Positions 1 through 64,000 of a stretch of 64,000 nt of DNA are shown here, piece after piece. This stretch comes from Desulfatiglandales bacterium (lineage in GTDB: Bacteria; Desulfobacterota; DSM-4660; Desulfatiglandales; Desulfatiglandaceae): assembly GCA_963662465.1 (NCBI GenBank), contig OY759599.1:3712001-3776000 (forward strand), given 5' to 3'. How positions within the stretch are numbered: position 1 is the stretch's first letter; each line of letters starts with the position of its first letter. Under the pieces are notes generated by a model, which worked only from the letters and a program-made list of their open reading frames with translations, did not search any database and was not told where the DNA came from. The translations under genes and the position numbers were made by a program.

Positions 1-1
1 T

Positions 2-1165
2 CCTGAACCCCAGCCCACCTTCACCGCGCTCCCCTTCTCGAATGATATGTTCTGGGAATCCTGGGTCAGCGCAATGAGCCCTGACGGAAAGAGACTGGCC
101 GGTGGCTGTCGAGCCGAGAACTATGAAGTTGAAGCGGTGCTTTGGGTCGATGGGAAACTTGTCGATCTGGGACACATGGGTCTGCCGGAACCGGAACCAC
201 GAACCAGTTACGCCACCGGGACCACCGATAGCGGCGTGGTAATAGGCGGCGAGGGCTATGCGAATCTCACGCCGACAGCCTATTATTACGATGATCAAAC
301 ATGGACTCAGATCGTAAACCCGACCACGGAAAGGCCCGCCATGGAGGCCACCGGCATTTCTTCGGACGGCACCGTCATCGTTGGAAACACGACCGACGTT
401 ATTGACAACGAGGGCGCGGAAGAGCAATTCGAAGGGGGGTATTCGTGGGACCGAATCACTGGTGAATATAAACTGGCGCCATCGTCCTTTTTTGCTGACA
501 TCTGCGACAGTTACGCGGATTGTCACATCTTCTTTTCATCGGTGACCGCCGACGGGAAAGCCATCGTGGGAAGCGATACTTACAGCACTGAAAGTGCGAC
601 CACGAATGGTTCTTATTTCGTGGACAGGTCTTGTATGGACACATCCTGCGAGGTTCTGGCGCCGGCGGCGGAACTTGCGGCAGAAGATAAGTTGGTCCCG
701 GTTTACTATGAACTGGCGGGCCACGTCCCGCCCGTTCGCCTCCCGCTGCCAGGCAATTACCCCAAAGGTGTGGCTCAGGGTATTTCCCGGAACGGCTCCT
801 ATATGGTGGGAGCGGCGTTGGGCAACTTGATGCCCACCATCGCGGTCTACTGGGATCAGAACATGGCCGTTCACATAATCGGAAGTCTGGGACCGGACAC
901 CAATTACCACGACACCCTGGCATACAGTGTCACTGATGATGGCAGTACCATTGTCGGCCGTTCCAATGGGAAGGCATTCATTTTCACTACAACAGACGGC
1001 CTGATGGCATTGGAAGACTATTTGAAAGAAATCGGTCTTGGAGATGCTTTGGCGGAGTGGGAACTCCTAACGGCCACGGCCATATCCCCAGACGGACATT
1101 ACATCGCCGGCACCGGCATTTATAGGGAACATTATCCAAGGGGATACGTGGTTTATATTCCTTGA
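2..1165 (+). CDS. Extracellular HAF-repeat (beta-propeller-like) protein, 5' partial
   Basis: Repeated 'A.GIS.DG..IVG' units (ATGISSDGTVIVG, AQGISRNGSYMVG, AYSVTDDGSTIVG, ATAISPDGHYIAG); the frame is open back to the window edge. Confidence 0.7.
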   Translation, partial: PEPQPTFTALPFSNDMFWESWVSAMSPDGKRLAGGCRAENYEVEAVLWVDGKLVDLGHMGLPEPEPRTSYATGTTDSGVVIGGEGYANLTPTAYYYDDQTWTQIVNPTTERPAMEATGISSDGTVIVGNTTDVIDNEGAEEQFEGGYSWDRITGEYKLAPSSFFADICDSYADCHIFFSSVTADGKAIVGSDTYSTESATTNGSYFVDRSCMDTSCEVLAPAAELAAEDKLVPVYYELAGHVPPVRLPLPGNYPKGVAQGISRNGSYMVGAALGNLMPTIAVYWDQNMAVHIIGSLGPDTNYHDTLAYSVTDDGSTIVGRSNGKAFIFTTTDGLMALEDYLKEIGLGDALAEWELLTATAISPDGHYIAGTGIYREHYPRGYVVYIP

Positions 1166-1269
1166 CCATCATCGGGAGGGTGGCGGACTGGGGTTTGGAA
1201 GGTACTGAAACTGGCATTTTTTTGGATGACCTTGGCCGGGTATAGCTCCAACTTATCAGGTGGCTACCG

Positions 1270-1298
1270 GGTTGACATATGAGCCACATATGTCAACC
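1270..1298. repeat. Perfect 12-bp inverted repeat GGTTGACATATG-N5-CATATGTCAACC between convergent genes
   Basis: Read directly from the sequence; function (terminator or operator) unknown. Confidence 0.6.
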
Positions 1299-1615
1299 GA
1301 GCATGATTAAATTTGCCACTTTATTAATCGTCCAATACCACTATATCTGGTGGTCGAGACCTTTTAAAATTGTTAATCCAAAAGTCAACAATACCTATAT
1401 TAATCCCGAATTTGAATATTTTCGAAAAGGGTGAAGAATTGATCTGCCAGTCCCAGCCCAGCTTACCACTCTGCTGTGGCAAGAAATCCATCCTTCAATT
1501 GTGTTTCAGCAACCAGAATGGTCGCTATTATTTCCTTCGGTGGACCAGCAAATTGGTGTCCAAGTGCATCCTCCAGGGGGAGTCGGCTTCAAAGGCCGGC
1601 GTGGAGACAAAGAAC

Positions 1616-3670
1616 TTAACCCTTAAACTCCAAAACCGAGGCTCGCCGCCTCAACCTCACTTTCTGGGAAAGAATAACAAAACCGTAAACAGCCAGGCCC
1701 AGCGAAAAAAAGTAATATTTCAAAGCCATGTCCACATGAAACAGGGCCGCAACGGCCCCCGGATGAAACAGGATGAAGGCCGCTCCAATGAGAAATGGAA
1801 TTTCATACCAGCGGTTGCGGGTCAGACACCACCCCTGGGCAAAGCACTCAAAGGCCGACATGCCCACGAGCGCCATACCGAAGATCAAGAGCGCCTGAGG
1901 CCAACTGCTGATGCCATACAGTATCAGATCCGGATTAAACACAAACATAAAGGCGATACAGCTGGTTCGGATATCATACAAAAACCCCTGTATGCCGGTG
2001 GGGATGGGATCGGATTCCGCGATGGCGGACGCCGCATAGGCGGCAAGGCCCACCGGCGGCGTATCATCGGCCAATATCCCGAAATAGAAACAGAACAGAT
2101 GCGCTGCCATCAGGGGAACAACAAGGCCGTACAGCCCCCCCACTTCAACAATGATCGGCGCAGTCAGGGACGCCATGACAATATAGGTGGCGGTTGTGGG
2201 CAGGCCCATGCCGATCATGAGACTTGCAAAAGCCGAAATAAGCAGCAGCAGGAAGATGTTCCCTCCGGAGAGATATTCAACGATGCCGGCGATCATCCCA
2301 CCGATCCCCATGTTCACCACGCCCACGATAATGCCTGCGCAGGCGCAGGCAAGGGCCACGGACATCATATTCCTGGAACCTTGCACAAAACCGCCCAGAA
2401 TAATGCCGAGGCTATTCCCGATGGCCCCCTTGACGCTTTTTTGTTCCGCCATGGCCTTTTTAATCTCCTGATAAAAAATCACCGGAAACAGGAGCAGAAT
2501 CGACTTCAAAGCCGCCATTTCGGGGGAATGCCGCTGCCAGATCAGTTCGTACAGAAGCATTCCAATGGGAATCAAATAGTGAATGCCACCCTTGAGGGTA
2601 CGAAAAAACCGGGGGATATCTTGCGGTGAAAGGCCCTTGATGCCCAGCTTGGAGGCCTCCAGATGGGTAATGCAAAACAGTCCAAAGTAAGAGGCGAATG
2701 CCGGAATAGCGGCGGCTTTCACCACCGCCAGATAGGGGACATTCACATATTCGGCAATAATAAATGCGGCAGCCCCCATGATGGGCGGCATCAATTGGCC
2801 GTCCGTACTGGCGGCCACTTCAATGGCCGCGGCCTTTTTCGCGGGGTAACCGATTTTTTTCATCAAGGGGATGGTAAACGGTCCAGTGGTCACAATGTTG
2901 GCGATGCTGGATCCGGACACAAGACCCGTTGCCCCGCTGGCCATCACGGCCGCCTTTGCGGCCCCGCCCTTGTATCGGCCCAGTAACGCCAGTGCAAGGC
3001 GAGTAAAAAAGCGCCCGGCGCCGGCCTTATCCAAAAGTGCGCCCAGCAGGACGAAAAGGTATACGATGGAACATGAAACACCCAGCGGAATGCCGTAGAT
3101 GCCTTCGGTTGAAAGCGAAATATTGCTCAGATAACGGCTCAGAGAAACGCCCTTAAAGGCCAGAAAGTCTGGCATATGGGGGCCTGAAAACGCATAACCG
3201 GTAAACAACAGGGCGATGACGGGAAGTGCCGGACCGATGATCCGCCGGGTGGCTTCGAGCAATAAAATGACCAGGATGCTTCCCATAATCAGGTCCCGAA
3301 CAGTCGGGATACCAGCTCTCATGGCAATCCCCTGATAGTCCAGAACGATATAAAGCGCGGCCAAAACGCCGGATACGGCTAACCCGTAATCCACTGCCGG
3401 AATCCGATCCTTGACCGAAAGGAAAGCGCAAAACTTGATAGGTTTCCTCATGCACGGGTTCACCAGAAAAAGAAGGACCATGGCGAAAGCCAGATGAATG
3501 GCCCGTTCTTTGGTGCTGTCAATGATGAGGAAGCAGGGAAGCGATAGTTGAAAAAGCGCCCACAATATGGCGATTAGGGAAACCAGCCAGGCTTCAAGGG
3601 GGGGCAAATCCCGAATAAAGCCACTTTCCGTTTTCAGCAACGCTTCAGCGGATTTTTCTTTGAACATCAC
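1616..3670 (-). CDS. TRAP transporter fused permease (4TM/12TM, TAXI-type)
   Basis: Highly hydrophobic; motifs GIYGIPLGVS, SGSSIANIVTTG, EVAASTDGQLMPPIMGAAAFI, GMGLPTTATY, ADDTPPV. Confidence 0.9.
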   Translation of the reverse strand: MMFKEKSAEALLKTESGFIRDLPPLEAWLVSLIAILWALFQLSLPCFLIIDSTKERAIHLAFAMVLLFLVNPCMRKPIKFCAFLSVKDRIPAVDYGLAVSGVLAALYIVLDYQGIAMRAGIPTVRDLIMGSILVILLLEATRRIIGPALPVIALLFTGYAFSGPHMPDFLAFKGVSLSRYLSNISLSTEGIYGIPLGVSCSIVYLFVLLGALLDKAGAGRFFTRLALALLGRYKGGAAKAAVMASGATGLVSGSSIANIVTTGPFTIPLMKKIGYPAKKAAAIEVAASTDGQLMPPIMGAAAFIIAEYVNVPYLAVVKAAAIPAFASYFGLFCITHLEASKLGIKGLSPQDIPRFFRTLKGGIHYLIPIGMLLYELIWQRHSPEMAALKSILLLFPVIFYQEIKKAMAEQKSVKGAIGNSLGIILGGFVQGSRNMMSVALACACAGIIVGVVNMGIGGMIAGIVEYLSGGNIFLLLLISAFASLMIGMGLPTTATYIVMASLTAPIIVEVGGLYGLVVPLMAAHLFCFYFGILADDTPPVGLAAYAASAIAESDPIPTGIQGFLYDIRTSCIAFMFVFNPDLILYGISSWPQALLIFGMALVGMSAFECFAQGWCLTRNRWYEIPFLIGAAFILFHPGAVAALFHVDMALKYYFFSLGLAVYGFVILSQKVRLRRRASVLEFKG

Positions 3671-3851
3671 CCTTCAGTTTACGTCTGATCATTAAATAGC
3701 CCCCGGCGACAAAAAACAGACCCGCAATGAACATCACGTTGTTACCGCTGTTCATACCGTATACCACACCGGAAACACCCAGGATGCAACAGAGGGTCGC
3801 AATGGTTTTATCCCTTTTTGTTTTCATAACGAGCCAAGGCTTCTTAATCAT
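3645..3851 (-). CDS. Small two-TM membrane protein
   Basis: Two hydrophobic segments; ATG overlaps the rhlB stop (ATGA) and the end overlaps the TRAP gene start. Confidence 0.6.
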   Translation of the reverse strand: MIKKPWLVMKTKRDKTIATLCCILGVSGVVYGMNSGNNVMFIAGLFFVAGGYLMIRRKLKGDVQRKIR

Positions 3852-5455
3852 GTTCCAGAGACGCCGACCACCTTTGGTTTATTTGAGGATCGAGGACGTC
3901 TTATGGGGGGTTTGCGTACCCCCGACCCCCGCTTCGGATGCCGTTTTGCGGACGGTGAAGACGCCTTTTTTCCGGCATAAGCACCCTTTTGGGTGGCAGG
4001 CTTTTTCAGAGGAGGCGGCGGCAATAATGTCAACATAGCTTCATCCGGCTGCTCGCAAACAAGGGAATTTCCAAGAAATTCCTCAATGGCCGGAATATAA
4101 AACGAATCGTCCTCACAGGCAAAACTCACCGAAATCCCGGAGGCCCCGGCACGACCCGTGCGACCAATACGATGCACATAATCCTCAGGATCCTGTGGCA
4201 GGGTGAAATTGATGACATGGCTGATGCCCTCCACGTGCAACCCACGCGCCGCCACATCCGTGGCCACCAACACGCGAACATGCCCGTTACGAAAATCCTC
4301 AAGGGTTTTGATCCGCTTATTTTGGGGAACTTCTCCGGATAGGATCGCGCAATTGATCCGGTAGCGCTGCAAGCGCTCGGACAGGCGGCGAGTTTGGTCC
4401 CGGCGATTGACAAACACCAGTACCCGCTCCAGTTTCTGCCCGACAATCAGGTTTAATAAAAGCGCGAATTTTTCGTCAGACGTAACAATATAGACCAGTT
4501 GCTTGACCGATTCAGCCGCCACATGGTCGGGTTCAATCTCCACGTGAACCGGATTTCGGGTCCATTGCTCTGCCAATCGTTCCACCTCCGGCTTCAAGGT
4601 GGCGCTGAAAAACATGGTTTGACGCTCGTTTTTATGGGGAGTGCTATGGACAATCTTTCGGATATCCGGAATAAACCCCATATCGAGCATACGATCGGCT
4701 TCATCGATCACCAGGATTTCAACTTTGTTAAGATGAAGGATTTTCTGCCTCTGGAAATCAAGCAAACGACCCGGCGTCGCTACCATGATGTCAATGGGGT
4801 TTTTTATCAGCACCTGCTTTTGTTTATCATATTGCATACCGCCCAGTATGGACTGAACGCGAACATGGGTATGTTTTCCGATGTCGCGAGCGTCTTTTTC
4901 AATTTGCAGCACCAGTTCCCGCGTGGGCGCCATAATTAAAACCCGAGGCGCTCCCCGCAATCGTTTTCCTTTAATGGGGTTCTTTAAGAGATGCGCATAG
5001 ATATTGATTAAAAAAGCAGCGCTCTTTCCGGTGCCGGTCTGTGCCTTTCCGGTGACATCCGACCCGGATAAGGCCTTTGGAAGGATCTCCGCCTGAATCG
5101 GCGTACAATATTCAAATCCCAGATCCGAAATGGCGTGCATAATACTCGCCGGAAGCCCCAGGTCGTGAAACCGACACTGTCCATCCACCTCGGGAACCAC
5201 AAATTGGGAAGTCTCCCAGGAAGGTCGAGGGACACTTTTATGGGAAGGGTCGGACATGGGTTTTCCGGATGTGCCTTTTCCTACCGCCGGCAAGGCATCT
5301 GCCAAAGGCTTTGCAAAAACAGGCAAAACAGGTTTAGGTTTATCCGGGGTAGTTCTTTGGACCGGTGGTGCTGAAAGCGTTTTTTTTGAGGACGATTTTT
5401 TTAGAACAGTGTTTTTTAGGAAGGCACGAACTTCTTGAAATAAATGTTTAATCAA
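3848..5455 (-). CDS. rhlB: DEAD-box RNA helicase RhlB-like
   Basis: Q motif, AQTGTGKS, PTREL, TPGRLLD, DEAD, SAT, HRIGRTGRAG; likely TTG start at 5455 with AAAGGA RBS. Confidence 0.85.
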   Translation of the reverse strand: MIKHLFQEVRAFLKNTVLKKSSSKKTLSAPPVQRTTPDKPKPVLPVFAKPLADALPAVGKGTSGKPMSDPSHKSVPRPSWETSQFVVPEVDGQCRFHDLGLPASIMHAISDLGFEYCTPIQAEILPKALSGSDVTGKAQTGTGKSAAFLINIYAHLLKNPIKGKRLRGAPRVLIMAPTRELVLQIEKDARDIGKHTHVRVQSILGGMQYDKQKQVLIKNPIDIMVATPGRLLDFQRQKILHLNKVEILVIDEADRMLDMGFIPDIRKIVHSTPHKNERQTMFFSATLKPEVERLAEQWTRNPVHVEIEPDHVAAESVKQLVYIVTSDEKFALLLNLIVGQKLERVLVFVNRRDQTRRLSERLQRYRINCAILSGEVPQNKRIKTLEDFRNGHVRVLVATDVAARGLHVEGISHVINFTLPQDPEDYVHRIGRTGRAGASGISVSFACEDDSFYIPAIEEFLGNSLVCEQPDEAMLTLLPPPPLKKPATQKGAYAGKKASSPSAKRHPKRGSGVRKPPIRRPRSSNKPKVVGVSGT

Positions 5456-5610
5456 CGATTTTCCTTTCACACGAATACCGTAAAACAGGCAAGGCGTACA
5501 GCAGTTTGGTCTAAATAATGTGGTTCCATACCGAACCAACGGCATTGCACCCCTCGGTTAACCAGGATGGAACCACAAAATGAGTTGAAATGTTTTAAGG
5601 TCTCAGAGGA

Positions 5611-7460
5611 CTAGTCATTCACCATGGATGCCACACTATCCTGCGAATCGTCCGACTCCAAATCCATCATTTTTTCTTTCAGCAAGGCGCCCAAATTGGA
5701 AGTTGCCTTTTCCTGGTTATTCACATAATTGGTATAAACCTTTTTCTCAGACTTTCTTGCAGTTTTCGAATGGAAAGGCCGATTCTTTTATCCTTCTGGG
5801 AAACATTCACGACCTCGGCATCCAGTTCATCGCCGACCTGAAAATCCTTCAAGTCCTTTGTCCCCTGCTGGGTCTTGGGAAGCTGGGAAACATGGATCAA
5901 ACCTTCAATCCCTTCTTCCAATTCCACAAAGAGGCCAAAATCGGTAATATTGGTGACCTTGCCCGAAACCCGGGTGCCGGGTTTATACTTCTCGGGAATC
6001 TCATTCCATGGGTCGGGCGTCAAATGTTTGATCCCGAGAGAAAAATGTTCGTTCTCTTTATCAATGCGCAGAATCACCGCTCTTACATCATCGCCCTTCT
6101 TGTAAAGCTCCGAAGGATGTTTGATCTGCTTGGTCCAGGAGATATCGGAAATATGGACAAGACCGTCAATGCCCTTGTCAATACCGACAAAAACACCGAA
6201 ATCGGTAATATTCTTGATCTTTCCTTCGATGATGGCGCCGATTGGATATTCCTCTGTGATGACGTCCCAGGGATTGGGCTCAAGCTGCTTGACGCTTAGA
6301 GAGATCCGCTTTTTGGCCACATCCATGCTCAACACCATGGTTTCGACCATATCGCCCACACGAAAGAGTTCCGAAGGGTGCATCACTTTCCGGGTCCAGC
6401 TCATCTCGGAAATGTGGACAAGACCTTCAACCCCTTCTTCCAATTCCACAAAGGCGCCATACTTTTTCAGCGTTGCAATACGTCCCGGAACCTGGGCGCT
6501 CACGGGATATTTTTCTTCTATCCCCGTCCATGGGTCGGATGTCAATTGCTTGATGCCAAGCGAAACCCTTTCCTTTTCCCGATCAAAGCTCAATACTTTT
6601 ACCTTGATCGTGTCGCCGATCTGGTATAGTTCGGACGGATGTCCGGTCTTGCTCCAGGCAATGTTGGTCACATGAACCAGGCCGTCAATACCGCCCAAAT
6701 CGATAAACAAACCATAATCTGTAATATTGGTGACCGCGCCCTCGACCACGACGCCCTCTTCAAGGTTTTCAAGGACTTTTTCCCGCAGAGCCGCTCGCTC
6801 CACTTCCAGGACTGCCCGTCTTGACAAGACGATATTTCCCTGGCGCCGTTCATACTTGATAATCTTGAAATCATGCTCAACACCCACCAGAACATCCAGA
6901 TCCTTCACCGGTCTGAGATCCGCCTGGGAACCGGGCAAAAAAGCCTGAAGACCCACATCCACTGAAAGGCCCCCTTTTACCCTGGAAATAATTTTACCTT
7001 TGATGGTTTCATTATCCTTGTAAGCCTTTTCAATATCATCCCATATCTTGACGCGCGCGGCCTTTTCCTTGGAGAGAACGATGTTGCCGTCTTTGTCCTC
7101 CTTGCGCACCAAGAGGACGTCCACGGTATCGCCCACCCGGACAATGAGATTGCCTTCGAGATCTTTAAATTCGTTGATGCGGATTTGTCCTTCCGATTTG
7201 TATCCAATGTCAACCAGCACGAATTCATTGTCGATTTGGACAACCTCGCCACTGACGATTTTCCCTTCTTGAATACTCTTCAGACTTTCTTCGAACATCT
7301 CCATGAAGGAACGTTCATCCTCGGCGTCCGTCCCGCTTTCGCTGGAATCATTCGCCAATTCCTCGGTAATGCCATCTGAATTCGCCCAAATGGCGGCATT
7401 TATGTTTTCGGTTTCTAATGATCCACTTTCGGACATTTCGTTTGTTCCTTTACTCATCAA
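5611..7460 (-). CDS. rpsA: 30S ribosomal protein S1 (1-nt frameshift near 5753; uninterrupted ORF 5721-7460)
   Basis: Six S1 domains (VLVDIGYKSEG, AFLPGSQ, NITDYGLFIDLGG, GLVHISEMSW etc.); the typical tail YVNNQEKATSNLGALLK continues in another frame to TAG at 5611. Confidence 0.93.
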
Positions 7461-7514
7461 CTTGCGTACCCCCCGGTTTAATTAAGATTTTTGATTTTCA
7501 TCAAACAATCAGCC

Positions 7515-7554
7515 AAAAAACAAGGGCATCCCGTGTCAACGCACCAAGATGCCC
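7515..7554 (-). terminator. Terminator-like hairpin in the rpsA leader
   Basis: GGGCATC...GATGCCC stem followed by TTGTTTTTT on the minus strand, ~55 nt upstream of the rpsA start. Confidence 0.4.
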
Positions 7555-7773
7555 CTCATCAATCGTTCCAAAAATACAGTTCTAAAGGTTTTCGACCCGC
7601 CGCAACCATCTCTCCACGGATCTTGGGCTATTTTCTTTGACGTCAAAACACACTCAGCCGCCTTCATCAACGTTGATTTCAGGCGAGCGGGATGGTGAAG
7701 CGGCAAACAGGCGAGGCCCCTCCACGTTCAATAAATTAAAAAAACTTATTCCTTAGACTTAACAACATTCGGT

Positions 7774-7801
7774 ATATTAACCATATGGATTTAAATGTCA
7801 A
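7774..7801 (-). promoter_or_regulatory. Putative sigma70 promoter for the rpsA leader
   Basis: TTGACA-16 nt-TAATAT on the minus strand. Confidence 0.5.
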
Positions 7802-8006
7802 CAAAAAACCACCCTTTTCGAAGGGCTTTTTAGAAATCACACCTCATTTGGCCCTGGCGCTTTTCTTCTTGCGTTACGGGTCGGGATGGTTATTGTGGTG
7901 CTGTCGGCTGGCGTGGTTTTTTTCATTTTGGAAAAAACCGCAATGCCAAAACCCCTGGAAAGCCAGATACACCATCAGTAACAGGGTGTAAAGCAATAAA
8001 TCAAAA

Positions 8007-10181
8007 ATGTCAAAAAAACAGCATTCCTTTTTTGCCACCTGCCCTAAAGGTATCGATGAAGTCCTTTACCATGAAATTCTTTCGATGGGCATCTCACACG
8101 TAAAGCAAACCCGTTCAGGGGTTTATTTCAAAGGCGACCTTCAGGCCGCCTACAAAGTCTGCCTCTGGTCCCGTCTTGCCAATCGTGTTTTCCTCCCCCT
8201 GGCCCGCTTCGAGGCAAAGACGCCCGATGAACTCTATACGCAAGTCTACGAATCGGTACAATGGCATGACCACCTGAAGGTAAATAACACCATTGCCGTT
8301 GATTTTACAGCCAACCACGCCAACGCCTTCCATTCTCACTACGCGGCCCTTCGTGTTAAAGATGCCGTCGCCGACCAGTTTCGCGATAGATATGGATCCC
8401 GCCCATCCGTTGACAAGGAAAATCCCGATGTTCGCATCAATGTATTTATGAAGGGTGACCTGGCGCAAGTTTCCCTGGATTTGAGCGGCAACAGTCTCCA
8501 CAAACGCGGCTATCGCCTCGAGGGCGGCAAAGCGCCGCTAAAGGAAAATCTGGCCGCCGCGATATTAGTCCGCGCAAATTGGCCCGAATTGGCCCGAACC
8601 GGCGCCCCGCTCGTGGATCCCCTGTGCGGATCGGGAACCCTTCTGATTGAAGGCGCGCTCGTGGCCATGGACAGGGCGCCGGGGCTTTCGAGATCCGCCT
8701 TTGGCTTCACAAAGTGGAAACAGCATGACCCGGCGGCCTGGCATGCCCTGTTGGCGGAAGCAAAGGCACGGGCGGAAAAAGGAATTCAAATCACTACCGG
8801 AAATTTTTTCGGTTTTGACGCGGATCATGAGATTATTGCCCAGGCAAAAGCCAACGCGATCCGTGCAAGCGTTGAGAAGGTGGTTTCATTTCAGGTTCAG
8901 GAACTTCAAAACCTCAAGGCGCCGAAGACAAAAAATCCTGGATTACTGATTGCCAATCCGCCCTACGGCGAACGGATGGGCAAAACAACAAACCTTGAAA
9001 ATCTATACAAAACCCTTGGGAATCAACTGAAGCAGCACTATAAAGGCTGGTCGGCTGGGGTATTTACCGCTTATCCGGACCTGGCCAAAAAAATGGGCAT
9101 CCGGTCCAATAAACAATACCACCTCTTTAATGGTCCCATTCCCTGCAAACTGCTCAAGTTTGACATCCAGGAAAAATGGGTCATGCACGAAAGGTTGCCC
9201 GGTCGCCCGTTGTCTCAAACCGGCAAAACCATTGATATCGACCCAACGTCGGAGATGTTTCAAAATCGACTTAAAAAGAACCTGAGAATCCTTGGGAAAT
9301 GGGCGCGCAAGGAGGGGATCACCTGCTATCGGCTCTACGATGCGGACATGCCCGAATATGCCGTGGCCATCGATGTTTATCAAGACCACTTGCACGTTCA
9401 AGAGTACAGGGCGCCTGACACTGTTTCTCCTGAAAAAGCAAGAAAGCGGTTGAAACAGGTCCTGACCGTCTTGCCCGAGGTACTCCGCATACCGCCTGAA
9501 AAAATCATTTTCAAGATGAGAGAAAAGAAAAAGGGCGACACACAATATGAGCGGTTTGATTCCCGAGGCCATTTTTTTGAGATTAGAGAAAACAGCCTGC
9601 GGTTTCTGGTAAACCTGACCGATTACCTGGATACCGGCCTGTTCCTGGACCAGAGACTTTTGCGCCAATGGGTGAGAGAGCAGGCGTGGGGAAAACGCGT
9701 ATTAAATCTGTTCTGTTACACCGCAACGGCTACGGTCTACGCTGCTTCAGGCGGCGCCGCCACCACCAAGAGCGTGGATATGAGCAAGACCTACCTTGGC
9801 TGGGCAAAGAAGAACCTGGGCCTCAACCATTACGATAACGCCAACCACCAGCTGGTGCAAGCCGACTGCCTGGAATGGATTGCCGCCTGCAAAGAGAAAT
9901 ACGACCTGATTTATCTGGATCCCCCCACCTTTTCCAATTCCAAACGAATGAAAATCGCCTTTGACATCCAGCGGGACCACATGCAGTTGCTGTCTCAAAC
10001 CCTGCGCCTTCTAGCCCCCGACGGGACCCTCATATTTTCCTGCAATCATCGGAAATTTAAACTGGCCCCGGAAGCCAAGGAGCGATGGGACGTTAAGGAT
10101 ATCACCCGGCCCACTATTCCGAGGGATTTTCAAAGAAACCAACGCATCCACAACGCTTTTGAGATCAAAAAACGAATCTGA
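8007..10181 (+). CDS. rlmKL: Bifunctional 23S rRNA methyltransferase RlmKL
   Basis: THUMP region, LHKRGYR, APLKENLAAA, DPLCGSGT, NPPYG; second MTase with YLDTGLFLD, LNLFCYT, DPPTFSNSK. Confidence 0.95.
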   Translation: MSKKQHSFFATCPKGIDEVLYHEILSMGISHVKQTRSGVYFKGDLQAAYKVCLWSRLANRVFLPLARFEAKTPDELYTQVYESVQWHDHLKVNNTIAVDFTANHANAFHSHYAALRVKDAVADQFRDRYGSRPSVDKENPDVRINVFMKGDLAQVSLDLSGNSLHKRGYRLEGGKAPLKENLAAAILVRANWPELARTGAPLVDPLCGSGTLLIEGALVAMDRAPGLSRSAFGFTKWKQHDPAAWHALLAEAKARAEKGIQITTGNFFGFDADHEIIAQAKANAIRASVEKVVSFQVQELQNLKAPKTKNPGLLIANPPYGERMGKTTNLENLYKTLGNQLKQHYKGWSAGVFTAYPDLAKKMGIRSNKQYHLFNGPIPCKLLKFDIQEKWVMHERLPGRPLSQTGKTIDIDPTSEMFQNRLKKNLRILGKWARKEGITCYRLYDADMPEYAVAIDVYQDHLHVQEYRAPDTVSPEKARKRLKQVLTVLPEVLRIPPEKIIFKMREKKKGDTQYERFDSRGHFFEIRENSLRFLVNLTDYLDTGLFLDQRLLRQWVREQAWGKRVLNLFCYTATATVYAASGGAATTKSVDMSKTYLGWAKKNLGLNHYDNANHQLVQADCLEWIAACKEKYDLIYLDPPTFSNSKRMKIAFDIQRDHMQLLSQTLRLLAPDGTLIFSCNHRKFKLAPEAKERWDVKDITRPTIPRDFQRNQRIHNAFEIKKRI

Positions 10182-10291
10182 AAACCAGGGAAAAATCCTT
10201 GTAGAACCGTAAAAAAATAGGATTGTCGCCTCTCCCATAATGTGCTATGAGTAGCTCGATTTTCAAAAAATCCTCATAACAGAGAAAACAA

Positions 10292-11134
10292 ATGACTGAT
10301 CATGAAACATTTCTTCGGGATGCCGGAGAAAGCCTCAACGAAATCGTCAAACCCTATCAGGTAGAAATCAATCGACGGCAGCGAATGGCCGATTTTATCA
10401 AAACCTGCATGCGATGCACAGACAGAAATGACTTTCTTCAACTGGATGAACTGTTAAAAACCAAAATGGCCGGGGATATCCGGGAAGAAGCAGGTCTTAA
10501 TGAAAGCAGCGCCATTTTCCAAAACCTGAGCGAATACGCCAATGAGCAGGTGGATCGCTACCGAATTGAATTCATTGAAGATCTCACGGATCGGGCACGG
10601 GAAGCAAACCTTGAAATGACCATCGACTTTCCCCGATTCCATTCATTGAAGGGAATTGACGGCGAAATCGATTTTTCCAGTCGCGCCACCACCATCAACG
10701 GGAAACGCCTCAAATCCATTGACCCCAGGCGTATTGTGACAGCCCTGCTCCGTTTAAAAAAACAGCTCTATGACCGCCCCTATGACCCCCGGACCTTCAT
10801 TGACGGCCTGTTTGCCATCTACAATGAGATTCTGGACAAGGAAAAACTGCCCCCGGGCGCCAAGATCCCGGCCCAGCGTCTTTATCTGGATTATGTGATT
10901 TCCCTGCAAAATAAATCCTTTTTTCAGAACATGGACAAGGGCAAATTCCGGGGTTACAGCGGCGACCAGTTCAATGTGGACCTGTGGCGCTATTTTCAGG
11001 CGGGCATTGAAGGAACATCCAGCGGCCATGTGCTTAGAACGACGCCGGGAAGAATCAGCGCCCTGTGGCTCATTGACAGCGATGGCGAAAAACGCCGCAT
11101 CAGCGGCATATCATTCGAGGAGAAAGACGCCTGA
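10292..11134 (+). CDS. Hypothetical protein, first gene of the candidate defence operon
   Basis: 280-aa ORF whose stop overlaps the next start (TGATG). Confidence 0.75.
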   Translation: MTDHETFLRDAGESLNEIVKPYQVEINRRQRMADFIKTCMRCTDRNDFLQLDELLKTKMAGDIREEAGLNESSAIFQNLSEYANEQVDRYRIEFIEDLTDRAREANLEMTIDFPRFHSLKGIDGEIDFSSRATTINGKRLKSIDPRRIVTALLRLKKQLYDRPYDPRTFIDGLFAIYNEILDKEKLPPGAKIPAQRLYLDYVISLQNKSFFQNMDKGKFRGYSGDQFNVDLWRYFQAGIEGTSSGHVLRTTPGRISALWLIDSDGEKRRISGISFEEKDA

Positions 11135-12435
11135 TGACCCCACAACAGATGGAACAGTTAAAGCCTTTCGAGGCGCGGGCCATTATCGAGGAACTGAGAA
11201 AAGGCAGCGTTCCCGCGGATTACGTGCCCTTCTTTACGGTGGGACGGGAAAACTGGCTCACCTTTATCGAGGACGATCTGGATAACTACATCGCCGAAGG
11301 CGGCGCCAAGGTCCGTTTTCTGAGCGGCGATTACGGGGACGGCAAAACCCATTTCATGTCCGTGATCCGCCACCTGGCCCTTCAAAAGGGTTTTGCCGTA
11401 TCCTTTGTGGTCTTGACCCGGGAAGTGCCCATCCACAAATTCGAGGCGGTTTATCAGGCCATCGTGAAACAGCTCCGCGGCCGATTTGGGGGGATCGGCA
11501 TCCACCCGCTGCTGGACGACTATGTGACTGAAGCGGTGAAAGGGCTGGCGCTTGAAGACGGTTCCCCCTCTTTGGAAAAGCTGGCCGGCCTCTCGGACGA
11601 AATTCGCGCCCTTCCCGGCATGGACATCAATTTCGCCAACGGCATCATCGCCCTGTTGAACAACCGCTTGCAGCCCCTTTCAGAAGGAGAATCGCGGGAA
11701 GAGCGGGACAATGCCCGCGAGGTACTCTATCTCTGGTTTGAAGGCGGGAAGGTCGCCAAAAAAGATCTCAAGCCCTTTCATATCTTTGAGGTCATCAACA
11801 AGAGCAACAGCAAGAACTTCCTGAACGCACTGGTGGCATTTCTGCGCTTTGGGGGATATCAGGGGTTGATCCTTCTCATGGACGAGCTGGAAACCGTAAT
11901 CAGCCAGGGCAAGTCCATTCGCGGGGCAGCCTATGAAAATGTCAGACTGCTCATCGACAACACGGAACAGGCGGGCTTTCTGCACATCTTTTTTTCCATC
12001 ATTCCCGATATTCTGGAATCGGAAAAGGGATTCAAGTCCTATGACGCCCTTTGGAGCCGGGTTCGGTCCATCGGCGAAAACAAGCGGCTCAACTATCGCG
12101 GGGTCCTCATCGACCTCCACCGAACTCCGCTAAAAACCGGTGAACTGACGGCCCTGGGCAAAACCCTTCGGACCATTCATGGCATCTCTTACCGGTGGGA
12201 CGCGGAAGAACGCATCCCGGACAATCTCCTTGCGGATATCTGCAAAAACCAGAAAAAAATGGGTGTTTTGAGCGAAGTGCGGCTTTTCGTGAAACAGGTA
12301 ATCCGCATCCTGGACATGGGGGAGCAGGGTGATGACGCCATGGACGAACTGGACCTCACAGCCCAGATGGTTCAAAGCCAGGACGAAATGGAAAGAGAAA
12401 AAGTAGAACACCTGGAACCCAAATGGGATTCGTAA
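11134..12435 (+). CDS. BrxD-like (DUF2791) P-loop ATPase
   Basis: N-terminal 'IIEELRKGSVP...VGRE', Walker A GDYGDGKTH, Walker B LILLMDELE, 'KSYDALWSR'. Confidence 0.8.
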   Translation: MTPQQMEQLKPFEARAIIEELRKGSVPADYVPFFTVGRENWLTFIEDDLDNYIAEGGAKVRFLSGDYGDGKTHFMSVIRHLALQKGFAVSFVVLTREVPIHKFEAVYQAIVKQLRGRFGGIGIHPLLDDYVTEAVKGLALEDGSPSLEKLAGLSDEIRALPGMDINFANGIIALLNNRLQPLSEGESREERDNAREVLYLWFEGGKVAKKDLKPFHIFEVINKSNSKNFLNALVAFLRFGGYQGLILLMDELETVISQGKSIRGAAYENVRLLIDNTEQAGFLHIFFSIIPDILESEKGFKSYDALWSRVRSIGENKRLNYRGVLIDLHRTPLKTGELTALGKTLRTIHGISYRWDAEERIPDNLLADICKNQKKMGVLSEVRLFVKQVIRILDMGEQGDDAMDELDLTAQMVQSQDEMEREKVEHLEPKWDS

Positions 12436-12453
12436 AGCGGCAAAACCGCAGTT

Positions 12454-12996
12454 TCAAGTTTTGAGTTTTGAGTTTTGGGTTTTCGCGACGCTGAATACGG
12501 AAGAATGCATTTGCAAAAGTGTGTTCAAAGGTAAAAACAGTTTTAAAGAATGGTCGGACAACGGAATAAAACCAAAGTTCGAATAGTACTCTTTTGCACC
12601 TTGGTTCTTGGCATCCACAAATAATCCGATAATACCGACATTCTCCGAAATATGAATGACCCGCTTCATGGCATTGATCATCATGTGTTTACCAATACCC
12701 TGCCTTTGAAGTCTTTTGGCAACGGCGAGACGAGCAATCTTAACTGCTGGAAGGTTTCCTTTATATTTTTTTGCAAATTTGCGGGGCAGTTTCTCTGCGG
12801 AAACTTCAAAAACGGAAAGCGTATAATACCCCAGAATTTCTTCTGGAACAATACTGCCGGTCAATACGAATGTTCGGGAGAGCCCTTTCATAAGATTTTG
12901 CCGGGCAAGGTTTTTAAGAAACTCATTCAGCTCTTTCACGCCGCAGTCAAAGCCTGCTCTATTATGTGAACGGTTCAGCCCTTCAAACCTGTTCAT
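12454..12996 (-). CDS. GNAT acetyltransferase toxin (TacT/AtaT-like)
   Basis: FDCG...LNEFL, ILGYYTL, PAVKIARLAV...QRQGIG, VDAKN...FGF. Confidence 0.88.
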   Translation of the reverse strand: MNRFEGLNRSHNRAGFDCGVKELNEFLKNLARQNLMKGLSRTFVLTGSIVPEEILGYYTLSVFEVSAEKLPRKFAKKYKGNLPAVKIARLAVAKRLQRQGIGKHMMINAMKRVIHISENVGIIGLFVDAKNQGAKEYYSNFGFIPLSDHSLKLFLPLNTLLQMHSSVFSVAKTQNSKLKT

Positions 12997-13270
12997 TCCC
13001 GAATTCCTTTTTATAGGCTTGAGCAGCTTCCATCAACCGGTCATTCGGCTGCGGTGGATTTTCAACGGCTTCAAATATTTTCTCCGCGTCGCGGAGCGTC
13101 AAATTCAATACCCACTCCCGTTCCAAAACTGAATTGGCTTTCTCCAATGCCGATTGCACAACAAACTGATTTAAAGTTGCCCCTGACAAGGCTGCCGCGC
13201 TTATCAGTTTTTCATGGACATGAGAAGGCATTCTGGTTTGAAATCTTTTTTCTGCTATTGCCATTGTCAC
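12983..13270 (-). CDS. DUF1778 RHH antitoxin (TacA/AtaR-like)
   Basis: 'AAALSGATLNQFVVQSALEKA...NPPQPNDRL'; overlaps the toxin start; upstream palindrome GACAA-CAT-TTGTC (~13336-13348). Confidence 0.88.
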   Translation of the reverse strand: MTMAIAEKRFQTRMPSHVHEKLISAAALSGATLNQFVVQSALEKANSVLEREWVLNLTLRDAEKIFEAVENPPQPNDRLMEAAQAYKKEFGNEQV

Positions 13271-13430
13271 CTCCTAAACTTTGATTAGAGCGTTTATCAA
13301 CCGTTGAGGAATGAATAACATATTTGTGCCAAAATGACAACATTTGTCGGATGAACGATTGGAATTGTCCCCTCACCCGTAATATGTTATAGGAGTCCAA
13401 CATTGTCGGAAATCACCAGAAAATTGGAAT

Positions 13431-14651
13431 TTGAATGTGGACCTTCAATCTTTAAAAAACACAATCCAACAGGAACCTAATTTCACCCTCAGGCGCGCCA
13501 TTGAACGTCTGCGGGAAGGGATATTCGATCCCTTCGCAATCCGATTGCTCACCGCCCGGGAGGAACAACTGGCTCAAGCCTTTGAGCGGGGATTTGCCTC
13601 CCCCAGGGACAACTTTTTCCCCCATCTTTGCATCCGCGGCAATTACGGGCAGGGGAAAAGCCACTCCCTGGCCTATCTTCAGGAAAAAGCGCTGAAGGAC
13701 GGGTTTGCGACCAGCATGATCAACCTCGATCCCCGGGAGGTCCCCTTTCACGATTTCAGAGGGGTATACCGGGAACTCCTGACCCAAATTCACTTTCCGG
13801 ACCATGAGGGGACCTTTTTTTCAAAATGGAAATCCTGGTCGGAAGAGAACCAACCCCTCATTCACCTGCCGGATGAAATGCCGCATTTTTTCAAGGCCAT
13901 GCTGACGGCCGCGGCCAACAAAACCATTCCGCTTTCCGACAAACAAAAGACCCTTAAAAAGCACCGGCAATACCATCCCCGGGAGTTTCCCTTTCTTCTC
14001 AAACGCGCCCTGTCAGGGGCCGTTGTACCGGTATGCCGATTGAAAAATGCCTGCAAGTACCGCGATGTCGAATTTTACAAGGACGCGCCCCTGAAATGCA
14101 CGGACCCCCATGACTACCTCACACAGATATTCTGTCTGGCAACCCTTTTTAAACACATGGGCTACAAGGGGTGGGTGGTTCTCTTTGATGAAGGCGAATC
14201 CATTGCGCAAACCCGGGTGACTTGCAGATCCAAAAGCTATCAGTTCCTTCACCGGTTATTTCTTCACAACCGCTCGCTTACGGGACTTTATCCGATCTTT
14301 GCCTTTACCGACGATTTTTTCTTTCGCGTCAAAGCGGAAGCTTACGATCGTATTCGGGTCACTAAAAAAGGGGAATTCCCCTGCTTTGACATGAACTACG
14401 CCCATGCATGGGAAAACCTGGGCGTCCACCAACTCCATGATTTGTCCGAAAAAGAATGGGGGGAATTGACCCGGAAACTCCTCTTGCTTCACATGGGGGC
14501 CTATACATGGGTCCCCGAAAACGGCCACATTCAAGGGGAAATGGAAACGGTTCTGGCGCAAACCCTCAACCGGGAAACCCGCGCAAGGATGCAATCCCTG
14601 GTCAACCAACTGGATATGGCCCACCAGGAACAGGTGCTGCACCTGACATAG
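13431..14651 (+). CDS. Second BrxD-like (DUF2791) P-loop ATPase
   Basis: 'RAIERLREG', Walker A GNYGQGKSH, 'DPREVPF', Walker B WVVLFDEGE. Confidence 0.75.
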   Translation: MNVDLQSLKNTIQQEPNFTLRRAIERLREGIFDPFAIRLLTAREEQLAQAFERGFASPRDNFFPHLCIRGNYGQGKSHSLAYLQEKALKDGFATSMINLDPREVPFHDFRGVYRELLTQIHFPDHEGTFFSKWKSWSEENQPLIHLPDEMPHFFKAMLTAAANKTIPLSDKQKTLKKHRQYHPREFPFLLKRALSGAVVPVCRLKNACKYRDVEFYKDAPLKCTDPHDYLTQIFCLATLFKHMGYKGWVVLFDEGESIAQTRVTCRSKSYQFLHRLFLHNRSLTGLYPIFAFTDDFFFRVKAEAYDRIRVTKKGEFPCFDMNYAHAWENLGVHQLHDLSEKEWGELTRKLLLLHMGAYTWVPENGHIQGEMETVLAQTLNRETRARMQSLVNQLDMAHQEQVLHLT

Positions 14652-14668
14652 ACCCCGGCCATAACATA

Positions 14669-17600
14669 TTGGATTCTCCACTCCTCAAGCTCCCGAATAC
14701 CTTTCGCGCCTTTTACGGGGCCTTTCCGTCGCTCTTCCCCTTTCAGGTTCGGGCCATTGAACCGATCCTTCAGGGCAAAGACCTGATCCTTCAATCCGGA
14801 ACCGGTTCCGGCAAAACCGAAGCGGTTCTAGCCCCCTGCCTTGAACGGATTTTCATGTCCAACGGCATGGACCGCCTGGTTTATGTGGTACCCACCCGCG
14901 CCCTGGCCTTTGATCTGAAACGCCGGTTTGCCCCCATCATCACCCCGCGCCTGGGCCTGGGTCTGGGAGTCCGCACCGGCGATATCAAAAGATCCGGCGG
15001 TAGAACCCCGCACATCATGATCACCACGCCCGAATCCCTGGACGTACTTCTGGGGAGCCGGAACCCCGAACTCAGAAAATTTGCTTCCCAGGTGCGCATG
15101 GCCGTCATCGACGAAGTCCACCCCCTGGTACACCAGTATCGGGGCCGCCACCTGGCCCTGGTGCTGAAACGACTTGAACGCCGAAGCGGCGGGCCCTTGC
15201 AGAAAATCGCCCTATCCGCCACCATCGCCGATATGGAATCCATCGCCCGGTTTTTTGATTTTTCGGCCACGGCAAGTCGCATTTCCGAAGACGTGCGCAA
15301 GGAAATTGTACCCCACCTGGTTCACCTCAAAAATGAAGCGGAAGAACTCACAGCCCTTTTTGACGACCTCTACCGTTTTTTCGGATACCGAAAAATCCTG
15401 CTCTTTGCCAACAGCCGCAGCGCCTGCGACCGATTGTTTGCCCTGCTGGGTCAACAGGGACGTTTCAGTGGGGCCTGCGGCCTTCACTATTCCAATCTCA
15501 AACCCAAGCAACGACGAGCCGTTGAACGGAACTTTCGCAAAAACCCCCATGCCCTGTGCGTGGCCACCAGCACCCTTGAACTGGGAATTGACGTGGGCGA
15601 TGTGGACGCGGTGGTGTTGTATGAACCCCCGGACTCGGTTTCCGCCTTTCTGCAACGTATCGGCCGCGCCAACCGACGGGTTCAAAAAACATTTTTCTGG
15701 GGCATCTGCCGAGGCGCAAAAGCCGGTGAACAGTTGACCCGTTTCTTAGGCCTTCTCGCCCTGGCGGAACGGGGAAAAGTGGAAAGGCCGCTGCCGCGAA
15801 AATTGCGCAGCGTTCTAGGCCAGCAGATCGTCAGTTGCATTTATGAAAAACAGCGCATAACGCCCAGCGCCATGAAAGATCTGTTCCCGGAAGAAAGCCC
15901 GGCACTGGATGAAATTTTTAAAACCATGGAAAAAACGGGCTGGTTGACGAAAGGACCCGTCAACGGTCTGTTCCGGGGCGGATGGCAGTACACCAACTGT
16001 CTCTTTGAATACGGCATATGGAGCAATTTCCCGCCGGCCGAAGAAGACTACGCGCTGGAGTTGTCCCAAAAGACCATCGCCGATATCCCGCGGGCGGTAG
16101 TGGCGCAACTGGAACCGGGTGACCGGGTCAATCTGGCGGGAAAAAGACTCTTAATTACTGAAATCATCCATGCCCGGAGCGCAGGGCGGGTTCTGGCCGT
16201 CCCATCGGCCCGCACGGACAGCAAGGAAATATTCTGGCTGGGCCCCGGACAACAGGTTTCATATGAAGTAGCCCAATCCGTTCGGGAGATCCTCAAGGGT
16301 TCGGGAGTTGATGAAAAAGGGCTCTTTTCGCGAACGCGCACTCTACTTCAAAAGGAGCGGAAAAAAACCCAAAAGGCCGTCATCCTCAAAAACGGCATCG
16401 AGGTCATCTTAAGCCCCAACGGCTTTTACCGGTATCTGACCTATATGGGCTCCGTGGGCAACCTCATCCTGCGCTGGACCCTCCAACACAGCTTGTACAC
16501 ATCCGGGGAGGAAGATGTGTTTGTGGCCTCCGACGCCCTCGGCGTAGATTGTTCACACTGGATTGATTTCAGCAAACTGCGACTGCCCCTGGTAAAAAAG
16601 GATCTGATCACATGGACGGAACAGAACTTCAAACTGCTTAAGGCGTCATTTCCCTTGAACCGGTTTTGCAGCACCCTGCCCAAAGAACTTCATATGGCGG
16701 AAATGGCGGATTTTCTCTTCGATGAGCGCGTAATGAACGTCTTTTTGCATTATCGTGAAAGTTCTTCCGAGATCCTCTCAGGCAACCCGGGACTTCTTGA
16801 ACGGGGGCACAGTGGGGGAGATACCCCCGATCCCGTTGAAATACCGGCAAGGGGCGAACCGCTTCTTGAAGTGGAAAAAAACCGTGTGAAGTTCACTCCG
16901 GAAATCTCCCTCGATTGCGCAACCCACACCAACCGGCCGCTCACCGGCAGCATTCTGGCGGGGTATTTCAGGCACCTTCAGTGCGAGCGCTTTTTGCGCC
17001 TTCATTTTGTTCCGGTTCACCATCAGCCCCCATCCCCACCCCCACTTGACAAGGAAGCGGCAGATAAACGCATTCATGAGGGCCGTCAGTTTGAAAAAAC
17101 CGTTATGGTCCATTTACAAAACAATGGCGCAACCGTGGTCCAAATACCCGAAAAAGACGTCAATGGAAATTTCAGATCCATGGCAGTACGGCATCGGGAA
17201 ACCGTTGATAGCCTGACAAAATTGCTGCAAATACCGCTCGGGGAAAACGCCGCCCCTCATTATCTTTCCCAGGGTGTACTCCTTAACCCCCCCCTGTTCC
17301 AGGATGTGGATGGCATAGGCATTCCCGATCTCATTCGATTTTCACGGGAAAAGGGAACGTATCTCCTTACGGTGGGAGAAATCAAAAACAGCCAGGCCCC
17401 TCAGTTTCACCACAAGTGGCAGGCGGCCTTCTATGCCTTCCTGCTCAAAAAAATGACGGCATCGTTAAAAATTCATGAACCCGTCGTCATTTCAAACCGG
17501 GGATTTCTGGTATTGCCCGCTCAAAAAAAATCGGAAAAAATGGTGGAACACGAGTTTGATTTGCATCCGTATCTGGCGGCTTTCCCGGCATTGATTCAAA

Positions 17601-20371
17601 ATCTGGAGACCGTCATCTCAAAAAATGCCCGAGAAGCAGGGTTTCAGCTCAAGCGCCATTGCGTGTACTGCCAATGGTTCAACTTCTGCTATCAAGAGGC
17701 CCTGAACCGGGAAGACCTCCAGTTTCTGCCAAATCTGAGCCCCGGACAACTGGATCAACTCAGAGCGCTGGATCTCAAATGCATGGATACGGCCAAGCAG
17801 TGGCTGGAGACCCCACAGGTCAATCCGACCTCCATGGCGCCCCGCACGCTCGAACAGCTGAAAGCCGGCATCAATGCCTTCTCAAACCATCACATTTTGT
17901 TTAAAAATAAGGTTACGCAACTTTTCCCAGCCAACATCTCAACATCCATAATTCTCTCTGCAATTCCCAAACCACTGCCGCATCACCCGACCCTGGGACT
18001 TTTCATTGCGGACGACAAAGGCAATGGCTCAACCGTTCACATTTGGAAAATGCAAACGGGCGGCAACAACGAAGAATCGGAATGGCATGATTTCGCAAAC
18101 ACCTTTTTTGCCATCTGGAAGCAATCGATGGAAAGCGGCAAAGGACCCCATGTGTTTTCCTTTGGCGGTAGAACCCCATCCCTGCTGCTCAAATGGGCAG
18201 GGGAGATGGGAAAACCGACACAATATGAATGGATCACGGACATGGTCCAAAACCATTGGACAGATCTCGCACGGGTTTTCAGAAACCATTTTACCCTCCC
18301 CATTCCCGGGGAACTCACCCTGCATTCCCTGCATCATGTTCTGGGGCTTACGCCTGCCCTCAAAAAGCCCCCCAGTCTATTTCACGGGGACCGGCACGAT
18401 ATGGATCCGAAAGAGACACTGCTTTTCTGCGACAACCTGCGAAAATGGCTCATGGCACGCCTCACCAGCAGCCGGCAACAGGAGGAATGGAAAACGGGGA
18501 AGGAACAAGAAGACCCATCCCAGACCTATATTCAGTTCGTGAAAGGGGAGCAGCGGTTAAGGCAGGAAGACATCCTGTCTCTCCGAGAATACTCCCTGAA
18601 AGAACGAGTGGATCGCTTTCGCGCCATGGGACCGCTTCGCTTTACGGGAAAAGAACTGGATCATGAAGGGAAATTCCGATACAACTTCGCCGCAACCCCT
18701 GATCACGGCAAATCCAAATTCCGGGAAGGGGATTTCTTAAAACTGGCGTCTCCGGGGATGCACGACCTTCAAAACGGGTTTTCCGTTATCCTGAACCGCT
18801 ATGCGCCAATGGATCAAACCCTGTCCATCGCCTCCCGACAGGGACACCTGGCCTTGAACCGAAGCATTGAATACTCCCTGGAAGAGGACGCGGAAGACTG
18901 GAACACTCCCAAACTGCTCCACGCGGTCAAAACCGTGCTGGGCAACAATGAGCATCCAGTTTCACGAATGTTGCAGCGTGATCCCACCGGCGCACAGCAT
19001 CAAAGTTCCTCCTCCTGGATACGGACATGGCTCGTACAAAACAGTGCCATCATCGGGCTTAATACCGCACAGAAGCAGGCCATGGAACTCCCTTTCTCCC
19101 AGAACTTAGGCCTCATCGACGGTCCTCCCGGAACCGGCAAAACCCATCTCCTGGGCTGGATGCTGATCGCGCTTATCCTTCACGCCCATGAATCGGGGAA
19201 ACCCCTGCGTATTGCGATCTCCGCCCTGACCCACCAGGCCATCGACAACGCCCTTATGAAGGTTTCGCGCTTGCTGAAACAATTCAAACTTCACGGCTTT
19301 CCCGCGAAATTGATTAAATGGGGCAGTCCCCATGAACCCGGGGAAAGAAACAATCCTTTCAGCGTTGAAACATCCAATGATCCCGAAGATATTTTCAGTT
19401 GCCGACATCTGATCCTCGGCGCTACCGGATACGGACTTTACCACCTTTGTGACAGCCGAAACGGCAATTTTCCACTGTATTTTGACTGGATGGCATTAGA
19501 TGAGGCATCTCAGATGCTGATTCCCCAGGCGGCACTGACACTGGCCTATGGAAAGGGGCATTATCTTCTTTTGGGAGATATCAAACAATTGCCTCCCATT
19601 GTTCTGGGCCATAATGAAAGGGAAGACACAGCACTCATTTCATCGAACCCAAATCCCCTGGAAGTTCAAAAATCCATTCTTGAGCATCTCTTAGGACATT
19701 ATGGCGCCGAACATCGTGTCCGTCTGAACGTCACCTACCGAATGAACCGCGAACTCTGTCAATTTCCAAGCCGCACCTGGTACGACGGCATCCTTCATCC
19801 CGCCCCCGAAAACGCCGGATTGCGACTTGCGTTGAAGGAGGAACTCTCCCACGACGAAATAGACCAACTGATCGACCCGGAGCGCCCCGCGGTCCTCGCG
19901 ATCCTAAATCACCACCATCACCACCAGGAATGCGAACCGGAAGCCGACATCATCTCCCGCATCGCCTTCCGAATGATCACCCATTTCGGCGTTTCACCAG
20001 AGCAGATCGCCCTGATCTCCCCCCATCGCGCCCAGAACAACCTGATCTCCGTCCGTCTTTCCGGACTGCTTGAGGGAACGAACTGCAAACTTCCTCTCAT
20101 TGATACGGTGGAGCGTGTTCAGGGGGCGGAACGGGACGTAATCATTTTCGGGTTCACCACATCGGACCGGGATCATGTGACATCCGCCTTCTTAAATAAT
20201 CCCAACCGCTTTAATGTGGTCATAACCAGAGCCAGGAAAAAGCTCATCGTAATCAGCGGCAATGCTTTTTTCTCCAGCATTCCAAATCGAGAAAAAAACC
20301 TTGATCGCAATGCCTGCTTCAAGGAATTCCATGAGTACTGCAATAAAAAGGGAAGCCTCTTTTTTCTTTGA
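14669..20371 (+). CDS. ~1900-aa fusion: Lhr-like SF2 helicase + Fe-S PD-(D/E)xK (RecB/Cas4/TM0106-like) nuclease + degenerate RNase H-like + DNA2/UPF1-like SF1 helicase
   Basis: SF2: GTGSGKT, TPESLD, DEVH, SAT, ATSTLELGID, QRIGR. Nuclease: C...PD...EIK...QxxxY...CVYCQWFNFC. SF1: GPPGTGKT, DEASQ, GDIKQLPP, YRM, TVERVQG, NVVITRAR. Start uncertain (ORF opens at 14456; TTG at 14669 follows the upstream stop). Confidence 0.85.
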   Translation: MDSPLLKLPNTFRAFYGAFPSLFPFQVRAIEPILQGKDLILQSGTGSGKTEAVLAPCLERIFMSNGMDRLVYVVPTRALAFDLKRRFAPIITPRLGLGLGVRTGDIKRSGGRTPHIMITTPESLDVLLGSRNPELRKFASQVRMAVIDEVHPLVHQYRGRHLALVLKRLERRSGGPLQKIALSATIADMESIARFFDFSATASRISEDVRKEIVPHLVHLKNEAEELTALFDDLYRFFGYRKILLFANSRSACDRLFALLGQQGRFSGACGLHYSNLKPKQRRAVERNFRKNPHALCVATSTLELGIDVGDVDAVVLYEPPDSVSAFLQRIGRANRRVQKTFFWGICRGAKAGEQLTRFLGLLALAERGKVERPLPRKLRSVLGQQIVSCIYEKQRITPSAMKDLFPEESPALDEIFKTMEKTGWLTKGPVNGLFRGGWQYTNCLFEYGIWSNFPPAEEDYALELSQKTIADIPRAVVAQLEPGDRVNLAGKRLLITEIIHARSAGRVLAVPSARTDSKEIFWLGPGQQVSYEVAQSVREILKGSGVDEKGLFSRTRTLLQKERKKTQKAVILKNGIEVILSPNGFYRYLTYMGSVGNLILRWTLQHSLYTSGEEDVFVASDALGVDCSHWIDFSKLRLPLVKKDLITWTEQNFKLLKASFPLNRFCSTLPKELHMAEMADFLFDERVMNVFLHYRESSSEILSGNPGLLERGHSGGDTPDPVEIPARGEPLLEVEKNRVKFTPEISLDCATHTNRPLTGSILAGYFRHLQCERFLRLHFVPVHHQPPSPPPLDKEAADKRIHEGRQFEKTVMVHLQNNGATVVQIPEKDVNGNFRSMAVRHRETVDSLTKLLQIPLGENAAPHYLSQGVLLNPPLFQDVDGIGIPDLIRFSREKGTYLLTVGEIKNSQAPQFHHKWQAAFYAFLLKKMTASLKIHEPVVISNRGFLVLPAQKKSEKMVEHEFDLHPYLAAFPALIQNLETVISKNAREAGFQLKRHCVYCQWFNFCYQEALNREDLQFLPNLSPGQLDQLRALDLKCMDTAKQWLETPQVNPTSMAPRTLEQLKAGINAFSNHHILFKNKVTQLFPANISTSIILSAIPKPLPHHPTLGLFIADDKGNGSTVHIWKMQTGGNNEESEWHDFANTFFAIWKQSMESGKGPHVFSFGGRTPSLLLKWAGEMGKPTQYEWITDMVQNHWTDLARVFRNHFTLPIPGELTLHSLHHVLGLTPALKKPPSLFHGDRHDMDPKETLLFCDNLRKWLMARLTSSRQQEEWKTGKEQEDPSQTYIQFVKGEQRLRQEDILSLREYSLKERVDRFRAMGPLRFTGKELDHEGKFRYNFAATPDHGKSKFREGDFLKLASPGMHDLQNGFSVILNRYAPMDQTLSIASRQGHLALNRSIEYSLEEDAEDWNTPKLLHAVKTVLGNNEHPVSRMLQRDPTGAQHQSSSSWIRTWLVQNSAIIGLNTAQKQAMELPFSQNLGLIDGPPGTGKTHLLGWMLIALILHAHESGKPLRIAISALTHQAIDNALMKVSRLLKQFKLHGFPAKLIKWGSPHEPGERNNPFSVETSNDPEDIFSCRHLILGATGYGLYHLCDSRNGNFPLYFDWMALDEASQMLIPQAALTLAYGKGHYLLLGDIKQLPPIVLGHNEREDTALISSNPNPLEVQKSILEHLLGHYGAEHRVRLNVTYRMNRELCQFPSRTWYDGILHPAPENAGLRLALKEELSHDEIDQLIDPERPAVLAILNHHHHHQECEPEADIISRIAFRMITHFGVSPEQIALISPHRAQNNLISVRLSGLLEGTNCKLPLIDTVERVQGAERDVIIFGFTTSDRDHVTSAFLNNPNRFNVVITRARKKLIVISGNAFFSSIPNREKNLDRNACFKEFHEYCNKKGSLFFL

Positions 20372-20421
20372 TAGTTTTCATGGGGGGCACAAAACGGAAC
20401 AGCTCTGCCAAGAGCCTTACC

Positions 20422-20665
20422 TTAAAACCGCGCCTCCTGAATATCCCTGGCCCTCATCACCCTTTCCAGGACCAACGCGGAAGCCTCCCCGTCTGAAATA
20501 CCGGAAAGGTCTCTGTAGGGCGCCGCCGGCACCGCCAGATGAATGTCGATCCGGTCCAGCAGGGGCCCCGATATTTTGGTCCTGTATCGCTGAATCTGTA
20601 AGGTAGAACAGGTGCATTCCCGCTTGGTGTCGCCCAGAAAGCCGCACGGATGCGGGTTCAACATG
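20422..20665 (-). pseudogene. comM: Internal fragment of ComM/YifB (Mg-chelatase-like AAA+)
   Basis: NPHPCGFLGD...CTC...QRYRTKISGPLLDRIDIH...ARDIQEARF; ~80 aa with no N-terminal half. Confidence 0.8.
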
Positions 20666-20684
20666 CAGGGACTCACATATCCAT

Positions 20685-20920
20685 TTGAATTACCTGAATA
20701 TTTCTGTGAATCCGCCATATTTGAAACCCCCAAAAACCCCAAAAAACGAGTTCGGGCTACCAAACAAAGATTACTATTTCACACGGGATGTATGCAAGGC
20801 ATTAAACATCAAACCAGACACTTTCAGATCAAGAATTTATGCAGGGCATTATCCTGAATATGGAAAGATCGGCGTAAAGAGAATTTCCACAATCGAATAA
20901 ATTCAAGAACTCATCTACAA
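20685..20920 (+). pseudogene. Excisionase/MerR-like HTH relic
   Basis: YFTRDVCKALNIKPDTFRSRIYAG...KRISTIE*IQEL; a stop interrupts the typical C-terminal helix. Confidence 0.4.
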
Positions 20921-21089
20921 ATGATGTCATATTTGTTAAGCTCCATTTCAAATTTTGTTCAACATAGAGGTAAAAGGGTCGTTGGCGCGCGCCAACGTGC
21001 GCTTCGTATTCCAACGCTAAGAATAAAAATTCAGTTATTTCAATTATTTAAAAAATAAGGAAATCCATTTTATAAATCCTGCCTTTTTT

Positions 21090-21486
21090 CTAGCAGCCAT
21101 ATGGCCTCAGTATATGCTCAGTTAAGGCCATCGTTCATCCACTTAAGAAAATCCAAATATCTACTTTTCTTACCTTTCGATACCGGCTCCATGCGCCATT
21201 GATGGTTCTCTTTTTATTGGCACAAGTGGTTCCGCTTTGGTTAGCGCCCAAGATTCCTTCCTGTAGCTGCGCTTTCCACCTGCTGATCACCGTAGGGTGA
21301 ACACCATACTGAGATTATAGCTCGGCAGCAGTTTGATTTCCTTTTAATGCATCCATGGCGATTTGAGATTTTACTTTGGGGTTGTAATTTTTTCTTTTCA
21401 TTTTTTTGTTTGTCTCCCAATTTTTTGGTTTGAGCTACTTATATTTCATAGCTTAAATACCTGTCCGGAAATTGAGGTTAATTATA
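21090..21486 (-). mobile_element. Degenerate IS3-family remnant
   Basis: Minus strand from 21401: MKRKNYNPKVKSQIAMDALKGNQTAAEL*SQYGVHPTVISRWK (OrfA HTH with a stop); IR-like ...AATTTCCGGACA at ~21462-21486. Confidence 0.65.
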
Positions 21487-21562
21487 CTTTTCAGTCTTGG
21501 ACAAACCGTCAGAATAGGTAAGCTGAAAGTCCCAATGGCTTAAAGAAGCAATCTTTTTCAAG

Positions 21563-22528
21563 TTAGGCAGCCTTTTCATCCGCCTTCATGAATGAATATT
21601 TAAAGGCATTATCGATCAGCCCTCGAATTTCCTTTTCCCCAAACTGAAAATGATCCCGTAGAATTCCCAGCTCCCGGCTCAGTGTGGTGTTGAAAAAGGC
21701 GGGATCATCCGTGTTGATGACGATGGGCACACTCATCTCAAAGAGACGCCTGATCAGGTGGGCTTTCAGCGATGAAACTGCCTTTAACATGACATTGCTG
21801 GTGGGAGAAATCTCTAAGGGAACATTTCTTTTCGCCACGCGTTCGACCAGTTTCGGGTCTTGGACGAGGCTGATGCCGTGTCCGATCCGCTCGGCGCCCA
21901 GGATGTCCAGGGCCTGCGCGATCTGGTTTGGGGAGGCAAATTCCCCGGCATGCGCCACACGCCGCAAACCCAATTCACCGGCCCTGCGAAACGTGTTGGC
22001 GAAGGGGGCCATATCGTTTTCTGTTTCAGTGCCGGCAAGATCAATACCCACGATCCTTTCCGTTCGGTGTTCTAAAATAAGATCCAGGGTCTGTTCTCCC
22101 GCATCAGGCCCCGCCGTTCTGGGAATAGCGCAGATCAAACGAACCGTTGATCCGTGACGCTTTTCACCCTCGGCAAGACCCGATTCGATGCCGCGAAAGA
22201 GCGCTTGGGCGCTTGCCCCCTGAAACACGTGAAAAAGAGGCATGAAAGATGCCTCGGTGTACCGAATGTTTTGGGCGGCCTGGCCGGCCACGAAGTCAGC
22301 GGCCATGATATGAAAGTCTTCTTCGTCTTTAAGGTATTCCGAGATAAACAAAAACACGGCGTTAAATTCGTCGAAGTTGTTGAAAACATAAGGGCTTTTG
22401 TGTAGCGGCCCTTTTCCTCTCCGTCCCCTGAGCCGGTTCAGGGTCCTAATCCCAATGCTTCCCTCAAGATGAACATGCAGTTCCGCCTTGGGCAATTGTC
22501 TGATCTGATGCTCAAATTCGTTATTCAC
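21563..22528 (-). CDS. add: Adenosine/adenine deaminase
   Basis: PKAELHVHLEGS, AHAGE, RIGHG, SPTSN, INTDDP; GTG start at 22528 with GGAGGG RBS. Confidence 0.9.
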   Translation of the reverse strand: MNNEFEHQIRQLPKAELHVHLEGSIGIRTLNRLRGRRGKGPLHKSPYVFNNFDEFNAVFLFISEYLKDEEDFHIMAADFVAGQAAQNIRYTEASFMPLFHVFQGASAQALFRGIESGLAEGEKRHGSTVRLICAIPRTAGPDAGEQTLDLILEHRTERIVGIDLAGTETENDMAPFANTFRRAGELGLRRVAHAGEFASPNQIAQALDILGAERIGHGISLVQDPKLVERVAKRNVPLEISPTSNVMLKAVSSLKAHLIRRLFEMSVPIVINTDDPAFFNTTLSRELGILRDHFQFGEKEIRGLIDNAFKYSFMKADEKAA

Positions 22529-23558
22529 CAGGCCCTCCGACTTTTTTCCAGTCCTCTTGGACCATTTCCAGAAGCCTTTGAGCCCGTTGAAAATGAATGT
22601 GGATCCCTTCCCAGTGGGGCCGTCGGGCTGTTTTCTGCATGAGCAGCCCATCGTTTTCGAACCATCCGGGCAACAGACCGCTCAGGAAGAACCGGCGCTC
22701 TCTCAGGATGTCCACGGCAGTACCAATCCATGGCCAGGCAAGGTTCAGCCAGACCTGCACCACCTGAACGTCTTTCTCTTTGATGTCCTGTTCCAGTTTG
22801 TTAACGGCCGACGCAAAGTCGTATCCCGCCTCATGGACGGCCACCCGGGCCACTTGGGCAAAGTCAAAGATTTCCACTTTCATTCGAGTCTTGGTGTTGG
22901 AAGGCAAGTCCTTTTCAGAGGCTACGAACCGGCGTTCGTCGTCAAACCCCTCATAGATGAATGTAAGCGGTTTCCGGTAAGCGTAAGGGATGTGGACCGG
23001 ATGCGGCCGGGACCTGAGCGTCTTCACATCCAGCAATACTGAGACGCGGCCTACGGCGCTCATTTCCTTTTCGTAGGCAGATGCGGGCATCAGGTCAACC
23101 TGGACGGCATGGGTGATCCAGCCGAGACCATGGCACATTTTCTGGCTGAAGGGATGGTTGCAGACGGATTCGCCATAGATGGCCTCGATTCCAAATTTGT
23201 GTGCGGCCACTTCCTGGCCGTGGGCCACCAGTCGGGTGAAAATCCCCTTTCCTCCCCGGTATCCGGCGTCTACCAGACCCGCCCCCGATTCGTAAATGCG
23301 GTCATGGGGGGCGCTTCTAAAGAGTGCATTGTGACCCACGATGTCGCCCGTTTCAGTCCTGGCAACGCTTGAAATGGTCACGCCCCTGGCGTTTTCTTCT
23401 TTGAGCCGTGCCGATTCCACGTAGGTGCGGATAGGGTAGTTCTCCCCATAAACAGCCAGAAAGAGCCGGACCACGCCTTCCGCGTCTTCGGGACGAAAGA
23501 GGTCCACAATCCAGTGTTGACCCGGTTCAATGGCAGATTGTTCTTTCAGTTTCCTCAT
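22521..23558 (-). CDS. GNAT-fold hypothetical protein
   Basis: 'FRPEDAEGVVRLF..VYG..YP', 'IVGH', 'LVDAGYRGGKGIF' (acetyl-CoA motif-like). Confidence 0.65.
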   Translation of the reverse strand: MRKLKEQSAIEPGQHWIVDLFRPEDAEGVVRLFLAVYGENYPIRTYVESARLKEENARGVTISSVARTETGDIVGHNALFRSAPHDRIYESGAGLVDAGYRGGKGIFTRLVAHGQEVAAHKFGIEAIYGESVCNHPFSQKMCHGLGWITHAVQVDLMPASAYEKEMSAVGRVSVLLDVKTLRSRPHPVHIPYAYRKPLTFIYEGFDDERRFVASEKDLPSNTKTRMKVEIFDFAQVARVAVHEAGYDFASAVNKLEQDIKEKDVQVVQVWLNLAWPWIGTAVDILRERRFFLSGLLPGWFENDGLLMQKTARRPHWEGIHIHFQRAQRLLEMVQEDWKKVGGPGE

Positions 23559-23573
23559 GGTTTTCCATTTTCG

Positions 23574-24689
23574 TCAGCGCTTGTCGTTGATGATTGTTGC
23601 CAGTGATGTCACGAATGCTTCCATGGCTTCTGTTTTCGAAATGGTCAGGCGGATATAATTAGGAAATCGAAATCCGGTCATGGTGCGGACCATAACCCCC
23701 CGGCGCATGAGTTTCCGGTATGCCAGGCTGTCGCTCATGGGGAGTTTAATCATCAGAAAGTTGCCTTCGCCGCTCACAAAAGGAAGGCCCATGAGCGAAA
23801 GTTCCCTGGTTACAAACCGCTTTCCCCGGGCCACCATGTCCCGGGTTTTAAGAATATGTTCCGGGTCGTCCATGGCCACCATGGCGGCTTCCTGGGCCAG
23901 GGCGTTTACCGAATAGACCACGCAGGTCCTTCGTATCATGTCCACCACCTCCCGGGAACCGGCCAGATAGCCGATGCGGAGTCCCGCCAGGGCATACATT
24001 TTGCTGAAAGTCCGGAAGATCACCAGATTCGGGTATTCTTCAATCATGGAAATGCCGTCCGGATAGTCGGGGTTTTCGACAAACTCAAAGTAGGCTTCGT
24101 CCACCACGACGATTCTGCGTCCACCGATCCGTTCCAGAAAACAGCGCAGCCGGTTTTCACTCCAGTAGGCGCCCGTGGGATTGTTGGGGTTGCAGAGAAA
24201 AATGATTTTGGTGCGGTCGTCGATCAATTGAAAAATAGCCTCTTCATGGAAGGCATGGTCCACGAGCGGCGCGAGTCTGACATCAAACCCCGAGAATTTG
24301 GCGACCCATTCATATACAGCAAAGGTTTTGTCCGCCGTGACGATATTATCCCCTTCGCGGCAAAAGGCCTTGATCACGAAACCGATCACCTCGTTTGCGC
24401 CGTTTCCCACCAGGAATTGATCGGGATGGAGTCCCAGATAGCGGGCCAGTTTGCAGCGCAGATGATAGGCGTCTCCACTGGGATAAACGGATGCCCTGGG
24501 GGGTGGAAACCGGTCAATCACCTTCCGTGCCGGTCCCGGGGGACCCAGGGGATTTTCGTTGTTATTGAGCCTTATCAGTCTGTTGCACCCATATTGCCGC
24601 ATGAGTTCGTCATCGGGTCTGCTGGGGATATAGGGCTCAAAGTTTTTGACGTGGGCGGGGACCAGCCGGTTCAGGGGGGGGGCTTTCAT
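23574..24689 (-). CDS. hisC: Histidinol-phosphate aminotransferase-like PLP enzyme (class II)
   Basis: LNNNENPLG, GNGANE, CNPNNPTG, DEAY, RTFSKMYALAGLRIGY; it lies outside a his operon, so it may be a paralog. Confidence 0.75.
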   Translation of the reverse strand: MKAPPLNRLVPAHVKNFEPYIPSRPDDELMRQYGCNRLIRLNNNENPLGPPGPARKVIDRFPPPRASVYPSGDAYHLRCKLARYLGLHPDQFLVGNGANEVIGFVIKAFCREGDNIVTADKTFAVYEWVAKFSGFDVRLAPLVDHAFHEEAIFQLIDDRTKIIFLCNPNNPTGAYWSENRLRCFLERIGGRRIVVVDEAYFEFVENPDYPDGISMIEEYPNLVIFRTFSKMYALAGLRIGYLAGSREVVDMIRRTCVVYSVNALAQEAAMVAMDDPEHILKTRDMVARGKRFVTRELSLMGLPFVSGEGNFLMIKLPMSDSLAYRKLMRRGVMVRTMTGFRFPNYIRLTISKTEAMEAFVTSLATIINDKR

Positions 24690-26006
24690 TGTTGTGGCCC
24701 TTTCCATTGAAAGAACACCAGATCGCCCTCACCCCCATAGGGAAGCAGGATTTGGGGCTCAAACCCATTGTCGAGAAGGGCCGGCGTAAAATGGGCCTGC
24801 CAGGAAACCCCCAGATCCATCGTAAAAAATACGTTTGGAATGGATTCCCTGCTGAAGAGCGACAGGTGATTCACGATATTTTCCCGAAAATCGGTTCCGA
24901 AGCGTATGGGTTTCAGGAAAACGCTGTTTTGGGCACGGTTAAACCTTGCCGTAAAAACCGAGAAACGGGATTTGAATTCCCCCCGGTCGGTTACCAGGTG
25001 GATTTCCCGCGGCAGTACCAGTTCATCAAAGGCCTTTGAAAGAAAGTCCTGAAGCTGGGGATGGGACCACACGAATGCGCCGGGATCTTCGTGCAGATGT
25101 CGAAAGTAAATGTCCTGAAAAACCGTGGACCCGTCTTCCCGATGCAGATCAACAGTGCCCACAGCTTCGAAATAGCCTTCGGGAAGATCATCGGTGGGAA
25201 ACTGATTTGAGAGAACCACCGCCTGGGTGCGTGCGATGGCCGTAAGACATGCGTCCAAAAGTGCGCTTCCCATTGAAGCGTGGGGCCCCTGGTTGAACAG
25301 GTACGGACCGTAACATTCCACCAGCCTGTCACTCCGCCGGCGCCAGACGATGCCGCCTCCCACATGGCTGTCTTTTCCCACCGCCAGGGCGGCCCTGTAG
25401 TCCCCCCCCTTTACCATGTCAACCAGTTTTCCCGGGTATTTGAAAAAATCAGGTGTTATCTTTTCCCGGTAATACTGATTCACCAGCAGTGAGAAAATTT
25501 TCAGTTCTTCCGATTCCACGTCGCGGATCGTAAATGCCGAAAGAGGCCGCGCACAAATGCCGGGCTCACGGTTTAAAGGGGGGGTATTCCTTTTCCTTGA
25601 TGAGCAAAAGCCGCAGGCCACCTTCATTTTCCTCAAGGATCTCAAAGCGATCTAAGGCGCGGGATGCGATCAGAAGTCCCATCTCATCGAGACTGGTCTC
25701 ATCATCAACGGATATGCTGGCCGTGAGATTGAAGGCATGCATGTTGAAATCTTCAACGGAAAAGGCAAAGGCCGCCTGAACATAATAACCGCCGCTGGTG
25801 CACTGTATTTCAACGGCATTTTCAGGGGTGGAAGTCCCGCAGAGATAGGAGAAGATTTCCTCCGTTGCCAGGGTCAGGGACAATGCCCGGGTCTTTTGCA
25901 GTCCCAGACCCACTGCCGCATTTTCCACAAACGCGGTTGCCAGCGGCAAAAACACGGGATCCACATACGTTTTCAGGATTACATTTCTATGTGGTCTGTT
26001 GGTCAA
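24686..26006 (-). CDS. RsbW/HATPase-like N-terminus + GNAT-like domain protein, split by a 1-nt frameshift in C7 (25578-25584)
   Basis: 'LTLATEEIF', 'MGLLIASRALD' resemble anti-sigma N/G boxes; removing one C joins KEYPP to LNREPG; TTG start at 26006 with GGGAGG RBS. Confidence 0.6.
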
Positions 26007-26107
26007 AGGCACCCTCCCGATAGCCCAGGTGAATACACACACGGTTTATCACCGCATACTCACATGGGGCCCGAATTGGAAATGTCGACGTTGTTCCAGA
26101 AAAGACG

Positions 26108-26123
26108 GCATAACAAGTGCCGG
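26108..26123 (-). promoter_or_regulatory. Putative sigma54 -24/-12 promoter
   Basis: CCGGCAC-TTGTT-ATGC (GG-N10-GC), ~100 nt upstream of the 26006 start. Confidence 0.45.
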
Positions 26124-26145
26124 CAGGATACTTGAAAGGGAGATA

Positions 26146-26201
26146 CCGGTCAAGGTGTTAGCCTTGCGACTGAAAAAAGCGCCGAAATCAACATCGAAAT
26201 C
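26146..26201. repeat. ~56-bp direct repeat, copy 1 (copy 2 at 27869-27925)
   Basis: CCGGTCAAGG..GTTAGCCTTGCGACTGAAAAAAGCGC.GAAATCAA.ATCGAAATC at both sites. Confidence 0.85.
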
Positions 26202-26252
26202 GGTTGGGATATCATTCCGGCCGGAACCCAAAAATAAGCGGTGAAATCCGGT

Positions 26253-27623
26253 TCATTTTAATTGCTGGGATAGTTTGTCGTTGGATATCATCCATTTTAA
26301 ACATTCTGCAATAGAACCGGTTAAATAAAATGGGAGGTTGAGCAGCAAGAATTCTTTCCCATTAAACGTTTTGATTTGATTGATTTCCAATGGTCCGGAA
26401 TAAATCCTTACAGCATATTTATGAGGTGCGCGGTCCATGAACTGATGAAGAGAGCGAAGCCGACCCGTGGCAGCAGATTTTACTTCAACGGGTATGACCA
26501 GCCCCTCATATTGAATCAGGAAGTCAACTTCGGCATTGGACTGTTTTTTCTCTCGGTTCCAAAATTGCAGCCTGTATAGAGGGGATGTTTCAGCAGCGAG
26601 AAGTTCCTGGCCGACAATATGCTCTGCTATTTTTCCCTGATAGACGGAATCAATACCGTTGGCTCCAAAAAGGTCTTTTTGAAATCCACCAAAATAGTTT
26701 AACATTCCAGTGTCAACGACTTGAAGCCGTGGTGATTTTTTGGTGTTTGGCCGCAGCGGAGGCGCCACAGAGGAAGAAGGATATAAAAGATAAATCAACA
26801 TTGCTTTTTCCAATACTCTTAATGCTTCACCCATCTCCCTTGATTTATAGTTAGAATTGCCAAAACCTTGGAATTTAATCCTGCGGCCTGCTTCATAGAA
26901 CGCATTTGAGACAGCATGACGAATTACATTTACCATTGTTCTGTTCCGAGCATATTTTTCGACGTCATCAAGATAAGAGACGATTAAACTGTCAAATATG
27001 CTGCTTAGAGCAACGATATCTTTCCGAGCAGAATAATTTTGAACTATTTCCGGCATACCCCCGATGAGTGCGTAGGTATTGAATAATTTCATTAACTTGT
27101 CATGTGCAAAATCCGGGACGGGGATGCCTCCATTAAGAATGTCCAAGCTGGACTTTTCTGATAAAGCATTTAAAAATTCCTTAAAGCTAAGTGGCTTCAT
27201 CACAAGGTATTCCACCCTGCCAACAGGGAAGCTGATATGTGTATCAATGAGTGTTTCTAAAAGAGACCCGGCCGCAATGACGTACAATTCCGGAAATGCT
27301 TCATAAAAATATCTGAGATAAGAAACAGCTGATGGGCTGTTTTGAATTTCATCTATGAATATTAAAATACTGCTGTTATTTCTTACCTGGTTTTTATGAA
27401 AGAAAATTGCCTGAAGCAAATCTTCTATTGAATGATTCTGCTCGAAAATATTTTGCTCCGCTTTAATTTCAAGATTCAGATATAGATACTGTTCGAATTG
27501 TTCTGAAAAAAGGTTGATGGCAGTTGTTTTTCCGACTTGCCTTGCTCCTCTCAGAATCAGTGGTTTTCGGTCTTTCTTTTTTCTCCATCCTGATAAATTT
27601 TTCAAAATATCCCTATTGAACAT
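26253..27623 (-). CDS. AAA_14 ATPase with DUF4143 C-terminus
   Basis: GARQVGKT, FIDEIQ, AAGS, GGMPE, EVDF...PVEVKS. Confidence 0.88.
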   Translation of the reverse strand: MFNRDILKNLSGWRKKKDRKPLILRGARQVGKTTAINLFSEQFEQYLYLNLEIKAEQNIFEQNHSIEDLLQAIFFHKNQVRNNSSILIFIDEIQNSPSAVSYLRYFYEAFPELYVIAAGSLLETLIDTHISFPVGRVEYLVMKPLSFKEFLNALSEKSSLDILNGGIPVPDFAHDKLMKLFNTYALIGGMPEIVQNYSARKDIVALSSIFDSLIVSYLDDVEKYARNRTMVNVIRHAVSNAFYEAGRRIKFQGFGNSNYKSREMGEALRVLEKAMLIYLLYPSSSVAPPLRPNTKKSPRLQVVDTGMLNYFGGFQKDLFGANGIDSVYQGKIAEHIVGQELLAAETSPLYRLQFWNREKKQSNAEVDFLIQYEGLVIPVEVKSAATGRLRSLHQFMDRAPHKYAVRIYSGPLEINQIKTFNGKEFLLLNLPFYLTGSIAECLKWMISNDKLSQQLK

Positions 27624-27823
27624 TGTTGTCCCATTGCTTGCTTGTCTTTTTTGTCATGAAGTAAGAGATATTTAATGTCTTAATTGAGACAAAGTCAATG
27701 ATAATTTTTATTTTTCTTGTAAGATAGTCAGCCATTTTGAAATCCGTGGACATAATACCTGTTTTTATGACTTTTTCGTTTTCTTGTCGGACCAAACTAA
27801 CGGCCTACAATACTGGGTTAGGA

Positions 27824-27925
27824 ATGTGGACCGAGTGCGACCGGGACCTGAGCGTCTTCACATCCATGCCGGTCAAGGCCGTTAGCCTTGCGACTGAAAA
27901 AAGCGCGGAAATCAAAATCGAAATC
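27824..27925. repeat. Chimeric repeat: copy of 22990-23032 fused to a copy of 26146-26201
   Basis: 27824-27866 matches 22990-23032 (40/43); 27869-27925 matches 26146-26201. Confidence 0.85.
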
Positions 27926-28615
27926 AGAAAAACAGTTCATTCATGTTAATGCGCCGAAAACAGGTTGAGGCTGGTCGGTTATGTGGTCCTCGAAAACCAC
28001 CTTCAAATCGTGGGGCAAATCTCCCAGATGTGAATTCCGGGCATCGGGTGCTTCATTTTTGGATTGGCATCACGTTTTTGGGGGATACAATTGTCATCAG
28101 GTTGATTTTGGGATGACTACAACATATTGTACCCTCCGGCTCTCTGTTAGAATTTATCAACATCCAGGTATGAGGCTCATATCTGTAATTTTATAATATT
28201 TCAGGTATGTTGGAGGTATGTCAAGTCTGATGGCATCAAAAAAATGACACTTTTCATACGTCCTTCGACACTCAGTTGGCCCTCTCCCAATGATGATATC
28301 ACAACCTTTCAGCTGCGAGAAATCGGTCGTAATATCCATTCCGACTGGGATAGTAGAATTGACTTCCGAAAAGGCGAAAAGTATTCGGGCAATCATCAAA
28401 ACTGGAGGGGAGGTGGTGACCCCGTGCCAGAAGCCACCTGACGACTTTATTTAATTGGCGACAGGCCAATCCTGCCGTCAAAAGGACCGTGTAATCCCTA
28501 ATCGTCCCTCCCCATATATAAATTTCTTATTTTTGGACTTAAAAACAATTTCTTATTCGGTTTTTCCCTCCAGTAATTTATTCAATATGAAATCTGGATT
28601 TTGATAAAAATTCAA

Positions 28616-31084
28616 TCATTTTAAATTCAAAACGGCTCCCTCTTCAGCATGAACATTGGCTTTCACATTTATTTTTTTGGAATCAACCGTAAGTTTGGAG
28701 CCCTCTTTGAGGGTTACATTTGGACCAATAGTGACTGATTCTGAGCCTGTGCATTCACATTCAGAGCCATCATAAAGCGTTATGTTGTCAATGGTTGGAT
28801 TCGCACCATCGCAGTCAGGACACGATGTTGTTACAACAATAAAATCAGATTTTGTTTCAGTATCAGTGCCGCCATTTCCGCTTACCTTCAAAGTAACCGC
28901 ATATTTTCCCGGCTGATCGTATTGATGAATCGGGCTTTGAGCGTTTCCTGTATTGCCATCGCCAAAGGTCCATTCCCATTTTTCTATATCACCCGTAGAT
29001 TGGTCTGAAAAAAGTACGCTTAACGGGGCTGCCCCTATCTTCGGTGTTGCCGAGAAGGCGGAACAGGCTTGAGAATAGACGGTGATTGCCTCTTTTTTGG
29101 TCGTTTCACTAGTCCAAGAGCGCGGGCCATAGACTTCCAGTTTTACAGAGTAGGTCCCAGGCTTTGTATAAGTGTGGGTTGGGTTTTTTAGGGTACTCGT
29201 TGCTCCGTCACCGAAGGTCCATTTGTAGGCCTTTATGCTTCCGGTCGAGTTATTTGTGAAGCTAATTTTAACCGAACCTATTCCGGAATTTGGTGTCATG
29301 CTGAATTTACTTGTTGGTGGTGTCATATTTTCTGTAGGAACGTACCAAGCAATACCCTCGTATACCCATTGTCCAGTCACTACAAGTTTGTCTTTTTCTG
29401 ATGCAGATGCGGTAAAAAAATGATCTTGGACCGTTGAATTGTTTAAGCGGTATACTGGTTTTGTGTCTGTTTCTTGAAATGTGTATGCATAGAACGCAAT
29501 TCTTTCATATTCCCATCCTTCAATACCAAGCAACCTATCCTTTTCTCCTGCTGAAGCCGTGTAATGGTGGTCAGTTCTACTTGAACTCCAAAGACGATAT
29601 ATTGGGGATGTGTCTGCCTCTTTTGAATCAAATACATAAAATTCAATTCCTTCGTATTTATATTCACCTTGTTCTATCAGCTTGTCCCGCTCTGATTCGG
29701 AAATAGTATAAAAATGATCATTCGTATTATCATTCCAAAATCTGTAGACTGGCATTCCATAGGCTGTTTCTCCCGCGCAAACGATGCTCGAACTTCCTAG
29801 AAGAGGGTTGGTGCCACCGGAACTATCGATAGCATAAGCATAAATTGCATGAATCTTGCCATCTTTAAGATTGTCAGGAGTAGTAATATCGAAACCATGA
29901 TTCTTGTCTGAAAAAGGAAGGTCCCCTCTGTACTTATCAGCCCTAGTCTTGCCCATGTAGGTGCCGATACCGGAAGGGCCATCCCGATAGGAATGAACAT
30001 CGATAGCATTTGTTGTGTCAGGATCTCTAGCCCACCCCGCAATGTGGGTGCAATCTGCAACATCCAGGTAGCCAACGGGTTTCTGATTTCCGACTACAAC
30101 TGTCAAAACCGCATATTCTTCTGTATCCCCATCATCAGAATAATTATTACTTTTATGCTCTTCGTCTTTTTTATAATCAATATATACAAAAATGTAATAA
30201 GTTCCTGGGGTAGAAGGAGCTTGGAGATTTCTCTTATGGTCTTCGTGGTCCTTACCAGAATCAAGATCATCAATTACATCTTTGCCGAGGCGGATATCAT
30301 CGTTTTTGTCGAAATCCTTGTCTTCTGATAAATAGTATTCAATTTCTATGTCGTCGTCAGTGTCTCCATCTCCTTTATTTTCGATTTTGGTTTCAATGTC
30401 GAATTTAAAGGACTGCCCGGATTCTACAGTAATTGAATGCTTCCAATCATTTTTGCCCGCCTGGGAAATTTCGACTCTTTTGACGTTTAGGTCGGGGAGG
30501 TCATTGGAAGAGCCTCCGAATTTAAGATATGTTAAAGGGTCTTTCCAGCCTTCTGACTTAGCAGTGTCACATGAACAGTCATATCCCCATCCGCTTGAAA
30601 CCCATTGCGTGTTCACGCTGAGGTGTAGGTGATCAGTGTAGCTACTATCATGCCTAATAGTGGCAATCTTTTGCCCAGCATCGACTGAGTTTGAGCCAAC
30701 TGTTCTGGATACATGACCATAGTAGCCATATATTGTTTTTCCGTTGCAATTGTGTTTTAAAATTAGGAATGAATTCCAGTAATCAGCACCAGTGTTGTCA
30801 TAGAACACATCACCGTCACACATGCTATAAACAGAAGTTCCACTTGGAGCCAAGATGTCAATGCCATTATGTATATTGCAGCCAGTCTTATAAGGGTTAG
30901 CCTCGCAAAAGCCTAATGTAATATTATCTGATTTCATATAGGAATCTGGTAGAGGAGATTCTACATCAATGGACCCTGTTCCTAAACAATATGCGATATT
31001 TGATATGAAGATAAAAATAATTTGGATAACAAATATTTTCCAAAAAAGATCAAAGCAATTTCGATGTAATTTAGTTAAAATCAT
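28616..31084 (-). CDS. Secreted M23 peptidase with CARDB-like, DUF5648-like repeat and two PKD domains
   Basis: Signal peptide; HNGID / YYGHV / HLH M23 motifs; VYRF..DHFYT repeats; W.FGDG...NPTHTY PKD motifs. Confidence 0.8.
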   Translation of the reverse strand: MILTKLHRNCFDLFWKIFVIQIIFIFISNIAYCLGTGSIDVESPLPDSYMKSDNITLGFCEANPYKTGCNIHNGIDILAPSGTSVYSMCDGDVFYDNTGADYWNSFLILKHNCNGKTIYGYYGHVSRTVGSNSVDAGQKIATIRHDSSYTDHLHLSVNTQWVSSGWGYDCSCDTAKSEGWKDPLTYLKFGGSSNDLPDLNVKRVEISQAGKNDWKHSITVESGQSFKFDIETKIENKGDGDTDDDIEIEYYLSEDKDFDKNDDIRLGKDVIDDLDSGKDHEDHKRNLQAPSTPGTYYIFVYIDYKKDEEHKSNNYSDDGDTEEYAVLTVVVGNQKPVGYLDVADCTHIAGWARDPDTTNAIDVHSYRDGPSGIGTYMGKTRADKYRGDLPFSDKNHGFDITTPDNLKDGKIHAIYAYAIDSSGGTNPLLGSSSIVCAGETAYGMPVYRFWNDNTNDHFYTISESERDKLIEQGEYKYEGIEFYVFDSKEADTSPIYRLWSSSRTDHHYTASAGEKDRLLGIEGWEYERIAFYAYTFQETDTKPVYRLNNSTVQDHFFTASASEKDKLVVTGQWVYEGIAWYVPTENMTPPTSKFSMTPNSGIGSVKISFTNNSTGSIKAYKWTFGDGATSTLKNPTHTYTKPGTYSVKLEVYGPRSWTSETTKKEAITVYSQACSAFSATPKIGAAPLSVLFSDQSTGDIEKWEWTFGDGNTGNAQSPIHQYDQPGKYAVTLKVSGNGGTDTETKSDFIVVTTSCPDCDGANPTIDNITLYDGSECECTGSESVTIGPNVTLKEGSKLTVDSKKINVKANVHAEEGAVLNLK

Positions 31085-31209
31085 AATAGCAAGCCTCTCG
31101 CTTTAAGGAAAAGAAGACTACTCTACCGCACCGCTTGAATTGAATTTTACAGCGCATAGAATTGAATCCTTTATCCAGATTTTAAAGGGGCGTCTCCTTG
31201 CTCTCGCAC

Positions 31210-31295
31210 GCACAACGACAAGTTCACCAGCGCCTCCTCGGGCCCCCGCCGGAACCACCAGTATCAGGGGCGGCTGGTGCAGCGTTTGGTTCGCT
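31210..31295 (-). other. Integron attC-like site
   Basis: Minus strand AGCGAAC-CAAAC-GCTGCACCAG...CTGGTGAAC-TTGTC-GTTGTGC; R'' is complementary to the CHAP cassette start GTTCGC. Confidence 0.7.
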
Positions 31296-31360
31296 GCTCA
31301 GATTTCAATCTTGTTCCATATGCTCTGATAAATCTTTCTTGATTGCTGTTCGTGCCATTT

Positions 31361-33760
31361 TTAGGGAGCAATTACCTTGATATTGGGCTGCAGCCTGATA
31401 ACTCCCCCTCCAATTGCCCCCGGAGCATACATGCTGGTCGTACCTATCTTTTCACTGAAATCACTGTTCCAGCCTCCGCTGATGGTCACAGTCCCAGCCG
31501 TGCTTTTCGTTGGCGCCTCTTTATACGTTCCCTGGCATACCTTTATCACGGTCCCATCTCCGGCCATGCTTATGGCTGTGCTGATTTGTTTATAGCACGG
31601 TTTTTTGCTCCCGCACGATCCGGTACTATCAACATAAAACGTGGTGGAACTGGTAACTGGTCCAATCCATGCTGATGTGCTGGTCACAACAACCTTGGTT
31701 ATGGTGCCGACATTCGAAATTGTATAAAACTCGGGCGTGGAGCTTGTGATGTTGACGGATTTTAATACTTCATCATTATCATACGCAACAAAAGTCGTGT
31801 TGCCACCGAAGTCGGCAATGTACGCAACAACGTCAGTTACCGGATTGGAAAAAAGAAATGTTGCTGCCGAAGTTTGTTCATCCCTTGTAACATTCTCATT
31901 TGTATTCTGGATGTTTTCACTACCTATAATGAGTCCTTTGATGTAATTCCATATCTTTACAAATATATTCCCGGAAGGTGTAAGTTCTGTATTTTCTGTA
32001 AGCTTAGTAGATGTAGTCACCGTATCGCCGTCCTCAAGATTGATATAGTTCGCCGTGTCAGCCGGGGTGAGATTTGGTCTGATAAAATGGCTCGGGTTTC
32101 CTTCAGCTATGGTCCGCTGACCATATGCGCAAGGATTATTCCAATTATACTCTGATACCAGTATACTGCCATCAGCGTTGACCTTTTCCACATAGGCCAC
32201 ATGACCATAACAGACTGTCTTGTCATTTTCGGTATAACATGCAACGTTGTTCCATTGTGCGACGTCGCCTGCTTGAGGCTTGCTGGTGAGTTCAAACCCA
32301 TTTTTTACGTTATCGTCCCAGTTGCTCCCGTTACCCCAATGCCCGCCATCCATGTAATTTGAAAAATTTCCTTCACCAAGCGCCTTGTTTAGGCGCCATG
32401 CGACATAAGATGTACAGTTTTTGATATAGAAATCCCAAGGGTCCGAACCACAGGGCTCCTCAACACAATTAGAACAGGCCTTTTTCCTGTATGGATAATC
32501 ATCAATGTAGCCCTGACCTAGTGTGCGAATATAATCGATTGTGCAACCAACCCAGTCACATGTTTTCCAATAGGCGAAATACGCATTACCAATTGCCAAG
32601 GTATTTGGTCTTAAATCACTCGCTACAGGGCCTCCTACCAAATCTCCATTTAAATAAACATAGAATTTTCCAGCAAGGTATTTAAGCTTCAATGTGAAAA
32701 ATTCAGATGGATTTGTTATTTTCGATATGTAATTACCCAAAAGGTAAAGTCGACCACTGCTAAAATCACACCAAACCTGTAAAACCCTGCCGTCCTCTGG
32801 TATCCAGGGATTATTACCTGAAGTATCGGTATTGGGATTATAAAAAACAATCATTCCTTCTCCATTGCAGCCTCCAAGAGAATCGAATCTCATCCTTACT
32901 TCCAGAATGAAGTCGCCACTTTCTGGAAATGGGGTTTGTCGGCTAGGAGGACCAGCCCAAACATATGGAAAAGTATCAGAATATCCGGAGCTAAAACTTG
33001 CCAGCCCATTTTTCACGATAACTTGACCATACGGCGATTCTCCGGTATGCCCGTAACAAGTCTCGCTCTCTACATTTACCCAATTCCCAATGGCACTTGA
33101 ATGATTTGGGTAAGCCGCAGTACACCACCGTTTGGAAGCTGTAGCGATGTCCGTATTCCATTTCTTGCTGTCTAAGCTCAAACCGTCAAAAGCATCATAC
33201 CAGTATTGGATATGAGGTTCTTGACGGTAAATAAAACCAAGAAAATCAGGATCGTCCACGGGTCTGGTTTTATAATCGTCCGTTTCGCTTGTGAACTGAT
33301 ATGGGTATGCTGCGCTACAATTCATTTCAGTTGAATAAACCGTGTTTTCTTCAATCCGAAAGACATACCCAACATGTCCTGAACCCTCAGAAGAAACGAA
33401 AATACAACCTTCACGTGCTCCATCCTCTGGAGTTCCCGTGGTAAAGCCTGCTTGTTTTGCAGCCGCCAGCCATCCCGTGCCAGCATTTCCCCAACTTGCA
33501 GCCTGGTAGCCCCAGCGATCAGACATCATTTTCCAAGCCCACCATGTGCAGTTGCCATCCTCGTGTTCACCATTAGGGCAACAATCATACACATTTCCGG
33601 TGCTGGTGAATCCATCACATTTATCGCTTCCAGCTGCCATAACGTTTGTGCAAAAAGATGTTGAAGAGAAAAGGAGAAAAATGATGGACATCAAGATCCA
33701 CTCTAAGCGATTCTTGTAACTCTTGCTTATCAAGAATGATCTCATGAGTTTTCTGCACAT
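31361..33760 (-). CDS. Secreted protein with two CHAP amidase domains flanking a ConA-like lectin region
   Basis: Signal peptide; GNCTWWAW...WGNA...GHVGYV...TEMN and NCTSYVAWR...WGNG...YGHVAYVE...VSEYNW. Confidence 0.8.
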   Translation of the reverse strand: MCRKLMRSFLISKSYKNRLEWILMSIIFLLFSSTSFCTNVMAAGSDKCDGFTSTGNVYDCCPNGEHEDGNCTWWAWKMMSDRWGYQAASWGNAGTGWLAAAKQAGFTTGTPEDGAREGCIFVSSEGSGHVGYVFRIEENTVYSTEMNCSAAYPYQFTSETDDYKTRPVDDPDFLGFIYRQEPHIQYWYDAFDGLSLDSKKWNTDIATASKRWCTAAYPNHSSAIGNWVNVESETCYGHTGESPYGQVIVKNGLASFSSGYSDTFPYVWAGPPSRQTPFPESGDFILEVRMRFDSLGGCNGEGMIVFYNPNTDTSGNNPWIPEDGRVLQVWCDFSSGRLYLLGNYISKITNPSEFFTLKLKYLAGKFYVYLNGDLVGGPVASDLRPNTLAIGNAYFAYWKTCDWVGCTIDYIRTLGQGYIDDYPYRKKACSNCVEEPCGSDPWDFYIKNCTSYVAWRLNKALGEGNFSNYMDGGHWGNGSNWDDNVKNGFELTSKPQAGDVAQWNNVACYTENDKTVCYGHVAYVEKVNADGSILVSEYNWNNPCAYGQRTIAEGNPSHFIRPNLTPADTANYINLEDGDTVTTSTKLTENTELTPSGNIFVKIWNYIKGLIIGSENIQNTNENVTRDEQTSAATFLFSNPVTDVVAYIADFGGNTTFVAYDNDEVLKSVNITSSTPEFYTISNVGTITKVVVTSTSAWIGPVTSSTTFYVDSTGSCGSKKPCYKQISTAISMAGDGTVIKVCQGTYKEAPTKSTAGTVTISGGWNSDFSEKIGTTSMYAPGAIGGGVIRLQPNIKVIAP

Positions 33761-33848
33761 TGTTGCCCCCCGCTTGGTTTTGTTCTGCCCGATGGGTCAG
33801 AGAATGCTCAGGTCAAAAAAGGCCAGCTAAACTACATGAACCCATGCA

Positions 33849-33980
33849 CGCGAACGTTTTAGTTAACAGGCGAACGGGCAAGAAAGAAATATGCGACCAA
33901 TCCACCCGGAAGCGTGATACGGAAAAATCAATTTCAATTTGCTCCAATGACCAGTTTGCCTGTTCAACGGCTGGTTGGAC
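33849..33980 (-). other. Integron attC site (132 bp)
   Basis: Minus strand GTCCAAC-5nt-GTTGAACAGGCAAAC...GTTCGCCTGTTAAC-6nt-GTTCGCG: canonical R''/L''/L'/R' spacing with one extrahelical base. Confidence 0.8.
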
Positions 33981-35485
33981 AGACCCGCGGGTCACACGCA
34001 CATAGGTTAATGGGAGCAGGATCGCCGCTATGGAGATTAAACGATCTTTGCAGCTACCGCATGACTTCTTTTTGACCCATCATTCCGGCCTAAGCCAGTT
34101 AAAAATGATAAAATTTCTTTTTTTGATCGCATGGTCCCGCTAAAAATGCCAAAATATCGTGTTATTAGGCAGTTTACCAAACACCTCGACATCAAAAACC
34201 TTTCACTCGACTAAAGACCTTTCGACTGCGCATGCTTAATCTATGCTGCTTGGGCGTGTATCATGTCCTGGACTTTATTGAACCTCGGAAGCTCTCTTAA
34301 CTTTTTGACCGGCGTCAATATTTCCAGAGTTATGAGGCGTTTCCCGCAAACAGGGCAACAATCCGGTCGCTCGTCGCTTCGCTGTTGCCAGAGACTCTGC
34401 CAATCCAGGAATCCCAGACTTTCAAGAGGCGGTTGACCCAGTATTTCCCGGCAGAGTGCCAGTTCTTCTTTTGAGCTGTGATGATAGAGTTCGTATGAAC
34501 GCACCATCACGGTATTTGCTAGGGGGACGTGTTGCAGATAGCGGCTGATAAAGGTTTGAATCGGCAGGGAGATGAGTTTTACCTTCTCACGACCGTAATT
34601 GAAGGTCACGTTCCCGTTTTCAATGCTGTAGATGCGTTTGTTTGAAATTGCTCCGCCTCTCAAGTAACGCGCCAGGTAAATCAACACGCCTTCACCGTAT
34701 GAATAGGTCTCTTTGAGCTTGACGTTCCATTTTTTGCGGCGGCCCAGTTTATTGAAGAGGTTCCGGGCCTGCTGAGGCCCCATACCCTCGGGCAGAACCA
34801 GTTCGTTCCGATCCAGGGCTTTTCTCAAATAGTAGAGGTACTTGCCTCGAAATACCGCCCGGACGATGCCAAAGGGCAAAAGGAATTTTTTTGATGAAGC
34901 GATCCACTCGCCGGCGATCAGCCCACCGGCCGTTACCAGACAATGCAGATGCGGATGAAAGTCCAGTTTTCGGCTCCAGGTATGCAGTGAGGCGATGATG
35001 CCGACTTTGCCCCCCAAATGCTTCGGATCTCCAAGGAGTTCGGAAAGGGTTTCAGTGGCGCTTTTGAACAGCAGATTGCCCATAAGCTTGCGGTTCAACC
35101 GCCATAAGTCGTGCAATTCATCGGAGATGGTGAAAATAACATGGAAATGTTCGGTGTTTAAGATGCGAGCCTTTTGTTTTGCCAGCCAACGTTCCACCTG
35201 GGTAAAAGCGCAGAGGGGGCACATGCGATGTTTACACGAGTTGTACCAGTGCCTTTTGAAGTGACCGTCCGGGCACGCCTGCACGTGACCCCCCAGAGCA
35301 GATGTGCGGCAACTCATCAGACGGTGTGCCGCTTCACGAATATGTTCCGGAAGAAGATGGGTCTGATCATAGAGGGCATAGCCTATAAGAAAGATGCTCT
35401 GAATCGTCGCTTCCACTGAAACCTCCTTTATTTACTGGGAGTTACGACGTTAGTTCCCCCGCTGTCCAGCGGGTCTGTCCAACCA
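33972..35485 (-). mobile_element. IS91-like unit bounded by perfect 17-bp inverted repeats that contain integron core sites
   Basis: TGGTTGGACAGACCCGC (33972-33988) and GCGGGTCTGTCCAACCA (35469-35485). Confidence 0.7.
34241..35416 (-). CDS. IS91-family (Y2 HUH) transposase
   Basis: Zn finger CRT...C...NSCKHRMCPLC, HVIFT, LHTW...HPHLH, YLARY, C-terminal CPVCG. Confidence 0.92.
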   Translation of the reverse strand: MEATIQSIFLIGYALYDQTHLLPEHIREAAHRLMSCRTSALGGHVQACPDGHFKRHWYNSCKHRMCPLCAFTQVERWLAKQKARILNTEHFHVIFTISDELHDLWRLNRKLMGNLLFKSATETLSELLGDPKHLGGKVGIIASLHTWSRKLDFHPHLHCLVTAGGLIAGEWIASSKKFLLPFGIVRAVFRGKYLYYLRKALDRNELVLPEGMGPQQARNLFNKLGRRKKWNVKLKETYSYGEGVLIYLARYLRGGAISNKRIYSIENGNVTFNYGREKVKLISLPIQTFISRYLQHVPLANTVMVRSYELYHHSSKEELALCREILGQPPLESLGFLDWQSLWQQRSDERPDCCPVCGKRLITLEILTPVKKLRELPRFNKVQDMIHAQAA

Positions 35486-35515
35486 TTGATTATCAAGTTA
35501 TTTTGCCCTGATAAA
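35477..35515 (-). other. attI-like site
   Basis: ...CTTGATAATCAATG/GTTGGAC core at the start of the first cassette, between the array and a divergent intI-like relic. Confidence 0.4.
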
Positions 35516-35648
35516 CCTTTAGGTCGTCAATATAAGGGCATTAACGCCCTGATATTTTGATATCAAGGCAACACCCTCGATATGTTTATTTTCGGCACCC
35601 AATGCTTCACTATCGACATGTTTATGAGAATTCCTGTAACAAGGAAAA

Positions 35649-35935
35649 ATGTCAAAAAAATACGTTGGTTTTTTGAGTCCAGTCGGTGCGACATTTTTTG
35701 GGGGACCCGCTAAATGTATAATGGCTGAAACGCTCTATTCTTTCATCATAAGCCACGTATCTGAATGACCCGTACCGGTGTTGACCAAAGGCAGTATTCC
35801 CTGAGATAGAATCCAAATTCTCAACTATTTTGAGCCATCGAGACCTGGTAAGCCTCACATTCTTCGGCGAGAATATTGCCTCGGATTTTAGAGAAGACCA
35901 GCCTTACCTTGACTCAATTTTTATACCAAAACCCA
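35649..35935 (+). pseudogene. Highly decayed integron-integrase (IntI) N-terminal relic
   Basis: Ordered multi-frame fragments VRHFL, WLKRSIL/HHK, PEIES, ENIAS, FLYQ parallel IntI QVR..LR, WIKRFILFH, PEIEAF, RNVAAS, LFLY. Confidence 0.45.
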
Positions 35936-36044
35936 AAATATCGTAAAGCCCAAAAAAACTGTGATATCATCAAATCAGCGTGCTTGACCGAACTTTGAAA
36001 CTGATTGCATCTCTCAGGGTCGGTCGCTCTGGGTATATATTGAG

Positions 36045-36178
36045 TTATGTTGTGTGTTGGCCTAACCTATCGAAATAATAAGGGAGTTCGGATCTGGCTT
36101 GAGAAATGATGATTTGGTAAAGATTCCGATAGTTTACCTCCAATTTCCAGAAACGGTTTGAAGGAACTCGCAACATAA
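36045..36178. repeat. 134-bp MITE-like unit with 14-bp imperfect inverted repeats; further copies of the motif at 36498-36527
   Basis: TTATGTTGTGTGTT ... AACTCGCAACATAA (12/14 match). Confidence 0.45.
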
Positions 36179-36743
36179 TAATAATCCTTTAAACATACTT
36201 CTGTGTTCTGATCCAGGGGTTAAACTGCTCCGGGGAGGGTTACTGGATCAAGCGAGCGGGCCTACATCTTTCATAAAGTCTCATATCGCAAACCTCCTAT
36301 AAGGAAGGTAATTCGACGTGGGGTAGGACATAACAGACAGCTTGCAACTTCTAAAATCAATCATAATAATAATATGAGAAAAACCATAAAATCAAGCTTG
36401 GTGTAATATATACCATGCTTGTAAGGCAAAGTCACGCTCAGAATGATAAGAATTATATAGATATTTCAATTCTAAATATGAATTAAATGAATTAAATACA
36501 CACAACATAACCAAACTCGCAACATAAATTGAGAGTATATGCAAAAAAGGGCACCCTCAAAAACTTGTGATATTCCTTTCATACCATCAGAACTAAAAAT
36601 TCACACTATCGCCCCTGAGCTTTCCACATCTTGTACCCAATTATGTATTATTAAATTCTACGCAATTTATCACAGCACAAATTTCGATGCAAGCCAAAGT
36701 GACAATTCCGAAAGGAGATTCAATGCCCCAGATATGGAACGTG

Positions 36744-38664
36744 CACGGTAAATTTGTTCTAACAGGTATCACGCTTGGGGCACTGAATTTTTGGTCATCT
36801 TGAGATAGTCGAAGACACCCCTTACGTTCTGCGTGAGCTGGCGCATTTTCTGGGCTACACTGCGAACACCTTTCGCCTTAATGACGCCCACCGCGAATCT
36901 ACGCAGCCTGGTCATGTTTTCAGGACCATTGCCGGTTCTTATTCGGCTTCGATCTTCGTCGTAGTTCCAGTCGATGATGTAATGGCACTCGTTTTCAATG
37001 CTCCAGTGACCGCGATTGATAGAAAGTACACGTTCGGGATTCGCCTGATCAGGTGATTGACTCGTTATGCCGTAAGCAACCTCAACTGTGCATTTACCGG
37101 TTTTCTTGTTTGTAACTTCTCTCTGGATCATAAAAGCCTGGCCGACATACGGGAAATCCAGGTATAGGTTAAGTTCGGTAGTCGTCCATATTTTGCGCAC
37201 TTCGATGCGACCATGATCGGGAGCATCGTGTTGTATGAAATCAGGATCGTTGCAGCCCTCAAAATACAGGGAAATGTCTTGAAGTAATGTGGGCTGGTTG
37301 TTTTTGGCGATGAAATGGTAATGGGCGTTGCGTTGCTCGACCAAATATTTAGCAAAAGTCCTTTGGGTTAGCAGTGCGTCAGCTGAAATGACTTTGCCTT
37401 CGATATCGATCGCGTCCAGTAAAGGGGCAGCCGTTTTGATTTCATTGGTTCGCTTGAGTTCGTCTTTGCCTTCTACAGGGAGAGAACCGACTTTTTTTGG
37501 GTGTAACAGGTCTTAGTTTGATGGCCGACAGCACTCATGATGTGAGTCTGATAACCTTGTTCATCGATGGCATTACACATGGTTTTTCCATCGATGGCCA
37601 AGCTTTCGTCCTGTTCACCGTAAAGCAGATTCCAACGCTGGAGAGCTTTGTCGAGTTCTGTGGGGTCAACGCGAACCAGAACATCACGGATAGTAGACTG
37701 ACTGGGAGCTACATAGCGCTTATTTTCATATCGGCAACGGAAACGCTCAAGGGCTTTTTGTCCAAGACCATTTACCCAATCGGATATCGCCAGATAACCG
37801 CGCATTCCGCACAGTGTTGCGGCGGTGGCAATGGCCAGAACAGTGGAGAGCCTGTGACGTCGTCCCTGGGATCGACGCGGGTCGGGAATTTGAGCAAAAA
37901 AGTCGGGTAGAGATTTCATATGTTCCGCACTGAGCATGATTTTGTAACCTCCTGTAAGATATGGTTTTTTGAGAACAGGTCGGGATAACAGTGCTTGAAC
38001 ATTGGAAACCAATGGTTTAAGAAAAACCATTTTCGGTGAATCCGCTTTATCGCTGTAGCCTTGGCGAGTTCGATGAAAACCCTTTGTTTTACCAACATAT
38101 ATCCAATTGGACGCTCGATATACGGTTCCGTGGAATTGCTTTGGGTCCACAAAGGTTTCCAGGAGTACAACCGGATGCCCGAAACGCTCCTGCCAATCAG
38201 CCTGCATTCGCTTCCGGCATAATGAAAGGATACGGGATGCGAGATTCGGAATATGCCATTCGGGCAAAATTAGAAAACGACTGTTATTGGTTACCAGTTT
38301 CAGTCGATCGTATTGATGGCGAAAATTCCATCCGATCCAGCTGTCCCTTGGTGTACATTTCAAAGCGGGAGCAGAAAAACTGACAAGCGCAATCCACTCA
38401 CTATTTAGTCTAGCTGTATACCAGAGGGTTTCGCTGATCTTGGGAAGAGCGCCCAAATAATGATGCGACTGCATCAGATGCTGAAAGCGTTGTTCTTCAA
38501 GCGGGCGGACTATTTGAATGCGGACTTGCTTAACGTTCAAGAATTTAAACCCCGAATTGGTTTGGTGCCTGTCACAGTATATACACCATCCGAGGGTTTC
38601 TGTTCATAATGTAGCGCAACTTTTATATTTTATTTGGATAATTCGGAAGAATAAATTCACCCTG
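36744..38664 (-). mobile_element. Complete ISAs1-family element with DUF4338 (DruA-like) domain
   Basis: IRs CAGGGTGAATTTATTC / CACGGTAAATTTGTTC (13/16); 10-bp target duplication ATGGAACGTG at 36734-36743 and 38665-38674. Confidence 0.9.
36769..38540 (-). CDS. DUF4338-ISAs1 transposase fusion, completed by a -1 frameshift at A-AAA-AAG (37491-37497)
   Basis: HHYLG, RDSWIGW, NNSRFLILP, LLETFVD, GTVYRASNW; IPDPR, AIDGKT; the -1 frame continues TNEI, ADALLTQ, KNNQ, HGRIE, RGHWSIEN, EDRSR. Confidence 0.88.
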
Positions 38665-38676
38665 ATGGAACGTGGC

Positions 38677-38711
38677 TTGACATGGTATTAAATAAATACT
38701 ACTTTAGTATT
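38677..38711 (+). promoter_or_regulatory. sigma70 promoter with an overlapping operator palindrome (TA autoregulation)
   Basis: TTGACA-17 nt-TACTTT; AATACTA-CTT-TAGTATT at 38695-38711. Confidence 0.55.
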
Positions 38712-38742
38712 CCATATGGAGTATTGGAAGGGAGGATTTGTT

Positions 38743-38973
38743 ATGAAAGTGAAAACATCCATCACCCTTTCGGAAGAAATTCTGAAGGAAGTCGATCGCC
38801 TGTCCTACGGATACGGAAACCGGTCAGCCCTTATTGAAAAGGCGATTCGAGAATTCCTGGCCGCAGGGGAAAAGCGGAGGCGTGATCGTAAAGACATTGA
38901 AATTCTTAATCAACGGGCGGATGCTTTGAACAAAGAAGCGGATGAAGTTCTTCGCTATCAGGTAGATTTATGA
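38743..38973 (+). CDS. Ribbon-helix-helix antitoxin (MazE/CopG-like)
   Basis: [18 protein letters not shown]...[22 protein letters not shown]; overlaps the toxin start. Confidence 0.8.
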
Positions 38974-39521
38974 AGCGCGGGGAACTCTACCGGGTGTACA
39001 AAGCATCTTCTCATGATCCGAAGGCTTACAGGGTGTTTGTGATTGTGAGCCGCCAGGTTCTGCTTGACTCCCGTTTTTCAACCGCCGTTTGTGCGCCGGT
39101 TTATTCCACCCATGACGGCCTTTCAACCCAGGTACCCGTTGGGGTTGACGATGGTTTGAAACATGACAGCAGTATCCATTGTGATGAGTTGATCAGTATC
39201 CCCAAATCGGCTCTAACTCATTTCATCGGCACACTCAGCCCACGCAAAATTGAGGTTCTGAACCAGGCCTTACGGGTTGCTCTGGGGTTGGATTGTTTTG
39301 ACGAGATCTCTATCAAAAAATCCATTGACAGACAACCGTATTCATGCAGAAAAATGGTGCCTATGTCAATTTACATGTATTTCCTCGGAGAAACGCGCTA
39401 TGTATACAAGACTATTGTGGTTCCCCGCCAACCCCAGGCGAAGTTTTTTCCTATGGGGACCCAGGCAAACCGGAAAAACCACCCTGTTGAAGTCTGTTTA
39501 TCCGAAAGGGCACCGCATTGA
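38970..39521 (+). CDS. PemK/MazF-family toxin (core to ~39295, ORF runs on)
   Basis: MKRGELYRV...R.FVIVS...CAPV...[16 protein letters not shown]...IG.LS...L..ALRVALGL. Confidence 0.8.
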
Positions 39522-39965
39522 CTTGCTGAAAACCGATGAGTTGATGCGGTATTTGCAGCGTCCCTCATTGTTACGCGAAATCGCGGCTGCGCTACCCAAA
39601 GGAAAAACGATTGTCATTGACGAAATTCATTATCTGATTCAGGCGCAAGGAACCGTCTTCGCACTCTGCGGTTCTCCCAGATGCACTACGATATTTCCTA
39701 CTGGCGCTTGTCAAGTGGTATTGAGGTCGATTTTATCCTGGGGCCTGGTACCGTAGCCGTGGAGGTTAAAGCAAAAGTACGCGTTACCGAGAATGATTTG
39801 GGAGGTCTCCGCCACTTTCGCCGGGAATACCCAAAGGTTTTTCACCTGATTGTGGTTTGTCTGAAAACCCGGCACCGCGGGACTGAAGATGGTATCCATA
39901 TTCTGCCCTACCGGAAATTCATTCAGTCCTTTTGGGAAGGCACATGGGATGGAATACTGCCATAG
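39400..39965 (+). pseudogene. Internally deleted AAA_14/DUF4143 ATPase
   Basis: [19 protein letters not shown] joined out of frame to YWR..GIEVDF..AVEVK. Confidence 0.75.
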
Positions 39966-41155
39966 TCCATTCCGCTCCTGGGCATCAAAAAGACCAAAAC
40001 AAACGCCACAAACGCCAACAGGCCGCAAATGCCGAACAACACCTCAAGCCCCCAGTGCGCCACAATCACGCCGCCCACGAAGGGGCCCGCAAAAAAACCG
40101 GCCTGCTGCATCTCCATCAGATAATTGGTGTTGAGACCGCGCAATGCCGGGGGGCTGTTCTGAAACATCAAGGCGTTGCACAGGGGGGAGGTCAGGCCCC
40201 AGCCCGCGCCCAAAGCCATGGCCAATAAAAAAAAAGGGATTTGCCCGTGTACCAGGCCCAATAAAAGAAGCGAGACGGCGAGCAGCCCCAGGGCCGCGGC
40301 AAATAGATGACGCGCCCCCACTTTGTCGGCCCAGGGCAAGGCCAAAAGCCGGGTGCCGACCATGCTCACCGTTACAACGGTAAAGAAGAGTCCCGCATGG
40401 GCCAGGCTTCTGCTTTCGGCGAAGGTTTTAATAAAGTAGAAAACCGGCGCATAGCCCATGTAAATCAGAAAATAGATCATCAGCAGAATCGCCACGGGTC
40501 TTTGGGTTAAATTCCGTCGCAGACCTTGCGCACTCAGTCTTTCAAAAGGACCTTCCTCCTGATTTGCGCCCCGGGTCGGCGGTTTGGCCACCAGTAACAA
40601 GGGAAAAACAGCCAGCATGCAAAGGGCAACCAGCTTGAGCACGCCTGGGAATCCGCCCATTTCGGCGGATAGAAACCCCATCAGTGGGGGGAGCACGGCA
40701 TAGGGCAGGAGGTTTATGTTCATTACGAAACCGAAAGCGCTGCTGCTTTTTTCTTTGGGGATATAGGCCATCAAAAGAGCGGTCAGGGCCGTGACCAAAA
40801 AAACATGCCCCAGGCCATGGACCACACGGACCGCCAGCAGACCTGAAAAATTCTGAAAATAGCCATAGGCGAGAAGGGCCGCCATCATCAGTGCCGCACC
40901 CAGCGCCATGTAGGGCCTAGCATTATCCGGATGGAACATCGGCGCGATAAACGGGCGCACCAAAAGGGACGTAAAAGAAAAAACGCCGATAATCAAGCCA
41001 AACCATCGTGGGTCAAGATCCAGGGTTCCCAGATAGGTGTAAAACTGGAAGAAAACGGCCATGTTGCAAAAGGCCAAAAAGAGAATGCCATTTAAGGCAA
41101 AGAACGCCTTGTTCATGAAACCGGGACGGGTTGGATTCTGTTTTTCTGTTTTCAT
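39923..41155 (-). CDS. MFS transporter
   Basis: About 12 hydrophobic segments; 'RVVHGLG', 'WADKVGAR'. Confidence 0.85.
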   Translation of the reverse strand: MKTEKQNPTRPGFMNKAFFALNGILFLAFCNMAVFFQFYTYLGTLDLDPRWFGLIIGVFSFTSLLVRPFIAPMFHPDNARPYMALGAALMMAALLAYGYFQNFSGLLAVRVVHGLGHVFLVTALTALLMAYIPKEKSSSAFGFVMNINLLPYAVLPPLMGFLSAEMGGFPGVLKLVALCMLAVFPLLLVAKPPTRGANQEEGPFERLSAQGLRRNLTQRPVAILLMIYFLIYMGYAPVFYFIKTFAESRSLAHAGLFFTVVTVSMVGTRLLALPWADKVGARHLFAAALGLLAVSLLLLGLVHGQIPFFLLAMALGAGWGLTSPLCNALMFQNSPPALRGLNTNYLMEMQQAGFFAGPFVGGVIVAHWGLEVLFGICGLLAFVAFVLVFLMPRSGMDYGSIPSHVPSQKD

Positions 41156-41164
41156 GTCGGCGAA

Positions 41165-41360
41165 AAAATTTGGGCAGGTTTATGACGATCCGTTTTCAAC
41201 AAGATACGGCTTTCTTCGGTTCCATGTCAAACAGGCCTTCCACCGTTGTTTGGACAGCGGGATTCTACATAATGGCCTTGCAGGGGTCAAATGTAAAAAA
41301 TGCATTTACGAATTATTACGCACATTTTCATGCGAACATCGCTTCGGGGTTTCCGTCTAA
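41165..41360 (+). pseudogene. IS91-family transposase Zn-binding-domain fragment
   Basis: VYDD.F..RYGFLR...CLDSGILHNGLA.VKCKKC.....FSC. Confidence 0.65.
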
Positions 41361-41433
41361 ACCTCAATTTAAAGCTTGATTTTAAGTAAATCCGAAGTTA
41401 AGATTTGCAATATCATAAATACAGGAAGAGGAT

Positions 41434-42603
41434 ATGTGGGTAAAACGCCAGCTAAAAAATAGAATTCTTCAAATGACGGCATCCAGGCCCGCCCTGCTGT
41501 TAACCGGGGCCAGACAGACCGGGAAGACATCTTTGCTTCAACGGCTGTTTCCTGACGTGGAATACATTACCTTTGATTATTTGCGGCAGGTGGCGGCCGC
41601 TAAGGAATCTCCGGAACATTTTCTCAGCCAATTTGAGAAGCAGGTGATTCTCGACGAAATTCAATATGTACCCGAATTGTTCCGGGAGCTGAAAATCGTT
41701 ATCGATAAAGAGCGGCGGAATTACGGCAAATGGATCATGACCGGCAGCCAACAGTTCGGACTCATGGAAAATATCAGTGAAAGCCTGGCCGGAAGAATCA
41801 CTATCTGCCACCTTGAAACGCTCAGTGCCGCTGAACTGAGAAATGAAAAAATTGACCCTGTCCATGATTTTTTGTGGAAAGGGGGCTACCCGGAACTCTG
41901 GTCAAATCCATCCCTTGAAATATCGGATTTTTTTGAAAGCTATATTCGAACCTATGTTGAAAGGGATCTGAAAACAATTATCGATGTAAAAAACTTGAGC
42001 GATTTCAGACGGTTTATTAGAATGATCGCTGCCAGGTGCGGTCAGCTTTTAAATTACAGGAGCCTGTCTTTGGATGTGGGGGTATCGGATGTCACCATCA
42101 GAAAATGGACCCACGCGCTGGAAATCAGCGGATTGATATATCTGTTGAATCCATACTACGCAAATATCGGAAAACGGCTCATAAAGTCTCCCAAAATTTA
42201 TTTTGCCGATCATGGACTGCTGTGTTACCTGCTGGGAATCGAAAACAGCGGGGACTGGCACGCCCACCCTCTGAAAGGGAGTTTATGGGAGAACCTGGTC
42301 ATGACGGAGCTGGTCAAGAATCATCATCTGGTCCCGGGAAACAATCTGTTTTTCTACAGGGATCAAAACGGCGTTGAAATCGATTTTGTTATAGAAAAGA
42401 AAGGGAACTTGTTTTTCATCGAAGCCAAGGCAGGGGAACGCATTGATCCCAAAAAGCTTCATTTTCAAAAGGTCGCGGCACTGTTCGGCAATCAATTTCA
42501 TATCGAAAAAGCACTGGCGCAAAATATCAATGAAACAAGCGTCATGCGGCAAAAAAACTATCGGACGTATAACCCATTGTATTCAACGTTAGATTTTCTG
42601 TGA
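41434..42603 (+). CDS. AAA_14 ATPase with DUF4143 C-terminus
   Basis: GARQTGKT, LDEIQ, TGSQ, GGYPE, YVERD, KSPKIYF.D.G, EIDF..EAK. Confidence 0.9.
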   Translation: MWVKRQLKNRILQMTASRPALLLTGARQTGKTSLLQRLFPDVEYITFDYLRQVAAAKESPEHFLSQFEKQVILDEIQYVPELFRELKIVIDKERRNYGKWIMTGSQQFGLMENISESLAGRITICHLETLSAAELRNEKIDPVHDFLWKGGYPELWSNPSLEISDFFESYIRTYVERDLKTIIDVKNLSDFRRFIRMIAARCGQLLNYRSLSLDVGVSDVTIRKWTHALEISGLIYLLNPYYANIGKRLIKSPKIYFADHGLLCYLLGIENSGDWHAHPLKGSLWENLVMTELVKNHHLVPGNNLFFYRDQNGVEIDFVIEKKGNLFFIEAKAGERIDPKKLHFQKVAALFGNQFHIEKALAQNINETSVMRQKNYRTYNPLYSTLDFL

Positions 42604-43442
42604 GCAAACCGGGGTTCGAGCAGACGCAAAAGAAGCCGGCCGGCCACCCTGCGGCGGTATTCGGCCCCTGCCCGCAGGTCTGTTATGGGCTTGATCATAC
42701 TGCTCACCAAACAAGCGGCTTCATCCAGCGTTATGCGATCCAAACGATGACCCACAAGGGTCTCTTCCACCCCGGGCACGGTCTGAATTGTGGGACCCAC
42801 ACTGCCCCAGGCCAGACGCGCCGCTCTGATGATCCCCCGACGGTCCAGATGAAGCATGGCAGCCAGGCTGACCAGCGAAATGGCTAGCACGTTTCTTTGT
42901 CCTACTTTTTCATAATATTGCAGGTTGTACCTTTCCGGTTCCTGGATCCAAACCGTCTTGAGTATTTCACCCCGTCTCAGGGTGGTGGCGCCGGGACCTG
43001 TTATGAATTCGGAAAGGGGGATATGGCGGATCGCTTTTTCACTCACCAGTTCCAACCGTGCGCCCAGCGCATACAGGGGCGGCAGCGTGTCTCCCGCGGG
43101 AGAAGCGGTACAGATATTGCCGCCCAGGGTGCCCATGTTGCGAATAGGCGGCGAACCCAGAACCCACAAGGCCTGGGCAAGTACGGGCAGTTTGTCCCTG
43201 ACCAGGGGTTCCGTCAACAGCCGGGCATGGGTGCATCCGGCGCCCAGGCCGATCCTGTCGCCTTTCTGAATCACGCCCTTAAGTTCCGCAACCCTTTCCA
43301 GGCAGATCAGATCAGGCAATCCGCTTTGTCCTTTTTTGGCCGCCAGGACATCCGTCCCCCCGTTATAGATCATGGCGCGGGGCATCTGTTTCAATTGCCT
43401 CCAGACTTCGTCCAGGCTTTGGGGGAGCGCCAGATGATTCAT
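42558..43442 (-). CDS. Xanthine dehydrogenase family FAD-binding subunit
   Basis: GGTD, IRNMGTLGGNI.TASPAGD, PITDLRA..EYR. Confidence 0.9.
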   Translation of the reverse strand: MNHLALPQSLDEVWRQLKQMPRAMIYNGGTDVLAAKKGQSGLPDLICLERVAELKGVIQKGDRIGLGAGCTHARLLTEPLVRDKLPVLAQALWVLGSPPIRNMGTLGGNICTASPAGDTLPPLYALGARLELVSEKAIRHIPLSEFITGPGATTLRRGEILKTVWIQEPERYNLQYYEKVGQRNVLAISLVSLAAMLHLDRRGIIRAARLAWGSVGPTIQTVPGVEETLVGHRLDRITLDEAACLVSSMIKPITDLRAGAEYRRRVAGRLLLRLLEPRFAHRKSNVEYNGLYVR

Positions 43443-43915
43443 TGCTTGCTTTCCCCGTCCGGTTGCAGGGATGCTGAAAGAATGGCATCAACAATCTTTG
43501 TATACCCCGTGCAACGGCATATATTGCCCGAGATGGCCCGTTTAATCTCTTGCTTATTGGGTGAAGGATGTTTTTCCAAAAATGCATGGGCGGCCAGAAT
43601 CATTCCCGGCGTGCAAAATCCGCATTGCACCGCGCCCTTGTCTTCAAAGGCTTTTTGCAGGGGGTGAAGCGTCTTTTCCTGCCCCAGACCTTCTATGGTA
43701 ACCACCCGGCGTCCGTGGAGCTGGCCGGCCAGCATGAGGCAGCTAAGCTTTTGTTCTCCATCGACCAGAATGCTGCATGAACCACATTCGCCGCTTCCAC
43801 AGGATTCTTTCGTACCGGTGCAGCCCAGGTCATACCGGAGCAGATCAATGGCCCGTCTGTCCGGCCGAATGTTCAGGGTCTTTTCATGACCATTTAACGT
43901 AAAGCGTATTTTCAA
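43439..43915 (-). CDS. Xanthine dehydrogenase family 2Fe-2S subunit
   Basis: C-GSGECGSC...SC, QCGFCTPG, CRCTGY. Confidence 0.92.
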   Translation of the reverse strand: MKIRFTLNGHEKTLNIRPDRRAIDLLRYDLGCTGTKESCGSGECGSCSILVDGEQKLSCLMLAGQLHGRRVVTIEGLGQEKTLHPLQKAFEDKGAVQCGFCTPGMILAAHAFLEKHPSPNKQEIKRAISGNICRCTGYTKIVDAILSASLQPDGESKQ

Positions 43916-46215
43916 GGCTCGTCCTTTCCCTGATTTTCCATCAACGCCCCGAGCACGCGTTCAGCGGTCAGCGGCGCCCTGTACACACGCACGCCCAGGG
44001 CATCGGCCACACCGTTGGCCACGGCGGGCAAAGGCCCGCAGATGGGGAGCTCGCCCACGCCTTTCAAACCATAAGGGCCGCTCGATTCATGGGTCTGAAT
44101 TGCAATGGAGATCATCTCCGGCACATCCAAACTGGTGGGCAGGATATAAGTGGCAAAATCCTCTGTCTCAATATGACCGTCACGCACTTTAAAATCTTCT
44201 AGGAGCCCATAACCCAACCCCTGAACAATGCCGCCCTGCACTTGTTGTTCAAAAATATGGGGGTTGATCACTCTTCCGCAGTCTGAGACGGCCAGGTATT
44301 TGGCAACCTGCACCCGGCCCGTGATTTCATCCACCTCCACCAGGGCCATATGCGCGCCGTAGGAAAAGAGCCCATGTCCCATGCCCAAACCCGACATCCT
44401 GAATTGGGCCCTCGATACATCCGGCGCGGTGGGGGCCCTGAAATATCCGGTGGCCGTACGCTCCGACCGGGCCATGTAACCCGCTAAGCGGGTCAAGGGA
44501 ATACGGTTCCCGGTGGGCAGATGGCGGATCGCCCCCGGCAACAAAACAAAATGGGTTAAATGATCATCCGCATTCAGGAAAGCAGCGGCTCGTTCCAGCA
44601 AGGCTTTATTCAGGTTTTCGGCCGCCTTGATCAGTGCATTGCCGAAAATATACGTGGTACGGCTGGCCGAGGCTGAACCGGAGGGAAGGGTTCGACCGGT
44701 ATCGGGCAAAACCAACTCCAGATCAGCTATTCTTTGGTTAAGGCGCTCGCCTGCAATCTGCAGATAGGTGGGGGCATTGCCTTGCCCCATATCCACAATG
44801 CCGGAATAGACCCGGAACCTGCCCTCCCGGGTCAATCTGATTTTGGCGGTGGCATAGTCCGGCACCTGGGGTCCAAAGCCCACGGAATGAAGAATACAGG
44901 CCAGCCCTTTACCCCTTTTTCGAAAAGGCGGCGCTTTTTTTTTCCAGGCTTCAGCCGTCTGCCACAGGGGATGATCCGCCAGTTCTTCAATACACATGCC
45001 GATGCCGGTTGACGTCTGCAGGGTTAGACCCAAACTGTTTTCATCCCCCCGCTCAAGCGCATTCATCCGCCTGAGATACAAAGGATCCATATGAAGGCGG
45101 TGAGCCAGAATATCCATCATCTGCTCCATGGCAAAAGCGGCCTGGGGCACCCCGAATCCTCTGAAAGGGCCCGAAACGGGGTTGTTGGTGTAAACGGTTC
45201 GGGCATGAAGACTCACATTGGGTATGCGATAGGGCCCTCCGGCACTCTCCAGGCATTGACTGAGCACCTCGGCGCCCAGGTTGGCATAGGCCCCGTTGTC
45301 CATATGAATATCGCATTCAAGGGCCAAAAGCCTTCCCTGGTCGTCCGCTCCCAAACGGTATTTCAGCCTTCCGCCAAGGCGCTTGGTACTGGCAGTGAAA
45401 CTCTCCTTGCGATCCCAGATCATCATGACCGGTCGGCCACGGGTATTCAGAGCGGCCAGAGCCAATAGGCACTGAACGGAAGCGCCATCCTTGCCGCCGA
45501 AACCGCCTCCCATGGCGGGCGTTTTGATTCTGATCCGCAGGGGATCAAGACCCAGAGCCTGAGCCACTTCCAGGCGATCCCGAAAGGGCGCCTGGGTGGC
45601 GACGGTCATGACCAACTGACCATCCGGCTCCAGACGGGCAAAACCGGCTTCGGTTTCCAGATAGGCGTGTTCCTGGCAAGGGACCCTGAACTCGCCTGTC
45701 ACCACGGCCTTGCAGTCGACAAAGGCCCTGCTTCCTTTTCCGGTTTCATGATTCAACCCCACCAGCAAATTGCCCCCTTCGTGTTCCGGATGGACCAGAG
45801 GGGCATGGGGTTCAAGTGCATCCAAGGGATCAAAAACGCCCGGCAGTTGATCGATGGTAAAGGAAATATGGTCCAATGCCTCTTTAAGGCCCGACTTGTC
45901 TTTGGCCACCACAAGGGCCACGGGGTCACCTGTGCGATGAATGCGATCCTCAACAAGAACCGGTTGATCTTTGTGTGTGATTCCCTGCCGATTGCTTCCC
46001 GGTACATCCTGGGCCGTCAAAACAGCGACTGTTCCCAAAAGGGCTTTGGCGGTTTTGGTCTCAACTGAAAGCAGCCTGGCGCAAGGCACATGGGCCCGCT
46101 TTACGCCGGCCCAGAGCATGTCGGATTGAAACAGATCGGCCGTGTATTTTTCTTGTCCCCGAACTTTTTGATGGGCATCGACGCGTATCAGGGATTGACC
46201 TATTTCTATTGCCAT
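43912..46215 (-). CDS. Xanthine dehydrogenase family molybdopterin-binding subunit
   Basis: HAYLE, MGGGFGGK, FRGFG.PQ, DMGQG, SASRT, GLKGVGE; start MAIEIG at 46215. Confidence 0.9.
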   Translation of the reverse strand: MAIEIGQSLIRVDAHQKVRGQEKYTADLFQSDMLWAGVKRAHVPCARLLSVETKTAKALLGTVAVLTAQDVPGSNRQGITHKDQPVLVEDRIHRTGDPVALVVAKDKSGLKEALDHISFTIDQLPGVFDPLDALEPHAPLVHPEHEGGNLLVGLNHETGKGSRAFVDCKAVVTGEFRVPCQEHAYLETEAGFARLEPDGQLVMTVATQAPFRDRLEVAQALGLDPLRIRIKTPAMGGGFGGKDGASVQCLLALAALNTRGRPVMMIWDRKESFTASTKRLGGRLKYRLGADDQGRLLALECDIHMDNGAYANLGAEVLSQCLESAGGPYRIPNVSLHARTVYTNNPVSGPFRGFGVPQAAFAMEQMMDILAHRLHMDPLYLRRMNALERGDENSLGLTLQTSTGIGMCIEELADHPLWQTAEAWKKKAPPFRKRGKGLACILHSVGFGPQVPDYATAKIRLTREGRFRVYSGIVDMGQGNAPTYLQIAGERLNQRIADLELVLPDTGRTLPSGSASASRTTYIFGNALIKAAENLNKALLERAAAFLNADDHLTHFVLLPGAIRHLPTGNRIPLTRLAGYMARSERTATGYFRAPTAPDVSRAQFRMSGLGMGHGLFSYGAHMALVEVDEITGRVQVAKYLAVSDCGRVINPHIFEQQVQGGIVQGLGYGLLEDFKVRDGHIETEDFATYILPTSLDVPEMISIAIQTHESSGPYGLKGVGELPICGPLPAVANGVADALGVRVYRAPLTAERVLGALMENQGKDEP

Positions 46216-46360
46216 GAAAACATTCGAACCCCTTAGGGAGTTGATAATTGATGAGGTAATAAGGCATTGCTTTTTCCAGCGATGAGAATAGAAAAAAATC
46301 GTTTTGTGGGTCAAGAGAAAAGGAACCGACACATGTAATGGATATTCTTCATAGCTCCCA

Positions 46361-46500
46361 TTAGGCAACCGTTAAGGCTAATTCCCCCGTTTTAAAGCAT
46401 AGATTTCCATTTATTACAGCTTTTACAATCTTCTTAAAATTGTGAACCGCGCAAGCCAACGAATATTCATTTTCCATTTGCCTTTGCATGCCCCAGCAAA
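46361..46500 (-). pseudogene. C-terminal fragment of an IS1182-like transposase
   Basis: 'E.EYSLACAVHNFKKI'. Confidence 0.45.
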
Positions 46501-46544
46501 TTGAAATCTCTAAATCCGCTATCCTCGATTTGACCAAAACATTC

Positions 46545-46907
46545 AGCAATTTAAAATAATTGTGATCAATATAGGCTTGAAAGATTGGCTGATTATGAAT
46601 TAATTGTCCAATGGTATTCAGATTTTTCTTCTTCATTCACTGCATCAATGGATGGTTGAATTTTTGATAATGCCTTGAAAAGTACGACATCCTTCATGTT
46701 ACGATGTATTTTCGCAATGGACGCATTCGATTGAAGGGCAGCATTTGATACGACCAACGGATGATTATAGATTGTGCTGGTCAGGTGGGTGAGGGTACGG
46801 ATTTCATATAGGGTAAACAGACCAAAAACTAAGAATATGGTAATCAATGCAGCAAAACTCAATACCAATCTTCGCGTAACGCTTACTTGTTTTGGTTTCC
46901 CCATCAT
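46545..46907 (-). pseudogene. Truncated sensor/MCP (TM + four-helix bundle) N-terminus
   Basis: 'RRLVLSFAALI...IYNHPLVVSNA...IHRNMKDVVL' then frameshift and truncation. Confidence 0.55.
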
Positions 46908-47318
46908 ATGTCTCCATTATAAATCATTTTCAACAAGAATAAGGAAACAGGAACCTTGTATTTACTTGAGTTTTCGAAAAATAATTCTTTCCAAATCGCC
47001 AACGTTGGCATAAAACATACTGAGACAGTAATTTACAACAAAAATCAATGGCTTACGATTTTTCAATTCGATGATCTAAATTCTTCTTGTGATTTTCACA
47101 CTGGTGTTTTTTATTTTCGAAAACACGAAAAATTCGATCTGCATGCTAAGTGTTTAACAATAAAAATTTTTTACCTGCGTCAACTATCTGAAATGACAAA
47201 GCGAATAAAGTTTCTAGCAATTTTTATGCCAATTATCTAAGTTTTGCGCAAACCAATTTTCGAAAACTCAAGAACTTAAAACCTAAAACTTAAAACCGTG
47301 CCTGAACGGGGTTTTCGT

Positions 47319-48245
47319 TCAGGCACTATACAAACGTTTCAGAACATCGCCCGCGCCCGTGGACAGGAGTTTTTGGGCCAGGCGTATTCCCATTTCTTCG
47401 GCCTGGTCCCGCTTGCCGGTCACGGTTTCCTTGAAAATTTTTGACCCGTCCAGCTCCGCCACCAGACCTTCAATGAAAAGGGCATCCCCTTTGATTCGAG
47501 CGAAACCGGCGATGGGCGCCTGACACCCGCCTTCAAGGGTTTTCAGAAAAGCCCTTTCAGCGATAACCTCGGTTTGAGTATCCGCATGGTTTAAAAAATC
47601 GAGCAGACCTATGGTCTTCCGATCCTCTCGCCTCACTTCAAGCCCCAGCGCCCCCTGACCGACGGCCGGCAGTACCTGGTGAAAGGGGATGGCCTGGGTG
47701 ATTAGATGGGAAAGTCCTAGACGGTTGAGACCGGCAGTTGCCAGTATGATGGACTGGATATCCCCTGATTGCAGTTTGTTAAGCCGCGTATCCACATTCC
47801 CTCGCAAGGATACCAGCGTCAGATCCGGGCGAAAATGAAGCAACTGCGCTCCTCTTCTGAGGCTGCTGGTCCCCACACGAGCGCCTTCCGGCAATTGATC
47901 CAGCGGTTTTTGTCCTTGGGAAATCAGCGCATCCGATGGGTCTTCCCGCAGGGGAAATGTGGAAAGCACCAGACGCTCCGGTAATTGCGCGGGTACGTCT
48001 TTCATGCTGTGAACCGCCACATCGACTGTTTTTTCCAGGAGCGCCTCTTCAATCTCTTTGACGAAGAGGCCTTTGCCGCCGACTTTGCTCAGCGGGACAT
48101 CAAGGATCTTATCCCCCGTTGTTTTAATCTTTACCAGATCAACGCGGATGCCGGAATGCCGCCTCTCCAATTGTTCCTTGATCCATTCACTTTGTACAAG
48201 GGCCAGTTTGCTGCCCCGTGTGCCGATTCTGATGTCCACGGTCAT
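47319..48245 (-). CDS. hemC: Hydroxymethylbilane synthase
   Basis: IGTRGSKLAL.Q, GGKGLFVKE, VHSMKD, GTSSLRR, LEGGCQ.P. Confidence 0.97.
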   Translation of the reverse strand: MTVDIRIGTRGSKLALVQSEWIKEQLERRHSGIRVDLVKIKTTGDKILDVPLSKVGGKGLFVKEIEEALLEKTVDVAVHSMKDVPAQLPERLVLSTFPLREDPSDALISQGQKPLDQLPEGARVGTSSLRRGAQLLHFRPDLTLVSLRGNVDTRLNKLQSGDIQSIILATAGLNRLGLSHLITQAIPFHQVLPAVGQGALGLEVRREDRKTIGLLDFLNHADTQTEVIAERAFLKTLEGGCQAPIAGFARIKGDALFIEGLVAELDGSKIFKETVTGKRDQAEEMGIRLAQKLLSTGAGDVLKRLYSA

Positions 48246-48946
48246 TTCACCAAAGGATGTTTTAATTTTAACAGAAATTGGGCCAGCGCCAGGTCATGGG
48301 GAGTGGTCACCTTGATGTTATCTTCCGACCCTTTCACCACCCTGACCGGTATGCCCAGTTTTTCGATGAGATGGGCGTCATCGGTGGCGTCCGTCAACCC
48401 TTGAGCCAGGGCTTCCCGGTGAGCTTTAAGGATATCTTCATAATAGAAGGCCTGAGGCGTTTGAACCATCCATACCTTTGTTCTGTCATAGGTGGTGGTC
48501 ACCTGGCGGTAGTTCACTTCCTTGACGGTTTCCTTGGCGGGAAGGGCGGCGATGGCGGCGCGGTGTTTGATGGCGGTTTGGATAACCATTTCCACCAGGT
48601 CCGGTTCGATTATGGGACGAACCCCATCGTGAATCAGAACGAGATCATGCCCGCCGTTTACGGCTTCGAGACCCAAGCGAACCGAGTCCTGCCTCAGTTT
48701 GCCCCCGGGCACCACTTTCACGACTTTAAAAATGCCGAATTTTTCGACAATCTCTTTTCGGCAGTAATCCACATCTTTTAAGGGGACAACCAAAATAATG
48801 GCATCCACCATTGTGCAGTTCTGCAGTGCGCCAAGGGTTACCGCCAGAATGGGCCGGTCTTCCAGATGAAGGAATTGCTTGGCGCGATTTCCGCCCATTC
48901 GAACGCCTGCGCCTGCCGCCGGAACGATTGCCACGGTTTTAGACAA
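48242..48946 (-). CDS. ispD: 2-C-methyl-D-erythritol 4-phosphate cytidylyltransferase
   Basis: PAAG.G.RMG...KQF, GG.RQDSV, IHDGVRP, QTPQ.F, TDD, NIKVTTP.DL. Confidence 0.95.
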   Translation of the reverse strand: MSKTVAIVPAAGAGVRMGGNRAKQFLHLEDRPILAVTLGALQNCTMVDAIILVVPLKDVDYCRKEIVEKFGIFKVVKVVPGGKLRQDSVRLGLEAVNGGHDLVLIHDGVRPIIEPDLVEMVIQTAIKHRAAIAALPAKETVKEVNYRQVTTTYDRTKVWMVQTPQAFYYEDILKAHREALAQGLTDATDDAHLIEKLGIPVRVVKGSEDNIKVTTPHDLALAQFLLKLKHPLVK

Positions 48947-49125
48947 TGTTTTACCATGAAAATACAGCCGTTAGCAGTTAGCTATTAGCCGTTAGCTTAA
49001 AAGCGGTAGATATTATTTTCATCCGCGGGGGTGGCAAATCCTCTTGTCATGAGGGTTTACCTCGAAACAACAAAAGCAGGCAGAAGACCCGAAAACCCCC
49101 GATACCTGCTTATTGAAGCTGAACA

Positions 49126-49503
49126 TCAGGCGATGGCGGCCTTTCGGGTCAATTTTTTCAGTCGATTGATCCTGCGACGCAAAATGTTGACCGCTTTGGG
49201 GTCGCCTGCTCCCCGGACCTCTCCTTTTTTTCCTTTCAGGTTGATGATCTTGCCTTTCAGCTCTTTAAGGCTCAACTTAGGCTTGGTTATTTTCACTTTT
49301 CTCTTTGGTTCAACCACCTCTTCTTCAATGCCGTAGTATTCTCTGATGCTGGAAAGCAGATCGGCTTTCTCCATGGCGGTCACCCCGACGGCGCCGGGAA
49401 TTTCCATGGCCACTTCCTTTAATTCCACTACCGTCATTTTGTTCAGGGGTTTCTTGAATTCGGGTACTGCTGGTTTGGTTTCTTCTTTAATCTCTTCTGC
49501 CAT
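49126..49503 (-). CDS. Small basic protein with a Rho N-terminal-like motif
   Basis: 'L.KMTV.ELKE.A..IPG......M.KA.L'. Confidence 0.65.
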   Translation of the reverse strand: MAEEIKEETKPAVPEFKKPLNKMTVVELKEVAMEIPGAVGVTAMEKADLLSSIREYYGIEEEVVEPKRKVKITKPKLSLKELKGKIINLKGKKGEVRGAGDPKAVNILRRRINRLKKLTRKAAIA

Positions 49504-49614
49504 TTTCTTTGTTCTCCTGGTTTATATGATCTGGTGAGCCATTTTTTTTACCTGAATGAAGTATCCTTAATATCACAAACGGTCTGAAAAATGCAATAGG
49601 CCACCGCTTTTTTC

Positions 49615-50352
49615 CTACCCTTTCTTGAGAAACGGCGCCAAAAGATCGATGGGGAGAGGGAAAAAGGTAGTGGAATTCCCTTCAGACGACATTTCTCTCA
49701 TGGTTTGCAGGTACCTCAACTGAAGGGCTTCAGGGTGTTTCTGAATAATAGCCGCGGCATCCGCCAGCTTGTTGGCGGCCTGGTATTCCCCTTCCGCGTT
49801 GATAATCTTGGCCCGTCGTTCACGCTCCGCTTCCGCCTGTCTGGCCATGGCCCGCTGCATTTCCTGCGGAAGATCAATGTGTTTGACCTCCACGGTGGAC
49901 ACCTTGATGCCCCAGGGATCCGTGTGTTTATCCAGAATATTCTGAAGGCGGGTGTTGATTTTGTCCCGTTCCGCCAGGAGTTCATCCAATTCCACCTGGC
50001 CGCATACGCTTCTTAAAGTGGTTTGCGCCAGTTGGGACGTGGCGAAGAGATAGTTTTCCACTTCAACGGTGGCGTTGTTGGGATCCATGACCCGGAAGTA
50101 GATCACGGCATTGACTTTGACGGAGACATTGTCCCGGGTGATGACGTCCTGGCTCGGCACGTCCATGGCCACGAGCCTTAAACTGACCTTGACCATCTTA
50201 TCGATAACGGGAATCAGGATAATAAGGCCGGGGCCTTTGGTTTTAATCAAGCGACCGAGCCGAAAAATTACGCCGCGTTCATATTCCTTTAAAATCCTGA
50301 TGGCGGATGCCAGAAAGAATCCAATAAAGACCACTGCCACAATATAGAACAT
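49615..50352 (-). CDS. SPFH/stomatin-like (slipin) protein
   Basis: [47 protein letters not shown]. Confidence 0.93.
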
Positions 50353-50371
50353 GATTTTCCTCCTAAAAAGG

Positions 50372-51679
50372 TTAAGGGTTCCGGTTCGGGGCTTTTCTCA
50401 CCTTTAGGAGCAGACCCTCTATGCCGACCACTTCCACTCTCTCTTCAGGTTCAAATTTTTCATTGGAAAAGGCGCGCCAGTATTCGCCATGCACAAAAAT
50501 CAGCCCTTCGGGTGCGATCGCTTCCCTGACCACGCCGATTTCCCCCATGAGACCATCCACCCCTCCCATGGGCTTTCCGCGAAGGGCTCGAAAGGCAATG
50601 CCCGCCACTATGACAAAAAAACCACCCACCAAGAGAATTGTCGGCATCATGAGTTTAAGGGAAACCCGCATGTCTCTAAAGAGCATCAGGGACCCCAGGG
50701 TCAGGGAGATCAGGCCCCCGATAGATAGAATACCATAACTTGCCACTTTGACTTCGGCAATGAAAAAGATGATGGCCAGAAAAATCAGCACAACCCCCGC
50801 ATAGTTCACGGGAAGGGTTTGGAAAGAGAAGAAGGCCAGGATCAAGGATATGGCGCCGACGACCCCCGGAAAGATCGCCCCCGGATGGGACAGTTCAAAA
50901 TAGAGTCCGGCCAGGCCGATCATCATGAAAATGTAGGCAATATTGGGGTCGCTGATGATTTTGAGTATTTTGTCCCGAAGGTCCGGCTTGTAATGGACTT
51001 TTTTGAGGTTTGCGGTTTTGAGGGTGATTTTTCCGAAAGGCATGTCAATGACCCGGCCATCAAGAGATTTCAGAAGATCGTCAATGTTTTCCACCACCAG
51101 ATCCACCACTTTTTTCTCAAGGGCTTCCTCGGCGGTAATAGATACGCTTTCTCGGATGGCTTTTTCCACCCACTGGCCGTTTCTTCCCTTTTGCTCCGCG
51201 ATCCCCCGTGAGTAGGAGGCCATGTCGTTGACCACCTTTTCGTTCATGGTTCCCCCGATGTCCTTGCCGTCGGCATTCACCGGGTGTGCGGCGCCGATGT
51301 TGGTGCCTTTGGCCATGGCGGCCACATGCCCCGCCACGGTCACCATCACGCCGGCGGACGCTGCCCCGGCCCCGCGTGGTCCCACATAAACTACCACGGG
51401 CACGGGTGAGTTCAATATGGCTTTGACCATGGTTCTCATGGAGGAGGCCAGTCCGCCCGGGGTGTCCAGCCGGATGACGGCGAGAGACGCCCCCATATTA
51501 ACGGCATTTTCCAGGCCCCTGACCACATAGTTGGCGGTTCCGGGATTAATGGGGCCTTCCAGTTCTATGATAAGAATCTCCGTTGGAGCTGAATCGGCGG
51601 GTGTCGGCAAGAGAAGTAAAGGGACTGAAAAACAGAAAAATGAGAACAGGCAAAGCATTGATTTGGATAGCCTAGCCAT
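50372..51679 (-). CDS. nfeD: NfeD-family membrane serine protease
   Basis: [21 protein letters not shown]-terminal OB fold; next to the slipin gene. Confidence 0.92.
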
Positions 51680-52451
51680 TGCGACTTACCTCCAGCCCCA
51701 GTTTTTGCATGATCTTTTGAACATCTTCCCAGACCGGGCGTTTTGCCGAGGCGTTTCTCAGCAGATAGGCTGGATGAAAAGTGGGCATGAGGGGAATGCC
51801 TTCGTAGGTCTGCCATTTCCCCCTTCCCTTGGTGATTTTAAAATCGGTTCCAAAAAGGGCCTGACAGGCCACCCGGCCCAGGCAGCAGATGACCCGGGGC
51901 TTTATGATATCGAGCTGGCTTTTCAGGAAGGGGAGGCATATTTTGATTTCATCGGGATTCGGGTCTCGATTGCCGGGAGGGCGACACTTGACCACGTTGC
52001 AAATATAAACCGCATCCCGGGTAAGCCCCATGCCATTCTCGATAATTCGGGTCAGCAGTTTCCCTGATTTCCCCACAAATGGTCTTCCCTCGCGATCTTC
52101 ATCGAACCCCGGTCCTTCGCCGACAAAGACAAGTTTTGCGTTGGGATCGCCTTCTCCGAAAACCAGGTGGTTCCGATCCTTGTGGAGATCGCATCGTCGG
52201 CAGTCGCCTATATGGGTTCTGAGGGTTTCCAATGATTCGAAACGAGGCGGAAACAGCTTCTTTTCAGGGACTTCCAGGGGTGCTTCTCTTTTGGGCTTTG
52301 GATGTGCCGAGGGTGGGGAGGGGCTTTCCCTGTCGGGGAAGTCAAGGGCGTTCTTTGGCAGCATGGGCGGTTCCAGCCCCATTTCCTGGTAGGCCGTCAT
52401 CAACTGCCTTGTTTGAAAAAAGATCTCTTTAAGTTCCTTTAAATCGTTCAA
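51672..52451 (-). CDS. Uracil-DNA glycosylase, family 4
   Basis: C..C.L, VGEGPG..ED..GRPFVG, NVVKCRPPGNR.P, TFHPAYLLR. Confidence 0.93.
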   Translation of the reverse strand: MNDLKELKEIFFQTRQLMTAYQEMGLEPPMLPKNALDFPDRESPSPPSAHPKPKREAPLEVPEKKLFPPRFESLETLRTHIGDCRRCDLHKDRNHLVFGEGDPNAKLVFVGEGPGFDEDREGRPFVGKSGKLLTRIIENGMGLTRDAVYICNVVKCRPPGNRDPNPDEIKICLPFLKSQLDIIKPRVICCLGRVACQALFGTDFKITKGRGKWQTYEGIPLMPTFHPAYLLRNASAKRPVWEDVQKIMQKLGLEVSRNG

Positions 52452-52473
52452 GACCGTTCATCCTTTTTCTCTT

Positions 52474-52537
52474 AGTGAAAAGTGAAAAGTAGGCCGCCAT
52501 TCACTCTTCACTCTTCACTCTTCATTCTTCACTCTTC
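52474..52537. repeat. Heptamer tandem repeats (AGTGAAA / TTCACTC) in inverted arrangement
   Basis: Seen directly; similar heptamer runs at ~12456-12478, ~47263-47295 and ~48965-48996. Confidence 0.6.
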
Positions 52538-53718
52538 AGCGCCTTGGCCCGGTCCAGAATCAAATACGCCACCTCTATTTTTCCCATGAGCGGGGAATCT
52601 TCCACCCGACCGTCGGCGTAGATGATTTTGACCGCATTGGTGTCGGTTTGAAACCCTGCGTCCTTCCTGGAGACATCGTTTGCCACAATCATATCCAGGT
52701 TTTTGGCCGTTATCTTTTTTTGCGCGTTTTTTAGGAGATCCTCCGTTTCCGCCGCAAAACCCACCAGTATGCAGGGATGGTCCTTTTTGGTTTCTCCCAG
52801 AAGCGCCAGGATGTCCGGATTTTTAACCAGTTCCAGGGAAAGGGCATTCGCCCCCTTTTTGATCTTCTGTTCCGCTTTGTCCCTGGGCCGGTAATCCGAC
52901 ACGGCGGCGGCCTTGATGATGATGTGGCAACCCTTTCGATGGTCAAAAACAGCTTGCTGCATATCGTAAGCGGTGTTGACGGGACAAAAAATGATCCCGG
53001 GCGGCGGTTTCAGGGCTGTGGGGCCGCTCACGAGAACCACTTCGGCGCCCCTTCTAACGGCGGCTCGGGCCAGGGCGTAGCCCATTTTTCCCGACGATCG
53101 GTTGGTGATGTATCGCACCGGGTCGATAAATTCCGTGGTGGGACCGGCCGTTACCAGAATTTTGAAACCCTTGAGGTCTTGTTGCGAGAGCAGAATCAGG
53201 GCCTGTTCCAGGATATCGGCGGGGTCTGGTAACCGCCCGGGTCCGTTGCTGCCGCAGGCCAGTTCGCCGCTGCCGGGGGGCATAATGAAAAAGCCCCGTT
53301 TTTGGAGTAGGTTCAGGTTATCCTGGACCGCCGGGTTCATAAACATGCGATCGTTCATGGCAGGGCAGATCAGGATTTTTGCGGTTGCGGCCAGCATGCA
53401 GGTGGACAGAAAATCATCGCCGATGCCGTGGGCGATTTTTCCGATGATGTTGGCAGTGGCAGGCGCGATGATGACAAGATCCGAATCCTGGCCGCATCGA
53501 ATATGGTCCATGGCCATGTCTTCCCGATCAAACATGCCGGCGATCACCTTGTTCCCGGAAAGGGTCTCAAAGGTGAGCGGCGTCACAAACCAGGCGGCGC
53601 TCTGTGTCATGGCCACTTCCACCTGAAGATCCGCTTTGATGAGGAGCCGTACCAGCTCCGCTGCTTTATAGGCGGCGATGCCGCCGGTAACCCCTACCAG
53701 AACTTTTTTTCCTTTCAC
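52522..53718 (-). CDS. coaBC: Phosphopantothenoylcysteine decarboxylase/ligase
   Basis: GVTGGIAAYK, APATAN, PAMN, LACG..G.GRL, TAGPT.E.IDPVRYITNRSSGKMG, VGFAAET. Confidence 0.97.
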   Translation of the reverse strand: MKGKKVLVGVTGGIAAYKAAELVRLLIKADLQVEVAMTQSAAWFVTPLTFETLSGNKVIAGMFDREDMAMDHIRCGQDSDLVIIAPATANIIGKIAHGIGDDFLSTCMLAATAKILICPAMNDRMFMNPAVQDNLNLLQKRGFFIMPPGSGELACGSNGPGRLPDPADILEQALILLSQQDLKGFKILVTAGPTTEFIDPVRYITNRSSGKMGYALARAAVRRGAEVVLVSGPTALKPPPGIIFCPVNTAYDMQQAVFDHRKGCHIIIKAAAVSDYRPRDKAEQKIKKGANALSLELVKNPDILALLGETKKDHPCILVGFAAETEDLLKNAQKKITAKNLDMIVANDVSRKDAGFQTDTNAVKIIYADGRVEDSPLMGKIEVAYLILDRAKALKSEE

Positions 53719-53792
53719 GGTTCTCCTTCATTTCAACTCTTGTCAGCTTGATCCAGATATGACTTCAGTGATTTTAAAAAAATAACGGCGTC

Positions 53793-53821
53793 AGTTTAGA
53801 AGACTGAGAACTCAGTGTCAA
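53793..53821 (-). promoter_or_regulatory. Putative sigma70 promoter of the coaBC operon
   Basis: TTGACA-17 nt-TAAACT on the minus strand. Confidence 0.55.
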
Positions 53822-53928
53822 GATGCAGAACATGCCCTGTCGCAATCCAACAAAAAATTTTGCCCTTGAGGGTTCTAAAGCGAGCCACTATGATGTCATG
53901 AAATTGTTTTTTAAAGTGAGGTGTTTCA

Positions 53929-54834
53929 ATGGAAAAGATTGATTTTGATCTGAAGCAATATGAAGCCGATTTCGAAGCGCTTCAACAGTATGAACATCAT
54001 GCGGTTGAAGACCTGAAACGGGTGGCAGGCCTGGCAGCCTGGCTCCCCACCAATTATGAGAGATACTATTTGTCCCGGCTTCGCCTTTCAGGCATCAAGG
54101 ACAAAAACCGGATTGTACTGCAGAATGTGGCGGATCTGCACATGCACACCCAGTGGTCTGACGGCGACGATCTCGACAGGGTGCTGGATCGAGCCCTGGA
54201 AGTGGGACTGGATGCCATCGCCATCACCGATCATGATGAAATCGAGGGGGCCTTTGAGGCCCGGCGGCGGGTCCATGAGCGGCGTTTGCCCCTGGCGGTG
54301 GTTCCGGGAACCGAAGTCTCCTCCCTTGATGGGCACATCGGCGCACTTTTCGTGATGAAGAAGATTCCAAGGGATCTCAGCGCCGCCGAAACCGTGGATC
54401 TCATTCATGAGGCAGGCGGCATTGCCGTGGCCCACCATCCCTACTCGCCCAAATGGTTGAACACGCTGCTCCGAGTGCAGCTGGGGTGCGGAGATTTGAT
54501 TAAAAGCGTCCCCTTTGACGCCATCGAGTGTACCAATGCGGTGCCGGGATCCGGGGTCAAATATAATATTGCCGCCATTGACGCCATGCGAAAACAGCAC
54601 ATCAGCGTGGCTGTTACCGGGGGAAGCGATGCTCATTTTGCCGGGTTTGTGGGTAAGGGGAAAACCTACTACGGCGGCAATGAGGGGATCTTATCCCTGT
54701 ATTACTCACTCACCCTGGGGTTTACCCGAGGGGCCGAGGGATATTGGCGGACCCGGGAAAAAGGCTATTATTACCTCCGGCTGATCAGGGCCATGATTCG
54801 CAATGCCTATCGAAAAACCGGCTCGGTAAATTAG
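53929..54834 (+). CDS. PHP-domain phosphoesterase
   Basis: DLHMHT..SDG, AITDHD, GHIGAL, HHP, GGSDAH. Confidence 0.85.
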   Translation: MEKIDFDLKQYEADFEALQQYEHHAVEDLKRVAGLAAWLPTNYERYYLSRLRLSGIKDKNRIVLQNVADLHMHTQWSDGDDLDRVLDRALEVGLDAIAITDHDEIEGAFEARRRVHERRLPLAVVPGTEVSSLDGHIGALFVMKKIPRDLSAAETVDLIHEAGGIAVAHHPYSPKWLNTLLRVQLGCGDLIKSVPFDAIECTNAVPGSGVKYNIAAIDAMRKQHISVAVTGGSDAHFAGFVGKGKTYYGGNEGILSLYYSLTLGFTRGAEGYWRTREKGYYYLRLIRAMIRNAYRKTGSVN

Positions 54835-54995
54835 CGTCTGAACGAAAACCTCGTTTCGTCCAAAGGCCAAGCTGGAGCCGCCATCCGCAACATTAGAAAA
54901 AATATGAAGACTGCATTGCAGTTGATTTCCGCGCCGGCGGTAGATATTTCCTGCTATCTCGGCAAGACCCGTTGCAACTCAAAATTGTTTTGCTT

Positions 54996-56457
54996 TCAAT
55001 GTTTAATCTCTTGATGCGCATTGTATTTTTTTATCCGGTGCCTGAGGGTATTCCGGCTGATACCCAGCATCGCAGCGGCCTTGACCTGATTGTTTCCGCA
55101 CTCTTCAAGAACTCTGGAGATAATGGTTTTTTCAACGGTTTCAATAATATTGGCATAAATGCCCTGATGTTGAAGTTGCATTATGTCCGGCAGAATGGAT
55201 TGCACTTTTTCTTTCAGCCGGTTCATCACCTGTTCATGGCTTACAGACTGAGCATTCTTCTCATCATGTTCTTCCAGCACTTCAACATGTTCTTCCGTGA
55301 TCAGGTCCCCGGCACAGAGAATGACTGCTCGACGGATACAGTTTTCCATTTCCCGAACATTTCCAGGCCAGGAATAGGCGCTAAGTTTTTTTAAAACGCC
55401 TTCAGAGACATGCCGGATGGGTTTGTTGTATTCCAGCCCGAATCGGGCGATGAAATAGTCTGTTAATTCCTTGAGGTCTCCCTCTCTTTTTCTCAGGGGC
55501 GGAAGATCAATGGTGATGACCTTCAACCGCCAGTAAAGGTCTTCTCTGAAATGACCTTTCCGGATGGCCAAAGGAAGATCTTTGTTGGTTGCGGCAATAA
55601 TTCGGGCATCCACTTTTATGGTTTTTCTGCCGCCGAGTCTTTCGAATTCGCCTTCCTGCAGAACACGGAGCAATTTTGCCTGCATGGCCATCGACATGTC
55701 CCCGATTTCATCCAGAAAAAGCGTGCCGCCATTGCATCGCTCAATTTTACCGATTTTTGTCATATGGGCATTGGTAAAGGCGCCGGGCTCATAGCCGAAC
55801 AGTTCGCTTTCAAAAAGCTGTTCCGGTATAGCGGCACAATTAACAGCAAGAAAAAGGCCTTGCTTTCTTCGGCTGTGATGATAAATGGCTTTTGCCGCCA
55901 GTTCCTTGCCGGTGCCGCTTTCGCCGCAAAGTAAAACCGCTACATCCTTTTCAGCAATCTGGCCGATGGTTTTATAAACATCTTGCATGGGTTTACTGCG
56001 GCCGATCATTGTCAAGGTCCCTTTTTTGGGGGGGGGCTGCCATGGGCGATAGCGAATTCTCAAGACAAACGACTTCCTTCATCCGGCGGTTTAATTCCAA
56101 GGCTTCGCTGACAATGCGGCTGAGTTCCTTTCTTTCAAAAGGCTTGTTCAGATATTCATAGGCGCCTCGCTTCATGGCTTCGATGGCGGTATCGGTATCG
56201 CCATAGGCGGTCATGATAATAATCGGAGTCTTTACCTGTGCTTTCTTAATTTTTTCCAAGGTCTCCAGTCCATTGAGCCCCGGCATTTTATAATCGAGCA
56301 TAATTAGATCAAAGCCGTCATTAGCAATGATTCGGATAGCGTCTTTACCGTTAAGACAGCTGGTAACCTCGTACCCTTTCCTGTTAAAAAAGCGGCTTAG
56401 AAAATGGGTCAATCCTTCGTCGTCGTCAATAAGTAATATCTTTTCAATAAGCATCAT
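54996..56457 (-). CDS. NtrC-family sigma54 response regulator, split by a 1-nt frameshift in C9 (56028-56036)
   Basis: REC domain (LIDDD, LDYKMP, AMKRGA...KP) at 55993-56457; AAA+ (GESGTGKE, GAFTNA, WPGNVRE) and HTH at 54996-56063. Confidence 0.85.
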
Positions 56458-56458
56458 T

Positions 56459-58288
56459 TTATTCCGGTTTGACCGGGAGAAAAAGCGAGACCACAGCGCC
56501 GCAGTTTTCCCGGTTTTTTACACGGATTTCTCCATGGTGTCTTTTGACCGTGTTTAAAACCATTGGCAGCCCAAGACCCGTGCCTGAAGATTTTGTTGTA
56601 AAAAACGGCTCAAAAATAGAATTAATGTCTTCCTGCAAAATTCCAGGACCCGAATCGGAAATATCGATCCGGATACAAGCGACCTTATTTTTTCCGGAAC
56701 CCAATGCACCCATTCGGGCAGTCACTTGAATCCCGCCTTTCTTCGGCATGGCTTCCAAAGAATTGATAAAAAGATTGATGATTGCCTCTTCCAGTAATTT
56801 TTTATCTGCATCCATCGGCGGCAAATCCGCATCTACACGGACTTTGATTTCACATTCCTGTTTGTTGGCCAAGGGTCGTATCAAAGACACGATACCGGCA
56901 ATCAGGTGGTCAATATAAAGTTGAGAAAAATCCAGTTCCTTTGGTTTTGTATACTCCAGCAATCGGTTGATCGCTCTTTCAATCCTTGAAATTTGATCCA
57001 TTGCCACCATAAAATCCTCTACATATTCCCGTGAAATTTCAATTTCATCCTGGATGGATTCCAGAAACAGTTTAAGCGAGGTTATCGGCGTCCTTATCTC
57101 ATGAGCTACCGCCGCTCCCAGGCGACCTATTGTAGCAAATTTTTCCGAACGTTCAGCAATGAGTTTGAACTGGCTTAATGTATGATCAACTTCTTTGAGT
57201 TCAGCCGCCTTTAAATTGAATTTTTCTTCCAGGAAGTCGTGCCGCTGTTGAATCTTTTGGGCCATGTCCACAAAAGCTCTGCACAGGACGCCGATTTCGT
57301 CCCGGCGGCTGGTCTGGATCATTTCCGAATTAAAATTGGCCATGGCAAGCGTACGGGCCGATCTGCTGAGATTGCGCACCGGCCTTACAATATGATAAGA
57401 AATCACCCAGACCAGAATCAATGCGCTGCCGATGGACAGAAAGATTGTGAAATAAACATGATCTTTCAGGATGTTCATGCTTCCAAAGGCTTCCTCACGG
57501 TCCTGCTCCACCACAAGATACCAATCCGTATCCCCGACTTTCCTGGAGGCGCCCAGAACTTCAACATTTCGATAGTCTAGATAAATTTTTTCCCTGTCCC
57601 TGCCGCCGAAAATATTTTTGAAGCTTTCAGACTGGGAGATGTTTTCCGTCAATATGCGCCGGGGTTCTTTGTGGGCAAGAAAGGTTCCGTTATTGTCTAC
57701 CAGATAACATTCACCGGTTTGCCCCAACGAAACCTGCAAAATGATCGTGATAATTTTATGGGTGCCCACAGTGCCTATAACTCTTCCCACAAGGGCGCCG
57801 TTGTTGAAAATTGGGACGGCAATCCGGAAGGTGGATTCTCTTTGCCTGGGTAAATAGGTGATGGAAGAAATGATCAGGGGGTCGCCGGCGCCTGAGACCG
57901 GAGGGCAATGCGCCACGGATGAAACCGGGGACTGGGTGCTGAAGATTATTTTATTTTCAGCGGAAACAACGGTGAGCGTGTCGTACACTTCATAATGGGT
58001 TTGAACCAGTTCAAGATAGGGCTTAATCACCGACGGATCCATGGATTGAACCAGTGATGTTCCCGCAACCACCTGTAGGTCTTTTTTGCGTTCTTCCAGC
58101 CATCGGTCCAGGATGATGACTTTGTCGGCCGCAACATTTTCAAGCTGGCGCATTACCAGGTTACCGACGAGCGATTCCGTGGTCATGATCGAAAAAATGC
58201 CTATGGTGGCCAGAGGAGCAAGGACGAGAATTAGAAACAGAATAACCAATTTGGCCCTAAGGGTAAACAGGGTTTCTAAAAAACTCAA
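56459..58288 (-). CDS. Sensor histidine kinase (Cache-HAMP-HisKA-HATPase)
   Basis: Two TMs, DEIG.L, AHEIRTP, N..N..EA, D.GPG, FEPFFTTK..GTGLGL. Confidence 0.92.
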   Translation of the reverse strand: MSFLETLFTLRAKLVILFLILVLAPLATIGIFSIMTTESLVGNLVMRQLENVAADKVIILDRWLEERKKDLQVVAGTSLVQSMDPSVIKPYLELVQTHYEVYDTLTVVSAENKIIFSTQSPVSSVAHCPPVSGAGDPLIISSITYLPRQRESTFRIAVPIFNNGALVGRVIGTVGTHKIITIILQVSLGQTGECYLVDNNGTFLAHKEPRRILTENISQSESFKNIFGGRDREKIYLDYRNVEVLGASRKVGDTDWYLVVEQDREEAFGSMNILKDHVYFTIFLSIGSALILVWVISYHIVRPVRNLSRSARTLAMANFNSEMIQTSRRDEIGVLCRAFVDMAQKIQQRHDFLEEKFNLKAAELKEVDHTLSQFKLIAERSEKFATIGRLGAAVAHEIRTPITSLKLFLESIQDEIEISREYVEDFMVAMDQISRIERAINRLLEYTKPKELDFSQLYIDHLIAGIVSLIRPLANKQECEIKVRVDADLPPMDADKKLLEEAIINLFINSLEAMPKKGGIQVTARMGALGSGKNKVACIRIDISDSGPGILQEDINSIFEPFFTTKSSGTGLGLPMVLNTVKRHHGEIRVKNRENCGAVVSLFLPVKPE

Positions 58289-58336
58289 AATAATAACACC
58301 TTCCTTTTTATCCTTTGCTCGTTTGCCGGTGATGAA

Positions 58337-60925
58337 TTACCGTCTGTAACATACCAGCTCCTGGGTTACCACATCAGATTGAACAATTAATTCACGATTT
58401 TTCAGATCAAAGACTTTCACCATCGGGGCAAACCGCTCTTCCATGGGAGAAATCCGGTCAAGGGTATTGGGCAGGGATGAAAGCCATTCCGGATGGAATG
58501 CCTCATCGGTGTTTTCCGGATAGACCGCTGCATAGAAAATTCCCGTTTCCGTAAGATCATGAAAAAAATGAGTGCCAAAGGATAGATCCGGCACCATACT
58601 GCCTGCCTGGTAGCTGATTTCCGCAAGGGCTGTCATGCGATTGATTTCCGAGAAGGTCACGGGGACCCCCATGGCCGGGGTTTGCGTCCCCCACCTTCCC
58701 GGTCCCATGAGCATTGTGGGATTGTTCCTGGGGTCCGCAATTTTCTTATTGAGTTTGCCGATCAGTCGAGCCACGCTGTATTTCTCCGACAGAGAAGCTG
58801 TTGCATAATTTTGCGGGTCCACCCAGATAATGCAGGCAATGGGCAAAGAGACATTTCCTCCCATGAAATGGCCCTTGGCTCGAATAAATATTTTTTCAGG
58901 GTTTATGGTTTCAGGGACGTCGATGTGGAGAGTGTTTCGGATGATTTTAAACGGCCGGCATTGCAGAAGATTGATCTGAATTTCATCCGCGGGGTTGTGG
59001 TTGACTGTAAATTCAATCTCTACGGGTACTCCGTAGGCATTCTCAATGGTTTTGAGCATCCGGCTCATGATGGGAACAAAGGGAGTGTTTGTCAAAAAAT
59101 CATCAAAGGTCAGAATCCATCGATCTTCCTGAAGCATACCTGTTTTGGCGCCATAGCTTGCGGCTTGACTGTCCTTGATTGCATAGGCTGCCAGACGAAT
59201 ATCGGATTTTTTCCCGACAAGTTCCCACAGAGACAGGGTTTCAAGCGTATTGGCGGTCAGGTCCAGATAGTCTACATAATGCTGTGAATATTTTTTAATA
59301 TCCTGAATGCCGGCCAGAGGTTTTGTCGTAGGGTCATCCATTGCCACAATGCGTGGATAATCATATTCAACCCGGTTAACAGCCCGGGTCCCGAGTCCCA
59401 AGACCAACCGCAGCATGCCGGCGTCAGCATTCATGCTTTTTTTCCAGACATAGGGATTGTGGGAAAGGCCCACTCCGGCAAGTTCCGGAAAAAAACAGTC
59501 CTGATGTTCCGCACCCGAAACCCTCTGAACCATGATGGCCATCTGTTCGTCCATCTGGTCGAGACCGCGTTGGAGGCGATAGGCCAGGGCATCCTCATTC
59601 ATGGTTCCGGCAAAGATGCGCTTGATTGATTCTTCGAAAATCTCATACCGTTTTTCCGGAGATGTCTGGTTGACGCAAAAAAAACTGTCATACCGGCCCG
59701 CAAAAGCGCTGCCGAAGGAATCCTCCAGAAGACTGCTGGATCGGACAATGATGGGCGACTGGCCAAAGTATTCGAGCATGAGTCGAAAACGTTCCCGGAT
59801 TTGTTCAGGAAAGGTCCCCCCAAGGATTTTATCTTTCAGTTCCGAAGCTTTAGAAAAATAGCCTTCCTGGGTTTTCTGCGCCATAAATATCTTCCACCAG
59901 CCGTTTTGAACAATATAAGAATAAAATACATCCGAGCCTATATAAAATGAGTCATGGCGCTCTAAAATGGATTCCCAGCCGAAAGTCCCGTCTTTGAGGA
60001 GCATTTGTCGCGACAGAAGCATCCCGAGGGCTTTACCGCCTATAAAACCTGTTCCGATCAATCGTTCTTTTATGTAAAGCAGATCCTCTAACGTCAGGAA
60101 CCGTCTAATCAATAAAAGAAGCTGTTTATTGCGGCTGAGCAGGAGACGGCTGAGCTGCTCTACCTTATCCTCTTTTTCCCCGGGATCGGCCGGGCTTTCC
60201 AGAAGATTTTGCGCCTCAATGAAAAGATGGTCCCAGTAATCGAGTATTCTTTGAGAATTTGTGGTTTTTTCGCGCAAAAGGCCGGCGAACAGCCGGGTGG
60301 CCTCCATACTGTTTATCAACGGCGCCAGGATATTTTTTTCCTTGATGTGGGGAAAGTACATGGTGGCGGAATACCGATCCTTGATTTTTATGGGATGCAC
60401 GCACAGTTTGCGCTTATAACTGTAGACATCAATGAGTACCTGTGTGGTTTCCCGAATGCTTGCAATAGCCTTGAAGGAATGACGGTTTCGTAAAATTGCA
60501 AAATAGGCAATGGCATTGAGTTCAAACAGGTAGGGGCAGGTGACAAAAAAGAAATTGATGATCATCAAATCAGTGGCCCATTCATGGAGCAGATCGGAAA
60601 GGGAGTCAAATACATAAAAAATATTTTCGCCTTCCCGGGTGATAATGCTGTGTACCTGTGCGGTAAAGGATTCAAAGCCGCTGGTGACATCCAAGTCGTA
60701 TCTTCGGATATTGCGTCGTGATACCAGCAAAGGCGAGTGACGGGCAAACCTTATGTAAATCACCTTCTCATTGCCGGCTGCCGCGTTATTTACAAAATAT
60801 GAGACCAGCTTGCGATAGGCGTCCAGGTCGTCCACCTGCCAGACCACGTTGTCTCCCCAGCGCAGATGGTCGATGATATTGTCCAGGCTCTCCCAGCCCG
60901 TGCTCACATGTGAGTAGTATGCCAT
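58337..60925 (-). CDS. PEP/pyruvate-binding (PPDK_N ATP-grasp) domain protein with KaiC/RecA-like N-terminus
   Basis: IGGKA.G, VRSSSLLED.....FAG.Y, MA.MVQ, LQCRP; N-terminal STG...LD...GD. Confidence 0.8.
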   Translation of the reverse strand: MAYYSHVSTGWESLDNIIDHLRWGDNVVWQVDDLDAYRKLVSYFVNNAAAGNEKVIYIRFARHSPLLVSRRNIRRYDLDVTSGFESFTAQVHSIITREGENIFYVFDSLSDLLHEWATDLMIINFFFVTCPYLFELNAIAYFAILRNRHSFKAIASIRETTQVLIDVYSYKRKLCVHPIKIKDRYSATMYFPHIKEKNILAPLINSMEATRLFAGLLREKTTNSQRILDYWDHLFIEAQNLLESPADPGEKEDKVEQLSRLLLSRNKQLLLLIRRFLTLEDLLYIKERLIGTGFIGGKALGMLLSRQMLLKDGTFGWESILERHDSFYIGSDVFYSYIVQNGWWKIFMAQKTQEGYFSKASELKDKILGGTFPEQIRERFRLMLEYFGQSPIIVRSSSLLEDSFGSAFAGRYDSFFCVNQTSPEKRYEIFEESIKRIFAGTMNEDALAYRLQRGLDQMDEQMAIMVQRVSGAEHQDCFFPELAGVGLSHNPYVWKKSMNADAGMLRLVLGLGTRAVNRVEYDYPRIVAMDDPTTKPLAGIQDIKKYSQHYVDYLDLTANTLETLSLWELVGKKSDIRLAAYAIKDSQAASYGAKTGMLQEDRWILTFDDFLTNTPFVPIMSRMLKTIENAYGVPVEIEFTVNHNPADEIQINLLQCRPFKIIRNTLHIDVPETINPEKIFIRAKGHFMGGNVSLPIACIIWVDPQNYATASLSEKYSVARLIGKLNKKIADPRNNPTMLMGPGRWGTQTPAMGVPVTFSEINRMTALAEISYQAGSMVPDLSFGTHFFHDLTETGIFYAAVYPENTDEAFHPEWLSSLPNTLDRISPMEERFAPMVKVFDLKNRELIVQSDVVTQELVCYRR

Positions 60926-61036
60926 TTATATTTTTTCCCGTAGGCTTGCCGGCCCGTATATAAAAAGAATGACTCGAAGACCTGCTGACTGCCTTGCGAA
61001 TCATTCTTTTCCCGGTTCAAATAGAGGATGTACCCT

Positions 61037-62404
<1,368 letters not shown>

Positions 62405-62411
62405 TTATTTG

Positions 62412-62957
62412 TTAGTTTGCGTATTGATATTCCATGACATCATAATTTCCGTCCTGTTTAATCGTGTATATCTTTGCCGATTTCTGACTGCTTTCCTGGG
62501 AAGAATGCTTCATTTTGTAGTAGGCAATATCGTTGCTGGTAATGCCATCGATCCCCACAAACTCCCTTTCAAGTTCTTTAAGACTGTCAAACCCGCTTCC
62601 AAAAAACGGCAGCTTGGAAAAATAGGGCTGTGGGCTTTTTATGTCCGCCACAACGGCAAAATGGCTTGGAAACATCGGATCCCCTATGACCAGAAGAAAT
62701 TTATCCGCGGATTTTGCAATCTGATAGTCAGGCGGAATTTTTTCTTTTTGGATCTCAAAAAAATATTCCCGCAAAATGGATCCAGCCTCCACAAAATCTA
62801 CGTCATCTGCGGATAAAAGATCCGAGCACGAAAAAAAACCGAATACATACAATGCAATGCTGAAACTGCTGATCTGTTCATAAATGGGTTGTTCTCTATC
62901 GCACATTGTTGTGATTTCTTTCATTCGTTCTTTAATAAGAAGCCCGTTCCGATTCAT
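62412..62957 (-). CDS. Hypothetical protein upstream of gdhA
   Basis: ORF with an RBS (AAGGGGG) before the ATG at 62957, downstream of a sigma54 promoter. Confidence 0.65.
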   Translation of the reverse strand: MNRNGLLIKERMKEITTMCDREQPIYEQISSFSIALYVFGFFSCSDLLSADDVDFVEAGSILREYFFEIQKEKIPPDYQIAKSADKFLLVIGDPMFPSHFAVVADIKSPQPYFSKLPFFGSGFDSLKELEREFVGIDGITSNDIAYYKMKHSSQESSQKSAKIYTIKQDGNYDVMEYQYAN

Positions 62958-63057
62958 GATAATCCCCCTTCTCTCCAAATGGATCATGCTAATGCCTTCT
63001 GTACAGGAGACTGTTGCAATAGCCTTTGTACGAGTAACGCGTCTTAACAAGAAGCAG

Positions 63058-63074
63058 AGCAAGAGACATGCCAA
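63058..63074 (-). promoter_or_regulatory. sigma54 -24/-12 promoter
   Basis: TTGGCAT-GTCTC-TTGCT, near consensus. Confidence 0.7.
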
Positions 63075-63354
63075 ATTCAAAGAAAAAGAATGTGCGATGT
63101 AACACATTTAAATTATGCAATAATTTGCAATCTTATCGTAACTGCGCCGATAACGGTGGTAAAAATTCAATCTGCTTATTTTGTGTCAGGACTTGAATTT
63201 TCCGGGATGAGCTCTGTAGAAAAGGATATACGGAGGGATTCGACAATATGTTCAAAATTTGCACAGGATGGTGGAAATACAGCACGGAATCGAAAAAAGG
63301 GGGGTTCATCAGGTTTTCTGTAACAAAAAACAAGAAGTTCATTGACAAAAAAAC

Positions 63355-64000
63355 TTAGCCCATTTTCGGGTCTGGGACGTTTTGATAGCGCTTAATCTTT
63401 CGAAGCAGTGTTTTGTAGTCAATCCCAAGCCTTCTGGCGGTTTCGCTTTTGTTGCCGCCCGTCTGGATCAGGGTTTGCCGGATGGTTTTTTGTTCGATAT
63501 CGTCTCGGATGCGGCCGATGGTTATTTTGAGGGGTTCTTTGCCCTCATAGGGTTCAGAAAACGGGGAGGGTTTTTCTATTGGCTCATCTGCCGGATGAGT
63601 ATTGAGGGTCAGGTGAACCGGTTCGATGGCCATGTTCTCTTCGCACAACAGCACGCTTTGGCGGATAGCGTTTCGCAGTTCCCGAACGTTTCCCGGCCAA
63701 GCATAGGCTGATAATGCCGCCAATGCTGCTTTGGACAGCCCGGCACATTTTTTGTTCAGCTCCTTTTCCACTTCAGTTTTAAATTTTGTGGCCAGATAGG
63801 GGATATCTTCGGTCCTTTCCCTGAGAGCGGGAATTTTGATGGTAAATTCATTGAGGCGAAAATAGAGGTCCGATCGAAACTTGCCGCTTGCCACATCCTT
63901 TTCGAGGGACTGGTTGGTCGCCGCCACGATGCGACTTGAAATGGGCGTCGGTTCTCCACCTCCCAGGCGTTGGATCTTTCGTTCCTGAATCGTTCGAAGC
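63355..64000 (-). CDS. sigma54-dependent transcriptional regulator, 5' partial
   Basis: AATN, FRSDLYFRL, WPGNVRELRN, Fis-type HTH GNKSETARRLGI; runs off the window edge. Confidence 0.88.
   Translation of the reverse strand, partial: LRTIQERKIQRLGGGEPTPISSRIVAATNQSLEKDVASGKFRSDLYFRLNEFTIKIPALRERTEDIPYLATKFKTEVEKELNKKCAGLSKAALAALSAYAWPGNVRELRNAIRQSVLLCEENMAIEPVHLTLNTHPADEPIEKPSPFSEPYEGKEPLKITIGRIRDDIEQKTIRQTLIQTGGNKSETARRLGIDYKTLLRKIKRYQNVPDPKMG

Follow-up and report, generated by a model that had tools for sequence, protein, structure and literature searches.

A mobile four-gene cassette with two BrxD-type ATPases and a helicase-nuclease-helicase protein, probably an unnamed system akin to known anti-phage defences

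Gene content and surroundings of the locus

An open reading frame (ORF) scan of the window, i.e. the complete 64,000-nucleotide stretch of Desulfatiglandales DNA under analysis, identified four ORFs on the plus strand, designated X280, AtpA, AtpB and the giant. The locus comprises the following features:

10292 to 11134, plus strand: X280, 280 aa, with a stop codon overlapping the AtpA start (TGATG)
11134 to 12435, plus strand: AtpA, BrxD/SngB-like AAA+ ATPase of the ORC/Cdc6 type, 433 aa
12436 to 13436, no strand assigned: insertion of 1001 nt, from the AtpA stop (TAA) to the AtpB start (GTG)
12454 to 12996, minus strand: GNAT acetyltransferase of 180 aa, putative TacT-like toxin (Acetyltransf_1)
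12983 to 13273, minus strand: TacA/DUF1778-type antitoxin, about 95 aa (PF08681 TacA1)
13437 to 14651, plus strand: AtpB, BrxD-like AAA+ ATPase, 404 aa from GTG 13437 (PF10923)
14651 to 16810, plus strand: giant module 1 (aa 1-720), full-length Lhr-like SF2 helicase of the BrxHI/SngC type
16913 to 17740, plus strand: giant module 2 (aa ~755-1030), PD-(D/E)xK nuclease of the Cas4/Exo5/AdnB/Dna2 type
17912 to 18496, plus strand: giant module 3 (aa ~1088-1282), DnaQ/DEDD-exonuclease fold, probably non-catalytic
18506 to 20371, plus strand: giant module 4 (aa ~1286-1906), SF1B helicase of the Upf1/Ighmbp2/Dna2 type
20422 to 20763, minus strand: comM/yifB-type Mg-chelatase-like remnant of 113 aa, marking where the inserted cassette ends downstream

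The initial annotation had described four co-oriented genes, and while their existence and coordinates were borne out, their contiguity was not, as a toxin-antitoxin (TA) pair lies between AtpA and AtpB. The TGATG overlap joining X280 and AtpA is present in the sequence, and the description of AtpB and the giant as abutting is fair, since the AtpB stop codon (TAG) occupies positions 14649-14651 and the homology-backed start of the giant falls at approximately 14651-14669. AtpB starts at GTG 13437 rather than at TTG 13431, as indicated by alignment with a related locus in which the TAA is followed directly by the GTG (L011). The TacA/GNAT pair is antisense to the cassette and occupies the exact gap between the AtpA stop and the AtpB start, having landed between the two genes with both ORFs undamaged. 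Both members exceed their family cut-offs (75.6 bits against 21, E-value 3.1e-21, for TacA1; 33.5 bits against 20.7 for Acetyltransf_1), and 14 nt of the GNAT gene are shared with the TacA gene upstream of it. At its left end the insert carries a run of (AGTTTTG)n heptamers (12444-12483); apart from these repeats, the inserted sequence occurs once in the genome. The TA pair is absent from the related loci, since neither GNAT nor TacA yielded a match at any of the 80 compared. A polar effect of the insertion on atpB and the giant is possible, and this particular copy of the cassette may thus be poorly expressed.

The immediate flanks consist of rlmL and the comM-like remnant, which covers only positions 155-205 of the 207-position Mg_chelatase profile, together with metabolic genes. 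A genome of the same genus (G006) carries a full-length comM-like gene (507 aa) at 1.35 kb from rlmL with a cassette-free gap, representing an empty site. The placement of the cassette at the edge of an island rich in mobile elements was a loose description: IS and TA genes are present, but they lie 14-29 kb downstream with metabolic genes intervening. The integron elements also mentioned were not seen, as no integrase family match was obtained among the scanned ORFs. PADLOC identified only PDC-S01 candidates, at a distance of at least 6 kb from the cassette.

Predicted proteins and comparison with Shango

Both ATPases belong to the DUF2791 type (PF10923 BrxC_BrxD, cut-off 22.2 bits), scoring 195.2 bits (2.3e-57) for AtpA and 68.8 bits (5.4e-19) for AtpB. 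Their Walker motifs are intact, as had been claimed, the Walker A and B residues (G65-H73 and D250-E251 in AtpA; G68-K74 and D251-E252 in AtpB) being invariant in 41 homologues of each. AtpA additionally matches the PADLOC models BrxD (3.4e-45) and SngB (1.1e-34). Profile-profile alignment of the two (hhalign probability 99.6, E-value 3e-24, 24% identity) shows that they are paralogues, AtpB being the more divergent BrxD-like member. The predicted AtpA-AtpB complex scored 0.74 against 0.00 for the best control, above a mark that 116 of the 157 solved complexes reached, as did two of 215 mismatched pairs; contact agreement between runs was at least 91% and the partner pLDDT at least 84, although this pass could partly mirror the likeness of the proteins to solved AAA+ assemblies. 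Paralogy and the complex model thus both back the hetero-oligomeric ATPase pair that had been postulated.

X280 matched no Pfam, PADLOC or NCBIfam family in profile searches, and none of its 410 homologues is named. Its AF2 model (pLDDT 89) consists of beta domains mixed with helices and has no match among PDB folds (best Foldseek E-value 0.44), while in the VIA fold comparison the best match (Z 8.1) spans a helical hairpin only and no TerB structure was among the matches. X280 is the signature protein of the cassette, and its confident model predicts a novel fold.

The giant comprises about 1900 aa when counted from nucleotide 14651, with TTG 14669 as its likely start, and profile and fold matches bear out the helicase, nuclease, helicase order assigned to it. 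Module 1 matches BrxHI (3.3e-87, over positions 22-686 of the 698 in the PADLOC model) and SngC (1.1e-66), as well as the Pfam families DEAD and Helicase_C, and its GTGSGKT, DExH and SAT motifs are conserved in 31 sequences. The nuclease was likewise found as a conserved Cas4/Dna2-type domain (module 2; Cas_Cas4 27.5 bits against a cut-off of 22.7), in which the (D/E)xK and QxxxY residues are conserved in the same 31-sequence comparison, as are four invariant cysteines (C777, C1004, C1007 and C1013) that constitute a 4Fe-4S signature. Its fold resembles Cas4 (7mi4_A, Z 13.2, 192 residues aligned, rmsd 3.9, by VIA) and Dna2 (1.8e-5, by Foldseek). Module 3 adopts a fold similar to 1zbh_A (VIA Z 13.4, 165 residues aligned, rmsd 3.2) and also to ERI, RNase T and ExoI. 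None of its acidic residues is invariant among the 31 sequences, D465 (mid-region numbering) alone reaching 90%, and this module is probably a degenerate, non-catalytic DEDD-fold domain devoid of conserved acidic catalytic residues. Module 4 combines an N-terminal barrel and stalk (VIA Z 12.4 to residues 4-159 of Ighmbp2, 4b3f) with an AAA_11/AAA_12 core (1.2e-19 and 5.1e-29, respectively), and its GPPGTGKT and DEASQ motifs are conserved in the 31 sequences.

PADLOC v2 identified no complete named system at the locus. Among named systems, one of the nearest to the cassette is Shango, in which SngA (a TerB-domain protein), SngB (an ATPase) and SngC (a DEAD/DEAH helicase) form a stand-alone set with the same order of small protein, DUF2791-type ATPase and Lhr-like helicase, as described for PA14; Shango confers 10-100-fold protection (PMC10250203). 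The E-values of the SngB and SngC matches given above pertain to AtpA and to the first 700 aa of the giant, and the cassette, like Shango, lacks a methyltransferase. It is nevertheless improbable that the cassette is simply a divergent Shango, with X280 as an SngA changed beyond recognition and with a duplicated ATPase gene. X280 has no SngA or TerB profile match at E-values up to 0.01, the cassette encodes two paralogous ATPases predicted to form a heterodimer where Shango has one, and the helicase runs on into a nuclease of the Cas4/Dna2 type, a DEDD-fold domain and an SF1B helicase. The two ATPases and this extension of about 1200 aa are constant features across relatives; moreover, the BrxD and BrxHI models outscore the Sng models on the cassette proteins. 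As the X280 model shows no recognised fold and the protein matches no TerB profile, the cassette is probably neither Shango nor BREX.

Conservation, distribution and linkage to BREX genes

Synteny across genomes proved strict for X280-AtpA-AtpB, with X280 adjacent to AtpA at all 77 loci and AtpA adjacent to AtpB at 67 of 69 (no AtpB follows AtpA at the other two). The giant is mostly adjacent, the gap to AtpB being at most 400 nt at 38 of 51 loci; it is missing from the locus at nine of the 51, and in four of five genomes searched with a non-adjacent giant it is encoded elsewhere. Furthermore, strong matches to X280 and to the mid-region of the giant occur in the same six of 401 genomes sampled across the phylum, outside of which only weak matches were obtained (a partial one to the giant in G405, and to X280 in G033, G047 and G114). 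Two BrxD-like genes adjoin distant X280 homologues at three of four loci (one contig ends inside the first gene), and two of these three also have an Lhr-like gene alongside. The genome under study itself holds a second cassette of the basic type (L010), likewise with two BrxD-like genes and an Lhr-like gene.

In type 2 (Pgl) and type 6 BREX, BrxD and BrxHI form a dyad that provides the top-scoring profiles for AtpA, AtpB and the N-terminal helicase module, and that shares with the cassette a tightly linked ATPase-helicase pair. As the genome contains four PglZ-containing loci, the cassette might be envisaged as a detached accessory pair acting in trans with chromosomal BREX core genes, yet this is very improbable indeed. 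The nearest PglZ is located approximately 470 kb away, and AtpA, at 152.7 bits, falls below the 350-bit cut-off of the NCBIfam BrxD equivalog. The reported absence of PglX, PglZ and BrxC from the window was corroborated by a Pfam scan of 48 ORFs of at least 90 aa (chosen by a greedy non-overlap pick), and tblastn with the four PglZ proteins of this genome detected no PglZ in the window or in 85 related loci (1.2 Mb); overall, PglX, PglZ, BrxC/PglY and PglW are not linked to the cassette in the window or at those loci. Additionally, BREX has no counterpart of X280, of a second ATPase or of the nuclease-SF1B fusion, and the cassette travels as a unit. Synteny, co-occurrence and the lack of a linked PglZ thus support the stand-alone module that had been proposed.

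A role in DNA repair represents a real rival to defence, if a fairly unlikely one: the cassette would be an accessory repair or end-processing machine, with X280 and the AAA+ pair directing a helicase-nuclease akin to RecBCD, AdnAB or Dna2 to breaks, stalled forks or R-loops on the host's own chromosome. Among the effector domains, the resemblances are to enzymes of repair or RNA-DNA metabolism (Dna2, Exo5, the AdnB nuclease, Lhr and Ighmbp2), and identity across phyla is high for a defence system (~60% for X280 and ~65-70% for AtpA). A search of viral contigs did not detect the cassette, a self-marking modification enzyme is absent, and the 10 kb preceding the cassette contain only transport, metabolic or housekeeping genes at 10 of 18 related loci. 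Conversely, the distribution is very patchy (besides the six genomes of the phylum sample, carriers make up four of 10 genomes in the genus and five of 24 in the family), the cassette recurs at 55-65% identity in Desulfobacterota, Latescibacterota and SAR324, the neighbours differ at each of the 18 loci, and a close relative has the empty site. TA or defence-type genes lie upstream at the remaining eight loci, and the top profile matches are the defence models BrxD, BrxHI, SngB and SngC.

A proposed DNA-surveillance module

We favour, with moderate confidence, the interpretation that the cassette is a self-contained, horizontally transferred, Shango-like DNA-surveillance module of four genes, as yet unnamed and equipped with its own RecBCD-like effector. 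In this scheme, AtpA and AtpB would form an ORC/Cdc6-like AAA+ heterodimer with both subunits catalytically competent, which together with X280, as a novel-fold adaptor or sensor, would recognise a DNA substrate, for example invading DNA, a free DNA end or an intermediate of replication. The complex would then load or license the giant at the expense of ATP, much as loading or activation of BrxHI by BrxD has been proposed for type 2 BREX (PMC12839542). The giant would act as a single-chain, two-motor helicase-nuclease with a layout similar to that of RecBCD, AddAB and AdnAB, unwinding and degrading its target, with the SF2 Lhr-type and SF1B Upf1/Dna2-type motors flanking the Cas4/Dna2-type Fe-S nuclease. 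Characterised Lhr is a 3'-to-5' motor, while SF1B motors of the Upf1/Dna2 type move 5'-to-3', and the two are presumably of opposite polarity here. Because no methyltransferase is linked, discrimination of self from non-self cannot rest on methylation. We infer the anti-phage or anti-plasmid role from homology and distribution, as we do the loading step, the substrate and the polarities of the motors.

The effector shares with RecBCD, AddAB, AdnAB and Dna2 the combination of a PD-(D/E)xK nuclease with helicase motors, and its Fe-S nuclease is of the kind present in AddB, Dna2, Cas4 and Exo5, with a fold that also matches the AdnB nuclease. It differs from these machines in carrying everything on one chain, in having an SF2 Lhr-type rather than an SF1A first motor, in its partnership with AAA+ loaders and X280, and in being patchy and mobile rather than part of the core genome.

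In this reading, the cassette belongs to an unnamed class that combines a novel small protein, a pair of paralogous BrxD-type ATPases and a helicase of the Lhr type; among named systems, Shango (SngABC) and the type 2 BREX pair BrxD-BrxHI are its nearest relatives. Moving as a set among distant bacteria, the four genes probably make up a system, as yet without a name, that is related to known anti-phage systems. In this branch the Lhr module is fused to a nuclease and to another helicase, which gives the class an explicit effector.

Gene layout of the cassette and its toxin-antitoxin insert

The initial annotation had described four co-oriented genes at 10292-20371, and ORF calls recovered all four on the plus strand; however, two minus-strand genes located between those of the ATPases AtpA and AtpB had been missed. 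The features of this region, together with the repeat that marks one end of the insert, are listed here.

10292-11134, plus strand: ORF of X280, the 280-aa signature protein
11134-12435, plus strand: ORF of AtpA (433 aa), a BrxD/SngB-like AAA+ ATPase
12444-12483: (AGTTTTG)n heptamer run
12454-12996, minus strand: GNAT acetyltransferase gene
12983-13273, minus strand: TacA/DUF1778 antitoxin gene
14649-14651, plus strand: stop codon (TAG) of the ORF of AtpB, the second BrxD/SngB-like ATPase
14441 (open from) to 20371 (end), plus strand: ORF of the giant helicase-nuclease-helicase protein, with homology from approximately 14651
G000:C1 ~86-89 kb, 7.10-7.12 Mb and 8.10-8.16 Mb: regions of the own genome matching (AGTTTTG)n

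The X280 stop and the AtpA start form a TGATG sequence with one base common to both, and the giant protein is likely to start at the TTG codon at 14669. The two minus-strand genes overlap by 14 nt, the GNAT gene lying downstream of the TacA1/DUF1778 gene, and their profile matches (GNAT, 33.5 bits against a cut-off of 20.7; PF08681 TacA1, 75.6 bits against a cut-off of 21) identify them as a predicted TacAT-type type II toxin-antitoxin (TA) pair. In the closest relative (L011; X280 95% and AtpA 98% identical), alignment to the window places the GTG start of atpB directly after the TAA stop of atpA, whereas the window carries exactly 1001 additional bases (12436-13436) between this stop and the atpB start. 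Both ATPase ORFs are intact despite the insert, and neither GNAT nor TacA matches were detected in any of 80 related loci. The insert occurs only once in its own genome, except for the heptamer run at its left end, and is not a multicopy element. This heptamer run has matches at 54 other sites of the genome, many of these lying in regular tandem arrays with a spacing of ~105 or 210 nt. Around the insert, neither a target-site duplication nor notable terminal inverted repeats were found, and a promoter and terminator scan of 10100-14700 gave counts not above those of shuffled sequences. The antisense insertion may affect the function of this copy of the cassette. Placed precisely between a stop and a start codon within an operon, the TA pair offers a neat example from nature of a selfish element that has settled inside an accessory module and possibly stabilises it.

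Composition of the ATPase pair, X280 and the giant protein

Both ATPases match PF10923 (BrxC_BrxD; AtpA 195.2 bits, AtpB 68.8 bits, cut-off 22.2), and in PADLOC both score better with BrxD (3.4e-45 and 5.8e-20, respectively) than with SngB (1.1e-34 and 1.4e-5), while the only BrxC match covers 33 residues at the P-loop. AtpA and AtpB align with each other over 368 columns at 24% identity (hhalign probability 99.6, E 3e-24) and are, as judged from this alignment, paralogous; neither shows any variation in its Walker A and B residues across 41 homologues. A model of the AtpA-AtpB complex scored 0.74 (best control 0.00), a mark reached by 116 of 157 solved complexes and by 2 of 215 mismatched pairs, although this calibration holds only roughly since our own alignments were used. 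The runs agree in at least 91% of contacts with a partner pLDDT of at least 84, and the modelling thus supports, short of proof, the binding of AtpA to AtpB as a heterodimer.

X280 has no match among the Pfam, PADLOC or NCBIfam families, and none of its 410 detectable homologues has a domain or a name other than 'hypothetical protein'. Its profile retrieved 343 representatives at E ≤1e-3 (18 at E ≤1e-30) among 1.84 billion proteins, most of them 260-300 aa in length, and gave 43 pattern matches in viral contigs, none of which was confirmed. The predicted structure (pLDDT 89, pTM 0.75) comprises, from the N- to the C-terminus, a long helical hairpin, a small beta domain, a helical domain and a sheet. 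No relative emerged from Foldseek against the PDB (best E 0.44) or from an all-against-representatives VIA search (best Z 8.1, on the helical hairpin only), and matches in the ESM Atlas were confined to unnamed clusters. Winged-helix parts of Cdt1, ORC and Stn1 were among the low-ranking Foldseek matches (probability ≤0.2) and were set aside as too weak.

The N-terminal part of the giant protein, whose residues are numbered here from nt 14651, is an Lhr-like helicase: residues 25-697 span positions 22-686 of the 698-position BrxHI model (PADLOC, 3.3e-87), and residues 25-691 match positions 22-709 of the 720-position SngC model with a lower score (1.1e-66), leaving 1200 further residues beyond the SngC-matching part. 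The middle 710 residues, modelled from a 31-sequence alignment (pLDDT 84.5) and divided into three parts, gave nothing meaningful in a profile search of PDB sequences (best E 0.93). The nuclease part resembles Cas4 (7mi4_A; VIA Z 13.2, 192 residues aligned, rmsd 3.9) and Dna2 (Foldseek, 1.8e-5), and the protein matches Cas_Cas4 at 27.5 bits (cut-off 22.7). The (D/E)xK and QxxxY motifs are kept in the 31 full-length homologues, as are C777, C1004, C1007 and C1013, a cysteine pattern which we take to be the Fe-S signature of Cas4, AddB and Dna2. These features point to a PD-(D/E)xK nuclease of the Cas4/Exo5/AdnB/Dna2 type with a predicted 4Fe-4S cluster. A second part folds like DnaQ/DEDD exonucleases (Z 13.4 to 1zbh_A over 165 aligned residues); the four acidic residues of a DnaQ/DEDD 3'-5' exonuclease are not retained, and the domain is read as non-catalytic because none of its acidic residues is invariant in the 31 sequences (a single Asp is present at 90%). 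The third part corresponds to the N-terminal barrel/stalk of Ighmbp2/Upf1-type proteins (Z 12.4 to the Ighmbp2 N-terminus), and the C-terminus to an SF1 core (AAA_12 101.7 bits and AAA_11 71.6 bits, cut-off 27 each). With core, barrel and Walker A/B residues combined, the C-terminal part is assigned on sequence and fold as an Upf1/Dna2-like SF1B helicase; the SF2 motifs and the SF1 Walker A/B are likewise kept in the 31 full-length homologues. The giant protein is encoded by one ORF in 33 of the 38 loci that hold all three of its segments, L011 and L038 being taken as single ORFs after inspection of their coordinates.

Conservation of the cassette and its relation to Shango and BREX

The X280 profile retrieved 80 loci from other genomes, in which the order of the four genes was assessed. 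AtpA comes after X280 in all 77 loci with room for it, and AtpB after AtpA in 67 of 69 (all except L037 and L060). The giant gene follows AtpB within 400 nt in 38 of 51 loci and at 0.7-7.2 kb in four, and is absent from the locus in nine; in L072 and L085 it lies upstream instead. Among five genomes whose locus lacks the giant gene, four encode a homologue elsewhere and the fifth is a 2.2-Mb partial genome. Furthermore, in an even phylum sample of 401 genomes, strong X280 matches occurred in six (including the own genome), and the mid-region of the giant protein was detected in the same six genomes and contigs, with one additional weak partial match. In a complete Electrothrix genome, AtpB is split into ORFs of 194 and 204 aa (L031:12127-13371) and the giant gene lies ~2.1 Mb away from the cassette, which may be decaying in this lineage.

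The cassette has the gene order of an unnamed class: a small protein of unknown nature, then two PF10923 ATPases that are paralogues of each other, then an Lhr-like helicase. Four weak X280 matches were examined, and BrxD-like genes adjoin three of these: L091 and L093 carry two each, as well as a short Lhr-like helicase, while the contig of L094 ends within the first. For the fourth (L092, in genome G033), tblastn found no cassette genes and the match was treated as false or unrelated. The own genome (G000) itself holds a second, basic-type cassette (L010), listed here with the PglZ-domain genes of the genome.

G000:C1:1846766-1856127 (= L010:8766-18127), minus strand: second, basic-type cassette
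G000:C1:4201814: PglZ-domain gene
G000:C1:787538: PglZ-domain gene
G000:C1:5982167: PglZ-domain gene
G000:C1:4618394: PglZ-domain gene

The second cassette encodes, in order, an SNF2/DrmD-like protein (804 aa), an unknown protein (389 aa), a weak X280 homologue (290 aa, E 1e-4), two BrxD-like ATPases (425 and 528 aa) and a BrxHI-like helicase (682 aa) without the nuclease fusion. The SNF2, 389-aa and 290-aa genes recur in this order, at 65-91% identity, in L094 from the same genus.

Shango, as described in excerpts of PMC10250203, consists of a TerB protein, an ATPase and a helicase and confers 10-100-fold protection. In the excerpted text of PMC12839542, BrxD and BrxHI form a linked dyad in type 2 BREX, BrxD being an ORC/Cdc6-type AAA+ protein and a proposed loader or activator of BrxHI; the words 'Shango' and 'TerB' do not occur in this paper, and its excerpts give no account of a BrxD-BrxHI cassette that stands alone. 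The ATPase-helicase core is common to both systems and to the cassette, which has a SngB-type (DUF2791/PF10923) ATPase, albeit in two copies, and an SngC-type Lhr-like DEAD/DEAH helicase in the N-terminal part of the giant protein. In contrast, the first gene of Shango encodes the TerB-domain protein SngA, whereas X280 matches neither SngA (PADLOC) nor TerB (Pfam) at E ≤0.01, and no TerB structure was listed in its fold comparisons (best Foldseek E 0.44; VIA Z 8.1 on helices only), which on its own does not decide the matter. With respect to BREX types 2 and 6, the cassette lacks a linked PglZ as well as linked PglX and BrxC/PglY, and both ATPases fall below the cut-off of 350 bits for the NCBIfam BrxD equivalog NF033438 (AtpA 152.7, AtpB 68.2). 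The absence of PglX, PglZ and BrxC from the window, as initially proposed, was upheld: PglZ (PF08665) has no Pfam match among its 48 ORFs, tblastn with the four PglZ proteins of the own genome found none in the window and 85 loci (1.2 Mb), and Pfam scans identified neither PglX nor BrxC/PglY among the 48 ORFs or the 132 upstream ORFs of 18 related loci. None of the four PglZ genes is linked to the cassette, the distance being ~470 kb or more; because of these genes, the genome probably carries BREX or BREX-related systems elsewhere. The cassette is thus related to the Shango and BREX-2 ATPase-helicase modules as a variant of them, lacking SngA/TerB and all BREX core genes but possessing two ATPases and, in this branch, a nuclease and an SF1B motor fused to the helicase. 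Searches of the full-text literature on DUF2791/BrxD, Shango, BrxHI/SngC and Lhr-like themes returned no description of this architecture.

Genomic surroundings and predicted role

The distribution of the cassette is that of an accessory, mobile module: X280 is present in four of ten other genomes of the genus and in five of 24 genomes of the family, and the cassette family extends at 55-65% identity to Latescibacterota, SAR324 and others. Versions of X280, AtpA and AtpB that are 51-70% identical to those of the window are encoded on a 3.9-kb contig labelled Promethearchaeota archaeon (L019), which either is a bacterial contig placed in the wrong bin or points to transfer into an archaeon. The 10-kb cassette of the window is flanked by rlmL on one side and a comM-type remnant on the other; the features beyond it and the full-length counterpart of the remnant are as follows.

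20422-20763, minus strand: comM/yifB-type remnant (113 aa), adjoining the cassette
26253-27623, minus strand: DUF4143/AAA_14 ATPase (PDC-S01, 5e-185)
39681-39965, plus strand: 94-aa fragment of a third DUF4143/AAA_14 ATPase
41434-42603, plus strand: DUF4143/AAA_14 ATPase (PDC-S01, 4e-93)
L097:3543-5066: full-length comM/yifB-type Mg-chelatase-like gene (507 aa) in a same-genus genome

In genome G006 of the same genus, which has no cassette, the full-length 507-aa comM-type gene follows rlmL at 1.35 kb, and since only a fragment of this gene is present in the window, the rlmL-comM interval looks like a variable insertion spot. Another genome of the genus without X280 (G004, locus L095) gives no empty-site comparison because it has rlmL, but none of the cassette or downstream genes of the window was detected there. 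Beyond the cassette, PADLOC reported only the two PDC-S01 candidate ATPases in the window. No integrase or integron feature was seen there, in contrast to the integron elements named in the initial annotation. A low-GC stretch (41-47%) at 28616-39521 encodes two large proteins of predicted cell-wall hydrolase type (M23 with PKD and DUF5648; CHAP), a transposase of the IS91 family, a fusion of a DruA-like domain with DDE_Tnp_1_assoc, and a MazF/PemK toxin.

The 10 kb upstream of the cassette, compared through 132 ORFs of 18 loci (without L011 and L058, which were left out for size), differ in each locus. TA or defence-type genes occur there in eight loci (HicB, HipA, PIN, AAA_15 with DUF3226, AAA_21, an N6_N4 methylase with a RecD2-like protein, PDDEXK_3, and UvrD-like with MutS-like proteins), and transport, metabolic or housekeeping genes only in the other ten. 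The initial annotation had proposed a stand-alone anti-phage or anti-plasmid module, and we lean towards such a defence function. An accessory role in DNA repair, in keeping with the high conservation of the cassette and the housekeeping contexts of many loci, is considered less likely.

In the mechanism considered most likely, an AtpA-AtpB heterodimer and X280 would recognise a DNA substrate, and their complex would load or license the giant protein, which would unwind and cut DNA by means of its Lhr-type motor, its SF1B motor and its Cas4/Dna2-type nuclease. Characterised Lhr and Dna2/Upf1 motors are of opposite polarities, and the combination of two motors and a nuclease is a RecBCD-like arrangement. 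Tentatively, and with some doubt, the cassette could represent a new class of innate immunity in which an ORC/Cdc6-like heterodimeric loader and a sensor of novel fold place a single-chain bipolar helicase-nuclease on foreign DNA. If true, its effector would in effect be a one-polypeptide RecBCD, and the helicase-loading logic of replication initiation would have been turned to defence without any DNA modification. Because a covalent fusion joins the helicase to a conserved Fe-S nuclease and to a second motor, DNA unwinding and cleavage would be the output of the fused branch, which would, if this reading is correct, reveal the kind of effector that is supplied in trans to the shorter Shango-like and BrxD-BrxHI modules.

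Few defence components are as poorly understood as BrxD/BrxHI of type 2 BREX and SngB/SngC of Shango, and the idea that the ATPase loads the helicase appears in the excerpted literature as speculation only. The cassette family offers a cleaner model, having no methylation machinery, a constant ATPase pair predicted to form a heterodimer, and X280 with a confident novel-fold model, and its study could show the role of the whole group of ATPase-helicase modules.
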